Source: Candidatus Levyibacteriota bacterium (GTDB taxonomy: Bacteria; Patescibacteriota; Microgenomatia; Levybacterales; UBA12049). From it: DNA of 64,000 nucleotides. The translations under genes and the position numbers were made by a program. The notes beneath the pieces are model-generated. The model was not told the origin of the DNA. It searched no databases and was given only the letters and a program-made list of their open reading frames with translations. Positions 1 through 64,000 of the stretch are shown here, one piece after another. The stretch lies in assembly GCA_030651475.1 (NCBI GenBank), contig JAUSEW010000002.1, positions 83,927-147,926 of the forward strand, written 5' to 3'. Position 1 is the first letter of the stretch, and each line of letters opens with the position of its first letter.

Positions 1-693
1 TTAATTCTTGTTTTTTGCACATTTATATTTCTTTTTTGCCTTCATTATTTAGCAAAGGACGACTTCGTTCTTTTGAGAAAAGACATCTCGGTTGAAAGGG
101 TTTTCAATATAGCTATTTTAGTTTCCTTGGGAACATTATTTTTCGCCAGATTCGGCTACGCGGTTTTAAATCCTAGCGCTAATTTTCTCAATCCATTTGT
201 ATTTTTTCTTTTTCCCTATTTTCCCGGACTTTCTTTGGTTTCATCAGTTGTAGGAGGATCGATGATATTTTTCCTAATCTCGGATTTTAAAAAAATGCCC
301 ACAGGCCACTTATTTGATTTATTTTCAATATCTTTTTTAAGCGCTTTCCCAATTGGCTTATTTGGTTACTTTTTGCTTTCCCGCGTCCATTTATTGGCTA
401 TAAAACCAATTCTTATATTTCTGATTGCTGTTTTGATGTTTATATTTTTCCTCAAAGTTCTTTTGCCGAAAAAACATAAAAACAAATTTCAGGACGGGTC
501 ATTGGGATTTATGTTTTTAGCTCTATTTTCCCTAGTGCTTTTCATAGAAAGCATTACCGGGATATTCAAAGTAGTAAGCGTATTAAAAATAGAAGAGCTT
601 ATTGTTTTAGGGGCAACATTTACAATTTCTCTTGTTCTTCTTATAAAACAAGAAAACCTCTTATCGAAAACAAAAGGTCTGAAAAAAAACTAG
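1..693 (+). CDS. Lgt-like polytopic membrane protein (prolipoprotein diacylglyceryl transferase family?), 5' end truncated by the window edge
   Basis: Frame 1 is open from base 1 and the listed TTG start at 73 is internal. The protein is hydrophobic and multi-pass. Its FARFGYAVL and FPIGLFGYFL segments resemble the Lgt GGRIGYVLFY and GLGAGRLGNF regions, but the canonical G-R-x-G-N-F-x-N-x-E signature is degenerate. Confidence 0.4.
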   Translation, partial: LILVFCTFIFLFCLHYLAKDDFVLLRKDISVERVFNIAILVSLGTLFFARFGYAVLNPSANFLNPFVFFLFPYFPGLSLVSSVVGGSMIFFLISDFKKMPTGHLFDLFSISFLSAFPIGLFGYFLLSRVHLLAIKPILIFLIAVLMFIFFLKVLLPKKHKNKFQDGSLGFMFLALFSLVLFIESITGIFKVVSVLKIEELIVLGATFTISLVLLIKQENLLSKTKGLKKN

Positions 694-1355
694 CTATTCT
701 TTTGCGTTTTTTGTTGGGGGAATTTAGTAACGAGCATTAAATTTAGAATCGCAGTTAGAAGCGAGAACCTTCTTTCCAGAGGAAGATCGGGATCTCTCAT
801 TATTTCTCGTAAGCGGTGTATGGTTACCTCCTTGCTCAAGGAAAGCGCTTCTTCCATATTGAGCAATACTTTCTTTTTGAAATCCTTAGAGAATTTTTTA
901 AGTTGGTCCCTAATAAGTGAAATGTCACGATTTCTCATGCCATTAACGGCAAGCATATCGGCTGCCTCTCCTTCTCTTCCTCTAATCAATCCCAACAATA
1001 TATCAGATGGCTCAGTTTGCGTTTTTCCTTGCTCTCTCGCTTCATCTACGGCGAAGTCGATAACACGTTTTGCTCTAGGTGTAAAGTCGAGAATTCGTTC
1101 GGGCGATAGTTCACCCCCTTCAGTATTTTTAATAAGACGTAACATGGAATTCTCCATATCTTCAGGACTATCTTGACGCCTACTTCTCATAAAGCCTAAA
1201 ATTAGAGGATCTTCCAATGAGGCCAACAGAATATGGCTAGGCGAAACATACTCATGATTTAGAGATACAGCAAGTTCGTGAGCTCTTGCCACAATCTGTC
1301 TTGTGTCATCCGAAAATTTGAGTTGTGTTTCTACTTTTCGATCTTCTTTTCCCAT
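690..1355 (-). CDS. Clp N-terminal (Clp_N) double-repeat domain protein
   Basis: There are two Clp_N-like repeats, TRQIVARAHELAVSLNHEYVSPSHILLASL and TPRAKRVIDFAVDEAREQGKTQTEPSDILLGLI. No AAA+ domain is present. Confidence 0.5.
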   Translation of the reverse strand: MGKEDRKVETQLKFSDDTRQIVARAHELAVSLNHEYVSPSHILLASLEDPLILGFMRSRRQDSPEDMENSMLRLIKNTEGGELSPERILDFTPRAKRVIDFAVDEAREQGKTQTEPSDILLGLIRGREGEAADMLAVNGMRNRDISLIRDQLKKFSKDFKKKVLLNMEEALSLSKEVTIHRLREIMRDPDLPLERRFSLLTAILNLMLVTKFPQQKTQKNS

Positions 1356-1372
1356 AATTTAATTTGGCGTTT

Positions 1373-1867
1373 CTATGTCTCCCTAAGACTTTCCTCTAGT
1401 CTTATTGAGGCTTTTAATGCGGATACAAGACCTACGCTTCTTTCGCCACTGACGGATATTAAAGCTTCCCTGAAAGCTTCTCCACCCTCTGTAGGAGAAC
1501 TATAAATTGCCATCAGCCAATCGCCTGCTCTAATTTGGGGAGATCCAGACTCCATTCTATTTTTATCTGCGACAATAAATATATCTTGGATTGATCCAGC
1601 AGGCTTATTTTTATTTAGACCACTTTTTATAATTTCTTCGAAAGTTTTACGTGCTCGTTCGTAGTCTATGTCGGCAGTTTCTAATTCTGCCCGTGTTGTG
1701 GTATTCCAAAATATAGCATATACCATATCCGATACTTCTGGTTGGTCGTGTCTATGGCGTTGAGCAAACCATCTGGCTGACTTTACGAGTATTTTTCCGC
1801 TTGGGGAACATTGTGATTCAATTTCCTCTATGGTTGGAATTCCTGTCTTTTTTTCCGCAGTAGTCAT
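1373..1867 (-). CDS. hypothetical protein
   Basis: 164-aa ORF in the same operon orientation as the upstream Clp_N gene. No recognisable motif. Confidence 0.3.
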   Translation of the reverse strand: MTTAEKKTGIPTIEEIESQCSPSGKILVKSARWFAQRHRHDQPEVSDMVYAIFWNTTTRAELETADIDYERARKTFEEIIKSGLNKNKPAGSIQDIFIVADKNRMESGSPQIRAGDWLMAIYSSPTEGGEAFREALISVSGERSVGLVSALKASIRLEESLRET

Positions 1868-1909
1868 ATCGGGGAAATTATAGTAAATTAGAGCCTATAA
1901 GTCAACTGT

Positions 1910-2698
1910 TTGTGCTATGATATCAAGATGGAGGCGAAAATTATTTTTGAGGATGAGCAGATTTTGGTTTTGGATAAGCCGGCAGGGATGATTGTTAATC
2001 GGTCTGATACAACGAAAGGGGAGACAACTCTGCAGGATTTCGTGGAAAAACATTTAAACATTCCAACTCCGAAACCCCAAGCGAAAACGGAAGTTCAGGA
2101 TGGAGATTATGCTGCTCAAACAGAACAGAATTTTATTTCCAGATCGGGGATTGTGCATCGGCTGGATAAGGAGACTTCGGGAATTATTTTGGTTGCCAAA
2201 ACGCTTGGTGCTTTTATGAATTTACAAGCTCAATTTAAAGAGCGAAAAGTACAAAAAACCTATCTTGCACTTACTCATGGGAAAATAGAGCCAGAAGCAG
2301 GCGAAATAAATGTTGCAGTTGGACGGCTGCCTTGGAACAGAAAAAGATTTGGAGTTTTGTCAGGCGGACGAGAAGCAATAACGCGTTACCGCGTAATTTC
2401 AAATTTCAAATTTCAAATTTCAAATTCTCAAGAGGACTTGAGTTTGGTAGAGCTTAGTCCTAAGACGGGGAGGACGCATCAGATAAGAGTTCACTTGCAA
2501 TACATCAAACATCCTATTTTCGCTGATCCTTTATATGCCGGACGTAAAACATCAAGAAACGATAGGAAATTTTTGCCTCGGGTTTTCCTCCACGCCAGTA
2601 AAATTTCATTTTTCCACCCCGCAAGCGGAGAGTTACTCTCCTTAGAAAGTCCCTTACCCGACGAGCTAAAGAATTTTTTGTCTGCTCTTAAATCTTGA
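1910..2698 (+). CDS. RluA-family 23S rRNA/tRNA pseudouridine synthase
   Basis: It carries the HRLDKETSGIILVAK catalytic-Asp motif and the TGRTHQIRVH motif typical of the RluA/RluD family. The coding sequence contains an (AATTTCA)x4 tract at 2395-2422. Confidence 0.85.
   Translation: MCYDIKMEAKIIFEDEQILVLDKPAGMIVNRSDTTKGETTLQDFVEKHLNIPTPKPQAKTEVQDGDYAAQTEQNFISRSGIVHRLDKETSGIILVAKTLGAFMNLQAQFKERKVQKTYLALTHGKIEPEAGEINVAVGRLPWNRKRFGVLSGGREAITRYRVISNFKFQISNSQEDLSLVELSPKTGRTHQIRVHLQYIKHPIFADPLYAGRKTSRNDRKFLPRVFLHASKISFFHPASGELLSLESPLPDELKNFLSALKS
2395..2429. repeat. heptanucleotide tandem repeat (AATTTCA)x4 plus a degenerate fifth unit, inside the rluA coding sequence
   Basis: Four perfect 7-nt units read directly from the sequence. 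An identical 26-nt stretch occurs again at 28436-28463. Confidence 0.9.
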
Positions 2699-2714
2699 TT
2701 TTATTCACCAGACT

Positions 2715-2737
2715 TCCCACATTCCATGTGGGAGCAC
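2715..2737. repeat. GC-rich hairpin (tcccaca ttcca tgtggga) with arm gtgggagcac, flanking the 3' end of RAYT copy 1
   Basis: The hairpin is read from the sequence. gtgggagcac (2728-2737) is the exact reverse complement of gtgctcccac at 3426-3435. Confidence 0.7.
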
Positions 2738-2746
2738 GACTTTTTA

Positions 2747-3406
2747 CTATTTTTCTTCGTCTGGATCTATAAGCAAGCTATAAATCTCTGGATTATCGGT
2801 TTCGGTTTCCTCTTCCTCTACAAATGATTGGTAGCTTAAGTTGGGGATAGTTTTTGAGAAATAAGACAGGATAAATTCCGTATTGCAAAAAGGATGCTTA
2901 TCCTTAGATAAATAATAGCTGTATGAGGAATAAGGATAGAGATTAAGACTTTCTTTATGCAACTTCAAGGGATTACGATGAATATACTTTGACACTTGCA
3001 ATAAATATCCGTCATTTTCAATAAGCTTAGCCTTAAATGTACCTTGAAAGAGGGGCCCGATACGATCATACTTGGTATTGAAATATCTAGTATAGCTATT
3101 GGCAAATTTCCTTATGAAATTTGTTATTCCGCCATCTGCGTTTTGTTTTAGCAGAAAGTGAAAATGGTTAGGCATTAAGCAGTAGGAATAAATCTCTACC
3201 AATTCAATTTGGTTTTCGATCTTTTTAGCTTTTTCTATTCCTCTTTTAAAATCGGAAAGTTTTGCCGGCAGCGGAGCTTTGCGATAGAAATCCATAGTTA
3301 ATAAAAACTGTTGATAGTCACGTTTGCCAATAAAAATATTTCTCTTTTCTACTCCTCGGTTATAGATATGATAATAGTTGCCGTTAACAAAAGGAGGATT
3401 AGTCAT
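2747..3406 (-). CDS. REP-associated tyrosine transposase / IS200-like Y1 (HuH) transposase, copy 1
   Basis: It has YHIYNRG, the HuH motif CLMPNHFHFLL, and a downstream Tyr in YIHRNP. The paralog at 20151-20750 shares these blocks. The start is placed at the internal Met (MTNPPF...) because the annotated N-terminal 12 codons overlap a flanking hairpin. Confidence 0.7.
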   Translation of the reverse strand: MTNPPFVNGNYYHIYNRGVEKRNIFIGKRDYQQFLLTMDFYRKAPLPAKLSDFKRGIEKAKKIENQIELVEIYSYCLMPNHFHFLLKQNADGGITNFIRKFANSYTRYFNTKYDRIGPLFQGTFKAKLIENDGYLLQVSKYIHRNPLKLHKESLNLYPYSSYSYYLSKDKHPFCNTEFILSYFSKTIPNLSYQSFVEEEETETDNPEIYSLLIDPDEEK

Positions 3407-3425
3407 TATTAGATGATAAATATTC

Positions 3426-3449
3426 GTGCTCCCACTTGTCAAGTGGGAG
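3426..3449. repeat. GC-rich hairpin (ctcccact tgtca agtgggag) flanking the 5' end of RAYT copy 1, in inverted orientation to 2715-2737
   Basis: 8-bp stem hairpin. It shares an inverted 10-mer with the other flank. Confidence 0.7.
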
Positions 3450-3605
3450 AGGGAGAGGGTGAGCTAGTTCGGCATGCGAATAGCTACAAACTGATTCAAA
3501 GACTAAAAGATGAGATTTTGTTTTGGGATGGGGAAGCTTGATTTTATTAGCGAATTATTGGTATTATTTGTAGTATTGACAGTATTTCAAGGACGGTGAT
3601 TATTT

Positions 3606-3746
3606 ATGGCTGGTTTCGGAGGATTTTACAAAGGAGAAAAAAAGAAAAAGAAGAAAGGTTCCGCGAAAAGTAATTTCGTTTCTCCATTGGGCGCACCAAC
3701 GCTTACGATGCCCGAAATTATATCTAAAAAGAAAAAATACGAATAA
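3606..3746 (+). CDS. small lysine-rich ORF (46 aa), hypothetical
   Basis: An ATG at 3606 precedes a 46-codon frame, MAGFGGFYKGEKKKKKKGSAKSNFVSPLGAPTLTMPEIISKKKKYE. It is not in the ORF track because it is under 60 aa, and it lies in an otherwise empty 300-bp gap. Confidence 0.2.
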   Translation: MAGFGGFYKGEKKKKKKGSAKSNFVSPLGAPTLTMPEIISKKKKYE

Positions 3747-3751
3747 AATTT

Positions 3752-4567
3752 ATGAGGAGAAAAAAGACCGATTCCGGTTTCGGAAGGGCGAAGGTCGCCA
3801 TATTTTTCGCAGTTTTCGTAATCTTGGTGGTATTATTCTCGCTAATTTTTAAAGTTCTTAAAATAGTAGAGCAAAGCAAGTTTGATAACTACCACCGTTT
3901 TACCATAAGCGTTGCCAATAACAGGAAGACAGAAGTTATATCGTTTCTTCCAAGCGACAAAAAGATATGGGTTATAAAAATTGATGGAGATTTGCAAAGC
4001 AATTCCCAAAATGACCTGAATAGATTTTTGGAAATTACAACAGATGCAAGAGTAGAGAATAGCTCCCTAAATCTTGATAACGAGGTTCCTGTTCTGATGT
4101 CAAGTGTACTTACGGGTTTTGGAAATTTCAAAACAGATTTGACGATAATAGATGCATTTAGGCTTTTCCTTTTTTCGAAAACTATCCCGAAAGACTTTAT
4201 TGGCACAAAGAATATTTCTACTTCTTTGCAAAGCCTAGAAGTTGACAAGACAATTTCTTCTCTTTTCGCAGATGCAGAGCTCGTGAAAGATATAAAAACC
4301 ATAGAAATCACCAACGCAGCAGACGTTCCAAATCTTGGAGGACGGTTGGCAAGACTAATTACGAATATGGGCGGAAATGTGGTTTTAATAACCACGGATA
4401 ATGCTGTCGGAAAAGAGTCCAGTATTTTCTATACAGGCAAAAAAACCTATACTGTAGATAGATTATCCAGGATTTTGGGTTTTAAAAGCGTTGAGAGTCA
4501 GAATTTGGGGATAGCGGATATAAAAATCGTCATTGGGACAGATTCTTTGCCAAAACTCGTTTTTTAG
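3752..4567 (+). CDS. hypothetical membrane-anchored protein (single N-terminal TM helix)
   Basis: N-terminal hydrophobic segment VAIFFAVFVILVVLFSLIF followed by a soluble domain. Any LCP-family relation is unproven. Confidence 0.3.
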   Translation: MRRKKTDSGFGRAKVAIFFAVFVILVVLFSLIFKVLKIVEQSKFDNYHRFTISVANNRKTEVISFLPSDKKIWVIKIDGDLQSNSQNDLNRFLEITTDARVENSSLNLDNEVPVLMSSVLTGFGNFKTDLTIIDAFRLFLFSKTIPKDFIGTKNISTSLQSLEVDKTISSLFADAELVKDIKTIEITNAADVPNLGGRLARLITNMGGNVVLITTDNAVGKESSIFYTGKKTYTVDRLSRILGFKSVESQNLGIADIKIVIGTDSLPKLVF

Positions 4568-4569
4568 AA

Positions 4570-5358
4570 TTACTCTTGGTCTTCTATGATTTTTTCCGCT
4601 TCATCCATAATGTCTTCATCCTCATTGTGGATTTTAATATGCCTAGCTTTATCTTTTTTATCGGGATTATTTTTATCAAGACTTAAATTTTTGATGCTTT
4701 CTTCCAGAAAAGAAGGCTGGTTTTTGAACCGGGGAGCCATCTTAACCTCTCGTAGAAAAACAACCACACGATTGTTGTTAGTTGATTTAACATAAGCTTC
4801 GTAGATACTTCCTCCTTTGATGAATTTAATGAGCCTTTTTCCCACATCATCAGGCAGTACTCCTATGTATTGCTCTTGGTTTTCGATAAATACTTTTAGC
4901 CTTTTGACAATAAGATTGAGCACCTGTCCGGTTATCAATCCGGAAACTATTTTGGGTTGTGCCACGTTAACAAGCTCGATAATTTTGGTTTTTCCAGGCG
5001 TCTCAATGAAAGATTTAGAGTATACTCCGGAAAATCCGTTTAGCTTTTTCCTGTTCGGTTCTTCCTTAAGACGTTTTAGATTGCGTAGGGCAATAGGATT
5101 GACAGAATCAATTTTGAGCACTTTTCTATACGTGGCTTTGGCTTCTTTTATCTTGTCCAGAAGCGTGAAAGCGAAAGCTAAGCGGTTCAAAGCTCCAATA
5201 TCGTTTGGATTTGCAGAAAGCAGGGATTTATTAAGCGACGTCGCGTTTTTCCAATTGCCTTGCAGTGCCGTTTGTATTGCTTGATTTTTTGATGATATCA
5301 TGAGTGGAATCCCTATGGAGTTGGGGAAAATTTTACTACTATTTCTTGCAAAAGTCAA
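4570..5358 (-). CDS. hypothetical protein with N-terminal TPR-like repeats
   Basis: TPR-like ALNRLAFAFTLLDKIKEAKATYRKVLKIDSVNP region. No other recognisable motif. Confidence 0.3.
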   Translation of the reverse strand: MTFARNSSKIFPNSIGIPLMISSKNQAIQTALQGNWKNATSLNKSLLSANPNDIGALNRLAFAFTLLDKIKEAKATYRKVLKIDSVNPIALRNLKRLKEEPNRKKLNGFSGVYSKSFIETPGKTKIIELVNVAQPKIVSGLITGQVLNLIVKRLKVFIENQEQYIGVLPDDVGKRLIKFIKGGSIYEAYVKSTNNNRVVVFLREVKMAPRFKNQPSFLEESIKNLSLDKNNPDKKDKARHIKIHNEDEDIMDEAEKIIEDQE

Positions 5359-5464
5359 GATGGAAAGCTATAATTGGAGAGCGTTTAGAGGAAAATAGCG
5401 TTTAGTTATCATAAGTTTGTCGAACCTAACTATACGCTAGACGCTAACAAACTGAACGCTATCT

Positions 5465-6196
5465 ATGAGCGGACATTCTAAATGGGCTACGATAAAAAGA
5501 GCAAAAGGAGCTGCGGATGTCAAACGAGGCTTAGCTTTTACGAAGCTTTCAAACGCCATAACTATTGCTGTAAAACAGGGTGGGGGAATTGGCGATCCGG
5601 CACAAAATTTTAAATTAAGACTGGCTGTTGAGGCTGCAAGGGCTTTGAACATGCCAAAAGAGAACATTGAGCGGGCCATAGGAAGAGCTGCGGCCAAAGG
5701 AGAAAAGATAGCAGAAGAAGTAACCTATGAAGGGTTCGCGTCTGAAGGAGTCGCAATAATCGTTGAAGCGGCGACGGATAATCCCCAAAGAACAAGCGCC
5801 GAGATTAAAAATATTTTCAATAAGTCGAATGCCAGCTTTGGTCAGCCCGGATCTGTTTCCTATCTTTTTAAACAGGTAGGGAAAATCGTCGTAGTTAAGG
5901 ACGGGAAAACTTTCGATGACATCTTTGCTCTGGCAGTAGAAAGCGGCGCGAATGATATAGAGGAGGGAGTGGAGGATAGGTGTACTATGTATACGGATAC
6001 TACCTCTTTGTTCAAAGTCAAAGATGCGCTTGTTGCTAAGGGATTAAAGGTTGAAGACGTAGGGCTCGTAAGAAAGCCAATCAATGTCATTCCGATAGCG
6101 GATGCTGCTAAAAAACAGCAGATTTTTGATTTTATAGGTAAATTAGAGGAAATGGACGATGTACAAAAAGTTTATTCAAATATCTCTTTAAATTAA
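5465..6196 (+). CDS. yebC: YebC/PmpR family probable transcriptional regulator
   Basis: MSGHSKWATIKRAKGAADVKRG matches the near-universal N-terminal signature of the family. Length is the usual ~243 aa. Confidence 0.9.
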   Translation: MSGHSKWATIKRAKGAADVKRGLAFTKLSNAITIAVKQGGGIGDPAQNFKLRLAVEAARALNMPKENIERAIGRAAAKGEKIAEEVTYEGFASEGVAIIVEAATDNPQRTSAEIKNIFNKSNASFGQPGSVSYLFKQVGKIVVVKDGKTFDDIFALAVESGANDIEEGVEDRCTMYTDTTSLFKVKDALVAKGLKVEDVGLVRKPINVIPIADAAKKQQIFDFIGKLEEMDDVQKVYSNISLN

Positions 6197-6197
6197 G

Positions 6198-7004
6198 ATG
6201 CGACGCTCTTTTTTCAGACGCAGTAATTTCATTTTGGCAATTTCCAAACGGCAGAAATTTATAATAACGGTTTTGGTTTCTTCTCTGATGCTTTTTTTCG
6301 CCGAGAGTATCTTCGGCAAATCGGGAATTCTTCTCGCGTTTTTGCTCTCAATATCAACATCCTTGTTGTTTCTTTGGTCGGAATATGACGATCTGAAGGG
6401 AAATTTTTCCTTGCAAGTTTTTATTCTGCTTTTTTTCTACAGCCTTTCTTTTGCCTTATTTTATTTTTTGGTTCCGGCACGTTTTCTTACCAGAATTACG
6501 ATGACTTCTTTATATGGAATAGGACTTTATTCCTTATTTCTTGCGCAAAACATTTTTGTAGTTTCTTCCATAAGGACCATTGCTCTTCTATCTTCGGCGC
6601 GAACAGTAGCTTTTTCCATGACGATTCTAACGTACTTTTTCCTTTCCAACGTGGTTTTTTCGCTTCATTTTAATATCTTTATAACTCTTTTGATATTTTT
6701 TCTTTTTTCTTTCCCCCTAATACTTGAGTCACTTTGGACATATACATTGGAGAGTAAATTATTAGCCTATTCATACTGGGAATTGCCTTTGACAATATGT
6801 TTAGTTGAGACTGCGTTAGTTTTGTGGTTTTGGCCGGTAATGCCGACTATAGCAGCCCTTTTTATGACAGGTTTATTTTATATCATGATTGGTATTTCCC
6901 AAGTGTGGTTCGAGAGAAGGCTTTTTAAAAGCGTAATGTGGGAATATGTTTGGGTTGGGGCTTTGATCTTCTTAATTTTTATCTTCTTCGCAATCAGAGG
7001 CTAA
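6198..7004 (+). CDS. polytopic integral membrane protein, hypothetical
   Basis: 268-aa ORF with many hydrophobic helices. It starts 2 bp after yebC. Confidence 0.4.
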   Translation: MRRSFFRRSNFILAISKRQKFIITVLVSSLMLFFAESIFGKSGILLAFLLSISTSLLFLWSEYDDLKGNFSLQVFILLFFYSLSFALFYFLVPARFLTRITMTSLYGIGLYSLFLAQNIFVVSSIRTIALLSSARTVAFSMTILTYFFLSNVVFSLHFNIFITLLIFFLFSFPLILESLWTYTLESKLLAYSYWELPLTICLVETALVLWFWPVMPTIAALFMTGLFYIMIGISQVWFERRLFKSVMWEYVWVGALIFLIFIFFAIRG

Positions 7005-7166
7005 AAAATATACTTCAAGGCGGGGGAAAGGGGAGGGATATAGTTTGATATAGTAATTAATTAAATATTATAGGACACTTCGTCGCTTCGTTCCTCAGTG
7101 TGGATAACTTCTAGTTTTCACAAGCTTAGCCTCTACTTTTCACAGGTTTACTCTTTGCTCATTCAT

Positions 7167-7260
7167 CGGGGGCCTGCCTCGGACTTTCCCTCCCGCCAGT
7201 GCTCCTTTGACTTCGTCAAATATGCGCGCTGTCGGGAACCCTTCCAGTCGAGTCACCCCT
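7167..7260. repeat. structured ~95-nt palindromic repeat, copy A (intergenic)
   Basis: Roughly 88% identical to 11640-11735. It has terminal GGGG/CCCC and CTCGGAC/GTCGAG stems plus an internal TTTGAC-ttc-GTCAAA hairpin. Confidence 0.8.
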
Positions 7261-7777
7261 CTTCCTTATTTGAGGGATCGCAAACTGCTTCTAGCGAATA
7301 AAATACGAATGTCCGAATTGATGGTTTTTGAAGCTAAAACGATACGTTTAGGCTGATTTATCAATCTAAATTATGGTATAGGCAGATGCCCTCGGGGAGG
7401 GAGGCGTTAAAACGAAATTAAAAATTAAAAATGAAAAATTAAAAGCTAAGACAGCGGAGGACATAGGCTCTTATAAGACGGGAAACGAAATAGTCCTCTT
7501 CTGTTAAGGATTGGTCGAAAAAGGTTTTTGACGGGAAAATAGCACTGGAAGTAGAGGAAGTGATTACGTCGTACAATAATACTTTTACGACGTCAGCCAG
7601 CTTCAGTTATTCGGAGAAGTGGCCTAAACCTTGCCGAAATTTTCAATTTTTAATTCTCAATTTTCAATTACGCTACTTACTTCTCTTAATTTTGCGGCTT
7701 ATTTTTCTCCCAAAAAATGCCTATTTAATCCCCCACTATAGGGCTACATAGAGAAAATTTCATGAAGCTATTCGAAG

Positions 7778-8266
7778 CTATTCTTTAATCTTTCTTGCTA
7801 GTTTCGCTAATTTTTTATCATCAGCTCTTTTATGATCATGGGACGAAATGTAGCCTTCGTATTTTTCAAAGAATTTATCAATGCCGGAGCGAAAAGGTTT
7901 CCATTTGCCCATTTTGGTGCCGTGCATGGGGAAAAGTTTGGCATGAACATGATCTACGCCAAAACCCTCAAGAATCATGCCGGTTCTGCCAACGTTTTCT
8001 AGCTTCTTGTCTAACAATTTTCCTACTTTTTTGGCAGCAACAGCCAGATCTCTGAAAACTTTTTCCGGCAGATCGAATGCGTAGCTTGGGTAATGCCTTT
8101 TGGTCGTTATAACGGAGAAGCCTTCTGTATTTGGGAAAATTGACAGAAAAGCAAAATGGCTGGCATCCTCCCAAATTTTGTGACTCGGAGATTTACCGCT
8201 GACAATATCGCAAAAAATACACCCTTTCACATTTTGAATATAGCAAAATTGCCAAACTCTGTCCAA
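7778..8266 (-). CDS. HIT (histidine triad) family hydrolase
   Basis: It has the N-terminal CIFCDIV...HFAFLSIFP HIT fold signature and a GVDHVHAKLFP histidine-triad-like motif. Confidence 0.75.
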   Translation of the reverse strand: MDRVWQFCYIQNVKGCIFCDIVSGKSPSHKIWEDASHFAFLSIFPNTEGFSVITTKRHYPSYAFDLPEKVFRDLAVAAKKVGKLLDKKLENVGRTGMILEGFGVDHVHAKLFPMHGTKMGKWKPFRSGIDKFFEKYEGYISSHDHKRADDKKLAKLARKIKE

Positions 8267-8311
8267 TTGACAATGTTATTTTCCGTATATGTATGATATT
8301 ATACGTGCTGT

Positions 8312-8971
8312 ATGGAAATTGGAACAAGCGAGGGAAAGCCATCTGGTCTCAATCGTGAAATTTCAGAAGGAGAAGCAAGAGAATTTATCCAATCATTACC
8401 TCCAGAAGGCATAATGTTACACGGTACATTTCGTAGGAACATTAAAGACATAAGAAAGAAGGGTTTACTGCTATCTCCACAGCTTAGAAGTGTATACGGC
8501 CTCTTCTTAAAAATTAACATAAACCCATCCTCCGATGAATATTCTCCAAATGACATAGAGAAAATTATGAAGGATTTAAAAACAGCAGTCTGGAATTGTA
8601 CAGGGTATGGAATGCGAGGTACGGGGCATGATAATAAAGATGATAATATGCCAGCTGTAGTGATAGCTAAACTACCTTCCGGGATCATTCCATTAAGGAT
8701 GAGCCATTCGGGACTTCCCGAAGGTAGATCTGATAAATTAATTCCAGCTGGAGATATATTAGCAATAGAGTCCCTTACTCTTCAAGAGTATCTGCAGATT
8801 CCCAAGGAAGAGAAATTTTGGCCAAAACCAGAATTAATAAATATTATGGTAAAGAAAATTATAAACAGCATAATCAACGAGAATAAAAATAATATAAAAC
8901 CAGCAGGAAATATTTTACAAAGGGTTATTGGGAAGCTTTCGAAACAACTTTCTTCTGCACATCTTCATTGA
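8312..8971 (+). CDS. hypothetical protein
   Basis: 219-aa ORF with no recognisable motif. Confidence 0.3.
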   Translation: MEIGTSEGKPSGLNREISEGEAREFIQSLPPEGIMLHGTFRRNIKDIRKKGLLLSPQLRSVYGLFLKININPSSDEYSPNDIEKIMKDLKTAVWNCTGYGMRGTGHDNKDDNMPAVVIAKLPSGIIPLRMSHSGLPEGRSDKLIPAGDILAIESLTLQEYLQIPKEEKFWPKPELINIMVKKIINSIINENKNNIKPAGNILQRVIGKLSKQLSSAHLH

Positions 8972-9024
8972 CAATTTTATTTCCGCGTCGCATAATATAA
9001 TAATCCACGTCGCAAAATAATTTT

Positions 9025-9957
9025 ATGACAACTTCTCTGCCCGCCTTGATTGACCAATTCTTGGAATACCTTGAGATAGAAAAGAATTGTTCGAAGCTGA
9101 CGATTCGAGATTACAGGCATTATTTAGAAGTTTTTGCAAATTGGCACTCTTCCACCCAAGGCGATAAATCCATAGGAAGCCTGGATTTGGCAACGGTTAG
9201 GAAGTATAGGGTTTACCTTGCCAATCGAGTTGATGCGAAAGGTTTGACTTTGAAAAGAGTTACCCAGAACTATTATGTTATCGCGCTTCGGTCATTCTTG
9301 AGATTTTTAATTAAGAACGATATCAAAACTCTTGAGCCTTCCAAAATTGATTTGCCCAAAACCGAAAGCAGAAGCCTTAAGTTTTTGGAAAAAGAGCAGG
9401 TCGATAGGCTTGTTACTGCCTGCGATACATCCAAAGAAGAAGGCATAAGAGACAGAACGATTCTGGAGCTTTTGTTTTCAACAGGACTTCGTGTTTCAGA
9501 GCTTGTAAAGTTAAATCGAGACCAAATAAATCTGGACAGACGCGAATTCGGGGTAATTGGCAAAGGAGGGCGGGCAAGAATAGTATTCGTGTCGGATCGG
9601 GCGGCGCAATGGATAACAAATTATCTGAAGAAACGGGAAGATGTGTTTAAGCCCTTATTTATCCGCTATTCGGGAAAAGTAATTGAAGACAATGGCGGAG
9701 AAAAAATGAGATTAACAGCCAGAAGTATCGAGCGGATTGTCAAAAAGTATGTTCGGGCAGTCCGGCTGCCGGTAGATGCGACTGTTCACACGCTTCGCCA
9801 CTCTTTTGCGACCGATCTCCTGACGAATGGCGCCGATATAAGATCGGTTCAGGAAATGCTCGGACATAAAAATATCGCCACAACCCAAATCTACACCCAC
9901 ATTACGAATAAACAGCTTCGCGAGGTCCACCAAGCCTTCCACAGTGGGAATAAGTAA
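9025..9957 (+). CDS. tyrosine site-specific recombinase, XerC/XerD family
   Basis: The C-terminal catalytic box HTLRHSFATDLLTNGADIRSVQEMLGHKNIATTQIYTHI is present, with the R...HxxR...Y residues. Confidence 0.85.
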   Translation: MTTSLPALIDQFLEYLEIEKNCSKLTIRDYRHYLEVFANWHSSTQGDKSIGSLDLATVRKYRVYLANRVDAKGLTLKRVTQNYYVIALRSFLRFLIKNDIKTLEPSKIDLPKTESRSLKFLEKEQVDRLVTACDTSKEEGIRDRTILELLFSTGLRVSELVKLNRDQINLDRREFGVIGKGGRARIVFVSDRAAQWITNYLKKREDVFKPLFIRYSGKVIEDNGGEKMRLTARSIERIVKKYVRAVRLPVDATVHTLRHSFATDLLTNGADIRSVQEMLGHKNIATTQIYTHITNKQLREVHQAFHSGNK

Positions 9958-10006
9958 AGCGCTATTGGTGATTAATGTTGGTTTTGTGATATAATCCTAC
10001 TTAAAT

Positions 10007-10201
10007 ATGACAGAGGCTGATTTTGCATCTACTACGGTAAAGCCGGAAAAAGCTGTTACACCAGAATTCGATAAATTGGTTAGAAGACTAACGCCACAGG
10101 CCGACAAAAATGTGGAGCGAGTAGATCAAATTGCTGTTGGACTAACAGTTGCTGCGAATCATTTGGCTGCTAAAGCGCAAAGAGTAGAACCTAAAAAATA
10201 G
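10007..10201 (+). CDS. small hypothetical protein
   Basis: 64-aa ORF between xerC/D and pyrB. No motif. Confidence 0.2.
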   Translation: MTEADFASTTVKPEKAVTPEFDKLVRRLTPQADKNVERVDQIAVGLTVAANHLAAKAQRVEPKK

Positions 10202-10209
10202 TCAATTCC

Positions 10210-11205
10210 TCACCCATTTGTTTTGCCCAAAACTAATGATATGATCGCCATTCGAACATACATTCCGTTTCTAATCTGATTCCTTAAGTATACTGCTCGA
10301 GGATCATCGTCAACCTCTTCTAATATTTCTCCAACTCGAGGAAGCGGATGCATCAAAATCATATCCTTATTTCCGTAATTCCCTAGGAGTTGCTTGTTTA
10401 CTACAAAACTATGTTTGAGTTTTTCGTACTCACTGGGATCTGCAAATCTTTCCTTTTGCGTTCTTGTCCAGTATCAAAAATTACAATCTCTTGGAATTTC
10501 TTCCACGTCTTCAATCTCAATTATTTTTAATCCTTTGCTTTTAAGTTTTTCCAGCAAATCTGTTTGCAGCTTAAGCTCTCTTGGAGAAAGAAGATAAACT
10601 GTACTGTTGGGATATAAAGACAAACCTTTAAGTAGTGAATGTACCGTTCTTCCATTTTTTATATCTCCGGCAAAGAGTCCTTTTAATCCCGAAAGTGTTC
10701 CTATCTTTTCATGGATTGTATAAAGATCTAGAAGCGCCTGGGTTGGATGTTCGTCTATTCCGTCTCCAGCATTTATAACTGGAACAAATTTTGCAATATC
10801 TGCCGCTTTTTGTGCGCTTCCTACTTCTGGGTGTCTTAGGATAATTGCATCTGAATATGCTTCGAAAACCCTAATTGTGTCTTTAAGTGTTTCCCCTTTT
10901 GAGACAGAGGAAAATTGTTGAGGATTCTCAACTACAATTGTTGATCCTCCTAATCGTTTGGTTGCCGCATCAAATGATCCCCTTGTTCTCGTTGACGGTT
11001 CATAGAAAAGAAGCGTAATGATATTTTCTCTAAGTAGGTCATTTGGCTTAGCATTTTTGACAACTTCTGCCATTGCCGTGGTTAGATGGAATAAATAAGA
11101 TATGGATGCAGGATTAAATTGGTCAATTGACAGGATATCTTTTCCCTTGAAGTCCCCGTTTATTTTTTCTGGACGGAAATCTGGTAAAACTAATCTCTCT
11201 GGCAT
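10210..11205 (-). CDS. pyrB: aspartate carbamoyltransferase catalytic subunit, interrupted by an in-frame TGA at 10474-10476 (pseudogene or readthrough/recoding candidate)
   Basis: The upstream part has the STRTR and HPTQAL motifs. Continuing the same frame past the TGA gives YWTRTQKERFADPSEYEKLKHSFVV...MILMHPLPRVGEILEEVD...RMAIISLVLG, which aligns to the conserved ATCase C-terminus (E. coli ...ILYMTRVQKERLDPSEY...VLHPLPRVDEI...). Total length 331 aa is normal for PyrB. Confidence 0.8.
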
Positions 11206-11232
11206 TTCTAAAGAAGTTTATATTGATTGTTT

Positions 11233-12162
11233 TTATTTGTCAATACTGTTTTTAGTAGCTCCTATGAGGTTTTTCAAAAGCATGGCGACGTTAATCGGGC
11301 CGATTCCCCCAGGGCTTGGAGTGTAAAAAGAGGCAATGTTTTCTATGTCTTTTTCCTCGTAGTCTCCGTGAAGTTTTCCATCGTTACCTTTATGTAGGCC
11401 AACACTTACAAGAATTACTCCTTTCTTAATCATCTTCGAATTTATGATATTTTCTTGCCCGACAGCGGAAATAATAATGTCGGCATTTTTGGTTAATAGC
11501 TCATGGTCTATAGTCTTGCTATCCACAATTAGGGGTTTAACCTCTAATTGTTGCAAAGCGTTAATTATTGGTTTTCCTCCTGTTTCTCCTTTGCCAATAA
11601 CGACTATTTTTTTGGATTTTAGCCAATCTTCAAAAGCTCGGCGGGGTCCTGCCGAAACTTTCCCTCCCGCCAGTGCTCCTGCGACTTCGTCTTCGATGCG
11701 CGCTGTCGGGAACCCTTCCAGTTTCGTCACCCCTCGCATATATATCTCCTGTAAAATTTTCATAGCTGCCAAGCTAATTGGTGATTGGAATTCGGATTTG
11801 GGATTAAATCCGTCGATATCTTTTTTAGGATTTACAGCCAAAGTTATTGCTTTTATATCAATATGGGAAGGAAGCGGTTGTTGGACAATAATTCCGTGAA
11901 TTTCGGGGTTTTTATTTAATATGCCAATCTTTTCCAATAACTCCGCGTTCTTAATTCCGGAATCTAAATTATATAAAGTTGTTTTAATTCCGACTGTTTC
12001 CCCTTTTAGTATTTTCTGTTTAACGTATGCTTTTGAAGCAGGATCTGTTCCAACAAGAATAATTGCCAAATGGGGGAAGATATTTCTTTTTTTAAGATTT
12101 TCTACTTTTTTCTGAAGTTCTTTTAGGATTTCTCCGGCGATTTCTCTTCCGTCAATCTTCAT
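11233..12162 (-). CDS. folD: bifunctional methylenetetrahydrofolate dehydrogenase/cyclohydrolase FolD carrying a ~35-aa in-frame insertion
   Basis: Conserved FolD blocks are present (KQKILKGETVGI, DIDGF, VVIGKGETGGKPI, PSPGGIGPINVAMLL). An extra segment YMRGVTKLEGFPTARIEDEVAGALAGGKVSAGPRRAFEDW is encoded by repeat copy B. Confidence 0.85.
   Translation of the reverse strand: MKIDGREIAGEILKELQKKVENLKKRNIFPHLAIILVGTDPASKAYVKQKILKGETVGIKTTLYNLDSGIKNAELLEKIGILNKNPEIHGIIVQQPLPSHIDIKAITLAVNPKKDIDGFNPKSEFQSPISLAAMKILQEIYMRGVTKLEGFPTARIEDEVAGALAGGKVSAGPRRAFEDWLKSKKIVVIGKGETGGKPIINALQQLEVKPLIVDSKTIDHELLTKNADIIISAVGQENIINSKMIKKGVILVSVGLHKGNDGKLHGDYEEKDIENIASFYTPSPGGIGPINVAMLLKNLIGATKNSIDK
11640..11735. 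repeat. structured ~95-nt palindromic repeat, copy B, inserted in-frame within folD
   Basis: Aligned to copy A (7167-7260). The GGGG...CCCC and CGAAAC/GTTTCG closing stems co-vary relative to copy A. Confidence 0.8.
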
Positions 12163-12163
12163 T

Positions 12164-12799
12164 TTATAGAATTTTATTTTCGATCAAATAATTTTTGACA
12201 ATTTCAAAAAACTGCTTATGTCCTTCGGAAGTCATATGTACTCCGTCTGCCAATAGTTTCGTATAATCTTTTTTGATAAATTCTTGATAAATCTCTATAA
12301 AATGAACTTTATTTTTATTGCTTACCTTTTTCATAATCTTGTTAAACTCGGCAACATATTTATCTTTATAAGATCTTCCAGGTGACCAAGGTATTGGATC
12401 AACTCGTGTGTCAACAGGCATGGAACCGATAACTATAATTTTTTTTGAATATTTTTTGGCAAGCAGTATTAATTGAGTAAGATTTGCTTCAAATTGCCTG
12501 GGGCTACGTTCTGGATTGCTGATTTTTTGATTAAAAATAGTGTCGTTTATTCCCGTCTGAAACAAAAATATTGTTTCTTCGTTGTTGTCAATTCTAGCCT
12601 TTGTTTCTTGTTCGAATCTTTTCAGTACCTCATCGGTTTTGTCGCCTGAAACACCAAGATTATAAACAAGGTGAGAATGGGCATAGTTAGAGGTGATTAT
12701 TTTTTCATCCAAAAATTTTCTAAGCCGCTGAACCCAACCGTCTTCAATATCCCAAGCGCCATAAGTTGTACTCGTCCCAAAGACTAAAATATGCGCCAT
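12164..12799 (-). CDS. SGNH/GDSL-family hydrolase (lipase/esterase-like)
   Basis: GDS-like block ILVFGTSTTYG near the N-terminus and the catalytic DGVH (DxxH) motif near the C-terminus. Confidence 0.7.
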   Translation of the reverse strand: MAHILVFGTSTTYGAWDIEDGWVQRLRKFLDEKIITSNYAHSHLVYNLGVSGDKTDEVLKRFEQETKARIDNNEETIFLFQTGINDTIFNQKISNPERSPRQFEANLTQLILLAKKYSKKIIVIGSMPVDTRVDPIPWSPGRSYKDKYVAEFNKIMKKVSNKNKVHFIEIYQEFIKKDYTKLLADGVHMTSEGHKQFFEIVKNYLIENKIL

Positions 12800-12804
12800 A
12801 ATAT

Positions 12805-15261
12805 TTAGATTTCAATACAGGTTGCAGATGCGACTCGATCGGCTGAATTTGAAAACCTCATCAGGATTACGCCTTGAGTATTCCTGGATAATCTTGGCAT
12901 TGACGTAATTCCCAATTTCACAACCTGTCCTTTATGCGATGTAATTATAACTTCTTCGCAATTTGAAGGAATGACTTGCGCAAATGCAACTTTGCCGGTT
13001 TTGGCTGTTACCTTCGCTACTTTTACTCCTTGTCCTCCCCTGCCTTGTCCTCTGAATAGCGATGTGGCTGTTTTCTTACCAAGGCCATTTTCCATAATTG
13101 TCAGAAGATCGCGTTTTTCAGTTGCGGCAATAATATCCATACCGATAACCTTATCGGCTTCCCCAATTCTTATTCCTCTGACTCCCATTGTGTTTCTTCC
13201 CATTGATCTGACGGATTTTTCCGAGAATCTGATAGCTTTTCCGTTTAAGGTTGCCAAAAGCACATCGTCACTGCCGCTGGTAAGCTTACTCCAGGCAAGT
13301 TCATCGCCTTTCTCTAAATTTATCGCAATAATTCCGCTTTTTCTGATATTGTCAAATTCGGATAATTTGGTTTTTTTGACAGTGCCTTTTCTGGTGGTTA
13401 AAAATACATATTTTTCTTCCTGGCCTTTTCCGTAATTAATAAGCGATTCTACTATTTCTCCCTGCTCGATACTTAAAAGATTGACTATTGCAGTTCCCTT
13501 GCTAATTCTGCTTCCTTCTTGGATTTCAAAAACTCTTAGTTTGTAGCATTTTCCTTTGTTGGTAAAGAAAAGTAAATTGTCATGGGTTTGAGCAGATTGG
13601 ATAAGATATATCTCATCGCCTTCTTTGGTAGTCATTCCTTTTATGCCTTTTCCTCCCCGATGCTGGATCTTAAAACTGGTAAGGCTTTGGCGCTTGACGT
13701 ATCCGGTGTTGGTAAGAGTTATGACGGTTGGTTCATTAGGGATAAGGTCCTCGTCGGAAAACTCACCAACTTTACTTTTAAATACTTTTGTTCTGCGTTC
13801 ATCGTGATATTTTTCCTTGATGTTCAGAACTTCATCTTTTATAACAGTTAGGATTTTTATGGGGTGCATAAGCAGATCTTCAAGGTAAGCGATAGTTTCC
13901 TTAACCATTGCGTATTCGTCTTCAATTTTCTGTCTTTCCAAAGCCGCAAGACGGCGAAGCTGCAAATCCAAAATCGCAACTGCCTGGATTTCGGAAAGCT
14001 TGAATTTGCTAATCAAATTATTTTTGGCGTCTTCTTGGGTCTTGGAAGATTTTATAGTTTTTATTACGGCGTCAATATTATCAACTGCAATTCTAAGGCC
14101 CTCTAGGATATGAAGCCTTGCTTTGGCAGCTCTTAGCTCGAACTCGGAGCGTTTGGTGATGATTGAGTATCTATGTTTTAAATATTCCTCAAGAATAATT
14201 TTAAGGTTTAGGATTTGAGGTGTTCCGTCAATAAGACCGACTAAATTTGCAGGGAAAATTGTCTGAAGAGCAGTATGTTTGAATAAATTGTTCAATACTT
14301 TTCTTGGCGTCGTATCTCTTTTTAATTCAACCACCACTCTTATTCCGTGTCTGTCCGACTCATCCCGTAAGTCTGAAATTCCTTCTATTTTTTTGTCTTT
14401 CGCCAGTTCAGCAATGCGGGCAACCAAAAGAGCCTTATTTACTTGATATGGAAGTTCCGTAATAATGATTGCAGATTTGCCGTTTCCGATATCTTCTATA
14501 TCTGCTTTTCCCCGAATTATTATTCTTCCCCGTCCCTGGGTGTAGACGTTTTTTATTTCAGCTATATCGTATATCGCTCCATATGTTGGGAAATCAGGGC
14601 CTTTGATAAATTCCAAAAGTTCATCTACTGTGGTGCTGGAGCTTAATTTTCCATCCGTTACTTTGGTTTTGCCAATCGTAAATACAATTGCGTCAATGAC
14701 TTCGGACAAATTATGAGGAGGAATTTTTGTTGCCATACCAACGGCAATTCCTTCGGATCCCATCAGCAAAAGATTTGGAAGTTTCGCGGGAAGAAATACC
14801 GGTTCTTTTAAAGTTGAGTCGAAATTCTCTATAAGACTTACCGTTTCTTTGTCAATATCAAAAAGCATCTCAGATGTTATAAGGGCAAGCCTTGCTTCGG
14901 TATACCTCATTGCAGCCGGAGGATCTCCGTCCATTGACCCGAAATTTCCCTGCCCGTCAATTAAGGGATAGCGCATAGAAAAACCTTGAGCAAGTCTGAC
15001 TAAAGCATCGTAAATCGGAAGATCTCCGTGGGGATGATATTTACCCATTACTTCTCCGACGATTTTGGCGCTTTTTGAATATCTTGCGCTATGCGTTAAG
15101 CCCATTTCATGCATAGCAAAGAGTATGCGTCTATGAACGGGTTTTAATCCGTCTCGAACATCGGGGAGCGCTCGGGATACTATAACAGACATGGCATAAT
15201 CCAAATACGCCCGTTTCATTTCAACTGTTATTTCTGTCTGTTTAAGTTGTCCAATATTCAT
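12805..15261 (-). CDS. gyrA: DNA gyrase subunit A
   Basis: 818 aa with [10 protein letters not shown] around the active-site Tyr, the QRD region and C-terminal beta-pinwheel repeats. Confidence 0.95.
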
Positions 15262-15278
15262 TTAAAATTGCAGGATGT

Positions 15279-17312
15279 CTATATCAGAAAGGGAGCAATC
15301 AAAAGCGCTACGATATTTAATACCTTAATCATAGGATTGATTGCGGGACCGGCAGTATCTTTATATGGATCTCCGACAGTATCTCCTGTAACTGCTGCCT
15401 GGTGAGCGAAACTTCCTTTTCCTCCCAAATTTCCCTCTTCAATATATTTTTTGGTATTATCCCAGGCAGCGCCCCCGGTGGTCATAGAAATTGCCACGAA
15501 CAGTCCCGTAACAATGCTGCCAACCAAAAGTCCTCCGAGCGCTTTTGGACCAAGCAGAAATCCTACCAGAATCGGAGCAAGAACCGGAATTAGCGCGGGA
15601 ACAATCATCTGCTTTATAGCAGCTGTTGTTACTATGTCAACAGCTTTTCCGTATTGCGGTTTGGCTTTTCCTGTCATTATGCCTTTTATTTCCTTGAACT
15701 GTCGTCTTACTTCATTTACCACTGAAACAGCGGTTTTACCAACTGCCTCCATTGCCAAAGCGCCGAAGAGATATGGAAGTGCGCCTCCGATGAAAAGACC
15801 AACTACGACACTTGGATCGGAAAGAGAAAAGAAAGCTGCAGAAACGCCCTTAGCACCTCTGGCTAATTCTTGAGTATAGCTTGCGAAAAGAACCAAAGCC
15901 GCAAGTCCGGCAGATCCTATGGCATAAGCTTTGGTAATGGCTTTCGTAGTATTTCCGACCGCATCTAAAGGATCCGTAACTCGTCTTACTTTTTCATCAA
16001 GTCCTGCCATTTCCGCAATTCCTCCGGCATTATCTGTTATCGGACCGAATGCATCTATCGCTACGATAATTCCCGTTAAGGAAAGCATGCTCATTGCAGA
16101 AAGAGCTATTCCGTAAAGTCCGGCGAGATTATAGGAGACTAAAATTCCGGCAGCAATTAAAAGAATCGGAGCAAAAGTAGATTTCATAGAAACTGCCAGA
16201 CCGGCAATAACATTGGTGCCGTGTCCGGTAGTTGAGGCGTTCGCAATAGCTTTAACAGGCCCAAACTTTTTGGAGGTAAAATATTCGGTAATGATAACCA
16301 TGCCAACAGTAATTGCTATGCCAATTGCCAAAGTATAAAAAAGGTTAATTGTCGAAATCCCGTTTAATCCGTTGGGAAATGCGGAATTTGTCAGAAAATA
16401 AAAACCGACAAGCGCTACGATTATAGAAACACCAAGTCCTTGATATAAAGCACCCATTATGTTTTTTCCAACCCTCACAAACCAGCTGCCGATAATACTT
16501 GCGGCAACGGATATGGAGCCGATAAGCAAAGGATAAAATAGAACTGTCAGGTTTTCTCCGAAGGTTAATTTGCCTAAAATCATTGCGGCAACAACGGTTA
16601 CAACGTATGTTTCAAAAAGATCAGCTGCCATTCCCGCATCATCTCCGACATTATCCCCTACCAAATCCGCGATTACCCCCGGATTTCTCGGATCATCTTC
16701 AGGAATTCCCTTTTCAATTTTCCCAACCATATCTGTTCCGACATCAGCGCCTTTGGTAAATATTCCTCCGCCAAGCCTGGCGAAAACAGAAATTAAGCTC
16801 CCTCCGAAGCCTAAAGCAACTAACGGCTGAAGGCTTGATGTTCCGCTTCTGGAAAGCAAGAAATAAAAACCTCCGACTGCCAAAAGAGCCAGACCGCCAA
16901 CCATCAGTCCGGTTATTGATCCTCCCTGAAAAGCCAAAGAAAAAGCAGAAGATAAGCCTTTTTTAGCGGCTTGAGCTGTTCTGATATTGCTTCTTACGGC
17001 AATATTCATTCCCACAACTCCGGCTATGGTGGAAAAAACAGCTCCGATAGCAAAACCAACTGCGGTTATAGGATTGAAAACAAAATAAAGAACGGCAAAA
17101 ATAAAAATTCCGATAACTGCAACAACACTATATTGCTTTTTCATATAGGCAGCTGCTCCTTCTTGGATAGCATCGGCAATGTCATTCATTTTTTTGTCAC
17201 CTCGAGGTTTAGATAAAACATTAAAAGCAAGAAGAACGCTGTAGGCAACCGAGATAAAACCTGCTACAAAAGTAGTCCAAAGGGCGTGGTTTACCAAAAG
17301 AGATAAATTCAT
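15279..17312 (-). CDS. hppA: membrane-bound proton/sodium-translocating pyrophosphatase
   Basis: [17 protein letters not shown] and DNVGDNVGD motifs, 677 aa, many TM helices. Confidence 0.9.
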
Positions 17313-17357
17313 ATTAACCTTACTATTATAGAATAATCAACCCTCCTTTTCAAGATA

Positions 17358-19496
<2,139 letters not shown>

Positions 19497-19508
19497 CTAC
19501 CAAAATTT

Positions 19509-20063
19509 CTAGTGTGAGCGTGAGACCTGGTTTGATCTTTTTATAAGTTTTGCGTTGAAAAAGTCAAAGCCTGGATGTCTCCTTCGGATTCTTACTAGAT
19601 GATTTCGATACAATACTAGAAACGTTAGGCTCTCCACATGCATTTGTCGTATAATTTCACAATGTGCTTCCTGCATAATCCTTTTTTGTTTTTCTTTAGG
19701 GTCCTTACCGTTGTTGCGCTGCGTGGTAATTTCTAAAATAATGAGTCTTTTGCTATCCGGCTTTTCCAACATAAAATCTGGTTTAGTTCCCTTTTTGGTG
19801 CCGTCCGGATTTATAATCCAAGCGATCAGCGGTTCATAGGTAATTTTCCAGCCGGGAAGCATCTCTTTTAGTAGTAGAAACATTTGTTGTTCCGAAGGGC
19901 TTTTAATTCTTACAACATCTGTTGTTCCGCCATCTGATCTTTTCATCACATCTACTTTTTTGCCATTTGGGTTAGGAAGATGCCCGTTAGGAGACATTTC
20001 TATTTTAGGCATAAAATTATTGGGGCAGAAAGATATAAAATACAATATTTTCTCCTTTCGCAC
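19509..20063 (-). CDS. hypothetical protein
   Basis: 184-aa ORF. A possible PD-(D/E)xK-like stretch (PDFMLEKPDSKRLIILEITT) is speculative. Confidence 0.3.
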   Translation of the reverse strand: MRKEKILYFISFCPNNFMPKIEMSPNGHLPNPNGKKVDVMKRSDGGTTDVVRIKSPSEQQMFLLLKEMLPGWKITYEPLIAWIINPDGTKKGTKPDFMLEKPDSKRLIILEITTQRNNGKDPKEKQKRIMQEAHCEIIRQMHVESLTFLVLYRNHLVRIRRRHPGFDFFNAKLIKRSNQVSRSH

Positions 20064-20075
20064 AAGGGGTGTTTC

Positions 20076-20118
20076 TGACCCCTGATTCTGACCCCAGGGG
20101 TCAACCCGCGGGGTTGAC
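20076..20118. repeat. cluster of GC-rich palindromes (gaccccaggggtc; gtcaacccgcggggttgac) upstream of RAYT copy 2
   Basis: Read from the sequence. The inverted partner aacccctggggtc lies at 20756-20768 and a third copy at 20543-20555 inside the gene. Confidence 0.7.
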
Positions 20119-20150
20119 GCATGTAAATTCCTCCACTATTATATTAGAGT

Positions 20151-20750
20151 ATGGCAACTCCAGTAAGATATTTCCAAAAGGGTTCCTATTACCATGTATA
20201 TAATAGAGGCAATAGGAAGCAGAATATTTTTCTTTTTCCTCCTGACTATGAGCGTTTCCTAAAAAGGGTAAGGGAATACAAGGAAAAATTTAGGATAACC
20301 ATCTTAGGTTATTGCCTTATGCCAAACCATTTTCATTTCCTATTGAGACAAGATTCTGACGTGCCGTTAACATCTTTTATGTTAAGGTTAGGGACAAGCT
20401 ATGCGAAATATTTTAATATAAAATATAGACAAGTCGGTAGTCTTTTTCAGGATCGTTTTAAGACAAAGCTCGTTGAGAATGACGAATACTTATTGCAGCT
20501 ATCTCGATATATCCATCGTAACCCCAAGGAAATTTTGCCCTCGACCCCTGGGGTTGAACTCGCCAGTTATCAATGGTCAAGCTATCCTTCGTATTTAAAG
20601 TTAGCAAATGATGAATTGACGGAATCAGCATTTATTCTTAATTATTTTTCCAAAGCAAATCCAGCTAAAGACTATAAAAAGTTTGTGGAATATGATTCTA
20701 ACGAAAAAGAGCAGTCATTGACAAGCGATTTAATCTTAGAAGATTCCTAG
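20151..20750 (+). CDS. REP-associated tyrosine transposase / IS200-like Y1 (HuH) transposase, copy 2
   Basis: YYHVYNRG, CLMPNHFHFLL (HuH) and YIHRNP Tyr motif. About 45% identical to copy 1. Confidence 0.7.
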   Translation: MATPVRYFQKGSYYHVYNRGNRKQNIFLFPPDYERFLKRVREYKEKFRITILGYCLMPNHFHFLLRQDSDVPLTSFMLRLGTSYAKYFNIKYRQVGSLFQDRFKTKLVENDEYLLQLSRYIHRNPKEILPSTPGVELASYQWSSYPSYLKLANDELTESAFILNYFSKANPAKDYKKFVEYDSNEKEQSLTSDLILEDS

Positions 20751-20755
20751 CTTTC

Positions 20756-20768
20756 AACCCCTGGGGTC
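20756..20768. repeat. inverted copy of the accccaggggt palindrome downstream of RAYT copy 2
   Basis: Reverse complement of 20090-20102. Confidence 0.6.
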
Positions 20769-20791
20769 GGAATGTTACTGAAAAGCAATTC

Positions 20792-21580
20792 TTACGAAGA
20801 GAGGAGGAGGGTTTCCAGAGAAAAACGCTGGCTGACATTGGTATTTTTAACAGTTGTATATGTTTTTTGCGAAGTTTTTAAAACATTGAGTAGCCAAGCA
20901 GTATCTAAATCTTTGTTATTTTCGTTTTGAAGATTAATTTGTTTAAGCAAAACTTGCCTTGCGACAAAAGTTATTTTTTCCAGAAAACTATTTGCCTCTT
21001 CTCTGGTTTTGCCGTAAGTCTCGGCAATTTTAAGTTTGTCTCCTGCTTCGTATTTTGGCAAATTAGATAAAATATCTACAAAACGTTTTAACTCTTCTTC
21101 CGATAATTTCAAGTCTTCGTCTTTTAGCTCAATAAGCACGCATCTAGAAAGAACAGTTGGCAGAAATAATTCTTTGTTGGCACTAACTAATACTATAATA
21201 GTATTGTTTGGCGGTTCTTCCAGAACTTTCAAAAGCGAATTTTGCGCCTCTATTGTTGCGCGGTCAAGTATCGCAATTACCATTGCCTTTGTCTTGCTCT
21301 TGAAAGGTTTAAGATATAGTCTTTTTCGTAAAGCCCTTACGTCATCAATCCCTAAGGTTTTCTCAAAAGAGTTAATATCTATGTCCAGAACGTCAATCTC
21401 TTCTTTCTTGCAAATTTCCATGGCACGATCTATCCCCTTTTGCACATCCTTGGAAATAATTAGAAGCGTCTGCATATTTTGAAATGAATATATTGACCCC
21501 TCTGCAACGTTTATCCCGCTCGGCGGAAAGCGTGTATTCGGGGCCTTCGCAGTTCCGCCAAAGGCGGAACTGCTTGACAT
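20792..21580 (-). CDS. holB: DNA polymerase III delta-prime-like clamp-loader subunit, short form lacking the N-terminal Walker A region (true start probably the internal Met near 21475)
   Basis: LLKVLEEPPNNTIIVLVSANKELFLPTVLSRC is the sensor/SRC box of delta-prime and tau clamp-loader subunits. The N-terminal 35 codons of the ORF overlap a perfect palindrome and are probably not coding. Confidence 0.55.
   Translation of the reverse strand: MSSSSAFGGTAKAPNTRFPPSGINVAEGSIYSFQNMQTLLIISKDVQKGIDRAMEICKKEEIDVLDIDINSFEKTLGIDDVRALRKRLYLKPFKSKTKAMVIAILDRATIEAQNSLLKVLEEPPNNTIIVLVSANKELFLPTVLSRCVLIELKDEDLKLSEEELKRFVDILSNLPKYEAGDKLKIAETYGKTREEANSFLEKITFVARQVLLKQINLQNENNKDLDTAWLLNVLKTSQKTYTTVKNTNVSQRFSLETLLLSS
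21549..21573. repeat. perfect 11-bp-stem palindrome gcagttccgcc-aaa-ggcggaactgc in the holB/pilB divergent region
   Basis: Read from the sequence. No T-run follows on either strand. Confidence 0.8.
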
Positions 21581-21601
21581 TATAATTCATTTTTCCTTAT
21601 T

Positions 21602-23341
21602 ATGGAAGTAATGCCCAACGATGATTCTAAGTTTGTCACAGAGAATAAAACGCTTTTAGATGTTTTGCTTTCGGAACGTCTTATAACCCCGTCGCAATAC
21701 GAAGAAATAAAGGTAAAAAGCGCCAGTCAAGGATTATCTTTAGAGTCGGTGCTTGCGTCTTTAAATATAGTACCGGAAGAAAAAATAACAGAGGCCAAAG
21801 CGAAGCTTTTGGGTATTCCTTTTGTGACTTTGGAGGGAACATCATTTTCCCCTCAAGCTTTGGGCTTAATGCCAAGAGCCGTAGTTGAGCGCTTTTTTCT
21901 TGTGCCATTTTCTTACGACGAAAAAACGAAGACCCTTTCCATTGCGATGAGTAACCCGGTCGATTTGGAAGCAATTTCGTTCGTGCGCCAAAAAACAGGG
22001 CTTAATATAAAAGTTTTTGCGGCATCTTCAAAAGACGTAGAAAAAGCGATAAACGAGCAATATCGTCAGGAGCTGGTTGGAGAAGTTGGGGAAGCTTTAA
22101 AAGAAACGGAAAGTCTGCATAAAACTCAAACCATTGACAGCAAAAAAATAGCAGAAATTATCAAAGAAGCTCCGATTGCCAAAATCGTCTCGACAGTTTT
22201 GGAATATGCAGTTACCAGCCGCGCTTCCGATGTTCACATCGAACCTCAAGAAGATAGGGTTAGGGTTAGGTATAGAATCGATGGAATTCTTTATGACAGA
22301 TTGAGTCTTCCCAAAAATGTTCAGGAGGCAGTTGTGTCGCGGATTAAAATTTTGTCCGATATGAAAATAGACGAGCATCGTACTCCTCAAGACGGAAGGT
22401 TTAATTTCAAAGTTGCAGACAAAGAAGTAGATCTGCGTATTTCTGTTCTGCCAACAACCTTTGGAGAAAAAATCGTCATGAGGCTTCTTCGGAAATCCGG
22501 CGGAATACCTACTCTTCAAGAATTAGGCTTAATGGGAAGTTCTTTGAAGAATTTGGAAACTGCGATACTGCGGCCGCACGGAATTATTATTGTCTGCGGT
22601 CCAACCGGAAGCGGAAAAACAACCACTCTTTATTCTGTTTTGTCCAAGCTCAACACCACCAGAGTTAACATAGTGACACTTGAAGATCCCGTTGAATACC
22701 AAATGCCCGGAATTAACCAGGTGCAAATAAATCCGGGGGTAGGGCTTACTTTCGCAACCGGACTTAGAGCGTTTCTTCGCCAAGATCCCAATATTATACT
22801 GGTTGGAGAAATACGAGACTCGGAAACAACAGAACTGGCTATTCAGGCCGCGCTAACAGGACATTTAGTATTTTCAACTTTGCATACTTCAAACGCCAGC
22901 GGTGCTTTGCCTAGACTGATAGATTTAGGCGCCGAAAGGTTTTTGCTTTCCTCTACTCTGAACGCGGTTTTGGCGCAAAGAATAGTTAGGAAAATTTGCA
23001 CCAATTGCAAAGAAGAATATATTCCCCTGCCCCAAATAATTCAGGAAATTAAGAATGGGTTGGGCAATCTTTTTCCGGCAACAGGAGAAACTGTTAAGCT
23101 ATACAAAGGTAAGGGTTGTGATGAATGCGGAGGTTCGGGATACTTGGGAAGGATTGGTATTTTCGAAACGCTTCCTGTCTCGGAGAAAATGTCAACGCTT
23201 ATTTTGCAAAATGCCGATAGCAATTCCATAGAAAAAGAAGCGATTTCGGAGGGTATGATTGTTCTAAAACAAGATGGGTATCTCAAAGCTCTTCAGGGGA
23301 TAACCACAGTTGAAGAAGTGCTAAGGGTGGCGCAGGAATAG
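21602..23341 (+). CDS. pilB: type IV pilus assembly ATPase PilB (GspE family)
   Basis: N-terminal T2SSE_N domain, Walker A CGPTGSGKTTT, a His box, and the tetracysteine CTNC...CDEC motif. Confidence 0.9.
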   Translation: MEVMPNDDSKFVTENKTLLDVLLSERLITPSQYEEIKVKSASQGLSLESVLASLNIVPEEKITEAKAKLLGIPFVTLEGTSFSPQALGLMPRAVVERFFLVPFSYDEKTKTLSIAMSNPVDLEAISFVRQKTGLNIKVFAASSKDVEKAINEQYRQELVGEVGEALKETESLHKTQTIDSKKIAEIIKEAPIAKIVSTVLEYAVTSRASDVHIEPQEDRVRVRYRIDGILYDRLSLPKNVQEAVVSRIKILSDMKIDEHRTPQDGRFNFKVADKEVDLRISVLPTTFGEKIVMRLLRKSGGIPTLQELGLMGSSLKNLETAILRPHGIIIVCGPTGSGKTTTLYSVLSKLNTTRVNIVTLEDPVEYQMPGINQVQINPGVGLTFATGLRAFLRQDPNIILVGEIRDSETTELAIQAALTGHLVFSTLHTSNASGALPRLIDLGAERFLLSSTLNAVLAQRIVRKICTNCKEEYIPLPQIIQEIKNGLGNLFPATGETVKLYKGKGCDECGGSGYLGRIGIFETLPVSEKMSTLILQNADSNSIEKEAISEGMIVLKQDGYLKALQGITTVEEVLRVAQE

Positions 23342-23342
23342 T

Positions 23343-24410
23343 ATGGAAATACAAGAATTATTAAATTTAACAATTCAAAATAAAGCATCGGATCTGCATT
23401 TGCTGGCAGGTATTGTTCCGACAATACGTGTTGACGGCTCATTGGTATTCTTGCCGAATTACCCGGCAGTAACCAAAGAAGATGCGGAGCGAATGATATT
23501 TTCCATACTTACGCCATCCCAAAAAGAACTTTTGCTGGCGAATAAGGAATTGGACTTTTCCTTTGGATTCGGCGGAGGGACTTATGGCAATTTAGGCAGA
23601 TTTAGGGTTAATTTGTATTTTCAAAGAGGAATTCTTAGCGGGGCATTTCGTTTTCTGGAACCAAACATCAAGACAATTGATGATCTTCATTTGCCAAAAA
23701 TCGCTCACAATTTTGCTGCACTCAAGCAAGGATTTATTCTGGTTACAGGTCCGACAGGTCAGGGGAAATCAACAACTTTGGCGGCAATTATCAACGAAAT
23801 AAATGCCAATAAAGCAAACCATATTCTGACGATAGAAGATCCGATAGAATATATCTATCCAAGCGGAAAAAGCATTATTTCCCAACGTGAGATGGGTTCC
23901 GATACCCACTCCTGGGGAATGGCTCTAAAATCCGCGTTAAGAGAAGATCCGGATGTGGTTTTGGTCGGAGAAATGAGAGATCCCGAAACTATCTCATCCG
24001 CGATTACGGTGGCGGAAACAGGACACTTGGTGTTTTCAACTTTGCATACAAATTCTGCTTCCCAAACAATAGACAGAATTATTGATTCTTTTCCTTCCAG
24101 TCAGCAAACTCAAATAAAAATTCAGCTGGCATCAACCCTTAAAGGCATTATCTCCCAGCGTTTAGTCCCCATGATAAATGGCGGAAGAGTGCCTGCGGTT
24201 GAAATACTGATCGGTACTCCTGCGGTTGCCAACAATATCAGGGAAGGAAAAACACATTTGATTGATTCGATAATACAAACGTCTTCGGATGAAGGAATGA
24301 TTACTTTGGAGTCTTCGCTGGCTTCTCTAGTTCTGGCAGGCAGCATCAGCCTTGAGACCGCAAAGGAATATGCTCTGCATCAAGACGATCTTTTGCGTCT
24401 TGTTGGTTAA
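23343..24410 (+). CDS. pilT: type IV pilus retraction ATPase PilT
   Basis: GPTGQGKSTT Walker A, HLVFSTLHT motif, ~355 aa. Confidence 0.9.
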   Translation: MEIQELLNLTIQNKASDLHLLAGIVPTIRVDGSLVFLPNYPAVTKEDAERMIFSILTPSQKELLLANKELDFSFGFGGGTYGNLGRFRVNLYFQRGILSGAFRFLEPNIKTIDDLHLPKIAHNFAALKQGFILVTGPTGQGKSTTLAAIINEINANKANHILTIEDPIEYIYPSGKSIISQREMGSDTHSWGMALKSALREDPDVVLVGEMRDPETISSAITVAETGHLVFSTLHTNSASQTIDRIIDSFPSSQQTQIKIQLASTLKGIISQRLVPMINGGRVPAVEILIGTPAVANNIREGKTHLIDSIIQTSSDEGMITLESSLASLVLAGSISLETAKEYALHQDDLLRLVG

Positions 24411-24413
24411 CTT

Positions 24414-25622
24414 ATGAGATTATTGTATCAAGCTGTAACTAGAGAAGGGAAAAAAGTCAGAGGAGTAATTAATGCCAACGATACTAATGAGGCGACAGCC
24501 TATCTTCGCAGCAAGAATTTCATCCCGATAAGCATTTCCAAGGAAAGCAAAAGTAAATTTTTAGACGCTCTTCCCATGTTTTCCCAAAAAATTACCGCTT
24601 CGGATTTAGTGATTTTTACCAGACAATTATCTTCAATGCTGACAGCAGGGCTTACTCTGATTAAATCTTTGGAAATTCTTAAGGAGCAGTTGGAGAAAGA
24701 GGCGATGATAGAAATTGTCGATAATATAATTACCGATATAGAGGAAGGGTCAACTTTTTCCTCTGCAATTGCCAAATATCCGCAGGTTTTTTCATCGATA
24801 TACGTTTCTCTTATAAAAGCGTCCGAAACATCCGGACTTTTGGATAGATCCCTTTTGAGGCTTGCCGATAATTTGGAAAAACAGCAAAAATTAAAAGGGA
24901 CCATCAGATCCGCTCTGATGTACCCAATTATAGTTATAATTTTGATGGTTGTGGTAGTTGCGATTATGATGGTTTTTGTTATTCCCCAGCTGTCTGTCTT
25001 GTATAATGATCTGAATATTCCTTTGCCTTTGCCTACGCAAATAATCGTGAGTCTTTCCAACTTCGTTATAATTTTCTGGCCTGTTATATTGGCAGCAATA
25101 GTATTGAGCGTATTTTTTTACAAGCGTTGGCACAAAACAGAAAACGGACAGCTGATTATTGATAATTTGCTTCTCAAACTTCCGGTTTTTGGTGTTCTTA
25201 TCAGGAAAACAATTCTTGTGGAATTTTCAAGAACTTTGGGGTTAATGATAGGAACAGGAAGCTTGGTTGTGGAGTCTTTGATAAAAACATCAGACATAAG
25301 CGGAAATATTCATTATAAAAATGCGATTTTGGATGTTGCCAGGAGAGTGGAAAAAGGAGTAACTGTCGGAGATGCAATGGCAGCTTATACTTTATTCCCG
25401 CCGGTTCTTGTTCAGCTGGTGAAAATCGGGGAACAGACAGGAAAGCTTGATGAAACTCTGATTAGAGCGTCTGAATATTTTGAAGGGGAAGTAAATGAGA
25501 CTGTTAAAGCCTTAACAACCGCGCTTGAGCCATTCATTATGGTAGTTTTGGGAATCGGCGTTGCCTTTTTAATTATTTCCGTCATAACACCAATTTACAG
25601 CTTAACCTCGTCTATTCAATGA
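24414..25622 (+). CDS. pilC: type IV pilus platform protein PilC (GspF family)
   Basis: 402 aa with two GspF repeats and three TM segments. Confidence 0.9.
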   Translation: MRLLYQAVTREGKKVRGVINANDTNEATAYLRSKNFIPISISKESKSKFLDALPMFSQKITASDLVIFTRQLSSMLTAGLTLIKSLEILKEQLEKEAMIEIVDNIITDIEEGSTFSSAIAKYPQVFSSIYVSLIKASETSGLLDRSLLRLADNLEKQQKLKGTIRSALMYPIIVIILMVVVVAIMMVFVIPQLSVLYNDLNIPLPLPTQIIVSLSNFVIIFWPVILAAIVLSVFFYKRWHKTENGQLIIDNLLLKLPVFGVLIRKTILVEFSRTLGLMIGTGSLVVESLIKTSDISGNIHYKNAILDVARRVEKGVTVGDAMAAYTLFPPVLVQLVKIGEQTGKLDETLIRASEYFEGEVNETVKALTTALEPFIMVVLGIGVAFLIISVITPIYSLTSSIQ

Positions 25623-25689
25623 TTGCTATTCTACTTTGCCCCCTTGACAAGGAAAATATAATGTGTTCTACTAAATATATAGGCAAATA

Positions 25690-26286
25690 ATGAAAAGAAT
25701 TTATAACAAGCTTTTTTCTTTCGGTTCTAAGGGTTTTACTCTAATTGAGCTACTTGTGGTTATAGGTATCCTAGGCATTCTTGCTTCAGCTCTTATCGCT
25801 ACCATTGACCCCTTCGAACAGCTCAAGAAAGCAACAGATGCAAAAATAAAAAATATTACCGTAGAGTTCCAGACAGCGTTGGTAAGGTATTACACAACAC
25901 ATGGTAAATTCCCTTGGAATGATCAAGCTAGCATAGATAACAATACTAATCCGGCTTGTACGGCGCTTAGTTCAGCTGTGATATCAGGTCAAAAACTTAA
26001 CGTTGCAGCAGTAAAATCATGTATTGATAATGCAGGTGGTGCAAGCTTGATTGCAGAGGGAGAGCTAAAAAGTTCATTCACGTCTAGCGTAGATGATCTT
26101 GGCCAAGTGTATCTCACTTGGGATCCGGCCAATGCCACAAATGCAGTTATTTGCTTCAGTCCAACATCAAAATCTCAAAAAGGCGCTCCGGATACGAAAT
26201 GGACAGATGCACAGGGAGCCACAACCGGAGCAACTTGTCCAAGTTCAACAGCAGCAGACAATGTATGTTTCTGGTGCACACAGTAA
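25690..26286 (+). CDS. type IV (major) pilin, PilA-like
   Basis: Class III signal peptide KGFTLIELLVVIGILGILAS with Glu+5, and C-terminal Cys pairs. Confidence 0.8.
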   Translation: MKRIYNKLFSFGSKGFTLIELLVVIGILGILASALIATIDPFEQLKKATDAKIKNITVEFQTALVRYYTTHGKFPWNDQASIDNNTNPACTALSSAVISGQKLNVAAVKSCIDNAGGASLIAEGELKSSFTSSVDDLGQVYLTWDPANATNAVICFSPTSKSQKGAPDTKWTDAQGATTGATCPSSTAADNVCFWCTQ

Positions 26287-26347
26287 ACTTCATATATCCT
26301 CTTAAATAAATAATTTGCTATACTAAATTAAACTTTGATTTTATTGG

Positions 26348-27136
26348 ATGAATAGCTTATTCGCTTTTTATATTTTTGTCATCGGTTTATTTATCGGGTC
26401 GTTTTTAAATGTCTTAATCGATAGGATTCCCAAAAGAAATTTATTCCGAAAGAAAAGGTCGTATTGCGACTCGTGCAAGAAAACTCTCAAATGGTATGAT
26501 TTAATTCCTGTTTTTTCATTTATTTTTTTGCAAGGAAAATGCCGTTATTGCCGCTTCCCTATTTCACTTTATTACCCTATCGTTGAGTTGATTACGGCGT
26601 CTTTATTTGTACTGACGTTTAATTTTATTTCTTCAGGCGGAATAATGAATCAAGAATTAAGAATCATGGACGCAATAGGACTAGTATATTACCTATTTAT
26701 AATTTCTTCTTTCATCGTTGTTTTTTTTACAGACTTAAAATATGGAATTATTCCGGATAAAGTTTTATTGGCCGCAATTTCGCTTTCTATTTTTTACTTA
26801 TTCTTTATTCACAATTCATTATTCATGATTCATCTTTTGTCTGGCGTTGGAGCGTTTTTATTATTCTTACTGTTGCACTTAATTACCAGAGGTAAAGGGA
26901 TGGGATTTGGAGATGTAAAGCTTGTTTTCTTGATTGGTCTTTTTTTGGGCATTCTTAATGCAATTCTAGCTTTATACTTAGCATTCTTGACAGGGGCTGT
27001 GGTTGGGCTCATACTAATTTTATGGGGAAAAAGAAAGTTTTTTGGGGGGAAAATTCCCTTCGGTCCGTTTTTGGTTTTGGGAACATTTATAAGTTTATTT
27101 TTGGGAGAAAAAATAATCAAGGTTTTACTCTGGTAG
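26348..27136 (+). CDS. pilD: prepilin peptidase / N-methyltransferase PilD (A24 family)
   Basis: N-terminal CDSC...CRYC zinc-binding tetracysteine and a GMGFGDVKL catalytic-Asp region. Polytopic. Confidence 0.85.
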   Translation: MNSLFAFYIFVIGLFIGSFLNVLIDRIPKRNLFRKKRSYCDSCKKTLKWYDLIPVFSFIFLQGKCRYCRFPISLYYPIVELITASLFVLTFNFISSGGIMNQELRIMDAIGLVYYLFIISSFIVVFFTDLKYGIIPDKVLLAAISLSIFYLFFIHNSLFMIHLLSGVGAFLLFLLLHLITRGKGMGFGDVKLVFLIGLFLGILNAILALYLAFLTGAVVGLILILWGKRKFFGGKIPFGPFLVLGTFISLFLGEKIIKVLLW

Positions 27137-27891
27137 AGCTTGTTGTTGTGCTGGTAATTTTGGCAGTTCTTGGAGGCATAAGCCTAACCCTACTTAATCC
27201 TAAGAAATATATTGATCAGGCAAAGGATGCGAAAAGAGCTCATGATTTAACTCAAATTCAGAGCGCGCTGGATACGTATTATAATGATTACAATTATTAT
27301 CCTACGTTATTAAGTCAATTAAACAACGATCCGACTAAAATTTATATGAAAGATATTCCTACGGATCCGGATACAGGTTTTTTTTATCCTTATGAAATTA
27401 ATGTTGATGAAACTCTTCCGCAATGGAACATACTATTTGCAAAAGTTTCTACGAAGTCAAACATGCGGTCGGCTTGTCCGTTAGATCAGTTTTCTGACTC
27501 CGGTTGCATACCACCAAACTATGACTCTTCATATATCTGTGTTTTATCAGGGAAAATTGATTGCGATTATGTTAAAGCCGCAATAGTTCTGCCGCCCATA
27601 GTTCCAACTGGCGCTCCAACTTCAATACCAACGCTTAATCCTACGCCCACTACTCCTTTTGGCGGTCCGACAAATACTCCGACTCCGACCGGATTCTTAA
27701 CGCCAACTCCAACAGGCACACTTAACCCAACTCCAACGTCTATTTTTACTCCAACGCCCACATTTCCTCCGCCTCCCACACCTACTCCTACCCCTTGTTC
27801 TAAGGATTGGGCTTGTAGGCCAGGATGCAATAATGTGCCAGCGAATACCGGAGATTTTTGCTCACCGACTTGTAATGGAGCTTGCCAATGA
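27022..27891 (+). CDS. pilin-like protein with a Pro/Thr-rich linker and a Cys-rich C-terminal knot (start uncertain; ORF overlaps the pilD 3' end by 115 nt)
   Basis: GFTLVELVVVLVILAVL prepilin motif at codon 34, then a (PTxT)n linker PTPTTPFGGPTNTPTPTGFLTPTPTGTLNPTPT...PPPPTPTPTPC, then CSKDWACRPGCNNVPANTGDFCSPTCNGAC. Confidence 0.6.
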   Translation: MGKKKVFWGENSLRSVFGFGNIYKFIFGRKNNQGFTLVELVVVLVILAVLGGISLTLLNPKKYIDQAKDAKRAHDLTQIQSALDTYYNDYNYYPTLLSQLNNDPTKIYMKDIPTDPDTGFFYPYEINVDETLPQWNILFAKVSTKSNMRSACPLDQFSDSGCIPPNYDSSYICVLSGKIDCDYVKAAIVLPPIVPTGAPTSIPTLNPTPTTPFGGPTNTPTPTGFLTPTPTGTLNPTPTSIFTPTPTFPPPPTPTPTPCSKDWACRPGCNNVPANTGDFCSPTCNGACQ

Positions 27892-28424
27892 GAACAAAAA
27901 AAGGTTTTACTCTTATAGAGCTGATTGTTGTTATAGGTATTTTGGCTGTGTTGGCAAGTGCTTTGATAGCTATCTTTAATCCGTTTACGCAGTTTCAGAA
28001 AGCCAACGATGCCAAAAGGAAATCCGATCTTTCTCAAATCCAAAAAAGCCTGGAAGTTTATTATCAGGATAATGGCAGATATCCTTCGAATACAGCAAAT
28101 TACGGAAGTGGCATAGCCGATTATCAGATTATTAGCCAGGATGCAAACGATCCTGTAAAAGAATGGGGTACTTCTTGGCAGCCATATATAAATATTTTAC
28201 CCAAAGATCCAAATAGTGCAAAACGATATGTATACTATGTTTCGCCTGCAAGCAATGGACAAGGTTATTATTTGTATGCTAGTCTGGATAGAGCAGGCAA
28301 AGATCCGCAGGCATGCAATACTTCAGGAACGGATTGCGTAAATGTCCCGGCTCCTATGTCTTGCGGATATAACAATGACTATAATTGCAATTATGGAATA
28401 TCAAGTCCGAATTTAAGCCCATGA
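27882..28424 (+). CDS. type IV pilin-like protein
   Basis: MPMRTKK|GFTLIELIVVIGILAVLAS class III signal. Confidence 0.7.
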   Translation: MPMRTKKGFTLIELIVVIGILAVLASALIAIFNPFTQFQKANDAKRKSDLSQIQKSLEVYYQDNGRYPSNTANYGSGIADYQIISQDANDPVKEWGTSWQPYINILPKDPNSAKRYVYYVSPASNGQGYYLYASLDRAGKDPQACNTSGTDCVNVPAPMSCGYNNDYNCNYGISSPNLSP

Positions 28425-28894
28425 CAACAATTTTAAATTTCAAATTTCAAATTTCAAATTCGAAGAGGGGGTTTACTTTGATAGAACTCTTGATTGTAGT
28501 TTCTATTATCGGAGTATTGGCAACTTTGCTGATGACAAATTTTATAGGCATCAGACAGCGTGCAAGGGACGCCCAACGCAAAGGAGATCTCAAGCAGATT
28601 CAATCATCGCTTGAGCTTTACAGAGCAGATCAAGGAAGTTATCCCGCATCTCCTTTAGCAGCATGTGGAGTATCGAAACTTGAGGGAGGGAATCCCCCGG
28701 TTACATATATGCAAAAAATTCCATGCGATCCATTAAATGTCGCACCATATGCATATACCTATCTTTTAAACGGCGATGGTACATATAGCATACATTCATG
28801 TTTAGAAAACGTAAGTGATTCACAGAAAGACGCAGTAAATAGTAGCCCTTGTGATGGAACAAATAATTGGTCTTTTACAGTTCAAAATCCATGA
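28421..28894 (+). CDS. type IV pilin-like protein with an (AATTTCA)n tract in its leader (alternative start 28385)
   Basis: MTTILNFKFQISNSKR|GFTLIELLIVVSIIGVLAT. The leader is encoded by the heptanucleotide repeat. Confidence 0.65.
   Translation: MTTILNFKFQISNSKRGFTLIELLIVVSIIGVLATLLMTNFIGIRQRARDAQRKGDLKQIQSSLELYRADQGSYPASPLAACGVSKLEGGNPPVTYMQKIPCDPLNVAPYAYTYLLNGDGTYSIHSCLENVSDSQKDAVNSSPCDGTNNWSFTVQNP
28436..28463. repeat. heptanucleotide tandem repeat (AATTTCA)x3 plus a degenerate unit, between the pilin ATG and the prepilin cleavage site
   Basis: Read from the sequence. Shares an identical 26-mer with 2395-2429. Confidence 0.9.
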
Positions 28895-29382
28895 AAAATT
28901 ATGGTTTTACTCTTATTGAGCTTATCGTTGCGTTTTCCGTAATAGCTTTATTGTCAACAGTTGGAATAGCATCTTTCGTAAGCTACAGCCGTAATCAAGC
29001 TCTTGTCGTAAGCGCTAAAGATTTGGTAAATACTCTTAATCTTGCGAAATCCCGCAGTCTGTCTCAAGTTCTGGAGCCTTCGCAGTGTTCAGGACAGAGT
29101 CTTATCGGTTACGAAGTCAGATTGTGCGGTCTTCTAACATCAAGCTGTCCTCCGCTAGCAGACTATAGTTACGAACTAAACGTAGTATGCTCGGGAATTA
29201 TCGTTCCGCCGATAGAAACAAAAAAGTTACCACCCGGTGTTAGTTTTGATAATGCAACTCAAACTACATCGTTTCTCTTCCCAATTCTAACAGGCGGAGT
29301 GAAGGGCAGCGGGGCAATTGTTTTATCGGGATATGGACAAACAAAAACAGTCACAGTTAGTAATTCCGGTGTTATCCAATGA
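28891..29382 (+). CDS. minor pilin / pseudopilin
   Basis: MKNY|GFTLIELIVAFSVIALLST. Confidence 0.6.
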   Translation: MKNYGFTLIELIVAFSVIALLSTVGIASFVSYSRNQALVVSAKDLVNTLNLAKSRSLSQVLEPSQCSGQSLIGYEVRLCGLLTSSCPPLADYSYELNVVCSGIIVPPIETKKLPPGVSFDNATQTTSFLFPILTGGVKGSGAIVLSGYGQTKTVTVSNSGVIQ

Positions 29383-29870
29383 AAATAAAAAAGCTACTTT
29401 TCAACAGGTACGAACGCGGGCAGACTTTAATTGAAGTTTTAGTTGCTTTGGGCGCGGCAGTGGCAGTTCTTTTTGGCATAACAGTTGCGGTTATCTCCTC
29501 GCTTAATAATGCGCAGTTTACTCAAAATCAAAATCTAGCTAATAAATATGCTTCGCAGGGAATGGAAATCGTAAGACAGCTTAGGGATTCCAGCTCTTCC
29601 GGTCTTTCCCAGTATTCAAATACTTACTATTGTTTGGGTCAGGATGGAGAATTAAAGGCGAAAGGCTTGGGGTGCGGACAAAACGTGGGAGTTTTTGTAC
29701 GGGAAGTTAATTTGGATCAAAATTCTTCTTCATGCGGCGAAACCGGTGTTTTGTCAACAGTATTAGTTTCATGGTCAGATAGTGCTTGCGCAAACATTTC
29801 CAATCCCTATTGTCACCAAGTGAAATTAATTTCCTGTTTTTCTAATCCTGCTACAATATCAGCACCATGA
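29379..29870 (+). CDS. pseudopilin (GspI/PilV-like)
   Basis: ERGQTLIEVLVALGAAVAVL N-terminal hydrophobic helix with Glu+5. Confidence 0.55.
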   Translation: MKIKKLLFNRYERGQTLIEVLVALGAAVAVLFGITVAVISSLNNAQFTQNQNLANKYASQGMEIVRQLRDSSSSGLSQYSNTYYCLGQDGELKAKGLGCGQNVGVFVREVNLDQNSSSCGETGVLSTVLVSWSDSACANISNPYCHQVKLISCFSNPATISAP

Positions 29871-30430
29871 GAAAAAATAATAGGGGTTTTACTCTCGTAG
29901 AGCTTTTGGCTGTTTCTGCGGTTATGGTTGTAGTTAGCGTCATAGTAACGGCTACGATAACGTCTTCTCTTCGCGGAACTACCAAGACGAATACGATTAA
30001 TGATGTCAGGCAAAACGGCAATTATGCAATTGCTCAAGTTTCAAAAATGATTGAATACGCCAAAAGTTTTGGCGGAGTTAGCAATGATTATAATGGACCT
30101 TTCGATTCAAACTGTACTAACTTAACGCCTCCCTTAACTCCAACACCTACGCCCTCACAGTTTAGCTATATTAAGATAACAGGATTTGACAATGGACAAA
30201 CAATTTTTGGCTGTTCTTCGACAATTGCGTCCAATAGCGCATCTTTGATAGACACTAATTTAGTTTCCGTAGATTCATGCTCATTTACATGCGAGCGCGC
30301 AAGGATTACTGATTCTCCAATCATTGGAATAAACTTTTCTCTTAGCAAGAAAACAACCAGTAGTTTATTCGAGAACAAGGCTTTCGTCCCATTTAAAACC
30401 TCGGTTAAAATGAGAAATTTAAGTAATTAA
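29867..30430 (+). CDS. minor pilin
   Basis: MRKNNR|GFTLVELLAVSAVMVVVS. Confidence 0.6.
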   Translation: MRKNNRGFTLVELLAVSAVMVVVSVIVTATITSSLRGTTKTNTINDVRQNGNYAIAQVSKMIEYAKSFGGVSNDYNGPFDSNCTNLTPPLTPTPTPSQFSYIKITGFDNGQTIFGCSSTIASNSASLIDTNLVSVDSCSFTCERARITDSPIIGINFSLSKKTTSSLFENKAFVPFKTSVKMRNLSN

Positions 30431-30477
30431 GGTACGTTTTGTTGACAACTGGATTTAACAGCTGTTATTCTTAAAAT

Positions 30478-31263
30478 ATGCACAAAAACGAAAAAGGACA
30501 AATACTTCTTATAGTAGTTTTAGTAATGATAGTTTCTCTGACCGTGGGTTTGTCTGTTGCTTCAAGAAGCATTACAAACTTACGTACTTCAACAGAAGAG
30601 GTTAGTTCCCAAAAAGCCTTAGCTGCAGCTGAAGCAGGAATTGAGCAGTCCATATTATCAAATGCTTCTATAGCAAGCGGTGAAATTTACATAGGCACTA
30701 CATATTCAACAACCGTTACGGAAGTTAAGGGAACAAGCTTTTTGGTTAAGGGGGGGAATACGATTGCGCAGGATGAGGGAGCAGATATTTGGCTATCAGA
30801 TTATTCTAAAGATTCTGCCAAACTATATTTAAATCCCTGGAACGGCAATCTGACAATTTACTGGGGAAATTCTTCGGACTCTTGTTCAAATCCCGCTTTG
30901 GAAATAGTTATTGTTTCCGGGACGAAAATTTCTCCGAAGATTAACCGTTATGCATTCGATCCGTGTTCTTCGCGAGCAAGTAATAATCATTTTACCCCGG
31001 CGTTATCAGGCGGAAGTGTTGAAGGTGTGAATTTTTCATCCTCAACTCCTCCTATTAGTATTGCATCAGGATTAATTGCCAAAATTATTCCTCTTTACTC
31101 GTCAGGACAGATAGGAGTTGTTGGGGATGTTGCTTTACCTTCTCAAGGTTTTATTACTGACTCAACCGGTAAATCCGGTAATACTGTTAAAAAAATTAAT
31201 GCTTTTCAAGGTTATCCGCAGCTTTCGGCACAATATTTTTCCTATGGCCTTTTCTCGCATTAA
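30478..31263 (+). CDS. PilX-like minor pilin
   Basis: KGQILLIVVLVMIVSLTVGLSVASRS N-terminal segment resembling the PilX N-terminal domain. Confidence 0.5.
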   Translation: MHKNEKGQILLIVVLVMIVSLTVGLSVASRSITNLRTSTEEVSSQKALAAAEAGIEQSILSNASIASGEIYIGTTYSTTVTEVKGTSFLVKGGNTIAQDEGADIWLSDYSKDSAKLYLNPWNGNLTIYWGNSSDSCSNPALEIVIVSGTKISPKINRYAFDPCSSRASNNHFTPALSGGSVEGVNFSSSTPPISIASGLIAKIIPLYSSGQIGVVGDVALPSQGFITDSTGKSGNTVKKINAFQGYPQLSAQYFSYGLFSH

Positions 31264-31274
31264 TAGAATAAATT

Positions 31275-32330
31275 ATGAGTAATTCATCTTTTGGATTAGA
31301 CATCGGAGTAACCAATACCAGAGCCGTCTGGTTGGATTACGCAAAGGAGGGATTTTTATTAAAGGCATCTGCTATTGCCCCTACTCCTCCCAAAAGCGTT
31401 CTTTCCGAGTCCCCCTTGGATCAGGAAGAAATGGCTCAAGCTATAAGAAACGTTGTAGATAAAGCCAAAATAACAGTAAGAAACGTTAATATAGCATTTC
31501 CGGAAAATCAGGTCTATACGAAAGTTATAGATATGCCGGTTCTTTCCGATAAAGAGCTTGCATTTGGCATATATTGGGAGGCGGAGCAATATATTCCTGT
31601 GCCTCTTTCCACAATAACTTTGGTTTGGAGCGTCTTAAAAAAACCGCAAAAGATAGAGGTAGGATCAACAGAGAAAATGCAGGTTCTGATGGTAGGGGCG
31701 CCAACGGCGCTTATAAATAAATATCAAAAAATACTCTCAATGGCCGGGCTGAATATCGTGTCAATTGAAACGGAGATATTGTCTGCAATAAGAGCTCTAG
31801 TTCCCTTCAAAGCAAATGTAAATATTGTTCCGCCTACAACAGTGATAATTAGTATCGGAGCAGTTAGCACCTCTCTCGCAATTATAAAAGAAGGGATATT
31901 GGTTTTTACGTATTCTATACCAATAGGAGGAATAGCAATCAACCGAGCCATCGAGTCTGATTTCGGACTAACTTTGCCCCAAGCAGAAGAATATAAGAAA
32001 ACCTACGGTTTTTCCAAAGAAGGCGTCGGAGGAAAAATTGGGAAATCTATAGAACCTATTCTGACTTCGATTGCGGCAGAGGTAAAAAAATCTTTAGCGT
32101 TTTATGCGCAAAAATACAATAATCAATCCCCTATTCAGCAGATCTTGCTTTCAGGAGGAACGGCGAAACTACCAGGAATCGATCTTTTCTTTGCGCAAGA
32201 TACAGGTATAGAAACTGCTATCGGCAATCCCTGGAAAGTTTTAACAAGTCAGGAAGTACCTAAAGATATAATAGACCAAGCTTCCGATTATTCGGTAGCC
32301 GTAGGTTTGGCTATGAAGGGCTATGATTAA
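31275..32330 (+). CDS. pilM: type IV pilus assembly protein PilM (actin-like ATPase fold)
   Basis: FGLDIGVTNTRAVWL N-terminal phosphate-1 motif. 351 aa in the conserved pilMNO position. Confidence 0.85.
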   Translation: MSNSSFGLDIGVTNTRAVWLDYAKEGFLLKASAIAPTPPKSVLSESPLDQEEMAQAIRNVVDKAKITVRNVNIAFPENQVYTKVIDMPVLSDKELAFGIYWEAEQYIPVPLSTITLVWSVLKKPQKIEVGSTEKMQVLMVGAPTALINKYQKILSMAGLNIVSIETEILSAIRALVPFKANVNIVPPTTVIISIGAVSTSLAIIKEGILVFTYSIPIGGIAINRAIESDFGLTLPQAEEYKKTYGFSKEGVGGKIGKSIEPILTSIAAEVKKSLAFYAQKYNNQSPIQQILLSGGTAKLPGIDLFFAQDTGIETAIGNPWKVLTSQEVPKDIIDQASDYSVAVGLAMKGYD

Positions 32331-32856
32331 CGACATTAATCTTCTGGTAGGAAAGGACGCTAACTATTTACGGCAGAAAAAATTACTGTCGTTGGTAAGG
32401 CTAATGGCATTTGCTTCATTAGGAATAGTTGCTTTACTTTCGGTAATTGCTTTTTTTCTAAATAGCCAATTCTCCCCGACCGAAGTCAAAAAGGAAGAAG
32501 ACGTAATTCTGCAGAATCTTTCCACACTTAGCAAAAAACAAGCAAAACTTTTTATAATAAACAACAGAATTCAGAACATTACAACGATATTAAATAGCAG
32601 GGTGGATTATTATAAAATTTTGAATTTTATTATAGGTAAGATTCCGGCAGAAGTTTCCATAGATAGGATAGAGGTTGATAAGAAAAAGATTTCACTGACG
32701 ATATCTTCCAATTCTTTAATCCCGATAAATACATTAATTAACAATTTCGTAGATATGGTAAGAAAAAAAGAAACAATTACTTCGTTAACGCTTAATTCCT
32801 TAACCTTGAGCGTAAAGACAAGTAAATATTCAATCTCTTTAGATGCGAGTTTATAA
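32323..32856 (+). CDS. pilN: PilN-like bitopic pilus assembly protein
   Basis: N-terminal INLL motif followed by one TM helix. The gene overlaps pilM. Confidence 0.65.
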   Translation: MINDINLLVGKDANYLRQKKLLSLVRLMAFASLGIVALLSVIAFFLNSQFSPTEVKKEEDVILQNLSTLSKKQAKLFIINNRIQNITTILNSRVDYYKILNFIIGKIPAEVSIDRIEVDKKKISLTISSNSLIPINTLINNFVDMVRKKETITSLTLNSLTLSVKTSKYSISLDASL

Positions 32857-32859
32857 ATT

Positions 32860-33570
32860 ATGAATAATAAAGTAAATATCGACGCTGACACTCTAAAATT
32901 TCTCTACACAAAATATAAAGAATTTCTGGTTCCGGTAATGGTAATGATTGTCTCTATAATTCTTCTGATCGTGTTTGTAGTTCCTCAATTCCTAATTTTT
33001 TTATCAAATATAGATACAATGAAAACAGAAAACTCCAAACTTTCCGTATTAAAAAATAATTTAAATATTATTACAAGCGCTAACGATTCAATTCTGGATT
33101 CGCAGCTAAAAATTACAAGTGCAGCTTTACCCTTAACTAAAGATTATACGGGAATACTAAACGCGCTCGCTACCTCCTCAAGGATATCGGGAGCGTCTTT
33201 AGGGACTTTTGAGTTTCAGGTTGGGGACGTATCTCAAACACAACAAAATCAATCCGGTTTCCCATTTCTAAAAATGACGTTAAATGTAGGCGGAGATATG
33301 AAAACTATTAACAATTTTATTAATTCACTTTCGCAAACACTTCCCTTATCCGAAATTACAGGAGTAATTATCAATAATGACTTTTCAACTATCAACCTTT
33401 CTTTTTACTACAAACCTGTTCCCGCTAATGCTATCAGTAATAATTTACCTATTAATGCAGTTTCGAAAGAAGGTTTTAATCTAATTAGCAAGCTGTCTTC
33501 ATTTAGCAATTCTTCTGTGAGTTTGCCTTTATATAATGCGTCTCCAAGTAGCAGAACTAATCCTTTTTAG
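32860..33570 (+). CDS. pilO: PilO-like bitopic pilus assembly protein
   Basis: Single TM helix and its position after pilN. Confidence 0.5.
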   Translation: MNNKVNIDADTLKFLYTKYKEFLVPVMVMIVSIILLIVFVVPQFLIFLSNIDTMKTENSKLSVLKNNLNIITSANDSILDSQLKITSAALPLTKDYTGILNALATSSRISGASLGTFEFQVGDVSQTQQNQSGFPFLKMTLNVGGDMKTINNFINSLSQTLPLSEITGVIINNDFSTINLSFYYKPVPANAISNNLPINAVSKEGFNLISKLSSFSNSSVSLPLYNASPSSRTNPF

Positions 33571-34249
33571 ACGGTTTTCTTAGAAGATCAGGGCGAAGCT
33601 TTTTAGTAATTTTCAGCGATTGATTCTTTCTCCAATTATCAATTTCCGCATGATTGCCCGAAAGAAGTACTTTTGGAACCGTCAATTTTTTATATTCTTG
33701 CGGTCTAGTGTATTGAGGATATTCGAGATAATCGGAAAAAGATTCCGTATCGGTAACGCCTTTCTTAAGAACTCCAGGTAATAGCCTAATCACGGTATCC
33801 GCCACAAGCATTACGGGAATTTCTCCTCCGGTAACGATAAAGTCCCCGATTGAAATTTTCTCGTCGATAAATTTTTCTATTCTTTCATCTACTCCTTCGT
33901 AATGTCCGCAGACAAGAATTAAATGCTTAAGTTTGGATAATTGTTCTGCTTTTTTCTGATTAAGGGTTTTGCCGTGCGGATCAAGAAGAATTACTTTCTG
34001 CTCATCCTTTTTTAGTGTTTTATTCTTAGCGTTTTCTATTGCTTTTGCCAAAACATCAACCCTTATCACCATTCCCAATCCCCCACCGTAAGGCTTATCG
34101 TCAACGCTTTTATGCTTCCCGATTCCGTAATCCCGAATATCGACAAAATTTATTTTGACCTTTTTTTCCGCAATTGCATTTTTGATAATTGAGTAAGCAA
34201 AAGGAGAACTAAACATTTCGGGGAATAAAGTAAGAATTGAGATAGTCAT
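33557..34249 (-). CDS. trmD: tRNA (guanine37-N1)-methyltransferase
   Basis: MTISILTLFPEMF N-terminus and SPOUT-fold motifs (GGGLGMV..., GHYEGVDERI). Confidence 0.9.
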   Translation of the reverse strand: MTISILTLFPEMFSSPFAYSIIKNAIAEKKVKINFVDIRDYGIGKHKSVDDKPYGGGLGMVIRVDVLAKAIENAKNKTLKKDEQKVILLDPHGKTLNQKKAEQLSKLKHLILVCGHYEGVDERIEKFIDEKISIGDFIVTGGEIPVMLVADTVIRLLPGVLKKGVTDTESFSDYLEYPQYTRPQEYKKLTVPKVLLSGNHAEIDNWRKNQSLKITKKLRPDLLRKPSKKD

Positions 34250-34252
34250 CTT

Positions 34253-34495
34253 TTACTGTTTGGGGGTTTCAAAAAGAGAAACATTTATTCTTTTGTTTTG
34301 TTTTATTGCCGGTATCCTCATAAGATTTCTGATAGCTCTGATGACTTTGCCATTTTTCCCTATAATTTTTCCCATATCTTCCTCAGCGACTTTAATCGTG
34401 AAGGTTATCATTCCATCTACCTCTTCCTCGTTTATCTCTATCTCTTTTGGATTATCCACTATTGAAGATACGATGTATTGTAAAGCTTTTTTCAT
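34253..34495 (-). CDS. KH-domain RNA-binding protein (YlqC/UPF0109 family)
   Basis: IIGKNGKVIRAIRNLM GxxG KH motif. Sits in the conserved position between rpsP and trmD. Confidence 0.8.
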   Translation of the reverse strand: MKKALQYIVSSIVDNPKEIEINEEEVDGMITFTIKVAEEDMGKIIGKNGKVIRAIRNLMRIPAIKQNKRINVSLFETPKQ

Positions 34496-34722
34496 GATTT
34501 CAATAATTGCGTAACGCTTGGAGTAGGTTGGGCTCCTTTAGAAATCCAATAATCATATCTTGCTTTGTCTATCTTCTTATTCATTGAGTTAACTCTTTTT
34601 TCGTACCAACCCAATGTCTCAATAGGCTTCCCATTACGTCTAGATCGTTTTTCCTTAACGACTACACGAAATCGGTTTTCGCCTTTTCTTCCCATCTTTG
34701 CTAATCTAATTACAACTGACAT
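34492..34722 (-). CDS. rpsP: 30S ribosomal protein S16
   Basis: MSVVIRLAKMGRKGENRFRVVV. Confidence 0.9.
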   Translation of the reverse strand: MSVVIRLAKMGRKGENRFRVVVKEKRSRRNGKPIETLGWYEKRVNSMNKKIDKARYDYWISKGAQPTPSVTQLLKS

Positions 34723-34737
34723 AAGCTAATTTTACCA

Positions 34738-35421
34738 TTATTTGCCGATCTTCTCAAGGGCTTCCTTTGCAGCATTTTCTTCTGCCTCTTGTTTTGATTT
34801 TCCGGTTCCTTCCCCGTATATTTTTTCTTTCACGAAAACAGCTACGCTGAATAATTTTGCATGAGAAGGACCGGCTTCCCTCATTACTTTATAAATTGGT
34901 GAACTTTTCATTTTTGATTGGACTAATTCCTGAAGAAGGCTTTTAGGATCTTTAAGAGAACCCTCTATCAGATCTTCCAGCTTATTCAATAAGACATTTT
35001 TTATAAATTCAGATACGGTTTCTAAACCTTGATCTATGAAAAGCGCGCCGACAAATGCCTCGAAACTGTCTGCCAAAAGGCTTTGGTTTTGTCTTCCTTT
35101 TGATTCTTCTTCCCCTTTTGATAGCAATAGCAATTCTCCGAAATTCAATTCTTTGGCTGCTATGGCCAAGCTTTTGGTATTCACGATAAGAGAACGCAGA
35201 TTGGTTAGCTTGCCCTCATCATAATCTTCGTATTTCTTAAAAAGAAAATTCGATACGACAAGAGATATTATGCTATCCCCCAAGAATTCCAAGCGTTCGT
35301 TGGAAGGAATTTTTTCTTTTGCCTCATTCAAGTATGATCGATGCGTAAAAGCCTGTTTAAAAAGTTTAGAATTATTTATTTTTGGAAGATTCATACAGAA
35401 CAACCTTTCCCAGCGCCCCAT
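34738..35421 (-). CDS. rnc: ribonuclease III
   Basis: ERLEFLGDS signature plus a C-terminal dsRBD. Confidence 0.9.
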   Translation of the reverse strand: MGRWERLFCMNLPKINNSKLFKQAFTHRSYLNEAKEKIPSNERLEFLGDSIISLVVSNFLFKKYEDYDEGKLTNLRSLIVNTKSLAIAAKELNFGELLLLSKGEEESKGRQNQSLLADSFEAFVGALFIDQGLETVSEFIKNVLLNKLEDLIEGSLKDPKSLLQELVQSKMKSSPIYKVMREAGPSHAKLFSVAVFVKEKIYGEGTGKSKQEAEENAAKEALEKIGK

Positions 35422-35737
35422 TAATAAATGATGGGCCGGTATCTCCGGAATATTCTTTGGCCAATTCTATTGCTTCATCAATGATTACTTTTGGTGGTTC
35501 TTTCTTCTCTACCAAAAGTTCAAATACCGCCAGTCTTAGAATTGCCAGATCAACTTTATTGATTTTGTCAATTGGAAATTCAGGTGCTGCTTCTACGATT
35601 GTCTTATCAATAAGCGTTTTTTCTAGAAAAATAGCTTTGGCTAATTCGCTTGATCTTTGTTTATGGAAATCTATCTTAAATAATTCTTCGACAAGCTTCT
35701 GGCGTTTTTTATGTCGGGGGTCTAGAGCGCTTTTCAT
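35372..35737 (-). CDS. nusB: transcription antitermination factor NusB
   Basis: IIDEAIELAKEYSGDTGPSFINGALGKV matches the NusB C-terminal block. Confidence 0.75.
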   Translation of the reverse strand: MKSALDPRHKKRQKLVEELFKIDFHKQRSSELAKAIFLEKTLIDKTIVEAAPEFPIDKINKVDLAILRLAVFELLVEKKEPPKVIIDEAIELAKEYSGDTGPSFINGALGKVVLYESSKNK

Positions 35738-35946
35738 GCGGTTTTATCTTCTTTGCTCTTTTCTTTTTCCTTGAGAGCAACAACTCTTTTACCTTTGTAG
35801 AAACCGCAGTATTTGCAGATAACATGGGGCAAAATTACTTCTTTGCAGTTTAGACAACGGATGAAACTCGGGCGTTCAAGCTTTATAACTGCTCTTCTTT
35901 TGCCCTGTCTTGCCCGTGAATGTCTTTTTTTCGGTTCTTGCGGCAT
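35734..35946 (-). CDS. rpmF: 50S ribosomal protein L32
   Basis: KKRHSRARQGKRRA N-terminus and a CxxC...CxxC zinc ribbon. Confidence 0.8.
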   Translation of the reverse strand: MPQEPKKRHSRARQGKRRAVIKLERPSFIRCLNCKEVILPHVICKYCGFYKGKRVVALKEKEKSKEDKTA

Positions 35947-35988
35947 GCCTATTATTGTATATTATTCCCTATATTTTCGCAATACCTT

Positions 35989-38154
35989 TTAGTCGGGAGA
36001 TATTGTTTTGTTTTTAGCGCTTAAGATTTTCGCCAGAAGCAGCGGATATGCATCTAGTTTGGGGAAGATTTTTTCTGCTTCTTTTTTGGCCTTTTCAATT
36101 AAGGCAAAATCCGAAAAACTGGCTATTTTAAGCAAGGGTTGTCCGTGCTGCATAGTGCCGTATAATTCCCCATGGCCTCTTAATTTTAAATCCAGTTGGG
36201 CAAGTTCGTTGCCCAAAGACAAGGTTTCCATAGCTTTTAATCTTTCAACAGTTTTTGGATTTTTTGATTGAGTGAATAACAAACAATATGCTTGAGCATC
36301 GCTTCTTCCTACTCTTCCGCGCAGCTGATGCAATTGGGCAAGTCCGAAGCGTTCGGCTTCCTCAATGAGAATGATATTGGCATTTGGAATATCAATTCCA
36401 ACTTCTACAACTGGCGTTGCTACCAGAATATCTAATTTTCTATCCTTAAATTTCTTAAGTACTTCTTCTTTTTCTTTTGCCTTTAACCTGCCATGCAAAA
36501 TACCTAATTTCAAGTTCGGAAAAACAGTATTTTTAAGCAGTTCATATTCCTTAGTTGCTGCCCTGACGGTTTTTAGAGTTTCGGATTCTTCTATAAAAGG
36601 GCAAATGATAAAAGCTTGCATTTTTGTATTTTTGATTTGTTTCTCAATCCATAAATAAGCATTTTTTCTTTTTTCCGCAGGAACAAGCCAAGTTTTTGTC
36701 TTTCTTCTTCCTTTCGGCATTTCGTCCAAGAAAGACAGGTCCAGATCTCCATACATAGTTAAAGCAATAGTTCTTGGTATTGGCGTTGCAGTCATAGAAA
36801 GAAGATGGGGATTTTTGCCTTTTTTTCTGATTATTGCTCTTTGCTCCACTCCGAAACGTTGCTGTTCATCAATTACAACCAAGCCCAATTTGTCCATGCT
36901 CCTTTTGTCGTATAGCAATGCGTGTGTTCCAACTAATATATCAGTCTTGTCTTTTGAATCATGAATCACGAATTGTGAATTATGGTTTGTCTCGTTCTTT
37001 ATCTTTATTCCTGATTCTTTATTCATAATTCTTTTCCTCGTAGATCCTGTTACTAAGCCTACTTTTACGTCAAATGGAGAAAGAAGTTTGGAAATAGTGT
37101 CGTAATGCTGCTGCGCCAGGATTTCCGTAGGCGCCAGAAGAACAGATTGAAAACCGTTTAAGAACGCTACGTACATGGTAATTGCAGAAACTACAGTTTT
37201 ACCGCTTCCCACATCTCCTTGCAAAAGTCTGTTCATTGGTTTCGTAGACGCAATATCTGCAAAAATTTCTCTTAACGTTCGTTTTTGGGCATTGGTTAAT
37301 ACAAATGGCAGTTTGGCATAAAATTTATCTATCTTATCTTGGTATAAATCTATTTTGAAAGGGTTACCGGCTAAATTTTGCTTCCACTCTTTTCTTCTGC
37401 TTAATGCGCCAATCTGCATAAGAAAAAGCTCGTCGAAAGATAAACGAAGCCTTGCTTTTTCTGCCAAATCCAAATTTTTAGGAAAATGAATTTCTTTAAT
37501 TGCCTTAGGGAACCCTAGCATTTGATTATCCGAAATTATTGAGTAAGGAAGATACTCGAATAGTTTATGTCTGCAATCACTAATTATTTTATTAACTTGA
37601 CGGCGTAACCACTTAGAAGAAATACCTCTTGTTTCCGGATATATCGGAACCAATCTCCCCGTGTGAATGGTTTCATCTTTGTAGTTTAGCAGTATTTCGT
37701 ATTCAGGCGATTGCAGCAGCAGTTTATTTCTATAAATATCGGCTTTGCCGGAAACAGAGATCTTGTCTTCCTCTTTCATTAAATTTAATAAAAATGGCTG
37801 GTTAAACCAGATAATATCTAATTCTCCTGTTCTGTCTTTCATTCTTGCTTTTTGCAGTGTTTTCCAATTTCTCGTGCGTTGGTTCTTAATTTCCAGAACC
37901 TCGCCTTTTACAGTAACTGTTTCTCCTGCTTGGATATTGGCGATACTTGAGATTATTGAAAAATCTTCATACCTGGAAGGAACGTGATAAAGAAAATCTT
38001 CCAAGGTTTTAATGCCAAGCTTCTCTAGTCTTTTGGCGTACATTGTGTAGGCTTTGGAAACTTCCCTAACCGGCGTTTTTAATTCCATACACTGTCTAAA
38101 GGGCAAGGAATGGAAGAATGGATGTCGCAATAAGCGCAATGGAAGCAATAGCAA
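35989..38154 (-). CDS. recG: ATP-dependent DNA helicase RecG
   Basis: N-terminal wedge domain, QGDVGSGKT Walker A, DEQQRFG, TATPIPRT, and QLRGRVGR motif VI. Confidence 0.9.
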   Translation of the reverse strand: MLLLPLRLLRHPFFHSLPFRQCMELKTPVREVSKAYTMYAKRLEKLGIKTLEDFLYHVPSRYEDFSIISSIANIQAGETVTVKGEVLEIKNQRTRNWKTLQKARMKDRTGELDIIWFNQPFLLNLMKEEDKISVSGKADIYRNKLLLQSPEYEILLNYKDETIHTGRLVPIYPETRGISSKWLRRQVNKIISDCRHKLFEYLPYSIISDNQMLGFPKAIKEIHFPKNLDLAEKARLRLSFDELFLMQIGALSRRKEWKQNLAGNPFKIDLYQDKIDKFYAKLPFVLTNAQKRTLREIFADIASTKPMNRLLQGDVGSGKTVVSAITMYVAFLNGFQSVLLAPTEILAQQHYDTISKLLSPFDVKVGLVTGSTRKRIMNKESGIKIKNETNHNSQFVIHDSKDKTDILVGTHALLYDKRSMDKLGLVVIDEQQRFGVEQRAIIRKKGKNPHLLSMTATPIPRTIALTMYGDLDLSFLDEMPKGRRKTKTWLVPAEKRKNAYLWIEKQIKNTKMQAFIICPFIEESETLKTVRAATKEYELLKNTVFPNLKLGILHGRLKAKEKEEVLKKFKDRKLDILVATPVVEVGIDIPNANIILIEEAERFGLAQLHQLRGRVGRSDAQAYCLLFTQSKNPKTVERLKAMETLSLGNELAQLDLKLRGHGELYGTMQHGQPLLKIASFSDFALIEKAKKEAEKIFPKLDAYPLLLAKILSAKNKTISPD

Positions 38155-38250
38155 CTATAATTTTCCAAATCCATTGATGTTTTCTAAACATTTCCATAAG
38201 TATATTCTAGCATAAGGTTGGTAATTTTGCATTTCGGATCTAGATTTCGG

Positions 38251-39816
38251 TTAATGCCAGAAGGCGCGGCGGTTGGTGAAAACCATTACCATTTTGCACT
38301 TATTAGCAGTATCAATGGACATTTTATCATTGATTGATCCCCCTTGTTGTATAATTGCCGAAATTCCTTTTTTAGCAGCCAATTTTATTGAATCATCAAA
38401 AGGGAAAAAACTATCGCTTGCCAGAATTGCTCCTTTGGCGTATTTTCCTGCCTGCTCAAGGGCAATTTTAGTACTTCTTACTCTTGATGTTTGTCCTGAA
38501 CCGATACCTCTGGTCATGGGTAAATTTTTATCAACAATAATAACAGCATTAGAACGGATTCTGGAGATAAAGTTCCAAGCAATTTTCATGAGCGTCAATT
38601 GTTTTTTTGTCGGCTGTATTTTCGTAACGGTTTTCCAATCTTTAAATCCTTTTTCAAGATGGTTGTCTTCTGTTTGTATTACCAATCCGCCGTTGACCCA
38701 TTTGATATTTTCCTGATACTTTCTCTTTTGATAAATTTCCCCAAAGGTATAAATGCCCATAGATTTCCTAATCTTTTTAAGATATCCAAGGGCATTTTGA
38801 TTGATTTTAGGTACGGCGACAATGTCAATGTTAGAGCGTCTTAAGTCTTTAAAATCTCCAATAATTTTTGCGGTAGCTAAGTCCATATTCTTATTGATTA
38901 CAATAATTCCTCCGAATGCAGATTCTGGATCTGCCTCAATTGCCCTTGATAAAGCTTCTTTTGTTGTCTTCCCCAACGCAATACCGCACGGACTATTATG
39001 TTTAATAACTACAGCGGCAGGTTCTCTAAAAAATCTCAAAGATTCCAATCCAGCATTGATATCGGTAATGTTAACCAAAGATAATTCCCTGCCCCATTGG
39101 CGCTTTAGATTATTTAACGGAGAATTATTGTTAGGATACATATAGAGCGAAGCTTTCTGATGAGGGTTTTCTCCGTAGCGAAGATTTATTTTTTTTCGAA
39201 GAGCAATACTTAGCTCTTGAGGAAATAACTCTTTGTTAAAAAATCTTGCAATCTGTGAGTCATAAAAAGACAGATGATAGAAGGCTTTAGCCGCTAGTTT
39301 TTGGCGGAACGTTTCAGTGATAGATGTTTTTGAAAGTATGCTGCCGATTCTTTGGTAATCTTTTGGATCGACAATTACCAGGACATTTCTGAAATTTTTT
39401 GCCGCGGCTCTGACCATCGTTGGTCCGCCAACATCAATATTTTCTATGGCGTCAGCAAATGTAATTTTTGGATTTGCAATAGTTTGTTCGAAGGGATAAA
39501 GATTGCAAACGACAATATCGATAGGTTTAATATCCAACGCCTTCGCCTCTTTTATATGTTTTGGGTTTTTTCTGTCAAATAAAATTCCTCCTTCAGTCTG
39601 AAAGCTTATCGTTTTCATTCGCCCATCAAAACTCTCCGGATTGCCAGTAATTTCTTGAATCGGGATAACAGGAATTTTATTCTCGGACAAAACTTTGGCT
39701 GTTCCGCCGGTTGAAATAATTTTATAGTCTAGGGAGACTATTAAGCGGGCAAAATCAACAATCCCTGTTTTATCATAAACGCTCAAAAGCGCGTATCTTG
39801 CAGTTCGTTTTGCCAT
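38251..39816 (-). CDS. purH: bifunctional AICAR transformylase / IMP cyclohydrolase
   Basis: ALLSVYDKTGIVDFAR MGS-like N-terminus and the AICARFT domain. Confidence 0.9.
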   Translation of the reverse strand: MAKRTARYALLSVYDKTGIVDFARLIVSLDYKIISTGGTAKVLSENKIPVIPIQEITGNPESFDGRMKTISFQTEGGILFDRKNPKHIKEAKALDIKPIDIVVCNLYPFEQTIANPKITFADAIENIDVGGPTMVRAAAKNFRNVLVIVDPKDYQRIGSILSKTSITETFRQKLAAKAFYHLSFYDSQIARFFNKELFPQELSIALRKKINLRYGENPHQKASLYMYPNNNSPLNNLKRQWGRELSLVNITDINAGLESLRFFREPAAVVIKHNSPCGIALGKTTKEALSRAIEADPESAFGGIIVINKNMDLATAKIIGDFKDLRRSNIDIVAVPKINQNALGYLKKIRKSMGIYTFGEIYQKRKYQENIKWVNGGLVIQTEDNHLEKGFKDWKTVTKIQPTKKQLTLMKIAWNFISRIRSNAVIIVDKNLPMTRGIGSGQTSRVRSTKIALEQAGKYAKGAILASDSFFPFDDSIKLAAKKGISAIIQQGGSINDKMSIDTANKCKMVMVFTNRRAFWH

Positions 39817-39818
39817 TT

Positions 39819-41009
39819 CTATTTGGGGGCAGTTTTTATTTTTACAAATTTTCTTTTACCCACTCGAATAAACGCCTCGCCATTTTTTGTTAATGAGTTA
39901 AAAATTACGGTTCCATCCGTTACCTGCTTGTCGTTTACCGTAACTCCTTTTTGTTCAAGTAGTCTTTTCGCTTCTGACTTGCTTGAGACCAAACCGGATT
40001 CAATTAGAACGTCAACAACCGTTTGAGTTTCGTTTATTACTTTCGTTTGAATATCATTAGGCATTTCTTTATTTTGAACAGTTTTTTCAAAATTTTCTTT
40101 CGCGCTTAACGCTTCTTTTTCGTTGTGCAATTCGGTGACGATAATTTTCGCCAATTCCTTTTTTACTTCCATTGGGTTTTTTCCGGACTGAATTTCTTTT
40201 ATCTTTCTAATATCTTCATTTGTTCCGAGAATAAAATATTGGCTGATCAAATCATCATTTATCGCCATAACTTTAGCAAACATATCGTTAGGATTGTCAT
40301 CCAGCCAAATTGCGTTTCCCCAAGTCTTACTCATTTTTCTTCCGTCGGTTCCCATAAGAAATTCCATAGCGATTATAAAAGATTCTTTATTTCTCCAGTT
40401 TTTCTGCAAAGTCCTGCCGGCTTGCATATTAAAAGTTTGATCTGTTCCGCCAATTTGAATGTCGGTATCTAAGAAATAGCTGTCATATCCTTGCATTGCA
40501 GGATATAAAGCTTCATGTAAACCTACCCGTTTTCCCGCATCTATCCGTTTTCTTATTAACTCCCGAGATCCGAAATCTCCGAAAGAAAATTGCTGTGCCA
40601 ACTTTACAATTTCCGGAAATGATAATTTGTTAAGCCATTCGGAATTATAGCGTATCGTAACTTTGGAAAAATCCAAGATTTTTTCTGCCTGTTTTTTGTA
40701 AGTTTTGAAATTCTCCTGTATCTGCTCTGATGTTAGAACAGGCCGTTCGGTGTCTTTATCCGAAGTATCCCCTATCAAAGCTGTAAGGTCGCCGATTAAA
40801 AAAGTGACATTGTGCCCTAATTTAGCGAATTCTTCAAGTTTTCGCAAAACTACAGCATGTCCTAAATGAATTCTGGTTGCTGTTGCATCAATCCCCAAAT
40901 AAACATTCAGTTTTTTGTTGGAAGACAAAGCTTTTCTTAGTTCTTCCTTATTGGAGATAATGTTTGCGACTCCCCTTGTCAATAATTCGTCAATCTTATC
41001 CATATTCAT
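39819..41009 (-). CDS. tyrS: tyrosine--tRNA ligase
   Basis: HIGH-type RIHLGHAVV, KMSKS-type KMSKTWGN, and a C-terminal S4 domain. Confidence 0.9.
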   Translation of the reverse strand: MNMDKIDELLTRGVANIISNKEELRKALSSNKKLNVYLGIDATATRIHLGHAVVLRKLEEFAKLGHNVTFLIGDLTALIGDTSDKDTERPVLTSEQIQENFKTYKKQAEKILDFSKVTIRYNSEWLNKLSFPEIVKLAQQFSFGDFGSRELIRKRIDAGKRVGLHEALYPAMQGYDSYFLDTDIQIGGTDQTFNMQAGRTLQKNWRNKESFIIAMEFLMGTDGRKMSKTWGNAIWLDDNPNDMFAKVMAINDDLISQYFILGTNEDIRKIKEIQSGKNPMEVKKELAKIIVTELHNEKEALSAKENFEKTVQNKEMPNDIQTKVINETQTVVDVLIESGLVSSKSEAKRLLEQKGVTVNDKQVTDGTVIFNSLTKNGEAFIRVGKRKFVKIKTAPK

Positions 41010-41084
41010 ATATTACATTTTTTTTGAATTTATGGCAATTATTAAGTCCCTTGATAGGTTTGCTATAGTTAGTTATAATTACTT

Positions 41085-43419
41085 TATGGCTACCTACAGG
41101 TACCGTAGACTTCTCCGAGGTCAAGGCATCAACATTTTCGTCTTAAGCAACCTGGCAAGATTTACATTCTTCGGACTTATCGGATTAATTTTCTTAACTT
41201 TCATTTTATTTATTTCGTATGGCCGTGATTTGCCGACTCCCGGAAAATTAAACTCCTCTAATCTATCTCAATCTACGAAAATTTATGACCGAAATGGAAT
41301 CGTCCTATACGATATTTACCGTACGGAAAATAGAACTTACGTATCCTTAGATATAATTCCGAAAATCCTACGAGAGGCTACGATTGCTACTGAAGATAAG
41401 AATTTTTATCAAAACCAAGGATTTTCGATAACAGGATACTTAAGAGCTATCAGAGACATTATTGTGTTTAGAAAAATTTCCGGAGGATCTACGTTGACAC
41501 AGCAGCTGGTTAAAAATACTCTTTTAACTCCCGAAAGGACGATACCTCGCAAGATTAAAGAGTTTATTTTGTCAACACAGGTTGACAGGAAATACACCAA
41601 AGATCAAATCTTGGAACTTTATCTTAATGTGGCGCCGTATGGGGGTACGATGGTGGGAGTAGAGTCTGCCTCGGAGGGATATTTTGGCAAAAAAGTTAAA
41701 GATCTAAATCTGGCTGAATCGGCTATTTTGGCAGGATTACCGCAAAGGCCATCTTACTATTCTCCATACGGACAAAATCCTAAAGCATATATAGCTAGAG
41801 CCCAAGAGGTGTTAAGGCGGATGCAGGAAGACGGTTATATTACGAAAAAACAAGAGTTGGATGCTGAAAAAAATCTTTCCAGCATAGACTTTTTGTCTCA
41901 AAGTCAATCCATAAAAGCTCCGCACTTTTCCTTTTACGTTAAGGATTTGCTTATTAAGCAGTTTGGAGAAAATCTTGTTGAGCAAGGAGGCCTTCAGGTG
42001 ACAACAACGCTTGACTATAAACTTCAGCAAAAAGCAGAACAGATAGCAAAAGAAGAAGTTGATGCAGCTAAATATCTTAAGGTTGGAAATGGTGCGAGTA
42101 TTGTTTTGGACACGAAAACAGGTGAGATTTTGGCGATGGTTGGGAGCCGCGACTTTTTTGCTACGAAATCAGCAACCGATACCCAATTTGAAGGCCAATT
42201 TAACGTCGTAACTCAAGCTCTTCGTCAGCCCGGTTCATCTATAAAACCCGTAGCCTATGCTACTGCTTTGGAGCGCGGATATACAGCAGCTACTCTTATA
42301 ATGGATGCAAAAACTGTTTTTCCAAATCAGGGAGGCAAAGATTATATTCCTGAAAATTATGATGGAAAATACCATGGGCCGTTGCAGCTTCGTTTCGCTC
42401 TCGGTTCATCAATCAATGTTCCTGCCGTAAAACTTCTAGGTCTTATTGGCGTTAAAAATATGCTTACAACAGCTTATAGGCTAGGGCTTACAACTCTTGC
42501 TCCGACAAAAGAAAACGCAGATCGTTTTGGGCTTTCTTTGACCTTGGGGGGTGGAGAAGTAAAGCTTATTGATCTTGCTTCGGCTTATTCGGCTTTTTCC
42601 AATGGCGGATATCATGTTGAACCCATAAGCATACTTAAAGTTACAGATTCGAAGGGTAATGTTCTTTTTGAACAAAAGTCGGTATCAAAAACGCGCGTTA
42701 TAAGTAGTGAGGTTGCTTTTATAATTTCCCATATGCTTTTGGATAATAACGCCAGGCTTATAACATTTGGAGTTAACAGCTATTTAAATATTCCCGGCAA
42801 AACTATCGCAGTTAAAACCGGTACGACGGACGACAAGAGGGATAATTGGGCAATAGGATGGACGCCGAGCATTTTGGTAGCGGCTTGGGTTGGTAATAAC
42901 GATAATAGTCCAATGGGGAATATAGCTTCCGGAGTTACAGGGGCAACGCCTATTTGGCGCCGCATAATACTTGAGGCTTTGAAAAATAAACCAAATGAGG
43001 ATTTCCAAAAACCGGATAATGTTGCAGCGGTTACCATAGATGCGTTAGGCGGAGGTCTGCCGGTAGATGGACAGTCTACGCGTACGGAATATTTTATAAA
43101 GGGGACAGAGCCGCAAGGCTCAAGCCCGATTTACCAGCAAATAAAAGTTTCCAAAGCCGATTCAAATAAAATAGCCAGTCAAAGCGAACTTGATAAAGGA
43201 GAATATGATACCCGTAATTTTATTGTCTTTAAGGAAAGCGATCCGATATCAACAGATGGTAAGAACCGTTGGCAGGAAGGAATAGATGGGTGGGTGAATG
43301 AAAATCATAAAGATGACCCCTTGTATCACCCGCCAACAGAAGTTTCAACGAGAATAGTTTCCGACACGCCTACCCCTACTTTGTCTCCTGCGCCAACTGC
43401 ATCTGCATCAGCTCAATAA
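41085..43419 (+). CDS. class A penicillin-binding protein (glycosyltransferase + transpeptidase)
   Basis: GT51 motifs (EDKNFYQNQGF, GGSTLTQQLVKN) and transpeptidase SxxK (SSIKP), SxN and KTG (KTGTT). The start is moved to ATG 41085 because the track ORF starts inside tyrS. Confidence 0.85.
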
Positions 43420-43422
43420 GTT

Positions 43423-45306
43423 TTATTCTTTTTGCGTTGCACCAAATTTACTTTTGAGGGTTTTTAATATTTTTTCGCGAATCTTTGAAACATCTTCATT
43501 AGATAAATTACCGTTTTTATCTTGATAAACAATATGGAACGTTTTTGTTTTTTCAAATTGACTCAACAAAGATACGTTGATTATTTTTTCACTTTGTTCC
43601 TTGATGGTTTTTATTAATTCCCCAATTGCTATTCGCTTATCAATTATTAAAGATAAATCTTCAAATACAGGCGGATATTTTGGAATTGGCACAAATGTTC
43701 TGTTAAGATTTATTTTTTCCAAAAGTTTGGAAAAGTTTAGTTCGAAAACAATAGTGTCATCTTCAGATTGGATAAGCCCGGATGGATCATCGGTAATTCC
43801 CAGTTGGTCAAATAATTCTTCCAATAATCCTTTAATCTCAAAAAACGTTTTTGAATTAGAAATTCCGGAAAGAAAGTAAGCTTCTTCCGCATTATCCAAA
43901 CTTTTACCTAGATATGCCTTGCCTAGCTCGAAAAGATTTATTTTTTCAAAATTAGGCTTGTTTTGTATTAAAGCTTTTTTAAGACCTATCTTAAGAGTTG
44001 AACGTAAATATTCAAAATCGCGGCTGATCGGATTATCAATGCGTAAAATATTTTCAGGGTCAAACCCCGCATCGGCAATATCGTTTTCACTTAGCAAGCT
44101 GTAAGTGTATATTTCTGAAAATCCGCAAGACGTAAAAATATTCTTGACTTTTTCTTCCAATTTATAATCTTTAAAATATGGGATTTGTTTGATAGGGATT
44201 TGTCCCAACGGTAAAGCTTTTGGAAATTTATTGTACCCATATAGTCTGGCTACCTCCTCTATTAAATCTTCTTCTATTTTTAAATCATTTCTGTATGTTG
44301 GGATAATAGTTTCTATTAAATTTTTATCAGCAATTTTTTTAGGTGATAAATTTAAGGAGTCTAAAATACTTAAAACATTCTTTTCCGGAATATTAACTCC
44401 AAGGATTTTTGCTAGTCTGTCTAATCTAAGCTCAAGTTTCCAGGGAGAGAAGTCAGACTTCTTAAGATCGTATAAATTGCTTGCTATTTCCCCGCCTGCC
44501 AATTTCAATACCAAGTCAACACATCTTCTCAATGTCTCGATTGTCCCGCCGCTATTAACTCCTCTTTCGAAAATAGCACTTGCCTCCGATCGAAGACCAA
44601 GCGCTTGAGAAGTTTTTCTTATAAAGGTGGGCACCTCTATAGGGACTCTTATGAAGATAGTTTTGGTTTCGTTAGAAATTTGACTGTTAAATCCTCCTTT
44701 AATTCCGCAGAGATCTATAATTTTTTCGCTGTCTTTTATAACAACTGCGTCTTTTGGAAGATGATAAGTTACACTATCTACACTTTTGAATTCTTCTCCG
44801 CCATTGGTTTGTGTAACATTAAGTACGCTACCTTTTATTTTTTCATAATCAAAAGCATGAAGGGGGTTGCCCAATTCGAGCATTACGTAATTTGTAATAT
44901 CAACGATATTATTTATCGGCCTAAGGCCTACTTTTTGTAACCTTTTTTTCAGCCAAACAGGAGATTCTTTAACCGTTATCCTGTCAATAATAATTCCCGT
45001 GAATCTCGGATTTATTTTATAATCAGCATTGATTGTTAATGATAGGGATTTTTGTGGCTTTGAGATATTAGGTAATTTAGGGAGTTTAATAGTTTTTTTT
45101 TCAATTGCGGCAATTTCTCTGGCAATTCCTATTATTGACAATAAATCCGGACGGTTTGGGGTTATTTCAAATTCAAAAATTGTGTCGTCATCAGCTTTTG
45201 AAATCCGCTCTGTTCCTAAGCCCACTTCAGTTAATCGCTCGCCCAATTCTTTGGGGCTAAGCGTTATATCTACATATTCTTTAAGCCATGAAAGCGGTGC
45301 AATCAT
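43423..45306 (-). CDS. pheT: phenylalanine--tRNA ligase beta subunit (short, 627 aa)
   Basis: B3/B4 and B5 regions are recognisable and the gene is coupled to pheS. About 170 aa shorter than typical bacterial PheT. Confidence 0.85.
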   Translation of the reverse strand: MIAPLSWLKEYVDITLSPKELGERLTEVGLGTERISKADDDTIFEFEITPNRPDLLSIIGIAREIAAIEKKTIKLPKLPNISKPQKSLSLTINADYKINPRFTGIIIDRITVKESPVWLKKRLQKVGLRPINNIVDITNYVMLELGNPLHAFDYEKIKGSVLNVTQTNGGEEFKSVDSVTYHLPKDAVVIKDSEKIIDLCGIKGGFNSQISNETKTIFIRVPIEVPTFIRKTSQALGLRSEASAIFERGVNSGGTIETLRRCVDLVLKLAGGEIASNLYDLKKSDFSPWKLELRLDRLAKILGVNIPEKNVLSILDSLNLSPKKIADKNLIETIIPTYRNDLKIEEDLIEEVARLYGYNKFPKALPLGQIPIKQIPYFKDYKLEEKVKNIFTSCGFSEIYTYSLLSENDIADAGFDPENILRIDNPISRDFEYLRSTLKIGLKKALIQNKPNFEKINLFELGKAYLGKSLDNAEEAYFLSGISNSKTFFEIKGLLEELFDQLGITDDPSGLIQSEDDTIVFELNFSKLLEKINLNRTFVPIPKYPPVFEDLSLIIDKRIAIGELIKTIKEQSEKIINVSLLSQFEKTKTFHIVYQDKNGNLSNEDVSKIREKILKTLKSKFGATQKE

Positions 45307-45309
45307 AAT

Positions 45310-46344
45310 TTAAAATTGTTCCAGAATTCTCATATCCGGATTAGTCAAAAGCCGAAGATCATCCATTTGGTAGCGTAAAGTTGCAAGCCTTGATAGTCCA
45401 ACTCCAAAGGCGAAACCATGATATTTATTGGGATCGATATTGACGTTTCTTAAGACATTAGGATGTATCATTCCTGCTCCCAAAATTTCTACCCAGCCGG
45501 AATTTTTACAGAACGTGCAGCCTTTTCCTTTACAGACATTGCAGCTAATATATGCTTCTGCTCCCGGTTCTACGAAGGGAAAGTTATGGCAAACGAAACG
45601 AACTTTAGTTTTTTCCCCGAAAAACTTTTTAAAGAAATATTCAATAACCCCAAATAAATCTGTCATTTTAATATTCTCATCAACTGCAAATCCCTCAAAT
45701 TGCTGGAATTCAAATCCGTGAGAAACGTCCACCTGTTCGTATCGAAACACCTTTCCAGGAACTATAATTCTAAAAGGCGGTTTAATTTTTTCCATTATTC
45801 GTCCTTGCATGTTTGACGTTTGAGTTCTTAACAGTGTTTCTCCGGCAGCGATTCTACTATTTCTTGTATCAACATAGAGTGTTTGTTGAGTATCTCTTGA
45901 CGGATGGTCTTTTGGGATATTAAGAGCTTCGAAATTATAATAATCGGTTTCGATTTCAGGACCATCAGCTACCTGGAATCCTATTCTTTTGAATATATCC
46001 ACAACTTCATACAAAACCTGCGTCATTGGGTGCAAATGTCCGATGTCTGGTTTTATTCCCGGAATAGTTGTGTCAATATCTATTTTATTTTGAGAATTTT
46101 GATTCGAAAGTTTTTCTTGTGCTTGGGAAATTGTTTCTTCTATTGTCTTTTTTACTTCGTTAGCCAGTCTTCCGATCTCCCCTCTTTTTTCCAAAGGAAG
46201 TTTGGGAAGTTCTTTCAGAAGAAGCGTCAATTTGCCGCTTCGCCCCAAGAATTGCAGTTTTAATTCCTCTAATTCTTTTAAATTATCGCAATCAAGAATT
46301 AAAGATAAAGCCGAATTTTTAACACCAATCAATTCTTCTCCCAT
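45310..46344 (-). CDS. pheS: phenylalanine--tRNA ligase alpha subunit
   Basis: Class II motifs, GAGMIHPNVLRNVNIDP and GFAFGVGLSRLATLRY, plus the Cys4 knuckle found in Bacillus-type PheS. Confidence 0.9.
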   Translation of the reverse strand: MGEELIGVKNSALSLILDCDNLKELEELKLQFLGRSGKLTLLLKELPKLPLEKRGEIGRLANEVKKTIEETISQAQEKLSNQNSQNKIDIDTTIPGIKPDIGHLHPMTQVLYEVVDIFKRIGFQVADGPEIETDYYNFEALNIPKDHPSRDTQQTLYVDTRNSRIAAGETLLRTQTSNMQGRIMEKIKPPFRIIVPGKVFRYEQVDVSHGFEFQQFEGFAVDENIKMTDLFGVIEYFFKKFFGEKTKVRFVCHNFPFVEPGAEAYISCNVCKGKGCTFCKNSGWVEILGAGMIHPNVLRNVNIDPNKYHGFAFGVGLSRLATLRYQMDDLRLLTNPDMRILEQF

Positions 46345-46371
46345 AACTTAAGAATACCATAATTATTAGTA

Positions 46372-46395
46372 TAAAAAAACCTCCCTTTTGGGAGG
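46372..46395 (-). terminator. Rho-independent terminator after rplT
   Basis: On the minus strand, an ACCTCCC-aaaa-GGGAGGT stem-loop is followed by a run of seven T. Confidence 0.7.
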
Positions 46396-46420
46396 TCATC
46401 CTATCTCTATATAGCTAATA

Positions 46421-46771
46421 TCAAACATTTTTGACTTTGTCAACGATGGTTTTGAAAGCGGCCGGATCGCTAATCAAAAGATTGCTTAATATCTTCCTAT
46501 CAAGTTCAATATTTGCTTTCTTAAGCTTGTTAATAAAAACGCTGTAAGATATCCCTTCTTGTTTTACGGCTTGGGAAATTCTGGTTATCCAAAGCTGCCT
46601 GAAATCTCTCTTCTTGAGTTTCCTTCCGGCGAACGCGTAAGCTCCGGCATGAAGAGCCGCATCCCGCGCAACTGTTATTAGACGGCTTTTTGTCGCCCTA
46701 AAGCCTTTCGTGAGACTTAGTGCTTTCTTATGTTTTCTTTTTACTACAAGTCCTCTTTTAACTCTTGTCAT
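46421..46771 (-). CDS. rplT: 50S ribosomal protein L20
   Basis: MTRVKRGLVVKRKHKK. Confidence 0.9.
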   Translation of the reverse strand: MTRVKRGLVVKRKHKKALSLTKGFRATKSRLITVARDAALHAGAYAFAGRKLKKRDFRQLWITRISQAVKQEGISYSVFINKLKKANIELDRKILSNLLISDPAAFKTIVDKVKNV

Positions 46772-46820
46772 AGATTCGAATTCCTCACTATGACCCTGAA
46801 TTTATTGAACGGGTCATAGA

Positions 46821-47018
46821 TTAAGCTCTCCCTAACATCTTTTTTATTCTTCTCGCAAATGCGCCTTTTAACATTCCCGGTTCTTTATGCCGTCTGCTTC
46901 GGCTTGCGGATTTGTTGATTTTCAAATGCCCGGCATACTGATGCGAGAACATCACTTTACCTGTTTTGGTGACCTTAAACCTTTTTGATACCGATTTCTT
47001 TATTTTCTTTTTTGGCAT
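46821..47018 (-). CDS. rpmI: 50S ribosomal protein L35
   Basis: MPKKKIKKSVSKRFKVTKTGKV. Confidence 0.9.
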   Translation of the reverse strand: MPKKKIKKSVSKRFKVTKTGKVMFSHQYAGHLKINKSASRSRRHKEPGMLKGAFARRIKKMLGRA

Positions 47019-47565
47019 ATTCTTTTTTCCTTTCCGGCGACAATAAAGTTATTAATTGCGGCCCTTCGAAATGTACTTCTCTATCAACCTTTGAAACGTC
47101 AGATACCGCCGCAACCACTTTTTGCATGATCTCTTTTCCAAATTCGGGATGCGCGATCTGCCGTCCCCTAAACTTCAATACCAATCTTACTTTGTCATTA
47201 TCTTCTAAAAATTCCCTTGATCTCCTGATCACGACTTGCAAATCATGTTCGTTCATGAAAGGACCAAGTCTTAATTCTTTGGTTTCCGAAATTTTACTTT
47301 TTTTCTTTTCTTCCTTTTTTTTCTTGGCCTCTTGATATATAAATTTTTTAAAGTCAATGATTTTGGCTACTGGTGGTTTTGCCATCGGGGCAACTTCTAC
47401 CAGATCGAGTCCTTCTTGTCTTGCCTTTGTCAGTGCTTCAAATTTAGATAGTACTCCGATTTGCTTACCAAGACTATCTAAAACACGAAGGGTGTGAGCG
47501 AAAATCCGCTCGTTCACCCTATAAAATTTTCTTTCTTCCTGTCTTTTTTTAAATCTTCTTATCAA
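46975..47565 (-). CDS. infC: translation initiation factor IF-3
   Basis: RVNERI...VRLV and KELRLGPFMNEHDLQ blocks, in the conserved thrS-infC-rpmI-rplT order. Confidence 0.85.
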   Translation of the reverse strand: MIRRFKKRQEERKFYRVNERIFAHTLRVLDSLGKQIGVLSKFEALTKARQEGLDLVEVAPMAKPPVAKIIDFKKFIYQEAKKKKEEKKKSKISETKELRLGPFMNEHDLQVVIRRSREFLEDNDKVRLVLKFRGRQIAHPEFGKEIMQKVVAAVSDVSKVDREVHFEGPQLITLLSPERKKEYAKKENKEIGIKKV

Positions 47566-48757
47566 TTTCTTCTTTTACCCTTTGTAAAAATTTGGAAACT
47601 TCAATTGGTCCTAGATCTTTGCCTTCCCTTGTTCTTACGGAAATCGTTTGATTTGCGATTTCTCTATCTCCTATTATACCCATAAAAGGCACTTTTTGTA
47701 AAGTAGCATTCCTGATTTTTGCCTGAAGAGTTTCCTGCCGATTATCAAGCTCCACTCGGATATTCTCCTTCTTAAATTTCTCAACCAAATCTTGCGCTCC
47801 TTTTGTTTGTCTGTCTGTAATCGGCAATATCTCGACTTGCACAGGCGAAAGCCATAATGGAAAAGCTCCCTGATAATGCTCGGTTAAAATTCCTATAAAT
47901 CTTTCAAAAGATCCGAAGATAGCCCGATGAATCATTACCGGCCTTTTTAGCGTTCCGTCTTTATCAGCATATTCAAGCTGCATTTTTTCCGGGATTTGAA
48001 AGTCGAGTTGAATTGTCGCCAATTGCCAATCTCTGTCTTGGGAGTCTTTAATGTGGATGTCTATTTTCGGGCCATAAAAAGCTCCGTCTTTTTCTTTTAT
48101 TCCGTATTTTACTTTGGCAGTTTTCAATGCCCCCTCTAGGTCTTTTTCTGCTTTTTCCCAAAGCTTTGGATCACCCATTGCCTTCTCAGGTTTAGTAGAA
48201 AAATAAAATTCAGGTTTAAACGCCAGAGATTTATAGAAATTGATTACTAATAATATTAGTTTATGAATTTCTTCTTGGATTTGGTCAGGCTGAACGTAAA
48301 GATGGGCATCGTCAATCGTAAATTGTCTGACTCTAAATAATCCTCCCAAAACGCCGGAAAGCTCGCGCCGATGAAGTATCCCGTAATCGGAAAATTTAAT
48401 TGGAAGGTCTTGATAACTCCTTGTCCTTGATGAATAAATAAGTGTTGATTCAGGGCAATTCATTGGTTTTAAAGAATAGGTTTCTTTTTCCAGTTCCAGG
48501 TTGAACATATTCTGCTCGCCAAAATGTTCCCAGTGTCCGGATTGTTTAAAAAGCGTATTCTTAACCATTACAGGTGTATTAATTTCTTTATAGCCTTCAT
48601 CTTCTGTTATTTTCCTAACATACTCCTGAAGAGTTTTGTAAATTACCCAGCCCTTAGGATGCCAAAAAACTGCTCCCGGAGCAACATCATGAAACGAAAA
48701 TAGATCAAGTTCTTTGCCAATTTGCCTGTGGTCTTTAAGTGCTGTTTTGCTGTCCAT
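47549..48757 (-). CDS. thrS: threonine--tRNA ligase, catalytic plus anticodon-binding domains only (no N-terminal TGS/editing domains)
   Basis: Class II motifs HRRELSGVLGGLFRVRQFTIDDAHLY and GSFERFIGIL. 402 aa versus ~640 aa for canonical ThrRS. Confidence 0.85.
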   Translation of the reverse strand: MDSKTALKDHRQIGKELDLFSFHDVAPGAVFWHPKGWVIYKTLQEYVRKITEDEGYKEINTPVMVKNTLFKQSGHWEHFGEQNMFNLELEKETYSLKPMNCPESTLIYSSRTRSYQDLPIKFSDYGILHRRELSGVLGGLFRVRQFTIDDAHLYVQPDQIQEEIHKLILLVINFYKSLAFKPEFYFSTKPEKAMGDPKLWEKAEKDLEGALKTAKVKYGIKEKDGAFYGPKIDIHIKDSQDRDWQLATIQLDFQIPEKMQLEYADKDGTLKRPVMIHRAIFGSFERFIGILTEHYQGAFPLWLSPVQVEILPITDRQTKGAQDLVEKFKKENIRVELDNRQETLQAKIRNATLQKVPFMGIIGDREIANQTISVRTREGKDLGPIEVSKFLQRVKEEIDKKI

Positions 48758-48783
48758 AGAAATTATTTTATCAGGTTAAGACT

Positions 48784-49386
48784 TCAAAGTCCAAGAGTAC
48801 TACTTATTGATTGCATTGCGGTTAGCGTTATTAAGATAAATTCGGGAAGAGGAATTCCCAGCTTTAACTCGCACATTTTTATCGCTTCCCTATTGGCGCC
48901 TTTGGCAAAAGAATTGTCGTTAAATTTCTCCAAAATAAATTCCGATGTGACCGTAGCAAGCATTTTACCTTGCCCCGCCGAAGTCTCTGACGAAGGTGGG
49001 TCGGGACGGACAAGCGTTGCTGCGACAATTAATCCTGTTAGCTGGTCGGCGCAATAAATACTCCAATCCATAAGACTGATTGGTTCTATTTTGGTATTTT
49101 CGAAGTTATGAGATTTTATCGCATAAGCAATATCTGGCGGAATGAGCGGCTGTTTTTCGCAGATTAACAAACCGTGAATTTCCGGATTGCCTTTGCTTAA
49201 CTGGTAATCAGCATCATGCAATAATCCCGTAATTCCCCATTTTTCTTCAGCTAAAATATCGTAAGGTTGAGGGTTCAATCTTCGGTATAGCGTTTTCATT
49301 ACCGTTTCAGCAGCCAAACAATGTTTGATAAGATTGGGATTGGTTAAATAAGTTGTTAAGATTTGATACGCTTCATCTCTAGTCAT
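48784..49386 (-). CDS. HD-domain phosphohydrolase
   Basis: H...HD motif (KHCLAAE...GLLHDADY). Confidence 0.6.
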   Translation of the reverse strand: MTRDEAYQILTTYLTNPNLIKHCLAAETVMKTLYRRLNPQPYDILAEEKWGITGLLHDADYQLSKGNPEIHGLLICEKQPLIPPDIAYAIKSHNFENTKIEPISLMDWSIYCADQLTGLIVAATLVRPDPPSSETSAGQGKMLATVTSEFILEKFNDNSFAKGANREAIKMCELKLGIPLPEFILITLTAMQSISSTLGL

Positions 49387-49468
49387 AGGATTATAATATC
49401 ATCTTTTGGATGATAAGAATGCTAAATTGTTTTACGAGATAAATTTTGTTACAATCTTAATGTAGTTT

Positions 49469-49545
49469 GGGTTCGTAGCTCAGTTGGTTAGAGCGTTACA
49501 TTGACATTGTAAAGGTCAGAGGTTCGACTCCTCTCGGGCCCACCA
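49469..49545 (+). tRNA. tRNA-Val (anticodon GAC)
   Basis: Manual cloverleaf: acceptor GGGTTCG/CGGGCCC with two G-U pairs, D arm GCTC...GAGC, anticodon stem TTACA/TGTAA with loop TTGACAT, T arm AGAGG-TTCGACT-CCTCT, discriminator A plus encoded CCA. Confidence 0.85.
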
Positions 49546-49772
49546 TTCTGGAGGCCGCCGTTTTCTGAAGTTTTTCAGCTGAGATTTTCTATATCAAACC
49601 ACAGAAATTAATTTGCGTTGATGGCGACATATCAAAATGTTTCATTTTTTAACCTTGTCAAGAGGCAATTTATATTGAAAAATCATACTAACTTGGTAAT
49701 TAAGCAATTTTGCTGATATAATGAATTTATCCAAGTCCTCGCTTTGCCTATCTCCAGCTTCCGCTGGGGGAT

Positions 49773-50528
49773 TTACTTAGCGAGGCAAATTTTTTTCCAA
49801 TAGAACACGTTTATTTTCTGATACTCAAAACTTGGCCAGTAATAGTTAGCTTTCATCTTGCATTTTTCAGCTATCCCCGGACACTTACTTAAAAGTGCTT
49901 TGCGGTAGATATTTTTATGTTTTTCCGCTCCCGTTAGAATTTTTCTATGGACATCTGCAAAGCTCAATATCAAACCGGTTAAAAAATCGGTTGCTTGAAT
50001 CATATTGGAAACGCCTGTAAATTCTCCGTTTTTTGCCCTATTTTTAGAATCCCGCCGATACACTTGTACAATAGTTGTATCTTTTTGTTTCAAAAAAGTC
50101 GGCAAAATAACATTACCTTGAAAACCTTTGTCGTCAATATTCAAGAGTTTCTTGTGTTGTTCATATTTTTCAGGACTGATCGAACGGCAAAGTTCGGCGT
50201 AGGCGGAAACGTATGCCATATCCTTTTTATCTAAACCATAATGGTTATCTTCAAAATAATCTTTGTTAGAAAAAAGGTTATCTTTAATGAGTATTTTAAA
50301 ATAAATATCTTCTGTTAAGAGAAAATAATCTATGAGTCTGACGGCGTAAAGAATCTGGGAATAATCTGTTGAGGAGTATTTCAACTCTCTTTTTTCATAT
50401 CCGCACTCTTTTCGGATTTTTTGAATATTTTGCATGTGGATGGTAGGCGTAGTAGTGAATAAGAAACCGACAGCCCAAATTTTGTCAGCGCCTGGAGTAT
50501 TTGATTCATCGCCGTATAGATATAACAT
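49773..50528 (-). CDS. DUF3800-family protein
   Basis: N-terminal LYLYGDES... matches the DUF3800 Y-x-DES start. It is the last gene of the defense-like operon. Confidence 0.55.
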   Translation of the reverse strand: MLYLYGDESNTPGADKIWAVGFLFTTTPTIHMQNIQKIRKECGYEKRELKYSSTDYSQILYAVRLIDYFLLTEDIYFKILIKDNLFSNKDYFEDNHYGLDKKDMAYVSAYAELCRSISPEKYEQHKKLLNIDDKGFQGNVILPTFLKQKDTTIVQVYRRDSKNRAKNGEFTGVSNMIQATDFLTGLILSFADVHRKILTGAEKHKNIYRKALLSKCPGIAEKCKMKANYYWPSFEYQKINVFYWKKICLAK

Positions 50529-50596
50529 CTTCTTATCTTATCACTTTCTACTGTCTCAATTTCCTCGGAGGGAGGGTCGTAGGGTTTATAAACTAC

Positions 50597-50968
50597 CTAA
50601 TCGATCTTGCCATAGAAAGCTAGACTTCCCTTTGTAATTCTTTTGTACTTCCATCCTTGTCGCTTACAATACGCTTTGGCACTTTCACCCTTTAATTTTG
50701 TAGAAACCCATAAAAGTAAAGGCAAACCTTTTGTCTCGTGCAACTCTTTTGACCCATCTTGATATTCCACTAAAAAATCCGGTAAATAATTGTGAGTAAA
50801 ACCAAGCAGCTTATAAGGAATTCTAATCCCATGTTTTTTAGTCCAGCTTTTTACTGCCGGATCTCTTTCTAGTTCCACCATATACTCTCGTTCTAATGCT
50901 GAATCGTAACTTTCCCAACCACTAGAACTTTTTCTTAACTGTGTTAATCTTCCATGCTTTGTTATCAT
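50597..50968 (-). CDS. small TnsA-N-like PD-(D/E)xK endonuclease-fold protein
   Basis: YLPDFLVEYQDGSKELHETKG fits the D...E-x-K core of TnsA_N and restriction-endonuclease-like folds. Its start overlaps the helicase stop by 4 bp. Confidence 0.45.
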   Translation of the reverse strand: MITKHGRLTQLRKSSSGWESYDSALEREYMVELERDPAVKSWTKKHGIRIPYKLLGFTHNYLPDFLVEYQDGSKELHETKGLPLLLWVSTKLKGESAKAYCKRQGWKYKRITKGSLAFYGKID

Positions 50969-53013
50969 TTACTGGTTAATATCCCTTCAATTAGTTCAGG
51001 CCTTAAGAAAATATCATGTACTTGGTCAATCATTGCCCAGAGAATTCTTAGTTGTCTTTCATCGGCTTCCTCAATTGCCTTACCAAGCAAAAACCTTTTT
51101 GTTATATGCTGTCTAATAATTTTTATTAAATATGCTTGTCTATCATCAGGATTTCTATCATATTCAAGTAAGGAAGCTATCGCAATATTATGTGTCTGTT
51201 TAATTATTTGTTTTTTTATCTCATCTAGGCTCCAATGGTCTGTATTAGTAGCCTTCGCTAAATTCCTTACATCGATTTCAGGGAGATTTTTATCCAAAGT
51301 TGTCATATCAGAATCAAGATTTAAACTTTTAATCTGGGCAACATCTTCAGATATATTCATTTTGTGCGGGTCATATTCATACTGATCAAGGTATTTTTGC
51401 CATTCATAAATTGGTTCAACAACTTCCGGTGGTTCGGGAGTCGCTGGAATTTTTGACATATCGAGTTTTTCCTCTGCCTCTCCTATTGTCTGCTCACCTT
51501 CTTCAACGGTTTCTATTGTTTCTTTCTCTGTCGGAATTTTTGCTTCATCGATGATAATGTTTGCTGGATCAAGCTGATCCGGATATTCAGTTGCTCTTAA
51601 ATTTTCCCAAAGCCATTTATGCTTTAAGATTGGGTGATCCACTACGAATAATGATTCCCATTCCTCTGTACTTTTTCCCATTCTTCGAAGTCCTCTTCCG
51701 ATTACTTGCGGGCCATAAACAGAAAACTTTTGTCCGCCAACCTCTTTATAGCTAAACTTTCTAAACAGAACCTCAACTGCAATATTTCTTACGTCCCATC
51801 CTTCCCGAAGCATTAAAACAGAAATCACAGCATCAAATTCGGGATGTGGATTTTGATTAAGAGTTTTTGCTTGATCGACTAACTCATCATTTTGTTCATT
51901 ATGAACCAATAAAGTCTTATTGACTTCGTATTTTGGGCCGATCTCCTGCAATGCCCGATCAATATTTTCTGCGTCTGCAATTGATAGAGCAATAACAAAA
52001 AGTAATGGCTTGAATCTTGGTTGACCATCCTTTCCTCTTGGCACGGCTAATCTTTGCTTTGCTAAAAGCTCTAACCCTATGGCTAATTGTTGACGCATTG
52101 GTTTAGCGCTGGTGATATATCTTCTGGCTGGTATTTTTCTTTTTTCAATTTCTTCCCAAGGCATCTCTTCTTCCGAAATAGTTTTACCAGTTATTAAATC
52201 CTCATATGTTAATTTCACTTTCCTAACGTCAGGATGAAAAACTACAATCCTTTTAATGATTTTATCCTTCATTGCTTCGGCAATTCCGTACACAAAGATC
52301 ATCTCGCTATCTGGATGCAAACCATCCAGTCTATCCGGTGTAGCAGTTGTATCCAAGCGGAAAAATCTTTTTGGTTTCAATTTATTTATTAAATCATTAT
52401 AGATTTCTGCTTTTGTATTATGAGCTTCGTCATTAAAGATAACTATGGAATCAATATTTTCCATCAAAACTTTCCAGTTATCTCTTTTTTCGTAGATCTG
52501 CTGTATGTTTCCAATTAAAATATTATTTGCCCTAACGCCAGCAGAGCTTGCTCCTGCTTCCATAACATGATGGGAAAGTCTATCTTTAAGAGGTAAATAC
52601 GAGTTGAAGAAGAACGGAAAAATATTGTAAATATAAATATAGGAGTTCGGATCAAACTCATCTACTAACCTTGATCTGACTATTGTATTTGGCGTGAGAA
52701 CTAAAAATTTATTTTGATCATGCACAATCATCATGTAAGCAATCATTGCGCCAATGACTGTGGTCTTGCCTCCACCTGTAACTATATTTGTTAGAACATC
52801 TTTAAGCCCCAATATTTCAAAAGAATAAACGCATCTCTCAATCGCTTCAATTTGCACTTTCTTCCATTGTTTTTCGTTCCAAAGTTCAAGATTTGGTTTA
52901 AAGTGTTGAGAATTAAGGTGTTTCAAAAAAGCAATACCAGCATCAGGAATCCCTTCATAGGTTTTTCTCCACTGCTTAAAATTCGCCTCATGTGGCTTAA
53001 AAAAATACTGCAT
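50965..53013 (-). CDS. Type III restriction Res-like SF2 helicase (ResIII domain, DEAH box), apparently without its own nuclease domain
   Basis: Motif I TGGGKTT, motif II IIFNDEAHNT, motif III TATPDR, motif VI QVIGRGLRR. No PD-(D/E)xK motif is seen in the C-terminal ~200 aa. Confidence 0.75.
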   Translation of the reverse strand: MQYFFKPHEANFKQWRKTYEGIPDAGIAFLKHLNSQHFKPNLELWNEKQWKKVQIEAIERCVYSFEILGLKDVLTNIVTGGGKTTVIGAMIAYMMIVHDQNKFLVLTPNTIVRSRLVDEFDPNSYIYIYNIFPFFFNSYLPLKDRLSHHVMEAGASSAGVRANNILIGNIQQIYEKRDNWKVLMENIDSIVIFNDEAHNTKAEIYNDLINKLKPKRFFRLDTTATPDRLDGLHPDSEMIFVYGIAEAMKDKIIKRIVVFHPDVRKVKLTYEDLITGKTISEEEMPWEEIEKRKIPARRYITSAKPMRQQLAIGLELLAKQRLAVPRGKDGQPRFKPLLFVIALSIADAENIDRALQEIGPKYEVNKTLLVHNEQNDELVDQAKTLNQNPHPEFDAVISVLMLREGWDVRNIAVEVLFRKFSYKEVGGQKFSVYGPQVIGRGLRRMGKSTEEWESLFVVDHPILKHKWLWENLRATEYPDQLDPANIIIDEAKIPTEKETIETVEEGEQTIGEAEEKLDMSKIPATPEPPEVVEPIYEWQKYLDQYEYDPHKMNISEDVAQIKSLNLDSDMTTLDKNLPEIDVRNLAKATNTDHWSLDEIKKQIIKQTHNIAIASLLEYDRNPDDRQAYLIKIIRQHITKRFLLGKAIEEADERQLRILWAMIDQVHDIFLRPELIEGILTSK

Positions 53014-53065
53014 ATTTACTCAATATTAAGATAGGGTCTAATTTAATTATTACTATTGATATTTC

Positions 53066-54796
53066 TTAAACTTCATAGATCGTATTTATTTTATCTATTA
53101 TTGTGTCATAAACATACTCGAAGTTAGCGTGTGTTTTTTTAGATAACTTTTTTAGTATTGCCTTTACTTTTTTTGAAAAATAAAGAGTGGCAATAGTCTT
53201 TTCGAATGACGTATTATTTGGAATAGCTAGCTCGCTTCTAATTAATCTAATATCCTGCCCTTCAAAAAGATCCTGAAGTATTGTTTTTTTTCTTGATTTA
53301 GAATTAAGTGGTAACAACAGAAATTTTTTTCCCTCTTCATCGCCAAAAAACTTCATTGAATTCTCGAATTCCCTCTGACCTTCAACATCATTATCCCACA
53401 TAGCCAAGTATTTCAATCTCCATCCTATTGAAATTGATATAAAGTACGAAATACTTTCAGCATTTACTGATGGTAAAAATCCTAAATTTAATGTTTTTGG
53501 TTTAAATAATTCAAAACAATAGAAATCATATATTCCCTCAACTATGCATATTGATTCAAAATTAAAGTCTGTTATAAACGGTTTGATTTTGAGAGCATCA
53601 ATAATTGGTTGAACAGCCAGTCTTTTCTCTTTACTATTGTCTTTATATTCCAAAAGAGAAAGAATGCTTATTGATCCATTACTGCTTTTTTGTGCAACTC
53701 TCACGGAATTAAGCGGTATCTGCGATGGATCAAGTAAATAATGAGAATGTGTGCAGTAAATAACGACATTATTGCTAGACAAGTACGAAAGCTTCTCGCA
53801 TAATTTAGATTGAGCACTGGAATGCAGATACGACCCTGGCTCATCAAGTAAATATATAGTATCCTTATCTTCCATACTTCTAACTTTTGGGTTAAATTCA
53901 AGTTTCATAACGAAATTAAAAAACCAGTAAAATCCTTTACTTCGATCACGAATCCCAAAATATCTCTCTTTCCCCTCTATAGTTTCCTTTACAAGAAGCT
54001 TTAAGAATGGTCTCTCCTCTTTAAGGCTATAGTCAATTTGTACATCCAATCTTGCTCCTTTTTCTAAAGTAAATTTTTCCCACTCTTTTGCTAAAGTTTG
54101 ATTTAATACCTTACATGCATCTCCCAAGATACTTTGTCTTGTTAACTCTTCAATCTCCTTTAATTTAAATACTGAATAGTCATTATTTGTTTTTCTGAAT
54201 AATTGTTCAATAATTTCTAACCATCCCTTAGCTTGATTATTCTCACCTACTATTTCCATTTCTTCTTGGACAGTATCCCTGAAGTCATCGAAATATAAAA
54301 TATGCGGAGTTTTCCGAAGTATTGTATCTATCAAAAGCGTATTAATATTTGAGTAGTTTTCAAGTTCTTGGTTCTTAATCGAGTACTGTTTATTTATAAG
54401 ATCTCTCTTGATAAATAAATAGCATGTTTTCTGATCAACCCTAGAAACAAACTCTTTAAATTCTGTTAGTTCTCGTACAGCGTCTTCAGATAATCCTGAT
54501 ACATTTCCTAGTTGTTCGTGTATACTTAGGCATTCTTCTTTGCTTATCTCTATTTTTGCTGTTACTGAAGGCACTCCCTGATCGGTAGTTTTGTATAAAT
54601 TCCGGACATTTATTAACTGTCGCCCATCGTTTAGGCTATCGTTCGAAAGATCAAAAGCAAAAATTGCCCATAAAATACTAGTTTTCCCGCTTTCATTTAT
54701 GCCAATTATAGGAAGCAAGCTCCTTTTAGAGATATCTACCTCTAAATTTCCTGAAATAGCTTTATAATCAGATATTGTAAAGCTTAAATACCTCAT
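53066..54796 (-). CDS. OLD-family nuclease: ABC-type ATPase (AAA_15/21) fused to a C-terminal Toprim domain (GajA-like architecture)
   Basis: Walker A GINESGKTS, Walker B IYLLDEPGSYLHS, H-loop CTHSH, then Toprim E (CIVEGIYD) and DxD (AMWDNDVEG). 576 aa. Start overlaps the methyltransferase stop by 4 bp. Confidence 0.7.
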   Translation of the reverse strand: MRYLSFTISDYKAISGNLEVDISKRSLLPIIGINESGKTSILWAIFAFDLSNDSLNDGRQLINVRNLYKTTDQGVPSVTAKIEISKEECLSIHEQLGNVSGLSEDAVRELTEFKEFVSRVDQKTCYLFIKRDLINKQYSIKNQELENYSNINTLLIDTILRKTPHILYFDDFRDTVQEEMEIVGENNQAKGWLEIIEQLFRKTNNDYSVFKLKEIEELTRQSILGDACKVLNQTLAKEWEKFTLEKGARLDVQIDYSLKEERPFLKLLVKETIEGKERYFGIRDRSKGFYWFFNFVMKLEFNPKVRSMEDKDTIYLLDEPGSYLHSSAQSKLCEKLSYLSSNNVVIYCTHSHYLLDPSQIPLNSVRVAQKSSNGSISILSLLEYKDNSKEKRLAVQPIIDALKIKPFITDFNFESICIVEGIYDFYCFELFKPKTLNLGFLPSVNAESISYFISISIGWRLKYLAMWDNDVEGQREFENSMKFFGDEEGKKFLLLPLNSKSRKKTILQDLFEGQDIRLIRSELAIPNNTSFEKTIATLYFSKKVKAILKKLSKKTHANFEYVYDTIIDKINTIYEV

Positions 54797-56799
54797 TTTG
54801 TTACCTCCATTTTTTTACTTAAAATTGTCTCTCCTGCTAAATTATCTTGTACTTTGCACGCAACAACATACTCTCTCTCTTTATCAAATTTATGCTTCGC
54901 TTTTAACACTGCCTCAAAAATCTCTCCACGCTTTTTACCTGCCCCGTTGCGCAGCTTTACGGGGTCCTTTTTCTTTTCTCGAGATAAAACATAATCTTTA
55001 TCTGCAGAAAAATGTCCTTCCTGATAATCAAAATCCCATTGAGCATTTACAAGCCAGCCATCTTCATTTGTTGAAATTGCATCCACTGCTTCAAACTCAT
55101 ATTCCAAAAGCCCAATTTTTTTAATCTTAATATCTCCAATTACAGGAGGTTTGGAAAAACGAAGGAATAATTCCGCATCTTCAACATCGGGCATTCTTTG
55201 TAAAATCCTTTGCCTAAAGGCTTTGGAATCTAACGGAATTGCTTCCAATTCTATAGGCAGATTATATTTTTGTGAATAATTTTGCAGAGCTTTAACATAA
55301 GCCAATACTTGTCTGGAAAATCTCCAAGCAACAATTTTTGCACGGATCATTTGATTTACTTGAACTTTGGCTTTTATTTCATCGAAAAACGTTTTAATAT
55401 CCTTTACGTCAATTGATTCATTTGGATTGGGATGCCCAATATAAATTGGTTCTTGTTGCGCAGGCGGTCTATAGCCATGAGTAACTCCTGCTCCGGTATT
55501 TCGGCTCGCTCCATAAGCAGTTAAAACAAAATTTATAAATTCTTCTTGATTTAAGTTTTTAAACTTCTCAACTGGGTAAACTCCCAAATAGTAAACTTCA
55601 ATATTGGGAACTTTCTCAAAAGTGCCTTCCGTCTGTAACCCCAACTGAAAGGCTTTATTGTCAGTTGAAATATTACTTTTAACCCCGCTCATTTCCTCCC
55701 CAACTTTTACCAACCTATCTAAAGTAACGGAAACAGCCACTCTTGAAGAATCACAGCCAATAAATTTTCTTTTCAATTTCTGAGCTACAGCTAATGTTGT
55801 TCCACCTCCCACAAAAAAATCTGCTACTACCTCGCCTTCGTTTGAAGAGGCTTTTATAATTCTTTCTAAGAGAACTTCTGGTTTCTGAGTCGGGTAACCG
55901 ATTCTTTCTTTGTGAACTGCTGGAATAGTAGGGATATCCCAGACATCCTCGGGATACTTTCCTTCATCTAAATAATATTTATAGTATTTACCCATTTTAG
56001 AACTCCATTTTTTTCTAAATCTCCTTCCTTCTTCATCTTTATAGTGAAAGTTTTCCTCTGCAGAAGATTCCTTAAATGGGACTTTTACTCTTTCTATTTC
56101 AAATGTATATTTTTTGGATTTGGAGTAAAGAAAAATAATATCATGCTTCTTGCTAAAATCCTTTTTTGATTTTGCTCCCATGTGATACCACCAAATAACT
56201 TCATTTACAAAATTTTCATATCCAAAAATCTTATCCATCTCTGTTTTAATATAATGACTAGCATGCCAGTCGCAATGGACGTAAATACTGCCTGTATTTT
56301 TTAAAACTCTTCGCATTTCCCAAAGCCTAGCGTTAAGCCAAATCAAATAACTCGTTATTCCACCTTCCCAAATATCCTCAAAAGTTCTTACTTCGTTACT
56401 GTCTCCCCAAATAACGTTGTAATTTCTGCCAGAGAAAAAGGGAGGATCAATATAAATTAAGTCTATTGAATTGCTTGGAAGAGTACGTAAGACCTCTAAA
56501 TTATCCCCAAGATAGAGTTTATTAGCCGGAGATTGTGGGTCATTAAATATTACCGTATCTCCATGATTTTTAGGATGAAGTGCAGGAATATTAATATAAG
56601 GAAATACCCTATCAAATGCTTTATGGTCATCATAACCAAGAGGCGGATTTGTCGGGTCTGGTAAATTATGTAAGCGTTTCCTAAGTTTTGAAGAAACAGA
56701 AATAACACTCTTTTGATCTGGGCGTTCCTGCCCTTCGGATTCTTTCTGTATTTTCTCTAATTCCTCTTTGTCAATTACTGATTTATTCTGTGTGTGCAT
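54793..56799 (-). CDS. beta-class DNA N6-adenine/N4-cytosine methyltransferase (Type III Mod-like) with an extra C-terminal domain
   Basis: Motif IV IYIDPPFFSG comes before motif I VVADFFVGGGTTLAVA, which is the permuted order typical of Type III Mod and N4/N6 methyltransferases. A ~300-aa C-terminal extension follows. Confidence 0.8.
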   Translation of the reverse strand: MHTQNKSVIDKEELEKIQKESEGQERPDQKSVISVSSKLRKRLHNLPDPTNPPLGYDDHKAFDRVFPYINIPALHPKNHGDTVIFNDPQSPANKLYLGDNLEVLRTLPSNSIDLIYIDPPFFSGRNYNVIWGDSNEVRTFEDIWEGGITSYLIWLNARLWEMRRVLKNTGSIYVHCDWHASHYIKTEMDKIFGYENFVNEVIWWYHMGAKSKKDFSKKHDIIFLYSKSKKYTFEIERVKVPFKESSAEENFHYKDEEGRRFRKKWSSKMGKYYKYYLDEGKYPEDVWDIPTIPAVHKERIGYPTQKPEVLLERIIKASSNEGEVVADFFVGGGTTLAVAQKLKRKFIGCDSSRVAVSVTLDRLVKVGEEMSGVKSNISTDNKAFQLGLQTEGTFEKVPNIEVYYLGVYPVEKFKNLNQEEFINFVLTAYGASRNTGAGVTHGYRPPAQQEPIYIGHPNPNESIDVKDIKTFFDEIKAKVQVNQMIRAKIVAWRFSRQVLAYVKALQNYSQKYNLPIELEAIPLDSKAFRQRILQRMPDVEDAELFLRFSKPPVIGDIKIKKIGLLEYEFEAVDAISTNEDGWLVNAQWDFDYQEGHFSADKDYVLSREKKKDPVKLRNGAGKKRGEIFEAVLKAKHKFDKEREYVVACKVQDNLAGETILSKKMEVTK

Positions 56800-57017
56800 G
56801 TAGACTAATTTTACCAGAAAACCAAGATTATAAAAAGAAGAGAATTCCTTTTCGTGTGGAGGAAATTTATAATGGATAGGGAAAATTAAACTTTAAAGAA
56901 TTGAGCAAATCTCAATTTATAAAGATTCTCCAGGAAATCTGTCCCGGCATATCCTGCTAACAAAGATATTTTCCCCCGCATAATCTTGCTTTTCGCCTTT
57001 TCACTACTATTCGTAGA

Positions 57018-57039
57018 CGGCTCCCTCCAGAGGCGGGCA
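57018..57039. repeat. left 22-bp inverted repeat (gctccctccagaggcgggcagg) bracketing the Bro-N gene. The gggcaggcaaa motif recurs at 57033-57043 and 57059-57069.
   Basis: 21 of 22 positions match the reverse complement of 57950-57971. Confidence 0.8.
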
Positions 57040-57095
57040 GGCAAAGAGCGATTTGAGCGGGGCAGGCAAATCATTGTTGGCAATAATTCCGGACA

Positions 57096-57917
57096 TTATG
57101 AAAGTTGCTTAGCCCTTTGTTTCTTAGGTAAGTAATTCTTTTTGGAAACTATTGACCTTCCAAGACGTTTTTCAAGCTTTCTTCTTGCACCGCCGGCAAT
57201 ATCACCACCTGCTTTGGCATCACTTTTAAGTTTAGGCATTCCTTTTGAATCTTCGTTGCGATGAATTTCAGTAGTAGCCCTTTCCCCAAGCATGGTAAAA
57301 ATTAACTCAAAGTCATCCATGTGATCTCTTAAGTTTTGCCGCTTTAATCCCTTTAACTTTTTGTACTGACTTGGAGTTACACCAAACATTGCTTTGGAGA
57401 TTTCAGCCGTGAGAATTTCATAATCCCTCTGTATCCTTGCTCCTCTTTTTTGCCATTCATCAGTTAATTCTTCGCGGATAGCAATACCTCTCATCCGTTT
57501 CTCTATCCAATCATCAGAATAACCTTTTGCTTTATACAAGGCTCTTGTTCTTTTGGTTGCCAGTTCAGGATCTTCTATTTCTTGGATTCTTTCATATCCA
57601 ACTCTTGCCAGCCATCTTTTGAAAGGCTCAGCTTTGGGAGAAGGGATAGACTGGATGATACGAAAAACTCCTTCGGTATTGGCACAGCTTATTTTTTGTT
57701 TTCCTCCTTTTGTTTCAATTAAAAGGGGGGTGGCAATTTGCCTCCACCCCTTGGAGATCTCGGGGTCACGTCGGCGCATATCTTTGATATACCCTTCGGG
57801 TTGAACAGAATCGGTAAGTGCTGCAACTACATCAACAATAACAAACCACCATTCATGGTGATGGATAGTCTTACGGATTTGCTTATTTCTAAAAATAGCA
57901 ATTTTGGTATCAATCAT
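57096..57917 (-). CDS. Bro-N (KilA-N-like) domain protein, phage antirepressor / DinD-like
   Basis: IDTKIAIFRNKQIRKTIHHHEWWFVIVDVVAALTDS matches the Bro-N consensus (..IR....G..WF...DVA..L). The start is set at the internal Met (MIDTK) because the upstream 48 codons include the right inverted repeat and a hairpin. Confidence 0.55.
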   Translation of the reverse strand: MIDTKIAIFRNKQIRKTIHHHEWWFVIVDVVAALTDSVQPEGYIKDMRRRDPEISKGWRQIATPLLIETKGGKQKISCANTEGVFRIIQSIPSPKAEPFKRWLARVGYERIQEIEDPELATKRTRALYKAKGYSDDWIEKRMRGIAIREELTDEWQKRGARIQRDYEILTAEISKAMFGVTPSQYKKLKGLKRQNLRDHMDDFELIFTMLGERATTEIHRNEDSKGMPKLKSDAKAGGDIAGGARRKLEKRLGRSIVSKKNYLPKKQRAKQLS

Positions 57918-57949
57918 GAATTTCAGTATAGCATGTCTGAAGAAAGGAT

Positions 57950-57971
57950 GGCCAAAGTGCCTGCCCGTCTC
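57950..57971. repeat. right 22-bp inverted repeat (cctgcccgtctctggagggagc)
   Basis: Reverse complement of 57018-57039 with one mismatch. Confidence 0.8.
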
Positions 57972-57997
57972 TGGAGGGAGCAGAAGCGACCGACTGT

Positions 57998-58019
57998 GCC
58001 CTGAGCGAAGTCGAAGGGC
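57998..58019. repeat. hairpin with the conserved loop GAGCGAAGTCGA, copy 1 (gccct-gagcgaagtcga-agggc)
   Basis: Member of a 4-copy family. Other copies at 60361-60396, 60816-60837 and 60948-60977. Confidence 0.7.
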
Positions 58020-58223
58020 TACCTTTAAAAGCAGTTCGGACTTTTTCATAAACGTCCACAAAATTCACCCTGTTATTTTAGGCATTCATCATGTCCACAA
58101 ATTCTTGCTGCTCTGTTTGCTTCAGCAATTCTTTTATCTGTATTAAAACCACAACAGTGATAATATGCGGAGCTATTAGTTGATTTTTTGCAGGTTCTTC
58201 TCTTTTGAAATTTTCTCTTTCCA

Positions 58224-58247
58224 TAAAAAAACCCGCCTATTGGCGGG
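58224..58247 (-). terminator. Rho-independent terminator (minus strand CCCGCC-aata-GGCGGG followed by T7)
   Basis: GC stem and T-run read from the sequence, downstream of the 58469-59704 gene. Confidence 0.6.
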
Positions 58248-58468
58248 AATTTGCAATCTGTTTTTAACTAACAGAAATTCTCCGCCCTTTACGGGTTAGT
58301 AAGGAGAGTCTCGTTAGCTAAAAATTTTACTTGATTCATCTTTAAATTATTTTATCAATTAATTTTTATCTTTGTCAATAACTAAATTAAAACTTTTAAT
58401 TTATAGGAATTTTTACTTGATGAGTGGGAAACGAACGAGATTGGGTAGGGCAATCTCTATTGATTATC

Positions 58469-59704
58469 TTATGTTTTCTTCATAGCTTTTAACGCGTCAA
58501 GTTTTATTCGCCTAGCAACTTGTTTTTCTCGCTTAGTTTTATTTTTTTCGTTTCGCCATGCTTCGAGCATCTTTCTAAGTGTCGTTGTCAAAGCAAGGTC
58601 ATCAGAGAACTCTTTGATAGCCCCTTCTACTAATTGAACGTCTTTATTATCATAAATAATGAAAGCGTTTCCTTTTATTTGGTGGATTAAAAACTTACGT
58701 TTCAAATCACCTTCAAGCATGCGTAATGTTCTGTTGCCCAGGAAAGAATCCACAAGAATAGGTTCGTTTGTAGTTAATATGAATTCCAATTCTTTTAGGT
58801 AAAACTCTTTGCTTACGGGCAATTCTCCTCTATCGTTAGTCATAGATCCAAGTATTACGGCATATGAATAAGCAGTATGGAACCCATTTGGACTAGAGGG
58901 ATTTTGATTTTTTTCTTCTTCATGAATTATTTCATGCATTTTGTTTGCCGCTTTACGTTTCCACGATTCGTCAACGGAGGTATTGTCGTATAGGTCGCTT
59001 AACGGTTTGTATTTATCAATGTCACGAATGTCAAAACCAAACAACATTCTTAACACAGACTCAATATATTCAGAAGATATGGGATGATTATGAATAGTAA
59101 AATGCGCGAATAGTTCCTCCGCTTGTTTAGTATCTAAGGCAGTAAGTAAATGAGGGATAAGCATATTATAGGTCTTTAATGACGTAGCGTAACGTCCGAT
59201 CAGATTAATTATGGCCATACGCTCTTCTTCCGTTGGTGTTCCTTTTTCTTCTATTCCTACTTCTATTGTTTTTACCGCTTTTTCCGTTTCTTTGACGTAG
59301 TCTGGAAGTTTAGAAGCAACAAAATTTGCTTGTTCTTTGCTTAGTTTTCCTAACAGTCTCTTTACCCGACCCTCTTTATTTTCATCAGCATCTCTTCCAT
59401 ATGAAATGTACGAAATAAATAAACCGAGATTGCCGTGGCTGTTTTCCGCATCAACGCTTACTAAGAAAGGGAGTTTTGTAATATCGGGTGCAAAAAGCAC
59501 TTGTAATGCTCTTTGTTGATATTGCGGATCAACATCTTCTCTTAAAAGAGCAACCATATCGTCTTTGGTTCTTTTGACACCCATAAACTGATCCCAAGCG
59601 GCTTCTTGAGGACCTTCGGGGAAAAACCTATGAATAGTTTCTTCTAAGAAATTATCAACGCGTGGATCTAGGGGCGGAGTTCTTTCTTGTTTTGATCCTG
59701 CCAT
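58469..59704 (-). CDS. hypothetical protein
   Basis: 411-aa ORF with no recognised motif. Lies within the accessory island. Confidence 0.3.
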   Translation of the reverse strand: MAGSKQERTPPLDPRVDNFLEETIHRFFPEGPQEAAWDQFMGVKRTKDDMVALLREDVDPQYQQRALQVLFAPDITKLPFLVSVDAENSHGNLGLFISYISYGRDADENKEGRVKRLLGKLSKEQANFVASKLPDYVKETEKAVKTIEVGIEEKGTPTEEERMAIINLIGRYATSLKTYNMLIPHLLTALDTKQAEELFAHFTIHNHPISSEYIESVLRMLFGFDIRDIDKYKPLSDLYDNTSVDESWKRKAANKMHEIIHEEEKNQNPSSPNGFHTAYSYAVILGSMTNDRGELPVSKEFYLKELEFILTTNEPILVDSFLGNRTLRMLEGDLKRKFLIHQIKGNAFIIYDNKDVQLVEGAIKEFSDDLALTTTLRKMLEAWRNEKNKTKREKQVARRIKLDALKAMKKT

Positions 59705-59707
59705 ATG

Positions 59708-60346
59708 TTATCCGACTTGCGTGGCGACGACGCGTTCGTTAGAAAGACCAAAGGTTGTGCCGTGTTTCTTGAACATTGACCAATATTCTTTTTTAGCTTT
59801 CTTGCTTTTGAACATAGATAGCCAAGCTTTGGAATCTTCAACTTTAGCTCGGGCCTGGCGAATAGTAACAAGCATCCATTCAAAAAACGATTGATGATAT
59901 TTTCCGGGTTTTGCAACTCTTTGCTCTACTGTAATTTCTCTAAATTCCGTTCTTAATTCTTCAGAGCTCTCAACAAGCTTTTTTAACTCAACAATTATTT
60001 GCTGAATTTGAGCTTTTGTTTCTTGGTTTTCTTGGGAAACAACCCGTTCTTGAGCATGAACTATCTCTGCCGTATAATTAATCCCCGGTGTAATATCTTT
60101 TTTCTTTTCTTGCTCTTCCTTAAGTTTTTTTAAATTAAGTTCTTTCCCTTCCGCAAGATCTCCGCTTAGATTTTGGGCTTCCTCTTTTGCGTATTTATTA
60201 ATTCCCAGAAACTGTTCCCAGATATCTCCCAGCGCATCTTGAGTATTTTTAGCTATGGATTGGGGAACAGCTGACAGCGTATCTCGTACAGCTTCTACTG
60301 GATTTCGATCTACATATTGTCTGGCTTTGGATTTCGTTCTTTTCAT
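59708..60346 (-). CDS. hypothetical protein (coiled-coil rich)
   Basis: 212-aa ORF located 3 bp from the upstream gene. Confidence 0.3.
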   Translation of the reverse strand: MKRTKSKARQYVDRNPVEAVRDTLSAVPQSIAKNTQDALGDIWEQFLGINKYAKEEAQNLSGDLAEGKELNLKKLKEEQEKKKDITPGINYTAEIVHAQERVVSQENQETKAQIQQIIVELKKLVESSEELRTEFREITVEQRVAKPGKYHQSFFEWMLVTIRQARAKVEDSKAWLSMFKSKKAKKEYWSMFKKHGTTFGLSNERVVATQVG

Positions 60347-60360
60347 ACATTCGATAAACT

Positions 60361-60396
60361 CAGTATGATTCTGAGCGAAGTCGAAGAATCATACTG
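60361..60396. repeat. hairpin with conserved loop, copy 2: 11-bp perfect stem cagtatgattc / gaatcatactg around ctgagcgaagtcgaa
   Basis: Read from the sequence. Lies between tig and the downstream gene. Confidence 0.8.
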
Positions 60397-60404
60397 TCAC
60401 ATTA

Positions 60405-61283
60405 TCACAAGTCTCTCAAAAAATCAAGGGTTTTCTGTTGTCTTAAGATACTGGTCAGAAGATACCGATTGGCTTCTAAGTTCTTACGCTCTTGATCGTC
60501 CTTCGCTTTATTGATAGCTTCATCCACTTCTTTCTGATCAACAGTGATATTCTCTTTATCGGCGATTTGCTGAAGAGCGAACTCAAATTTGATATCGTTT
60601 TCCGCTTTTTGCTCATAGTCTTTCCTAACAGATTCAGGCGTTTTGCCCGTGGATGCCAGATACTGATCTAAGTTTAACCCGAGCTTTTTTACCTCATCGA
60701 GAAGCTGGGAAAGAGATCTATCTACTTCCTGATCAATAAGAATTTTTGGGATCTGACAATTAACACTATCTAAAAGAGCCTTAATGGTCTCTTCGGATTT
60801 TGGTTTTTCTGGCTTGCCCTGAGCAACGTCGAAGGGTTCTTTTCCCGGAACTATGATTTTGCTCTTGGCATTTATTTTCTTAACGTTTTCTTTATATGAG
60901 CCTAGTTCAATGTTTGGAGCTTCGCAGGTAAGTGCCGTAAACGTCCAACCCTTCGACTCACTTTGTTCGCTCAGGGTCGACAAGTCTTCGAACTTGTCGA
61001 CATGAATTTTGGGATTAATGATTGGTTTTAATTTATTTTCCGAAACTGCGTCAACATAAAATTTAGGTAAAAGTTTTTTTAAGACTTCTTCTTGAATAGC
61101 TGCCTTATCGAGCTTTTCTTCAACGAGTTTTCTTGGAGCCTTGCCTTTGCGAAACCCGGGCAAAGTAGTATTTTGAATCATTCCCTCTACGACTTCGTTT
61201 TTGGTTTTTACAACCTCATAGGAAGGAATAGTTATTGTCAGTTTTATTGTTCCGTCTTTTTCTTTAGTTATTGCAGATATCAT
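60405..61283 (-). CDS. tig: trigger factor, short form (N-terminal ribosome-binding plus C-terminal domain, no PPIase domain)
   Basis: GFRKGKAP ribosome-binding signature. 292 aa versus ~430 aa canonical. Conserved-loop hairpin copies 3 and 4 lie inside the coding sequence. Confidence 0.6.
   Translation of the reverse strand: MISAITKEKDGTIKLTITIPSYEVVKTKNEVVEGMIQNTTLPGFRKGKAPRKLVEEKLDKAAIQEEVLKKLLPKFYVDAVSENKLKPIINPKIHVDKFEDLSTLSEQSESKGWTFTALTCEAPNIELGSYKENVKKINAKSKIIVPGKEPFDVAQGKPEKPKSEETIKALLDSVNCQIPKILIDQEVDRSLSQLLDEVKKLGLNLDQYLASTGKTPESVRKDYEQKAENDIKFEFALQQIADKENITVDQKEVDEAINKAKDDQERKNLEANRYLLTSILRQQKTLDFLRDL
60816..60837. repeat. hairpin with conserved loop, copy 3 (gccct-gagcaacgtcga-agggtt), inside the tig coding sequence
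   Basis: Read from the sequence. One substitution in the loop relative to copies 1 and 2. Confidence 0.6.
60948..61001. repeat. conserved-loop hairpin copy 4 (reverse orientation, loop split by a 9-nt insert) abutting a perfect 10-bp-stem palindrome gtcgacaagt-cttcga-acttgtcgac, inside the tig coding sequence
   Basis: Read from the sequence. Encodes ...VDKFEDLSTLSEQSESKGW... on the minus strand. Confidence 0.6.
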
Positions 61284-61296
61284 ACATTTAATTACG

Positions 61297-61383
61297 TGCC
61301 CAAGGGGAGACTCGAACTCCCAATCCCGTTTAAAGGGAACTAGGTCCTAAACCTAGCGCGTCTACCAATTTCGCCACCTGGGC
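61297..61383 (-). tRNA. tRNA-Leu (anticodon TAG), class II with long variable arm
   Basis: The reverse complement folds as acceptor GCCCAGG/CTTGGGC, D arm GCGAAATTGGTAGACGC, anticodon stem CTAGG/CCTAG with loop TTTAGGA, long variable arm, T arm TGGGAG-TTCGAGT-CTCCC, discriminator A. CCA is not encoded. Confidence 0.85.
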
Positions 61384-61415
61384 AAATTGCCCAGTTTAGT
61401 GGCATTATACAAGAT

Positions 61416-61979
61416 TTATAAGGAAAGAGAAAGAGTTTCTCTTGCATTTGCCAGCTCAAATTCCTGTATTCTATTCATAATTGACTCCACTCTTACTGCC
61501 CATGTAGGAGAAGATGCGTAGAATTTGCCTATTTCATATACATCTTGAGCCTTCCATTTATTGATATAGTTTTCTCTTAACCCCTTAGACACAGTCTGAA
61601 TTCCTTCATCCCAAGAAGAAAATCTTATGATATTGTCACCATAAATTCCCCATCCCCAGCCGTTGTAAGAATTGTATGGTATTTGCTGGCCAAAAGTTGA
61701 TTCAAGGCCTGAAATAGCTGCAACCAATCTCCAATCAAGATCATATTTCGTAGCATTATCTACGAAACTTTCAGCGTATGGAGTTAAAGGAGAGGAATAT
61801 TTTTCTAAGAATTTTTTTAATATTCTGATATGGCTATTTTCTTCCTTCACTTGCATTAAGGTTGTTAAAGCAGCAGAAGAACCGGATGCATTCTGCATAG
61901 CATAAACTTTATAAGGAAATAATTGGTACAAAAATAATGCTGTAAGTATAATGACAAAACGTCTCATAGTATTTGGCAA
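61416..61979 (-). CDS. secreted or membrane-anchored protein with a glucosaminidase-like (FlgJ C-terminal domain-like) peptidoglycan hydrolase domain
   Basis: N-terminal hydrophobic segment. AISGLESTFGQQIPYNSYNGWGWGIYG resembles the glucosaminidase Q..ESgwG...N.fG block. Confidence 0.4.
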   Translation of the reverse strand: MPNTMRRFVIILTALFLYQLFPYKVYAMQNASGSSAALTTLMQVKEENSHIRILKKFLEKYSSPLTPYAESFVDNATKYDLDWRLVAAISGLESTFGQQIPYNSYNGWGWGIYGDNIIRFSSWDEGIQTVSKGLRENYINKWKAQDVYEIGKFYASSPTWAVRVESIMNRIQEFELANARETLSLSL

Positions 61980-62099
61980 TTAAGCCATAAAAAAATCCTA
62001 ACGTATACATTTGGAAACGCATACCTTAGGATCTAGGTAGTACTATATCATAAGACTATAGGTTTGTCAAGTCCCTTACTATAAGTCAGGTTTTGAGGA

Positions 62100-62693
62100 T
62101 TAGAGGTTGGAAGGAAGCCTTAAGTAGTCCATAAAATGAGATACTGCGAATTCCCATTTGCCATTATCGGTTGGGGTATATTTGCTCACGATTTCTTTAG
62201 GAGTCTTAAGTCCTTGATCCTTATATTCATAAGCTAAGGTTTTAGCAACCGCATCTATTGCTTGAGAAAAACCTGGAAACTTTTTGACATTACTGCCATA
62301 TATTCCATATCCCCAGCAGTTGTATGAATTTGGCGGCATTTTTTTGCAGAGATTTGATTCTTGCATAGCTATAGCAGGAAGCAAACGATAGTCTATGCCA
62401 TAAGTGTCGGAAGCTTTGATTATCTCGGAAGCAAAAGGCGTAAGAGGAGAATTATAAAGACTAAAGAATTGAGAGACAACATCTATTCGGGCGTCTTTTT
62501 GCGAAACAGAGTCAATCCAAAAATTTTCCGTAGACGGCAAAGCGGCGAACGCAACAGAACGGGTACTATTGAATGATATGAATCCCCCATTATGGTTTTG
62601 ATTGTAAGACAGAAATGACAGGTACAGGATATTAAAGACCAGAAAAATGGGGGTGATTATAAAGAAAGACGTGAGCAGAAAAATCCTTCTCAT
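62100..62693 (-). CDS. paralog of 61416-61979 (glucosaminidase-like secreted protein)
   Basis: AIAMQESNLCKKMPPNSYNCWGYGIYG and the same overall architecture. Tandem duplication. Confidence 0.4.
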   Translation of the reverse strand: MRRIFLLTSFFIITPIFLVFNILYLSFLSYNQNHNGGFISFNSTRSVAFAALPSTENFWIDSVSQKDARIDVVSQFFSLYNSPLTPFASEIIKASDTYGIDYRLLPAIAMQESNLCKKMPPNSYNCWGYGIYGSNVKKFPGFSQAIDAVAKTLAYEYKDQGLKTPKEIVSKYTPTDNGKWEFAVSHFMDYLRLPSNL

Positions 62694-62792
62694 GTAAAAC
62701 TATACTGACATACTCTGGATTTTATGTCAAGTTTTTGAAGCTAATTTGAGCGGGCCGCCTTTGGCGAGCCTCGCTCTGAAATCAGATTTGTG

Positions 62793-62864
62793 AGCGGGAG
62801 ACGGGAATCGAACCCGCTACCTTCTCCTTGGCAAGGAGACGTTCTACCGATGAACTACTCCCGC
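62793..62864 (-). tRNA. tRNA-Gly (anticodon GCC)
   Basis: The reverse complement folds as acceptor GCGGGAG/CTCCCGC, D arm GTTC-ATCGGTA-GAAC, anticodon stem TCTCC/GGAGA with loop TTGCCAA, T arm GCGGG-TTCGATT-CCCGT, discriminator U. Confidence 0.85.
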
Positions 62865-63181
62865 TTCCTCACTTCGTTCGTCAGCGCAAGCGCATCACTT
62901 GTTATACCATGCGCATTTTTTATTAATGCTAATTTCTTCTTCCTATTCCACCCTTTAATCTCTATTTCCCTTCTTAACGCTTCTGCTTTCGTAGTATATG
63001 TTTCCGAATAAACTAATTCAACTGGTAATCTTCCCTTAATCGACTTCGCTCCCCACTTACTAAAATTATGTTCAAATATTCGTCTTTTTATATTCCTAGT
63101 GTATCCAGTATAGAGCGAACCATCCTTGCATCTAATTATATAGATATAATAATTCACATTCGTTTCGCTCAGTGCAAGCAT
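62855..63181 (-). CDS. GIY-YIG nuclease-family small protein (UPF0213-like)
   Basis: YYIYIIRCKDGSLYTGYTRNIKRRIFEH GIY-YIG motif. The start is set at the internal Met because the upstream part of the ORF is a stack of palindromes. Confidence 0.7.
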   Translation of the reverse strand: MLALSETNVNYYIYIIRCKDGSLYTGYTRNIKRRIFEHNFSKWGAKSIKGRLPVELVYSETYTTKAEALRREIEIKGWNRKKKLALIKNAHGITSDALALTNEVRKRE

Positions 63182-63235
63182 AACCTGCGCTAGAATTTTT
63201 AAAAATTCTAGCACTGAGGTCGCTCGTTGGCGACC
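63168..63235. repeat. nested palindromes upstream of the GIY-YIG gene
   Basis: ctcagtgc...gcactgag (63168-63175 with 63211-63218) encloses gctagaatttttaaaaattctagc (63189-63212), followed by ggtcgc-tcgttg-gcgacc (63218-63235). Confidence 0.7.
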
Positions 63236-63373
63236 GAAGTGCCGAGAGTCAGAATCGGACTGACATAGCCTGTTCTTCAGACAGGTGCCTTGACCAACTT
63301 GGCTATCTCGGCGTGGATATAATAATATCAATTTTCGTAGCCGATGTAAATATGAAAATGTTATAATTGCTCT

Positions 63374-64000
63374 ATGGCAATAAGTAAAAAAGCTTACTCA
63401 ACTTACACCTTATTGAGCGAATTTCATCACAAGGCGAATGTTGCCCGTGAAGAAGATAAACATCTCGAAGCGTTAAAATTAATGGAAGAAGCGCTAATAG
63501 AATACTCAAGGAAAAATGACAATAGCGGAATTGCAATGGCGATAGCCGATCGCGCATTAATATATAAACATTTATTCTTGCTATCTTCTCAAAAAGCATT
63601 TGCCCTATTGATGAAGAAAGATGCGCAAGCGTGTTTGGATATCGCCCAAAATTTCAGCCTTAGAGAATTGTATGGGGTGGCTTATTTTAGGCTTGGAGAA
63701 GCAGATATGCTTTTTGGAGATTATGAGAAAGCAGCAGGAAATTATCGAAAATCCTTGGAGAATTACTTCGGAACCAATGCGGAAAAAGGAGATTTTAAAT
63801 ATCATTTAGGAGAAGCTGTATATAAAACAGGAAAAAAAGAGGAAGGAATGCGTTTGCTTCTTAAAGGATTAAAAGAAATTCAAGAAAATAAGGATGAAGT
63901 TAATGATTTCGTAGCGCATGTTTGGGAATCCGGTTGCTATATGAGATTAGCGGAACTTTTAAAAGAAGATAATCCAAGTCAGGCGAAAATGTATTTGAAA
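63374..64000 (+). CDS. hypothetical TPR-like protein, 3' end truncated by the window edge
   Basis: ATG at 63374 opens a 209-codon frame with no stop that runs to the last base. It is absent from the ORF track only because no stop lies in the window. Confidence 0.35.
   Translation, partial: MAISKKAYSTYTLLSEFHHKANVAREEDKHLEALKLMEEALIEYSRKNDNSGIAMAIADRALIYKHLFLLSSQKAFALLMKKDAQACLDIAQNFSLRELYGVAYFRLGEADMLFGDYEKAAGNYRKSLENYFGTNAEKGDFKYHLGEAVYKTGKKEEGMRLLLKGLKEIQENKDEVNDFVAHVWESGCYMRLAELLKEDNPSQAKMYLK

Follow-up and report, generated by a model that had tools for sequence, protein, structure and literature searches.

An operon in the window, the 64,000-nt stretch of DNA analysed here, probably specifies an ATP-dependent restriction-modification (RM) enzyme that is Type III-like and has three subunits: a Mod methyltransferase, a helicase-only Res subunit and a free-standing PD-(D/E)xK nuclease. 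This reading draws on sequence comparison, on the arrangement of related loci and on a predicted structure of the nuclease. The three-gene family is best read as a variant of Type III-like RM in which the nuclease is a separate subunit.

All coordinates are positions in the window, and the operon genes lie on the minus strand in the order methyltransferase, embedded ATPase, helicase and nuclease, followed by a DUF3800 gene (Table 1). In GenBank the operon genes carry the labels "hypothetical protein", "DEAD/DEAH box helicase family protein" and "DNA methyltransferase". The preliminary description of this DNA had not remarked that the helicase-nuclease pair belongs to a mod-res operon and lies at its distal end. 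Promoter and terminator scans of positions 49300-58400 gave no excess over the shuffled expectation.

Table 1. Features of the operon and its neighbours, with the main evidence for each
Feature	Position	Strand	Evidence
BRO-N domain gene, 321 aa	57096..58061	-	Pfam Bro-N E 2e-12; PADLOC PDC-S13 E 4e-109
Mod-like beta-class DNA methyltransferase, 668 aa	54793..56799	-	Pfam N6_N4_Mtase E 9e-52
Methyltransferase hypervariable segment, aa ~211-300	55900..56169	-	Identity drop among 18 close relatives
ABC/OLD-like ATPase, 576 aa	53066..54796	-	Pfam AAA_15 E 2e-10, AAA_21 E 1e-8
Helicase-only Res subunit, 682 aa	50965..53013	-	Pfam ResIII E 5.9e-20
ATGA overlap, helicase stop / nuclease start	50965..50968	-	Sequence
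TnsA-N-like nuclease, 123 aa	50597..50968	-	Pfam PF08722 E 9.7e-10
DUF3800-like protein, 251 aa	49773..50528	-	Pfam DUF3800 E 0.0036, below cut-off; PADLOC PDC-M04A E 1.5e-6

A helicase and a nuclease as separate polypeptides

The preliminary description had reported a 682-aa helicase that carries motor motifs and lacks a nuclease module, and both statements held. The open reading frame was placed as given in Table 1 and matched ResIII, and motifs I (TGGGKT, aa 79-84), II (NDEAHN, aa 194-199), III (TATP, aa 223-226), V (REGWD, aa 403-407) and VI (QVIGRGLRR, aa 436-444) were located in it. Beyond the SF2/ResIII motor (aa ~48-470), the C-terminal region of the protein (aa 470-682) shows little conservation. 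Searches with Pfam, PADLOC and NCBIfam found no nuclease module in the helicase, a separate scan of its C-terminal 228 aa returned zero Pfam matches at E ≤ 10, and a conserved D...(D/E)xK was absent from residues 470-682 across 71 homologues, down to 33% identity. The segment LDPANIIIDEAK (helicase residues 481-492) was considered as a hidden D...DExK motif and dismissed because it was unconserved in distant homologues, its spacing looked too short for a beta-hairpin, and no HMM matched it.

A profile search of the PDB with the helicase matched 7CLG (E 5e-11), which we take to be the Type IV enzyme SauUSI, and EcoP15I Res (4ZCF, E 1.2e-5), while the single sequence gave no match at E ≤ 0.1. 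The helicase is very divergent from characterised Res proteins, with an E value of about 1e-5 even by profile and a better score for 7CLG. The PADLOC matches listed for it were to REase_III, mREase_IV and PbeA models only, and the Type III REase models matched it only partially (E 2e-8).

The small protein had been described as TnsA-N-like with a D...ExK core, and the sequence matches and predicted structure both agreed with this. It scored 39.3 bits against Pfam PF08722 (Tn7_TnsA-like_N; cut-off 26.5), and it also matched RE_endonuc (E 0.0045). Its motifs are LEREY (aa 25-29), PDFLV (aa 63-67) and HETKG (aa 77-81), and the candidate catalytic residues are E26 (codon at 50891-50893), D64 (50777-50779), E78 (50735-50737) and K80 (50729-50731). 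Across 36 sequences reaching down to 31% identity, S23, E26, P63, D64, E78 and K93 were invariant and K80 was at least 90% conserved. Structure prediction, which the preliminary description had proposed as a check, yielded a nuclease fold: an AlphaFold model built on the 36-sequence alignment, with distant representatives included, reached a pLDDT of 89.4, and an earlier model from a shallow alignment (14 sequences, ≥70% identical; pLDDT 50) was discarded. The modelled elements (H24-35, E50-54, E57-61, E65-69, E74-79, H88-104 and E107-111) contain the alpha-beta-beta-beta-alpha-beta core of the PF08722 family, with the E...D...ExK residues in place. Foldseek returned TnsA (1T0F/1F1Z) as the top PDB match of the model (E 2e-5, TM 0.70), and EcoP15I Res was not among its top matches. 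By predicted fold and candidate catalytic residues, the 123-aa protein is a TnsA-N-like PD-(D/E)xK nuclease.

Neither protein stems from a chance open reading frame: searches found 477 clusters of homologues for the nuclease (best E 1e-71) and over 3,200 for the helicase. A PDB sequence search with the nuclease gave only a marginal match to 8GY8 (E 0.71 with the single sequence, 0.55 with the profile), and it weakly matched one PADLOC model of a Type III REase, near the C-terminus (positions 793-846 of 898). Phage endonucleases matched it with E values down to 2e-11, and its nearest sequence relatives outside this setting were not Res domains but phage proteins and homing-endonuclease-like proteins of the NUMOD3 or zinc-ribbon kind. 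No Res-type helicase-nuclease fusion appeared among the best 150 matches of a representative-library search with the nuclease profile; the sole large protein among them was a 2774-aa Sno-like giant (P0326).

These relatives, together with a transposase subunit as the best solved match, would suit a selfish homing-type or TnsA-like mobility nuclease that travels with the operon and is no subunit of its enzyme. We consider this very unlikely. The nuclease gene follows the helicase gene directly, with tight or overlapping junctions, in related loci from two domains of life; its divergence tracks that of the helicase (r 0.94); a fused restriction endonuclease has a homologous domain at its C-terminus; and no TnsB/C/D or other transposition genes were found in the flanks of loci L001 and L002. 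TnsA (PDB 1F1Z/1T0F) belongs to the same Pfam family at 17-18% identity, but it is about 270 aa long and has a C-terminal domain that the window nuclease lacks. The contexts also differ, being transposition for TnsA and restriction-modification here: what the window encodes is the catalytic domain only, and it is surrounded, as in the related loci that were read, by genes for a methyltransferase, a helicase and defence cargo and not by a Tn7-like module. TnsA can nonetheless be likened to the window nuclease as a catalytic nuclease that is active only within a multi-protein, ATPase-controlled machine.

Conservation of the split in related loci

The 4-nt overlap reported between the two genes was found as described: at the junction ...acc agt aaATGAtaaca... 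the helicase TGA shares 4 nt with the nuclease ATG, which suggests translational coupling of the nuclease to the helicase. We then compared 79 related loci, kept from the best 80 of 149 tblastn-confirmed matches in genome contigs. These loci span CPR, Nitrospirota, Planctomycetota, Chloroflexota, Bacteroidota, Nitrosopumilus and DPANN archaea. This spread of the arrangement beyond the source genome is a further point that had not been remarked before. The split could be judged in 72 of the 79, where the helicase was intact and downstream sequence was present. The results showed a separate nuclease open reading frame directly after the helicase in 71 of these 72 loci and a fused version, for which the preliminary description had advised a search, in none. 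Where enough upstream sequence was available, a methyltransferase gene lay upstream on the same strand in every case (66/66). Pairwise identities of the methyltransferase, helicase and nuclease correlated with one another (r 0.92-0.97). Some related loci carry a second, tail-anchored nuclease paralogue.

The junctions between helicase and nuclease mostly measured -14 to +6 nt, fell in all three relative frames and always contained a stop codon. Programmed frameshifting to yield a fusion was rejected because the junction frames vary and some gaps reach 104 nt or more. Because the source is a metagenome-assembled genome (Candidatus Levybacteria), the split might be put down to an artefact (a frameshift or sequencing error) or to recent pseudogenisation of a fused Res. 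We give this explanation almost no credence, since the same split recurs in 71 independent assemblies with its own start and stop codons and in differing relative frames, and both proteins are highly conserved. The comparison is best read as an ancient and stable split and not as a peculiarity of the source genome.

Methyltransferase, embedded ATPase and neighbouring genes

In the methyltransferase, motif IV (DPPF, aa 118-121) precedes motif I (FVGGG, aa 329-333). PADLOC scored the whole protein higher with MTase_II (E 8e-70) than with MTase_III (E 2e-52). Among 18 close relatives, identity to the window protein fell to 0.15-0.37 at aa ~211-300 compared with 0.83-0.95 in the flanking catalytic blocks, and this hypervariable segment between motifs IV and I, a signature of restriction-modification, is a putative target-recognition domain. 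The C-terminal extension of about 300 aa matches no known family.

An unrelated ABC ATPase is embedded between the methyltransferase and helicase genes, a feature that the preliminary description had passed over. Its start overlaps the methyltransferase stop by 4 nt, and it carries a Walker A motif (GINESGKTS, aa 32-40) and LLDEPG (aa 316-321). PADLOC matched it to AriA (E 8e-15), Old (E 1e-12) and GajA (E 6e-11), and weakly to the HEC-01A/HEC-02A models. TOPRIM-like motifs (VEGIYD, aa 419-424; WDND, aa 467-470) were spotted by eye only, and Pfam gave no match on the C-terminal 197 aa.

The slot between mod and helicase was empty in 35 related loci and held unrelated cargo in 31. The ATPase is embedded cargo outside the conserved three-gene core. 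DUF3800 is the commonest cargo of this slot elsewhere, matching 9 of the 39 proteins scanned (one of them the window ATPase), and in the window the DUF3800-like gene follows the nuclease. The ATPase and the DUF3800 gene are best explained as independent defence passengers and not as parts of the enzyme. The BRO-N gene lies directly upstream of mod and has a homologue inside the slot in locus L082; it is probably another defence-island passenger.

Payne et al. (2024; 10.1101/2024.01.29.577857) described defence genes embedded in methylation-based systems with several genes, such as Hma, BREX, DISARM and Type I. Those systems likewise hold co-oriented, highly diverse defence-type cargo between their core genes, and the three-gene family of the window is a further host, with its slot specifically between mod and helicase. 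PADLOC Hma models were absent among the matches listed (the best 25 each for the methyltransferase and the ATPase).

Relation to known systems and proposed mechanism

ATP-dependent cleavage by Type III enzymes needs Mod and Res together and two inversely oriented, unmethylated asymmetric sites, and methylation is on one strand only (hemimethylation). Each Mod2Res1 complex contains one nuclease, and therefore two enzymes must meet for a double-strand break. The window operon resembles the Type III systems EcoP15I and EcoPI in its mod-to-res gene order and in a Res unit whose C-terminal part is a PD-(D/E)xK nuclease. Its methyltransferase has the features of a Type III Mod, being a beta-class N6A/N4C enzyme with motif IV before motif I and a putative variable recognition segment, and its helicase has those of a Type III Res motor, an SF2 helicase-like ATPase with located motifs and a profile match to EcoP15I Res. 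The nuclease departs from the two-gene Type III layout: there it is the C-terminal domain of the Res polypeptide, whereas here, as in nearly all of the informative related loci, it has its own open reading frame. Further differences are the short variable segment of the methyltransferase (~90 aa) with its long C-terminal extension, and the tolerance of the window family for cargo between mod and helicase.

A distant relative with a fused layout is the BPTD_3080 family restriction endonuclease (NF046055, ~1015 aa), whose domains and their order agree with those of the pair. The profile of the helicase aligned to residues 91-655 of a BPTD_3080-family enzyme (hhalign probability 99%, E 7e-18), and the nuclease aligned to residues 877-972 (36% identity, E 2e-11) with a common YLPDF(L/I)V motif; this alignment to the C-terminal nuclease of a fused enzyme had been called for in the preliminary description. 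On the NCBIfam BPTD_3080 model (970 positions), the helicase matched positions 529-629 and the nuclease positions 845-922 (E 1.4e-9). Each protein covered only its own portion of the model, at 47.8 bits for the helicase and 36.5 bits for the nuclease against a cut-off of 800, and by sequence the two proteins are homologous to the family without being members of it. In the BPTD_3080 family, too, an N6_N4 methyltransferase adjoins, in Gemmobacter, Methylibium and Mycobacterium plasmids, but the enzyme is a single fused polypeptide instead of two, and its helicase is about 25% identical to that of the window. One locus of this type (L084) has the order res, small ORF, mod, with a methyltransferase of 1027 aa. 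An m4C Type III subgroup has been described in Bordetella (PMC8259958), to which we infer that the BPTD_3080 family is linked.

Two readings had been offered for the pair, a split Res or the recruitment of a TnsA-like nuclease. The evidence fits both, and they are not mutually exclusive: the collinear alignment to the fused enzyme speaks for the first, and the TnsA catalytic domain as the nearest solved fold speaks for the second. Literature searches on split forms of Type III Res, on TnsA-like subunits of restriction enzymes and on BPTD_3080 turned up no description of this gene layout. A documented precedent for a separate motor and nuclease is provided by the three-gene ATP-dependent CglI/NgoAVII systems (M, R and N/H helicase), in which the SF2 motor and the nuclease are encoded apart and cleavage requires the two to interact (PMC4267653, PMC5861437).

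That precedent also lends some weight to an alternative in which the locus is a methylation-based defence of another kind (DISARM-, BREX- or CglI/NgoAVII-like), with the helicase as translocase or sensor and the nuclease recruited conditionally; Mod2Res1, sliding and two inverted sites would then not apply. The roughly equal distance of the helicase from EcoP15I Res and 7CLG, the embedded cargo, which is also usual in Hma, BREX, DISARM and Type I loci, and the second nuclease paralogue of some loci point the same way. We nevertheless regard it as unlikely, since just three genes are conserved, no DISARM, BREX or Hma marker occurs among the PADLOC matches listed, recognition is placed in the methyltransferase as in Type III, and the pair aligns in order to a fused Res-type enzyme.

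Several observations weigh against the preferred three-subunit Type III-like enzyme: the great divergence of the helicase from characterised Res proteins, the higher PADLOC score of the methyltransferase with a Type II model, the homing-endonuclease-like and phage relatives of the nuclease, and the absence of EcoP15I Res among the top Foldseek matches. For this enzyme we infer as follows how the subunits form a complex, depend on ATP, recognise a site and cleave DNA. Mod would recognise a short asymmetric site and methylate host DNA; a nuclease of 123 aa is too small to include a recognition domain as well, so that this role must fall to the methyltransferase, as in Type III. On unmethylated DNA, the Mod-bound SF2 motor would hydrolyse ATP and start sliding or translocation. 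The DNA would be cut by the nuclease, presumably docked on the divergent C-terminal region of the helicase, the counterpart by position of a ~220-aa linker in the fused relatives. It is plausible, as had been suggested, that splitting changes how cleavage is licensed.

A broader joint reading is tentative and, as a whole, rather unlikely. In it the separation of nuclease and motor would be functional, either because a nuclease dimer or variable stoichiometry lets one Mod-helicase complex make a double-strand break, or because cleavage is licensed by nuclease recruitment and not by collision of two enzymes. The second, catalytically intact paralogue of one subclade would tether cleavage, by its C-terminal hydrophobic tail, to the membrane where foreign DNA enters, and the mod-helicase junction would be a landing slot for interchangeable defence genes in bacteria and archaea.

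A large natural family with a detachable 123-aa nuclease would offer a direct route to motor-nuclease communication, and the split enzyme would serve as a compact toolkit, since its motor and its cutter could each be expressed, titrated and mutated alone. With the mod-helicase cargo slot, the guilt-by-embedding approach gains another host system. The family would also correct annotation: the helicase is matched only in part by the Type III REase models of PADLOC, so that counts of restriction capacity may be too low for CPR bacteria and for archaea such as Nitrosopumilus.

Helicase and small nuclease

Six same-direction ORFs were called on the minus strand at ~49.8-58.1 kb of the window. The helicase matched Pfam ResIII (E 6e-20), and motifs I, II (DEAH), III (TATP) and VI, which a preliminary description had assigned to it, were all located, as was the reported 4-bp overlap, in which the helicase TGA stop and the ATG of the next gene share aaATGAtaaca. 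The same description had claimed that the helicase lacks a nuclease module. No nuclease family was detected in it by Pfam, PADLOC or NCBIfam, and its last 228 residues, scanned separately, gave no Pfam match at E ≤ 10. When 71 homologues (down to 33% identity) were aligned, conservation was lowest over residues 470-682, which contained no conserved acidic/lysine triad. Family scans and alignment thus agreed with the claim, with no hidden nuclease motif found in the C-terminus. The nearest solved structures to the helicase profile were EcoP15I Res (E 1.2e-5) and, scoring better, 7CLG (E 5e-11), the Type IV enzyme SauUSI. The motor therefore belongs to the SF2 group of restriction enzymes as a divergent member, not a close EcoP15I relative.

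The small protein passed the Pfam threshold for Tn7_TnsA-like_N (E 1e-9) and matched RE_endonuc weakly, under the Pfam cut-off (E 0.0045). A first structure model reached only pLDDT 50 on a shallow alignment and was superseded by one from a 36-sequence alignment including distant representatives (pLDDT 89.4, pTM 0.82), whose core was alpha-beta-beta-beta-alpha-beta, as expected for PD-(D/E)xK enzymes. Foldseek searches of this model against the PDB ranked TnsA highest (1T0F, 1F1Z; E ~2e-5, probability 1.0, TM 0.70), with other PD-(D/E)xK nucleases matching more weakly; among viral models, the top matches were phage endonucleases, TnsA-N-like proteins and NUMOD3 homing-type nucleases (E down to 2e-11). 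Across sequences down to 31% identity, S23, E26, P63, D64, E78 and K93 were invariant and K80 was at least 90% conserved, a pattern that points to an active enzyme. The fold matches and conserved catalytic residues speak against a non-nuclease fold and uphold the TnsA-N-like assignment proposed earlier.

A subclade carried two nuclease paralogues in tandem 3' of the helicase, one of ~114 aa and the other of ~150-190 aa, both retaining the E/D/ExK residues. The longer form had a hydrophobic, transmembrane-like C-terminal tail (e.g. GCLGILALVSLCAVAILSALVMAL). At one related locus (L053) the sole nuclease ORF detected was the tailed one, and similar tails were present on the representative nuclease homologues P0254, P0262 and P0274.

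Features of the module in the window and at related loci in other genomes (L numbers)
Feature	Position	Strand	Remark
BRO-N protein	57096-58061	-	321 aa; BRO-N domain
N6_N4 DNA methyltransferase (Mod)	54793-56799	-	668 aa
Mod C-terminal extension	54793-55705	-	aa ~365-668
Mod-helicase interval	53013-54793		equivalents in L006-L083
ABC-type ATPase	53066-54796	-	576 aa
TOPRIM-like motifs of ATPase	aa 419-424; 467-470		VEGIYD; WDND
ResIII helicase	50965-53013	-	682 aa
Helicase motif I	aa 79-84		TGGGKT
Helicase motif II	aa 194-199		NDEAHN
Helicase motif III	aa 223-226		TATP
Helicase motif V	aa 403-407		REGWD
Helicase motif VI	aa 436-444		QVIGRGLRR
Nuclease (small protein)	50597-50968	-	123 aa
DUF3800-like protein	49773-50528	-	251 aa
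Low-G+C region	52001-56000		helicase, ATPase, mod region
Tandem/tailed nucleases	L050:3272-4254; L052:2953-3812; L055:8330-9216; L063:11875-12863; L053:12033-12557		
ORF between res and mod	L084:4401-4820		Gemmobacter, 139 aa
Separate PDDEXK protein	L085:1774-2892		Methylibium
BRO-N homologue in slot	L082:9125-9976		E 4e-107

Fused relatives and distribution of the split

In the NCBIfam model "BPTD_3080 family restriction endonuclease" (970 positions), the helicase matched positions 529-629 and the small protein positions 845-922 (E 1.4e-9), and tblastn against plasmids identified annotated members in Gemmobacter, Methylibium and Mycobacterium. On Gemmobacter plasmid p6, a 1015-aa fused enzyme adjoins a 1027-aa N6_N4 methyltransferase; its residues 91-655 matched a 28-sequence helicase profile (99% probability, E 7e-18) and residues 877-972 the small protein (36% identity, E 2e-11), with YLPDF(L/I)V common to the fused enzyme and the small protein. 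The ~220 residues between the aligned stretches match the unconserved C-terminal region of the helicase in both placement and length. The two window genes are thus a split counterpart, in the same order, of a fused Res-type enzyme, in line with the "split Res" reading; the change may have been either fission or fusion. The small protein also matched the C-terminal end (793-846 of 898) of a PADLOC Type III REase model (E 0.018). The Gemmobacter locus holds an ORF between res and mod for which Pfam gave nothing at E ≤ 0.01, and the Methylibium locus a separate 'PDDEXK nuclease domain-containing protein' ahead of the fused enzyme.

Homologues formed 477 clusters for the small protein and >3,200 for the helicase; among the matches listed, 120 of the former were all 121-125 aa and 70-89% identical, and 120 of the latter were 630-695 aa. 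We scanned one genome per species, and the best 80 of 149 tblastn-confirmed matches gave 79 distinct loci, in bacteria (CPR lineages, Nitrospirota, Planctomycetota, Chloroflexota, Bacteroidota, Proteobacteria) and archaea (Nitrosopumilus/Cenarchaeum, Woese-, Micr- and Nanoarchaeota), in which ORFs were called and then searched with profiles. No fused helicase-nuclease ORF was found in the 79 loci; a separate nuclease ORF lay directly 3' of the helicase in 71 of the 72 where the helicase was intact and sequence continued beyond it, the lone exception (L044) being degraded-looking. A methyltransferase was on the same strand wherever there was upstream room (66/66). The helicase-nuclease junctions, mostly -14 to +6 nt, occurred in all three relative frames and always with a stop codon, which rules out both a sequencing artefact and programmed frameshifting and fits translational coupling. 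The split is thus genuine, ancient and broadly distributed.

Pairwise identity matrices were strongly correlated (Mod-helicase 0.97, helicase-nuclease 0.94, Mod-nuclease 0.92), so the three core genes are inherited as a unit. Helicases 68-81% identical to the window copy were present in a Hydrothermarchaeota archaeon (L027), Gammaproteobacteria (L006, L019) and Planctomycetota (L015); such identity in other phyla and an archaeal metagenome-assembled genome implies recent transfer of the module between phyla, possibly domains, or else binning contamination. G+C in the helicase-ATPase-mod region was 33-35%, against ~38% for the whole window, consistent with horizontal acquisition. An exact-sequence look-up identified the source as a Candidatus Levybacteria (CPR/Patescibacteria) metagenome-assembled genome, where annotation of the core genes goes no further than "DNA methyltransferase", "DEAD/DEAH box helicase family protein" and "hypothetical protein".

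Methyltransferase variation and the cargo slot

In Mod enzymes of the beta class and of Type III, the target-recognition domain sits between motifs IV and I, and turnover of restriction-modification specificity usually shows as a recognition segment that diversifies within a conserved scaffold. In 18 close relatives, the Mod catalytic blocks were 83-95% identical to the window copy, and identity fell to 15-37% in the ~90 residues at aa ~211-300, which lie between DPPF (motif IV) and FVGGG (motif I). The three genes thus seem to behave like a restriction-modification module, with this stretch as the putative recognition segment. The nuclease is too small to hold a recognition domain, so Mod must be the subunit that recognises the site, as it is in Type III systems. 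Mod also carries a ~300-aa C-terminal extension, conserved across the family (0.5-0.84 identity among close relatives), that matched no Pfam family and may serve in dimerisation, helicase docking or extra DNA recognition.

The mod and helicase genes abutted or overlapped in 35 loci and were 0.3-3.9 kb apart in 31. When filled, the interval held almost entirely co-oriented, mostly unrelated genes. Pfam and PADLOC assigned DUF3800/PDC-M04A to 9 of the 39 proteins scanned; others were NYN, Schlafen AlbA_2 with HATPase_c_4, CAP12/Pycsar-type TIR, UvrD/GajB-like helicases, ABC ATPases, HNH, PHP/Ppl, trypsin-like peptidase and BRO-N/PDC-S13. The interval is a slot for defence-type cargo. The window ATPase, which matched PADLOC AriA, Old, GajA, HEC-01A and HEC-02A models (E 1e-7 to 1e-14), is one such passenger, and the DUF3800 gene 3' of the nuclease and the BRO-N gene 5' of mod are likely members of the same repertoire. 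By eye, the C-terminal third of the ATPase, where Pfam found no domain even at E ≤ 10, contains TOPRIM-like motifs that, if real, would make it an OLD-family nuclease. The BRO-N protein (PADLOC PDC-S13, E 4e-109) is encoded directly upstream of mod in the window and its homologue within the slot in L082; the same passenger can thus occupy different positions around the module.

Proposed mechanism and class

By analogy with Type III enzymes, Mod would bind and methylate an asymmetric site, the motor would leave it powered by ATP, and the small nuclease, held by the C-terminal region of the helicase, would cut DNA. Type III enzymes are Mod2Res1 complexes in which ATP triggers a switch to sliding and cleavage follows when two enzymes meet (PMC4005696, PMC6158743, PMC11142916), and CglI/NgoAVII are restriction-modification systems that function with motor and nuclease as separate proteins (PMC4267653, PMC5861437). 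A free nuclease subunit may dimerise, change stoichiometry or alter licensing. A nuclease within Res is one of the defining features of Type III; here it lies outside, which sets the system apart as a Type III-like variant, and we have moderate confidence that it would otherwise work like Type III. In the incomplete literature library searched, no report was found of a Type III-like system whose TnsA-like nuclease subunit is encoded in trans, although earlier recognition elsewhere is possible; Murray et al. 2021 (PMC8259958) reported a variety of Type III systems and an additional helicase gene, with no split Res described. The outline biology is unsurprising, and the family is large, present in both domains of life, poorly annotated and experimentally attractive.

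What the first reader, a model, noticed from the sequence alone, without database searches (positions are those of the whole stretch)
53066..54796. OLD-family ABC-ATPase/Toprim protein embedded between mod and res
Walker A, Walker B and H-loop motifs of the OLD/AAA_21 clade are present, and a C-terminal Toprim (E plus DxD) follows, at a GajA-like length (576 aa). Here it is translationally coupled to the methyltransferase and followed by an SF2 Res helicase, not the UvrD-like GajB seen in Gabija. OLD-family genes inside a Type III-like R-M cassette would be an unusual linkage. It may gate the system by nucleotide sensing, as proposed for GajA.
Basis: partly seen in the sequence, partly recalled or inferred. 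Interest (0 to 1): 0.7.

Follow-up and report, generated by a model that had tools for sequence, protein, structure and literature searches.

The report
OLD nuclease cassette inside restriction operon
The gene is a real but divergent OLD-type ATPase-nuclease sitting as a swappable cargo cassette between the methylase and helicase genes of a Type III-like restriction system; this extends the known habit of defence genes nesting inside other defence operons and is not a new kind of machine.

Summary

Its start overlaps the mod stop (ATGA). A ResIII helicase and a separate TnsA-like endonuclease follow.

The protein is nearer Class 1 OLD than GajA, and most relatives are solo genes.

About a quarter of sampled family loci show Mod-OLD-Res, in at least two clades. 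Close relatives of this same restriction system (Res 69-93% identical) carry nothing, toxin-antitoxin genes, DUF3800 or unknown genes at that position. DNA homology to one of them breaks exactly at the edges of the OLD gene. An 81%-identical OLD sits between an unrelated mod and res.

The OLD is therefore exchangeable cargo, most likely an autonomous second-line nuclease. It is unlikely to be a nucleotide-sensing gate of the restriction enzyme. Precedents are RloAB in Type I loci and HEC-04 in Hma systems.

The parts
53066..54796 (-). OLD-family nuclease gene (576 aa): ABC ATPase with an inserted helical/dimerisation region (about aa 1-385) plus an OLD-type Toprim and C-terminal helices (about aa 410-576)
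54680..54703 (-). Walker A / P-loop GINESGKT (aa 32-39, K38)
   Evidence: Invariant G, N, E, G, K, T in 52 homologues; coordinates
53822..53857 (-). Walker B and D-loop IYLLDEPGSYLH (aa 314-325; D318, E319)
   Evidence: Invariant LLDEPGS; aligned to the Walker B of TsOLD, GajA and UvrA; coordinates
53741..53755 (-). H-loop CTHSH (aa 348-352; H350)
   Evidence: T349 and H350 are invariant (whose numbering is one lower); coordinates
53525..53545 (-). Toprim glutamate motif IVEGIYD (E420 = metal A ligand, D424 = metal B ligand)
   Evidence: Invariant E, G, D; aligned to TsOLD E377 and D381
53378..53401 (-). Toprim DxD motif MWDNDVEG (D468, D470 = metal A ligands)
   Evidence: Invariant W, D, D, G; aligned to TsOLD D431 and D433
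53021..54792 (-). The cassette: OLD gene plus 52-nt spacer. This stretch has no counterpart in the closest relatives of the surrounding restriction system.
   Evidence: blastn to L113, L114, L110 and L111 breaks at or within about 20 nt of the mod stop (54793; exact for L113 and L114) and within 7 nt upstream of the res ATG (53013-53020)
54793..56799 (-). mod: N6/N4 DNA methyltransferase, 668 aa. Its stop overlaps the OLD start (ATGA). The variable central segment, about 55900-56190, is probably the target-recognition domain.
50965..53013 (-). res: ResIII SF2 helicase subunit, 682 aa, with no nuclease domain
   Evidence: All 120 listed homologues, of more than 1700 found, are about 630-695 aa, most 676-691
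50597..50968 (-). Separate TnsA-like PD-(D/E)xK endonuclease subunit, 123 aa. Its start overlaps the res stop (ATGA).
   Evidence: Conserved as a separate 122-124 aa gene in L110-L114

Best explanation
The gene encodes a self-contained OLD-family nuclease of the Class 1 (single-gene) kind. It has an ABC ATPase head with an inserted helical region, joined to a two-metal Toprim nuclease.

It occupies, as exchangeable cargo, a slot between mod and res of a three-gene Type III-like restriction-modification operon (Mod, Res helicase, small TnsA-like endonuclease). It is transcribed with the operon and translationally coupled to mod, so it is made whenever the restriction system is made.

Its most likely role is a second-line defence layered on restriction. 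On a signal of infection it would nick or degrade DNA, stopping the phage or killing the cell. Possible signals are a phage protein that blocks restriction or recombination, or aberrant DNA ends. This follows what is known for P2 Old, Vibrio OLD, PARIS, and PrrC nested in a Type I system.

Shown here: the domain architecture and catalytic residues, the embedding, the coupling to mod, the recurrence of the arrangement, and the modular cassette-like exchange. Inferred: defence activity, the trigger, and any cross-talk with the restriction enzyme.
For: Identity as an OLD nuclease.

Cargo slot. Relatives of the same restriction system (Res 69-93%, Mod 64-79%, endonuclease 70-87% identical) carry different content between mod and res:
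- nothing in L110;
- a 182-aa unknown gene in L111;
- DUF4258 plus DUF2283 in L112;
- a 257-aa unknown gene plus DUF3800 in L113;
- a 198-aa unknown gene in L114.

DNA homology to L113 runs through mod and through res plus the endonuclease. It breaks at the mod stop and 7 nt before the res start.

Modularity. The window OLD is 81% identical to that of L006 and 73% to that of L007. The window Mod is only 29% identical to theirs over 96-156 aa, and the Res proteins are not significantly similar.

Autonomy. Most family members are solo genes. They lie in prophage or defence contexts (with RadC, Fic, AbiE) or between housekeeping genes.

Selection for the position. Mod-OLD-(RhuM)-Res is found in 11 of 43 unique loci with enough flanking DNA, in at least two clades, and usually with the ATGA overlap.

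Composition. OLD has 31.8% GC against 35.5% for mod and 35.8% for res.

Precedent. RloAB lies inside Type I loci. The ATPase-TOPRIM fusion HEC-04, embedded in Hma systems, defends on its own and needs both its Walker A and its Toprim residues. PrrC, PARIS and Gabija are triggered by anti-restriction proteins.
Against: No experiment exists for this family, so defence, substrate and trigger are all inferred.

The repeated capture at exactly the mod-res junction, in the same orientation and often translationally coupled, could also reflect a functional partnership with Type III enzymes in general. That possibility is not excluded.

The two remaining metal B ligands (equivalents of TsOLD S478 and E480) were not located. 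The window's own C-terminus does not reach any Pfam or PADLOC Toprim model.

The neighbourhood sample is dominated by one Saccharibacteria lineage, so '25%' overstates the number of independent events.
Confidence: 0.62

Rival explanations
1. OLD is an integral subunit of a composite, Gabija-like restriction machine. The OLD ATPase-nuclease would work in a complex with the SF2 Res helicase in place of the UvrD-like GajB. Mod would protect self DNA, and ATP or nucleotide levels would gate cleavage.
For: The operon is tight, with an ATGA overlap to mod and only 52 nt to res. Mod-OLD-Res recurs in at least two OLD clades. The Res here has no fused nuclease. OLD plus helicase is a known partnership in Gabija.
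Against: The same Mod/Res/endonuclease system occurs without OLD, or with unrelated genes at that position, at up to 93% Res identity. A dedicated TnsA-like nuclease subunit is always present, so the system already has its nuclease. The 81%-identical OLD in L006 is flanked by an unrelated mod and res, so OLD and Res do not co-evolve. In Saccharibacteria a RhuM gene can lie between OLD and res. Most family members are solo. ATP gating is not general among OLD proteins: TsOLD and Vibrio OLD cleavage is ATP-independent.
Confidence: 0.15
2. OLD is a guard of the restriction enzyme in the strict PrrC/EcoprrI sense. It would be held inactive by binding the Mod/Res complex and released when a phage anti-restriction protein disables that complex.
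For: The position inside the operon and co-expression with mod. The literature precedent of PrrC in a Type I system, and PARIS and Gabija being triggered by Ocr. The best PADLOC hit of the ATPase is AriA.
Against: It requires specific contacts with the restriction proteins, yet the same OLD sits in unrelated mod/res pairs and mostly occurs solo. Nothing in the sequence points to an interaction surface. Activation by anti-restriction proteins does not need physical latency, as PARIS shows.
Confidence: 0.15
3. The gene is a passenger with no defence role, or a decaying one. The mod-res junction would simply be a recombination hotspot, and the OLD gene would be neutral or selfish there.
For: The slot holds many unrelated genes, including a putative DUF4258/DUF2283 toxin-antitoxin pair. 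OLD has a lower GC content than its neighbours.
Against: The ORF is intact, with every catalytic residue conserved. The arrangement persists at 70-95% OLD identity across many Saccharibacteria loci alongside co-inherited Mod and Res. The family is large and conserved over its full length.
Confidence: 0.08

Closest known systems
Class 1 OLD nucleases (Thermus scotoductus OLD, PDB 6p74; P2 Old; Vibrio cholerae OLD)
   Same: One polypeptide with an N-terminal ABC ATPase carrying an insert and a C-terminal Toprim. The metal ligands align (E420, D424, D468, D470 with TsOLD E377, D381, D431, D433). TsOLD is the best profile and Foldseek match in the PDB. Most family members are single genes.
   Different: Only about 13% identity to TsOLD. 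The window's own C-terminus does not reach the Pfam OLD-like_TOPRIM model. About 70 residues of helices follow the Toprim core, which TsOLD lacks; the isolated C-terminal domain matches the Class 2 BpOLD C-terminal region best. This copy is embedded in an operon, not solo.
GajA of Gabija (Class 2 OLD)
   Different: There is no UvrD-like GajB neighbour. Sequence models match only the ATPase part. There is no evidence for nucleotide-gated activity.
RloAB / AbiL / PARIS (AriAB), the two-gene ABC ATPase plus Toprim systems; RloAB lies inside Campylobacter Type I restriction loci
   Same: An OLD-type ATPase and Toprim nested inside a restriction-modification locus. AriA is the best PADLOC hit for the ATPase. 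A role as back-up to restriction is plausible.
   Different: Those are split into two genes, and PARIS cleaves tRNA. Here the domains are fused and the host system is Type III-like, not Type I.
HEC-04 and other 'embedded' defences (Payne et al. 2024, bioRxiv 10.1101/2024.01.29.577857)
   Same: A fused ABC ATPase-TOPRIM protein embedded between the genes of a helicase/methylase immune system. The general principle is that such slots hold autonomous defence genes.
   Different: That survey covered Hma, BREX, DISARM and Type I systems, not Type III. HEC-04 is not among the best 25 of 37 PADLOC hits for this protein, so any sequence relation to it is unconfirmed.
PrrC anticodon nuclease inside the EcoprrI Type Ic locus
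   Same: An ABC-type NTPase fused to a nuclease, encoded between restriction genes.
   Different: PrrC is an RNase held latent by binding the restriction enzyme. Here the effector is a Toprim, expected to act on DNA, and its exchange between unrelated restriction systems argues against obligate binding.

Membership tests
OLD family nucleases (ABC ATPase + Toprim) | N-terminal ABC ATPase with Walker A, Walker B and H-loop | tested here: met
   AAA_15 (41.1 bits, cut-off 32.1) and AAA_21 (35.6, cut-off 27). K38, D318/E319 and H350 are invariant in 52 homologues. Foldseek matches TsOLD, PtuA, GajA and SMC heads.
OLD family nucleases (ABC ATPase + Toprim) | C-terminal Toprim fold of the OLD type | tested here: met
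OLD family nucleases (ABC ATPase + Toprim) | Metal A ligands (E, DxD) and metal B ligands | tested here: inconclusive
   Metal A (E420, D468, D470) and the first metal B ligand (D424) are present, invariant and aligned to TsOLD. The other two metal B ligands (TsOLD S478 and E480) and the catalytic Lys/Arg were not located. Candidates are D509/D515 and K533, by inference only.
OLD family nucleases (ABC ATPase + Toprim) | Metal-dependent DNA nicking or cleavage; ATP hydrolysis | not testable with these tools
   Needs purified protein.
Class 1 OLD (context-based scheme of Dot et al. 2023, as summarised in PMC10568477) | Single gene with no conserved partner gene | tested here: inconclusive
   Met for the family at large, whose members are solo in most loci. 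This copy is inside a mod/res operon, but its partners are exchangeable.
Class 2 OLD / Gabija GajA | [quoted passage not shown] | tested here: not met
   The downstream gene is a ResIII SF2 helicase. No UvrD-like gene is present in the window operon, in the called genes of the homologous loci inspected, or among the flanking genes scanned against Pfam in L019 and L020.
Class 3 OLD (retron effector) | Adjacent reverse transcriptase and ncRNA | tested here: not met
   None of the nine flanking proteins scanned against Pfam is a reverse transcriptase. ncRNA was not searched for.
Class 4 OLD / PARIS | ATPase (AriA) and Toprim (AriB) on separate genes | tested here: not met
   A single 576-aa ORF carries both domains.
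Type III restriction-modification system (the host operon) | Mod methyltransferase with a variable target-recognition region, plus a Res subunit with an SF2 helicase and a PD-(D/E)xK nuclease | tested here: inconclusive
   Mod is an N6_N4_Mtase with PADLOC MTase_III hits (2e-52), although the best hit is MTase_II. It has a variable central segment. Res has the ResIII domain, but the nuclease is a separate TnsA-like 123-aa protein. The matches to REase_III and to NF046055 are weak or below cut-off. It is best called Type III-like with a split Res.

The most novel reading that the evidence does not exclude
The mod-res junction of Type III-like restriction operons may be a dedicated cargo slot for defence genes, widespread in CPR bacteria and beyond. 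This OLD family would have been captured there repeatedly because it senses failure or inhibition of the restriction enzyme. That would make it an RM-coupled OLD context alongside the four published context classes, with OLD as an anti-anti-restriction sentinel for Type III enzymes.
Probability: 0.25. Interest if true: 0.65.

Novelty: new variant of a known kind. Interest (0 to 1): 0.42.

Why it matters
The work gives an unannotated 'AAA family ATPase' family a concrete identity as an OLD nuclease. The family has more than 1000 members, mostly in uncultured bacteria, including the small-genome CPR lineages.

It also shows that the 'defence gene embedded in a defence operon' pattern extends to Type III-like restriction systems. 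That pattern is documented for Type I, Hma, BREX and DISARM systems. Here the slot is sharply bounded, with cargo varying between OLD, a putative toxin-antitoxin pair, DUF3800, RhuM and unknown genes.

The unknown genes in that slot are therefore cheap candidates for new defence genes ('guilt by embedding').

The OLD/Type III pairs also offer a test case for whether Class 1 OLD proteins back up restriction when phages deploy anti-restriction proteins. The paired loci with and without OLD serve as natural controls.

Tried and rejected
- A single-sequence search of the PDB gave nothing useful. The family profile was needed.
- Pfam and PADLOC on the window's own C-terminal 192 aa gave no hit even at E = 10. 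The Toprim call therefore rests on family-level evidence.
- Promoter and terminator scans were at chance level and say nothing about operon boundaries.
- I first suspected that the 682-aa Res plus 123-aa endonuclease was a frameshifted pseudogene. I rejected this because all 120 listed homologues are of similar length (most 676-691 aa) and each of the five relatives inspected (L110-L114) has the separate small gene.
- I considered that Mod, OLD and Res co-evolve as a unit. I rejected this for the window clade on the identity comparison. Within Saccharibacteria they are simply co-inherited.
- No relative was found in cultured phage genomes. Plasmid hits are at most 30% identical and not in restriction loci.
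- Literature searches for a fused OLD inside a Type III system found none. The Krishnan et al. 2020 ABC ATPase survey is not held in the library, so prior mention there cannot be excluded.
- The large representative-protein search and the AlphaFold database fold searches were not used.

Full report
**1. The observation**

An uninterrupted ORF occupies exactly 53066..54796 on the minus strand (576 aa). It is not a chance ORF. An identical protein is on record from a Candidatus Levybacteria MAG, on a 158-kb contig. The homologue search returned more than 1100 relatives, most of them 560-580 aa and matching over 98-100% of the query.

The window around it is ordinary chromosome. On one side lie pheST, rplT, infC and a class II aminoacyl-tRNA synthetase. 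On the other lie trigger factor and a DUF5660 gene. A small islet at about 49.7-58.1 kb is the exception. On the minus strand it holds, in order:
- a Bro-N/PDC-S13 gene;
- mod (54793-56799);
- the ORF in question;
- a ResIII helicase (50965-53013);
- a 123-aa TnsA-like endonuclease (50597-50968);
- a DUF3800/PDC-M04A gene.

**2. What the protein is**

*ATPase.* The N-terminal two thirds pass the Pfam cut-offs for AAA_15 and AAA_21. They also hit the PADLOC models AriA (7.7e-15), Old (1.1e-12), GajA (5.6e-11) and PtuA. In an alignment of 52 homologues at 45-81% identity, these motifs are invariant (full-protein numbering; alignment A1 is numbered one lower):
- Walker A, GINESGKT, with K38;
- a signature-like S286-K287-G288;
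- Walker B, D318-E319;
- the H-loop, H350.

*Toprim.* The window's own C-terminus hits no Pfam or PADLOC model, so it needed separate tests.
- The motifs IVE420-G-IY-D424 and W-D468-N-D470-VEG are invariant across the family.
- A profile of the family finds Thermus scotoductus OLD (6p74) as the best protein in the PDB (E 2.7e-7). The alignment runs from Walker B through the Toprim. It places E420, D424, D468 and D470 on TsOLD E377, D381, D431 and D433. According to PMC7049728 these are the three metal A ligands and the first metal B ligand; mutating the metal A triple, or the metal B triple that includes D381, cuts nuclease activity 10- to 20-fold, and combined metal A/metal B mutation abolishes nicking.
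- 21 of 25 homologous C-terminal domains hit PF20469 OLD-like_TOPRIM when scanned one by one at E <= 1 (best 2.7e-5).
- The AlphaFold model of the whole protein (pLDDT 86) has TsOLD as its best Foldseek match, followed by PtuA and GajA.

The acidic residues are present, and the protein is not a generic SMC/RecF ATPase.

Two points stay open. I could not locate the equivalents of TsOLD S478 and E480 or the catalytic Lys/Arg. The roughly 70 residues of helices after the Toprim core resemble the Class 2 or retron arrangement more than TsOLD.

**3. The operon**

- The mod stop codon and the OLD start codon overlap as ATGA, with a GGAGG 8 nt upstream. Translational coupling is what the sequence shows.
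- OLD ends 52 nt before the res ATG.
- The res stop and the endonuclease start also overlap as ATGA.

I first suspected that res was frameshifted. It is not. All 120 listed homologues, of more than 1700 found, are of similar length, most 676-691 aa. In each of the five relatives inspected (L110-L114) a separate TnsA-like gene of 122-124 aa follows res. The host system is thus a conserved three-gene, Type III-like restriction-modification system with a split Res.

**4. Is the linkage real, and what kind of linkage is it?**

I collected 109 loci encoding relatives of the OLD protein. I then labelled Mod and Res neighbours with profiles built from the examples found.

*Recurrence.*
- Among unique loci with enough flanking DNA, 15 of 61 have a Mod gene immediately upstream.
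- 11 of 43 show Mod-OLD-Res or Mod-OLD-RhuM-Res.
- The mod/OLD overlap is 4 bp in most of them.
- In a neighbour-joining tree these loci fall in at least two separate clades: window+L006+L007, and L071 plus a Saccharibacteria group.
- The remaining relatives are solo genes. They sit next to RadC, Fic or AbiE genes in prophage-like regions, or between housekeeping genes such as guaA and dnaE.

The arrangement is therefore recurrent and not an accident of this genome. The count is inflated, however, by one Saccharibacteria lineage.

*Two results define the nature of the linkage.*

First, the OLD proteins of the window and L006 are 81% identical, and those of the window and L007 73%. The window Mod is only 29% identical to theirs over 96-156 residues, and the Res proteins are not significantly similar. 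The same OLD thus occupies the same position in unrelated Type III-like systems.

Second, close relatives of this particular restriction system carry something else between mod and res. These relatives have Res 69-93%, Mod 64-79% and endonuclease 70-87% identical to the window's:

| Locus | Content between mod and res |
|---|---|
| L110 | nothing |
| L111 | 182-aa unknown gene |
| L112 | DUF4258 + DUF2283 (a putative toxin-antitoxin pair; my reading of the domains, not tested) |
| L113 | 257-aa unknown gene + DUF3800 |
| L114 | 198-aa unknown gene |

At the DNA level, homology between the window and L113 covers mod (56799-56191 and 55899-54793, with a gap over a variable central segment). It also covers res plus the endonuclease (53020-50575). 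It stops exactly at the mod stop codon and 7 nt before the res ATG.

The OLD gene plus its 52-nt spacer (54792-53021) is therefore a cassette in a sharply bounded slot. Its GC content (31.8%) is the lowest in the region, against 35.5% for mod and 35.8% for res.

**5. Mechanism**

The best-supported reading is that the protein is an autonomous Class 1-type OLD nuclease carried as cargo in the restriction operon and expressed with it. It would provide a second layer of defence. The domain architecture, catalytic residues, embedding, coupling and modular exchange are shown. Everything about activity is inferred from relatives:
- P2 Old and TsOLD are metal-dependent nucleases that need both their ATPase and Toprim residues.
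- Vibrio OLD is a defence nickase.
- The ATPase-TOPRIM fusion HEC-04, embedded in Hma systems, defends on its own and needs its Walker A and Toprim residues.
- PrrC, PARIS and Gabija are triggered by anti-restriction proteins.

This is not supported, for four reasons:
- The restriction system exists without OLD.
- The system has its own nuclease subunit.
- It does not co-evolve with OLD.
- ATP dependence is not a general OLD property.

A strict PrrC-like guard, held latent by binding the restriction complex, is also disfavoured by the exchange between unrelated systems. It is not excluded. The same holds for a looser functional synergy, such as activation by anti-restriction proteins.

**6. 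Comparison with what is known**

In the context-based scheme, the classes compare as follows:
- Class 2: not met, because there is no UvrD-like neighbour.
- Class 3: not met, because there is no reverse transcriptase among the flanking genes.
- Class 4: not met, because the domains are fused.
- Class 1: the family as a whole behaves this way, and TsOLD is its nearest solved relative. This copy, however, is nested in an operon.

Nesting of OLD-type ATPase and Toprim genes in restriction loci has been noted for the split RloAB pair in Campylobacter Type I loci. Payne et al. showed that embedded genes in Hma, BREX, DISARM and Type I systems are often autonomous defences, including an ATPase-TOPRIM fusion. 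TgvAB and DarTG2 inside Type I operons are further examples.

I found no paper describing a fused OLD in a Type III-like operon, or a cargo slot at the mod-res junction. One relevant survey is not in the library.

**7. Verdict**

The gene is a divergent new member of the OLD family in a new host context for a known phenomenon, so I class it as a new variant of a known kind. It is of moderate interest. It supplies an annotation for a large uncharacterised family, a clean natural example of cassette exchange inside a restriction operon, and a set of slot-resident unknown genes worth testing as defences.

Noticed in passing
window 50597-53013 (- strand); L110-L114: The Res subunit is split: a 682-aa helicase-only protein plus a separate 123-aa TnsA-like PD-(D/E)xK endonuclease, with an ATGA overlap. 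This is conserved in all 120 listed homologues (most 676-691 aa), so it is a distinct three-gene Type III-like architecture and not a frameshift. Both pieces match parts of NCBIfam NF046055 (BPTD_3080 restriction endonuclease), below its cut-off.
   Followed up: partly
mod-res junction: window 53021-54792; L110 7000/7001; L111 6471-7019; L112 6515-6984; L113 3360-4860; L114 2912-3508: The junction between mod and res in this restriction family is a sharply bounded variable slot. It is empty or holds OLD, DUF4258+DUF2283 (a putative toxin-antitoxin pair), DUF3800 plus a 257-aa unknown gene, or unknown genes of 182 and 198 aa. The unknowns are candidate defence genes.
   Followed up: partly
window 49773-50528 (- strand); L113 4171-4860: A DUF3800 protein (weak Pfam hit; PADLOC candidate PDC-M04A, E 1.5e-6) lies just downstream of the restriction operon in the window. 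In L113 a DUF3800 gene sits inside the mod-res slot. The same kind of cargo thus appears at different positions around the same system.
   Followed up: no
window 57096-58061 (- strand): A Bro-N domain protein with a very strong match to the PADLOC defence candidate PDC-S13 (E 4e-109) lies immediately upstream of mod. Together with the restriction operon, OLD and DUF3800 it forms a small defence islet between housekeeping genes. A Bro-N gene also lies near the distant OLD-like gene on the Entomospira plasmid (L115).
   Followed up: no
window about 55900-56190 (inside mod): This central segment of mod has no DNA homology to four of the five otherwise 73-84% identical relatives compared (L113, L114, L110, L112); L111 aligns through it. 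It is probably a swapped target-recognition domain, implying different methylation specificities.
   Followed up: no
L020, L022, L023, L025, L074, L075 (about 9850-10840 in L020): In many Saccharibacteria loci a RhuM-family gene (328 aa, Pfam E 7e-107) lies between OLD and res. Sister loci (L033, L068, L073, L079) lack it. This is a second cargo in the same slot. A Fic gene precedes mod in these loci.
   Followed up: partly
L110 11219-12844: About 2 kb downstream of the OLD-less relative of this restriction system lies a different 541-aa AAA_15/AAA_21 protein with a 'VEGYSD' motif. It is probably another, distantly related OLD-type ATPase-Toprim (BLASTP to the window OLD matches only around Walker B).
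   Followed up: partly
L019 9-9683: This Crocinitomicaceae locus has Res-Mod, a 151-aa gene, an 823-aa SMC_N/AAA_13-type ATPase (the family that includes PrrC/RloC-like proteins), and then the OLD homologue, all on one strand. It is a different way of attaching ABC ATPase genes to a Type III system.
   Followed up: no
L037 132-3600: In the clade sister to the window's OLD, one locus has the order OLD-Mod-Res, with OLD 2 nt upstream of mod, instead of Mod-OLD-Res.
   Followed up: no
window 58469-59704 (- strand): A 411-aa ORF next to the defence islet has no Pfam, NCBIfam or PADLOC match.
   Followed up: no

What the first reader, a model, noticed from the sequence alone, without database searches (positions are those of the whole stretch)
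57998..61001. Hairpin family with a conserved 12-nt loop (GAGCGAAGTCGA) and variable, co-varying stems: four copies in 3 kb, one or two inside the tig coding sequence
The copies are at 57998-58019 (gccct/agggc stem), 60361-60396 (11-bp perfect stem cagtatgattc/gaatcatactg), 60816-60837 (ccct/aggg, inside tig) and 60948-60977 (reverse orientation, accct/agggt, loop split by a 9-nt insert, inside tig and abutting a perfect 10-bp palindrome gtcgacaagt-cttcga-acttgtcgac at 60976-61001). A conserved loop with stems that change identity (ccct/aggg versus ttct/agaa) points to a hairpin recognised by a protein. Candidates are a Y1 transposase target, a recombination site or a regulatory RNA hairpin. 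The element tolerates insertion into protein-coding sequence: tig keeps its frame through the N-domain/C-domain junction where the PPIase domain is missing.
Basis: seen in the sequence. Interest (0 to 1): 0.55.

Follow-up and report, generated by a model that had tools for sequence, protein, structure and literature searches.

The report
Mobile hairpin repeats of GIY-YIG nucleases
The four hairpins are real copies of a tiny DNA repeat found across bacteria; it travels with small GIY-YIG nuclease genes (one lies 2 kb away), not with the two transposase-like genes, and has repeatedly inserted in frame into the trigger-factor gene of this bacterial group.

Summary
The window is from a Candidatus Levybacteria genome (CPR).

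The 16-mer CTGAGCGAAGTCGAAG occurs in at least 120 viral contigs and at least 120 species genomes of most bacterial phyla. The two flanking base pairs are paired in about 95% of 120 distinct copies, with all six pair types.

The partner is probably not a RAYT. Both Y1 genes in the window carry their own, different palindromes. Hairpins of the CTGAG..CGAAG type are 15-19 times denser within 200 nt of single-domain GIY-YIG genes, in a preferred orientation. The window has such a gene (62855-63181) flanked by degenerate copies.

This matches the known Ssn nuclease / SRM (CGTC-tagged REP) system. However, the published SRM consensus catches none of these copies, and the nuclease looks UPF0213-like.

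Close relatives lack three of the copies. Across 88 of 120 tig orthologs whose anchor motifs could be located, two linker sites carry independent insertions in both orientations and in different frames. The hairpin apex also takes secondary inserts. The missing PPIase domain is a clade trait.

Verdict: a new variant of a known kind. The insertion mechanism is unresolved.

The parts
57997..58020 (+). Copy 1: hairpin tGCCCTGAGCGAAGTCGAAGGGCt. It is intergenic, 17 nt beyond the right inverted repeat of the Bro-N gene cassette, and lies in island DNA that relatives lack.
   Evidence: DNA fold -7.7 kcal/mol, z = -3.4. The region 49545-58082 has no counterpart in L243/L244.
60349..60394 (+). Copy 2: a 46-nt block inserted at the start codon of the DUF5660 gene. 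It holds the exact 16-mer with an 11-bp stem (60361-60396) and a second, degenerate, inverted copy, TTCGATAAACTCAG (60350-63). It is bounded by the 6-nt direct repeat TCATAC (60343-48 and 60389-94).
   Evidence: Alignment A2. The empty site GACGGTATGA|AAAGA is seen in L241 and L243. The filled site is seen in the window and, in diverged form, in L245. Fold -9.9 kcal/mol, z = -4.4.
60813..60836 (+). Copy 3: a 24-nt unit CTTGCCCTGAGCAACGTCGAAGGG inside tig (site B, residues 149-156, PFDVAQGK), between the Trigger_N and Trigger_C matches.
   Evidence: It is absent from the 81-90% identical orthologs P0002-P0007 and present in variant form in L326, L327 (as a tandem pair) and L328. L329 has a different variant in another reading frame.
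60949..60983 (-). Copy 4: a TGTC-tagged unit ttGTCGACCCTGAGCGA-ACAAAGT-GAGTCGAAGGG inside tig (site A, residues about 101-113, LSTLSEQSESKG), with its apex split by an insert.
   Evidence: The unsplit base form CTGAGCGAGTCGAAG is in L331. Other apex inserts are seen in L245 and L327, and an antisense copy sits at the same site in L330.
60976..61001 (.). Perfect 10-bp palindrome GTCGACAAGT-cttcga-ACTTGTCGAC. One arm is native tig coding sequence (HVDKFE). The other arm is the 5' flank of copy 4.
   Evidence: It is 9 of 10 in the relatives L241 and L245 and absent where copy 4 is absent (L243).
62855..63181 (-). Single-domain GIY-YIG nuclease gene, the candidate partner of the hairpins. It lies between tRNA-Phe and tRNA-Gly. 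Both annotated termini (MLALSETN.. and ..ALALTNEVRKRE) are encoded by degenerate motif copies: GCTTGCACTGAGCGAAACGAAT at 63158-63179 and GCTTGCGCTGACGAACGAAGTGA at about 62867-62893.
   Evidence: PF01541 with E = 1.6e-18. NCBI annotates 108 aa (P0121). The nearest solved structures are the UPF0213 proteins 1zg2 and 1ywl. Flanks were read.
63214..63239 (+). Stem-checked hairpin of the same family with a hairpin-forming insert in its apex: CTGAG-GTCGCtcgttGGCGAC-CGAAG. It abuts tRNA-Phe upstream of the GIY-YIG gene.
   Evidence: The same layout (tRNA, then split copy, then sense copy, then GIY-YIG) is seen in L274 and L305.
7078..7098 (-). Probable subfamily copy caCTGAGGAACGAAGCGACGAAGtg. It is intergenic and is the only copy outside the last 6 kb of the window.
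   Evidence: A near-identical form, CTGAGGAGCGTAGCGACGAAG, lies 84 nt upstream of a window-type GIY-YIG gene in L246.

Best explanation
The hairpins are copies of a very short (about 20-24 nt, sometimes doubled) repeat family built on CTGAGC-(apex)-GTCGAAG and closed by two or more variable base pairs. The family belongs to, or is a sister of, the CGTC/TGTC-tagged REPs, now called Ssn-related motifs. Those are hairpins that small single-domain GIY-YIG nucleases bind as single-stranded DNA and cut a few nucleotides upstream.

In this window the likely partner is the GIY-YIG gene at 62855-63181. It is itself embedded between degenerate copies.

The repeats come and go on short evolutionary time scales. 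They survive inside genes only where a short in-frame peptide is tolerated, as in the two tig linker sites. Their own apex is a preferred place for further insertions.

Status of each step:

- Shown here: the anatomy, the covariation, the phylogenetic breadth, the spatial and orientational association with GIY-YIG genes, and the insertion polymorphisms.
- Taken from the literature: ssDNA-specific binding and cleavage by Ssn nucleases.
- Inferred: that this particular nuclease recognises these copies; that the conserved arms form a C-G, T-A, G.A, A.G, G-C helix with tandem sheared G.A pairs capped by a GAA loop; and that nuclease cleavage starts the insertion or replacement events.
For: 1. The family is real and structured. 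Of 267 distinct genomic copies of the 16-mer, 213 have at least 2 further Watson-Crick pairs, against 45 in a flank-swap control. The two adjacent pairs are 94-95% paired, with all six pair types; 0 of 500 shuffles reach the observed covariation score, and slid controls are far lower.
2. The 5' flank is asymmetric, with bias G-Y-T-C-R-Y-C. This resembles the GTCAY tag of NTS/SRM (PMC11893778).
3. Association with GIY-YIG genes. In 80 metagenomic GIY-YIG loci, 39 have the motif within 200 nt and 10 have it on both sides. Density is 2.10/kb near versus 0.143/kb far. With a stem check it is 2.00 versus 0.105/kb. Upstream copies are 34 sense to 9 antisense; downstream copies are 18 antisense to 3 sense.
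4. L274, a low-GC locus next to a tRNA, has the exact CCCTGAGCGAAGTCGAAGGG 45 nt upstream of a GIY-YIG start.
5. Six GIY-YIG ORFs and no RAYT were found in 240 motif-bearing loci. L162 and L233 show the gene bracketed by copies.
6. The window's GIY-YIG gene is bracketed by a split copy and two degenerate copies.
7. Literature. SsnA binds the NTS hairpin only as ssDNA and cleaves upstream. 71% of ssnA homologues are flanked by SRMs (PMC11893778). CGTC REPs lacked a known transposase and occur inside genes (PMC3733652).
8. Mobility. Three copies are absent from relatives that are 81-90% identical in tig. Independent insertions occur in both orientations and in two frames.
Against: - The published degenerate SRM pattern matches 0 of 287 copies of this 16-mer and nothing in the window.
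- The window's nuclease is closest to UPF0213 structures. Ssn was defined as the cd10448 clade, and I could not run CDD.
- Among the 80 loci the association is strongest for another GIY-YIG subtype (L233-like, 25/35). It is weaker for window-type or UPF0213-type genes (6/21 with the strict pattern, 8/21 relaxed).
- The copies that flank the window's own gene are degenerate, and the best copies lie 1.9-5 kb away.
- GIY-YIG nucleases do not join DNA, so cleavage alone does not explain insertion.
- No biochemical evidence exists for this protein or this motif.
Confidence: 0.62

Rival explanations
1. REP elements mobilised by the RAYT-like Y1 transposases of the window. The hairpin would be bound and cut as ssDNA by the HUH enzyme and pasted elsewhere.
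For: Two Y1_Tnp genes are in the window. They give sub-threshold hits to the NCBIfam REP-associated tyrosine transposase model. REP/RAYT systems are the textbook case of dispersed hairpins. L328, from another Levybacterium, also carries a Y1_Tnp gene.
Against: Each Y1 gene is bracketed by its own, different palindrome, and the motif is absent from their flanks (L328 flanks). There is no GTAG tag. No RAYT homologue was found in 240 motif loci. All copies but one (the probable copy at 7078-7098) lie 37-58 kb from the Y1 genes and within 5.2 kb of the GIY-YIG gene.
Confidence: 0.07
2. The hairpins are not mobile themselves. They are landing pads: preferred target or homing sites into which GIY-YIG gene cassettes and other short DNA insert. 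Their patchy distribution would come from repeated precise deletion and recombination between relatives.
For: GIY-YIG genes sit between inverted copies, as if inserted into a hairpin. The apex of the tig site-A copy holds three different inserts at one position, each bounded by GA. The site-B unit shares its CAAG tail across distant orthologs, which is compatible with common ancestry plus loss.
Against: Site A carries sense copies in some orthologs and antisense copies in others. Site B carries two different variants in two frames. Both need independent gains. The 46-nt intergenic block is a clean gain at a start codon with a 6-nt direct repeat. This rival overlaps with the best explanation, since in both a GIY-YIG protein recognises the hairpin.
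Confidence: 0.18
3. A regulatory or stabilising RNA hairpin (REP-like mRNA protector, attenuator or terminator) kept by selection at the RNA level.
For: Copy 2 sits between tig and the next gene, and copy 1 sits upstream of a gene. REPs are known to stabilise upstream mRNA (established knowledge).
Against: Copies occur in both orientations relative to transcription and inside CDSs. There is no T-run. Rfam gives nothing at gathering score or at E <= 1. Close relatives do without the copies. The characterised homologous system acts on ssDNA, not RNA (PMC11893778).
Confidence: 0.06
4. Chance or codon-driven resemblance, at least for the two copies inside tig.
For: Copy 3 has two loop mismatches and folds no better than shuffles. 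An exact 12-mer without a stem also sits in the GIY-YIG ORF.
Against: Shuffles give 0.00 expected hits against 3 observed. The residues are clean indels relative to orthologs. The same DNA unit recurs at these sites in many orthologs in several variants.
Confidence: 0.02

Closest known systems
NTS / Ssn-related motifs (SRM) with Ssn single-domain GIY-YIG ssDNA nucleases (Chenal et al. 2025, PMC11893778)
   Same: Short hairpin repeats in many copies. They have an oriented, non-palindromic 5' flank, cluster around a roughly 90-100 aa GIY-YIG-only gene and bracket it, and are spread across phyla. The repeat-gene-repeat layout resembles an IS.
   Different: The core is CTGAGC..GTCGAAG with only about 4 Watson-Crick pairs plus possible G.A pairs, instead of a 6-7 bp perfect GC stem with a GAAA loop. 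The published consensus HGTCWY..RNCYNB matches none of these copies. The window's nuclease resembles UPF0213 rather than the cd10448 clade that defines Ssn. NTS copies are rarely intragenic (2%), whereas here 2 of the 4 reported copies lie in one CDS.
CGTC-tagged REP families, including dRS3 and Rickettsia RPE-4/-6 (Di Nocera et al. 2013, PMC3733652)
   Same: Tagged palindromic repeats with no dedicated transposase. They are often found as head-to-head dimers and are sometimes inserted in frame in genes, including DNA ligase. Copy 4 carries a TGTC tag, and many copies in other phyla carry CGTCAY.
   Different: CGTC REPs are described with 8-9 bp stems that begin with AT, 4-5 nt loops and a CCA tail. 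The present family has a conserved 12-nt 'loop' and variable closing pairs. Copies 1-3 lack the tag.
GTAG-tagged REPs / REPINs with RAYT transposases
   Same: Dispersed hairpins, inverted doublets, and ssDNA-acting enzymes encoded by genes that the repeats flank. RAYT-like genes are present in the window.
   Different: There is no GTAG tag, the repeats are not next to the RAYT genes, and those genes have their own palindromes.
Rickettsia palindromic elements inserted in frame in protein-coding genes (Ogata et al. 2000; from my own knowledge and as cited in PMC3733652)
   Same: Palindromic repeats that insert in frame into functional genes and add a short peptide at tolerated surface sites.
   Different: RPEs are about 100-150 bp and genus-restricted. 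These units are 15-24 nt, or 46 nt as a doublet, and are found across bacteria.
Very small dispersed repeats (SDR) of cyanobacteria that nest within one another (Elhai et al. 2008; recalled from memory, not checked here)
   Same: Mobile palindromic units of 20-odd nt that insert into copies of themselves.
   Different: The sequences are different, and no nuclease association has been reported as far as I recall.

Membership tests
Ssn nuclease / SRM repeat system (PMC11893778) | Hairpin-forming repeats of 20-50 nt present in multiple copies | tested here: met
   5 stem-checked copies in the window plus the probable copy at 7078-7098. There are hundreds of copies elsewhere. Covariation of the closing pairs is shown.
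Ssn nuclease / SRM repeat system (PMC11893778) | Repeats flank a gene for a single-domain GIY-YIG protein of about 90-100 aa | tested here: met
   39 of 80 GIY-YIG loci have the motif within 200 nt. The enrichment is 15-19-fold, with an orientation bias. The window gene 62855-63181 (PF01541 only) is bracketed by a split copy and two degenerate copies.
Ssn nuclease / SRM repeat system (PMC11893778) | Match to the published degenerate SRM sequence HGTCWYN(0-2)YYVSBRHN(0-5)WNVSBRGN(0-2)RNCYNB | tested here: not met
   0 hits in the window, 0 of 287 16-mer sites and 2 of 80 GIY loci. The canonical NTS used as a control does match.
Ssn nuclease / SRM repeat system (PMC11893778) | Conserved non-palindromic 5' flank (CGTCAT) that gives the repeat an orientation | tested here: inconclusive
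   Family-wide 5' bias G-Y-T-C-R-Y-C, with little bias 3' of the stem. In the window, copy 4 has TGTCGAC, copy 3 CTTGCC, copy 1 TGTGCC and copy 2 GTATGATT.
Ssn nuclease / SRM repeat system (PMC11893778) | [quoted passage not shown] | tested here: inconclusive
   CDD is not available here. The best solved relatives are UPF0213 proteins BH0048 (E = 1.7e-18) and EF2693, which suggests a sister branch. The protein is homologous to other GIY-YIG ORFs found in motif-bearing loci (L233, L155, L101, L162, L238; phmmer E = 8e-20 to 2e-7).
Ssn nuclease / SRM repeat system (PMC11893778) | Binding of one strand of the hairpin as ssDNA only, and cleavage a few nt upstream | not testable with these tools
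   Needs purified protein and oligonucleotides.
CGTC-tagged REPs (PMC3733652) | Unpaired CGTC / TGTC / CCTC tag at one end | tested here: inconclusive
   The tag is present in copy 4 (TGTC) and in many copies from other phyla (GTCAYC class). It is absent from copies 1-3.
CGTC-tagged REPs (PMC3733652) | 8-9 bp stem starting with AT, a 4-5 nt loop and a CCA tail | tested here: not met
   Typical copies have 4 Watson-Crick pairs around a conserved 12-nt segment. The description would fit only if the G.A pairs are counted as stem, which is my own inference.
REP / RAYT (REPtron) | GTAG tag, and repeats flanking a RAYT gene | tested here: not met
   There is no GTAG. The RAYT-like genes are flanked by other palindromes. 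No RAYT was found in 240 motif loci.
Intrinsic terminator | GC-rich stem followed by a T-run, downstream of a gene in the sense orientation | tested here: not met
   No T-run follows any copy. Two copies are inside a CDS.

The most novel reading that the evidence does not exclude
The CTGAGC..GTCGAAG hairpin would be a distinct class of 15-24 nt mobile 'nano-element', found across bacteria. Its conserved arms would form a non-canonical helix with tandem G.A pairs, read by UPF0213-like or L233-like GIY-YIG nucleases outside the defined Ssn clade. Nuclease cuts at the hairpin, including a staggered cut at its own apex that leaves 2-nt duplications, would drive insertion, nesting and cassette replacement without any transposase. 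That would give the long-orphan UPF0213/YhbQ family a function and explain the ubiquitous 'PFDFAQGK / LSEVEG / PERSRR' peptides in predicted proteomes.
Probability: 0.2. Interest if true: 0.75.

Novelty: new variant of a known kind. Interest (0 to 1): 0.45.

Why it matters
If the link holds, it widens the recently discovered Ssn nuclease / hairpin system in three ways. It adds a second, much more widespread hairpin type. It adds another branch of single-domain GIY-YIG proteins. And it extends the system to CPR bacteria with tiny genomes.

It also gives clean natural evidence that such hairpins are gained repeatedly, in both orientations and in different frames, in the linker of the trigger-factor gene.

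On the practical side, these units generate spurious or extended ORFs and short peptide insertions. Examples are the annotated N- and C-termini of the GIY-YIG protein here, and insertions in DNA ligase and a ComM-like ATPase in other CPR genomes. Genome annotators should recognise them.

They also offer new candidate enzyme/site pairs for site-specific ssDNA cleavage.

Tried and rejected
1. **Stems copied from the target by inverted duplication.** The 46-nt intergenic insertion has GTATGA / TCATAC / GTATGA, and the 10-bp palindrome pairs native tig sequence with the element's flank. But the site-B unit brings its own CCCT/AGGG stem. The palindrome is only 9/10 in relatives, and distant filled orthologs do not show it. 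I kept this as an unexplained detail, not as a mechanism.
2. **5' flank base-pairs with the conserved core as a guide.** The longest complementary runs are no more frequent in the 5' flank than in the 3' flank. Rejected.
3. **Naive clustering of all ORFs near the motif.** It was dominated by spurious GC-rich ORFs and by prophage/GTA genes, so it was uninformative. I replaced it with phmmer using window proteins.
4. **Literature search for the sequence itself.** Only an irrelevant hit.
5. **Rfam,** at gathering score and at E <= 1. Nothing at any hairpin.
6. **Extending beyond the window** through the source contig. The GIY-YIG protein P0121 is not on record. P0044 and P0029 returned no DNA.
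7. **Whether the exact 12-mer inside the GIY-YIG ORF is a general property of the GAKSIKG codons.** It is not: L248, with the same peptide, has 4 mismatches. It stays unexplained.
8. **Whether the 24-nt inverted repeats around the Bro-N gene are another widespread family.** No match in 328 loci.

Full report
**What is in the sequence**

- Copy 1 (57998-58019) is gCCCTGAGCGAAGTCGAAGGGc.
- Copy 2 (60361-60396) has the same 16-mer, CTGAGCGAAGTCGAAG, inside an 11-bp perfect stem.
- Copy 3 (60817-60836) is CCCTGAGCaAcGTCGAAGGG.
- Copy 4 (60949-60976, minus strand) is CCCTGAGCGAA-caaagtgag-TCGAAGGG and abuts the perfect 10-bp palindrome at 60976-61001.

Dinucleotide-preserving shuffles give 0.00 expected matches to CCCTGAGC-N3-20-TCGAAGGG against 3 observed. 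They give 0.33 expected against 4 observed for CTGAG-N2-20-TCGAAG.

A third exact copy of the 12-mer lies at 63040-63051 (minus strand), without a stem, inside a small ORF.

All genes in this stretch are on the minus strand. In order: tRNA-Leu, tig (60405-61283), copy 2, a DUF5660 gene (59708-60346), an unknown 411-aa ORF, copy 1, and a Bro-N gene.

Copies 3 and 4 are translated in frame as PFDVAQGK and LSTLSEQSESKG.

**Where the window comes from, and what tig looks like**

The tig product is 100% identical to a trigger factor of a Candidatus Levybacteria MAG.

All 120 best homologues are 273-349 aa and have Trigger_N and Trigger_C only. An ortholog with no insertion at all (P0006, 275 aa) has the same architecture.

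So the missing PPIase domain is a trait of the clade and has nothing to do with the hairpins.

**The family outside the window**

The genomes include Spirochaetes, Proteobacteria, Bacteroidota, Cyanobacteria, Acidobacteriota, Chloroflexota, Verrucomicrobiota, Planctomycetota and several CPR lineages, in both GC-rich and AT-rich DNA.

Among 267 distinct copies, 213 continue with at least two Watson-Crick pairs directly outside the 16-mer, against 45 in a control that swaps right flanks between copies. The modal extension is exactly two pairs.

On an alignment of 120 distinct copies, these two positions are paired in 94-95% of sequences with all six pair types. Changes on both sides occur in 62 and 45 sequences. 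No shuffle out of 500 reaches the observed covariation score, and slid structures score far lower. Positions further out are paired only 42-52% of the time.

The 5' flank is compositionally biased (G-Y-T-C-R-Y-C, with classes such as GTCAYC, GTTCGCC, CCTGYC and CTCATS). The 3' flank beyond the stem is almost unbiased.

Related forms with other apex sequences co-occur with the 16-mer and with one another: CTGAGCTTGTCGAAG, CTGAGCGGAGTCGAAG and CTGAGCGAAGCGAAG. Copies are often nested in the apex of another copy or paired as inverted doublets.

The conserved part is therefore the two arms, CTGAGC and GTCGAAG, rather than a 12-nt loop as such.

My own reading rests on known DNA chemistry and was not tested here. 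The arms can pair as C-G, T-A, G.A, A.G and G-C, with the tandem G.A pairs in the favourable Y-GA-R context. A further C-G pair would then close a GAA loop, as in the very stable d(GCGAAGC) mini-hairpin.

**Which protein goes with it**

The two RAYT-like genes (Y1_Tnp) are each bracketed by their own palindrome: CTCCCAC..GTGGGAG, and GACCCCAGGGGTC with variants. They have no copy of the motif nearby.

A phmmer search of all ORFs in 240 motif-bearing loci with the window's proteins found no RAYT. It did find six GIY-YIG ORFs, four of them within 550 nt of a copy. In L162 and L233 the gene is bracketed by copies.

I then fetched 80 metagenomic loci that encode relatives of the window's GIY-YIG protein. 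Results:

- CTGAG-N1-8-CGAAG occurs within 200 nt of the gene in 39 loci and on both sides in 10.
- Its density is 2.10 per kb near the gene against 0.143 per kb elsewhere in the same loci.
- Upstream copies are mostly in the sense orientation (34 to 9). Downstream copies are mostly antisense (18 to 3). The gene therefore sits between inverted copies.
- Requiring two closing pairs gives 2.00 against 0.105 per kb.
- L274, a low-GC locus beside a tRNA gene, has the exact CCCTGAGCGAAGTCGAAGGG 45 nt upstream of the start codon.

The window has the same layout between tRNA-Phe and tRNA-Gly. A split copy lies at 63214-63239. Next comes a degenerate sense copy that encodes the first eight residues of the annotated protein. 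Then comes the GIY-YIG domain (PF01541, E = 1.6e-18). Last is a degenerate copy that encodes the C-terminal tail.

All copies in the window but one lie within 5.2 kb of this gene. The exception is a subfamily copy at 7078-7098.

**What is already known**

Di Nocera et al. (PMC3733652) sorted REPs into GTAG-tagged families, linked to RAYTs, and CGTC/TGTC-tagged families. The latter include Neisseria dRS3 and Rickettsia RPE-4/-6. They had no known transposase and were sometimes found inside genes.

Chenal et al. (PMC11893778) then reported three things:

- A subset of dRS3 repeats (about half) are longer oriented units, which they named NTS (CGTCATTCCCGCGMAVGCGGGAATCYRG); these and related 'SRM' hairpins flank the gene of a 94-aa GIY-YIG protein, SsnA.
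- SsnA binds the hairpin only as single-stranded DNA, on one strand only, and cuts a few nucleotides upstream.
- The family (CDD cd10448) is widespread.

The present hairpins share the logic and part of the 5' tag. However, the published degenerate SRM pattern matches none of 287 copies of the 16-mer, nothing in the window, and only 2 of the 80 GIY-YIG loci. It does match the canonical NTS control.

The window's nuclease is most similar to the solved UPF0213 proteins BH0048 and EF2693.

Among the 80 loci the association is strongest for a third subtype (L233-like, 25 of 35). It is weaker for window-like genes (6 of 21 with the strict pattern, 8 of 21 relaxed).

I therefore file the element as a new variant of the Ssn/SRM kind, not as a demonstrated member.

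**Evidence that the copies move**

Contigs from relatives with 81-90% identical tig were aligned to the window.

- **Copy 2.** This is a 46-nt gain at the start codon of the DUF5660 gene. The empty site reads GACGGTATGA|AAAGA in L241 and L243. The filled site carries a 6-nt direct repeat and a second, degenerate, inverted copy. L245 has a diverged version of the same insertion.
- **Copy 3.** This is a clean 24-nt gain, CTTGCCCTGAGCAACGTCGAAGGG, that all six close orthologs lack.
- **Copy 4.** P0006 and P0007 lack it.
- **Copy 1.** It lies in an 8.5-kb island (about 49545-58082) that L243 and L244 lack altogether.

Among 88 of the 120 tig orthologs whose anchor motifs could be located:

- Site A holds a sense copy in 33, an antisense-type peptide (S.SGQ) in 9, nothing in 15, and unclassified longer linkers in the remaining 31.
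- Site B holds PFD.AQG in 36, another frame or variant in 2, and nothing in 50.

The DNA confirms this. L330 has CCTTCGACAGGCTCAGGG in antisense orientation at site A. L329 has a 15-nt variant at site B in a different reading frame from the window's. L327 has a tandem pair at site B. These cannot all descend from one insertion.

At site A the unsplit form CTGAGCGAGTCGAAG (L331) is interrupted at one and the same position by ACAAAGT (window, L241, L326, L329), by another hairpin unit TCCTGAGCTTGCCGAAG (L245), or by the palindrome CCCGCCAGCTGGCGGG (L327). Each insert is bounded by GA..GA.

The hairpin apex is thus itself a hot spot. The 2-nt repeat is suggestive of a staggered cut. However, it rests on three cases at one site, while the intergenic case shows a 6-nt repeat.

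In other CPR genomes the exact 16-mer lies in frame inside an ATP-dependent DNA ligase gene (L154, Curtissbacteria). It also lies in the linker of a ComM/Mg-chelatase-like gene (L136, Saccharibacteria).

**How it most likely works**

- Shown: a structured, oriented hairpin unit; its tight spatial and orientational coupling to single-domain GIY-YIG genes, including one in this window; and rapid gain, loss and nesting.
- From the literature: such nucleases read the hairpin on single-stranded DNA and cut beside it.
- Inferred: the window's nuclease recognises these copies when the DNA is single-stranded, during replication, repair or uptake. The resulting breaks would be repaired in ways that copy or replace units.

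A GIY-YIG nuclease cannot rejoin DNA, so the joining step must come from host repair and remains unknown.

Copies inside genes persist only where a 5-13-residue insertion is harmless, as at the end of Trigger_N and at the N/C junction.

**Rivals**

- RAYT mobilisation is disfavoured by the flanks, the distances and the lack of co-occurrence.
- An RNA regulatory role is disfavoured by orientation, position and the lack of conservation among close relatives.
- Chance is excluded by the statistics and the indel pattern.
- The view that hairpins are mainly landing pads rather than mobile units is not excluded. It shares the central claim of recognition by a GIY-YIG protein.

**Verdict**

The system is of a kind described in 2013 and 2025. 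This hairpin type, its probable nuclease branch and its recurrent in-frame insertions in CPR genes are not covered by those descriptions.

Noticed in passing
window 49545-58082: An island of about 8.5 kb that the syntenic contigs of relatives (L243, L244, L245) lack. It sits between a conserved 275-nt segment and tRNA-Val. It carries a DNA methylase (54793-56799), an AAA ATPase (53066-54796), a ResIII helicase/restriction subunit (50965-53013) and a Bro-N gene. tRNA-Val is in the opposite orientation relative to tig compared with L243, and relatives carry one or two partial tRNA-Val copies here.
   Followed up: partly
window 58356-59704: The 411-aa ORF with no Pfam match (58469-59704) is an insertion relative to L243, L244 and L245, where the DUF5660 gene is followed directly by the segment matching 58356-58082. 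The two BLAST segments overlap by 9 nt in the relatives, which hints at a short direct repeat at the junctions.
   Followed up: partly
window 57020-57043 and 57958-57981: 24-nt inverted repeats, 96% complementary (GCTCCCTCCAGAGGCGGGCAGGCA), bracket the Bro-N gene like the ends of a small cassette. No copy was found in 328 other loci.
   Followed up: partly
window 2714-2740 / 3428-3450 and 20060-20105 / 20750-20775: Each of the two RAYT-like Y1_Tnp genes is flanked by its own palindrome: TCCCAC..GTGGGA, and GACCCCAGGGGTC / AACCCCTGGGGT. The second palindrome also occurs inside its own gene (about 20545-20560). These look like two separate REPtron-like units unrelated to the finding.
   Followed up: partly
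window 63040-63051 (minus strand): An exact GAGCGAAGTCGA without a stem inside the GIY-YIG ORF, encoding G-A-K-S-I. A homologue with the same peptide (L248) has 4 mismatches, so the codons do not force it. It could be chance (about 0.008 expected per window) or conversion from a hairpin copy.
   Followed up: partly
window 62855-63181: The annotated 108-aa GIY-YIG protein begins (MLALSETN) and ends (ALALTNEVRKRE) with residues encoded by degenerate hairpin copies. The real start may be the GTG at 63157. This is an example of how these repeats extend predicted ORFs.
   Followed up: partly
window 7100-7420 (minus strand): A long intergenic stretch beside the 7078-7098 hairpin copy contains GGGAGGGAAAGTCCGAGG. 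From memory this recalls the conserved P4 region of RNase P RNA. Rfam gives no match even at E <= 1, so this is unverified.
   Followed up: partly
L154:1499-1514 and L136:4540-4555: The exact 16-mer lies in frame inside an ATP-dependent DNA ligase gene of a Curtissbacteria MAG. It also lies in the inter-domain linker of a ComM/Mg-chelatase-like gene of a Saccharibacteria MAG.
   Followed up: partly
L238:4380-4410 and 4720-4760; L323 flanks: Other GIY-YIG genes are bracketed by a different hairpin family, GTCACCCTGAACTTGTTTCAGGG. This suggests several nuclease/hairpin pairs that share the GTCAY tag.
   Followed up: no
L233:1265-1551: A tandem array of seven hairpin units: six short units (one CTGAGCGAAGTCGAAG, five CTGAGCGGAGTCGAAG), period 26-27 nt from 1430 onwards, plus two longer composite units. 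It lies directly upstream of a GIY-YIG gene, with two inverted copies downstream.
   Followed up: no
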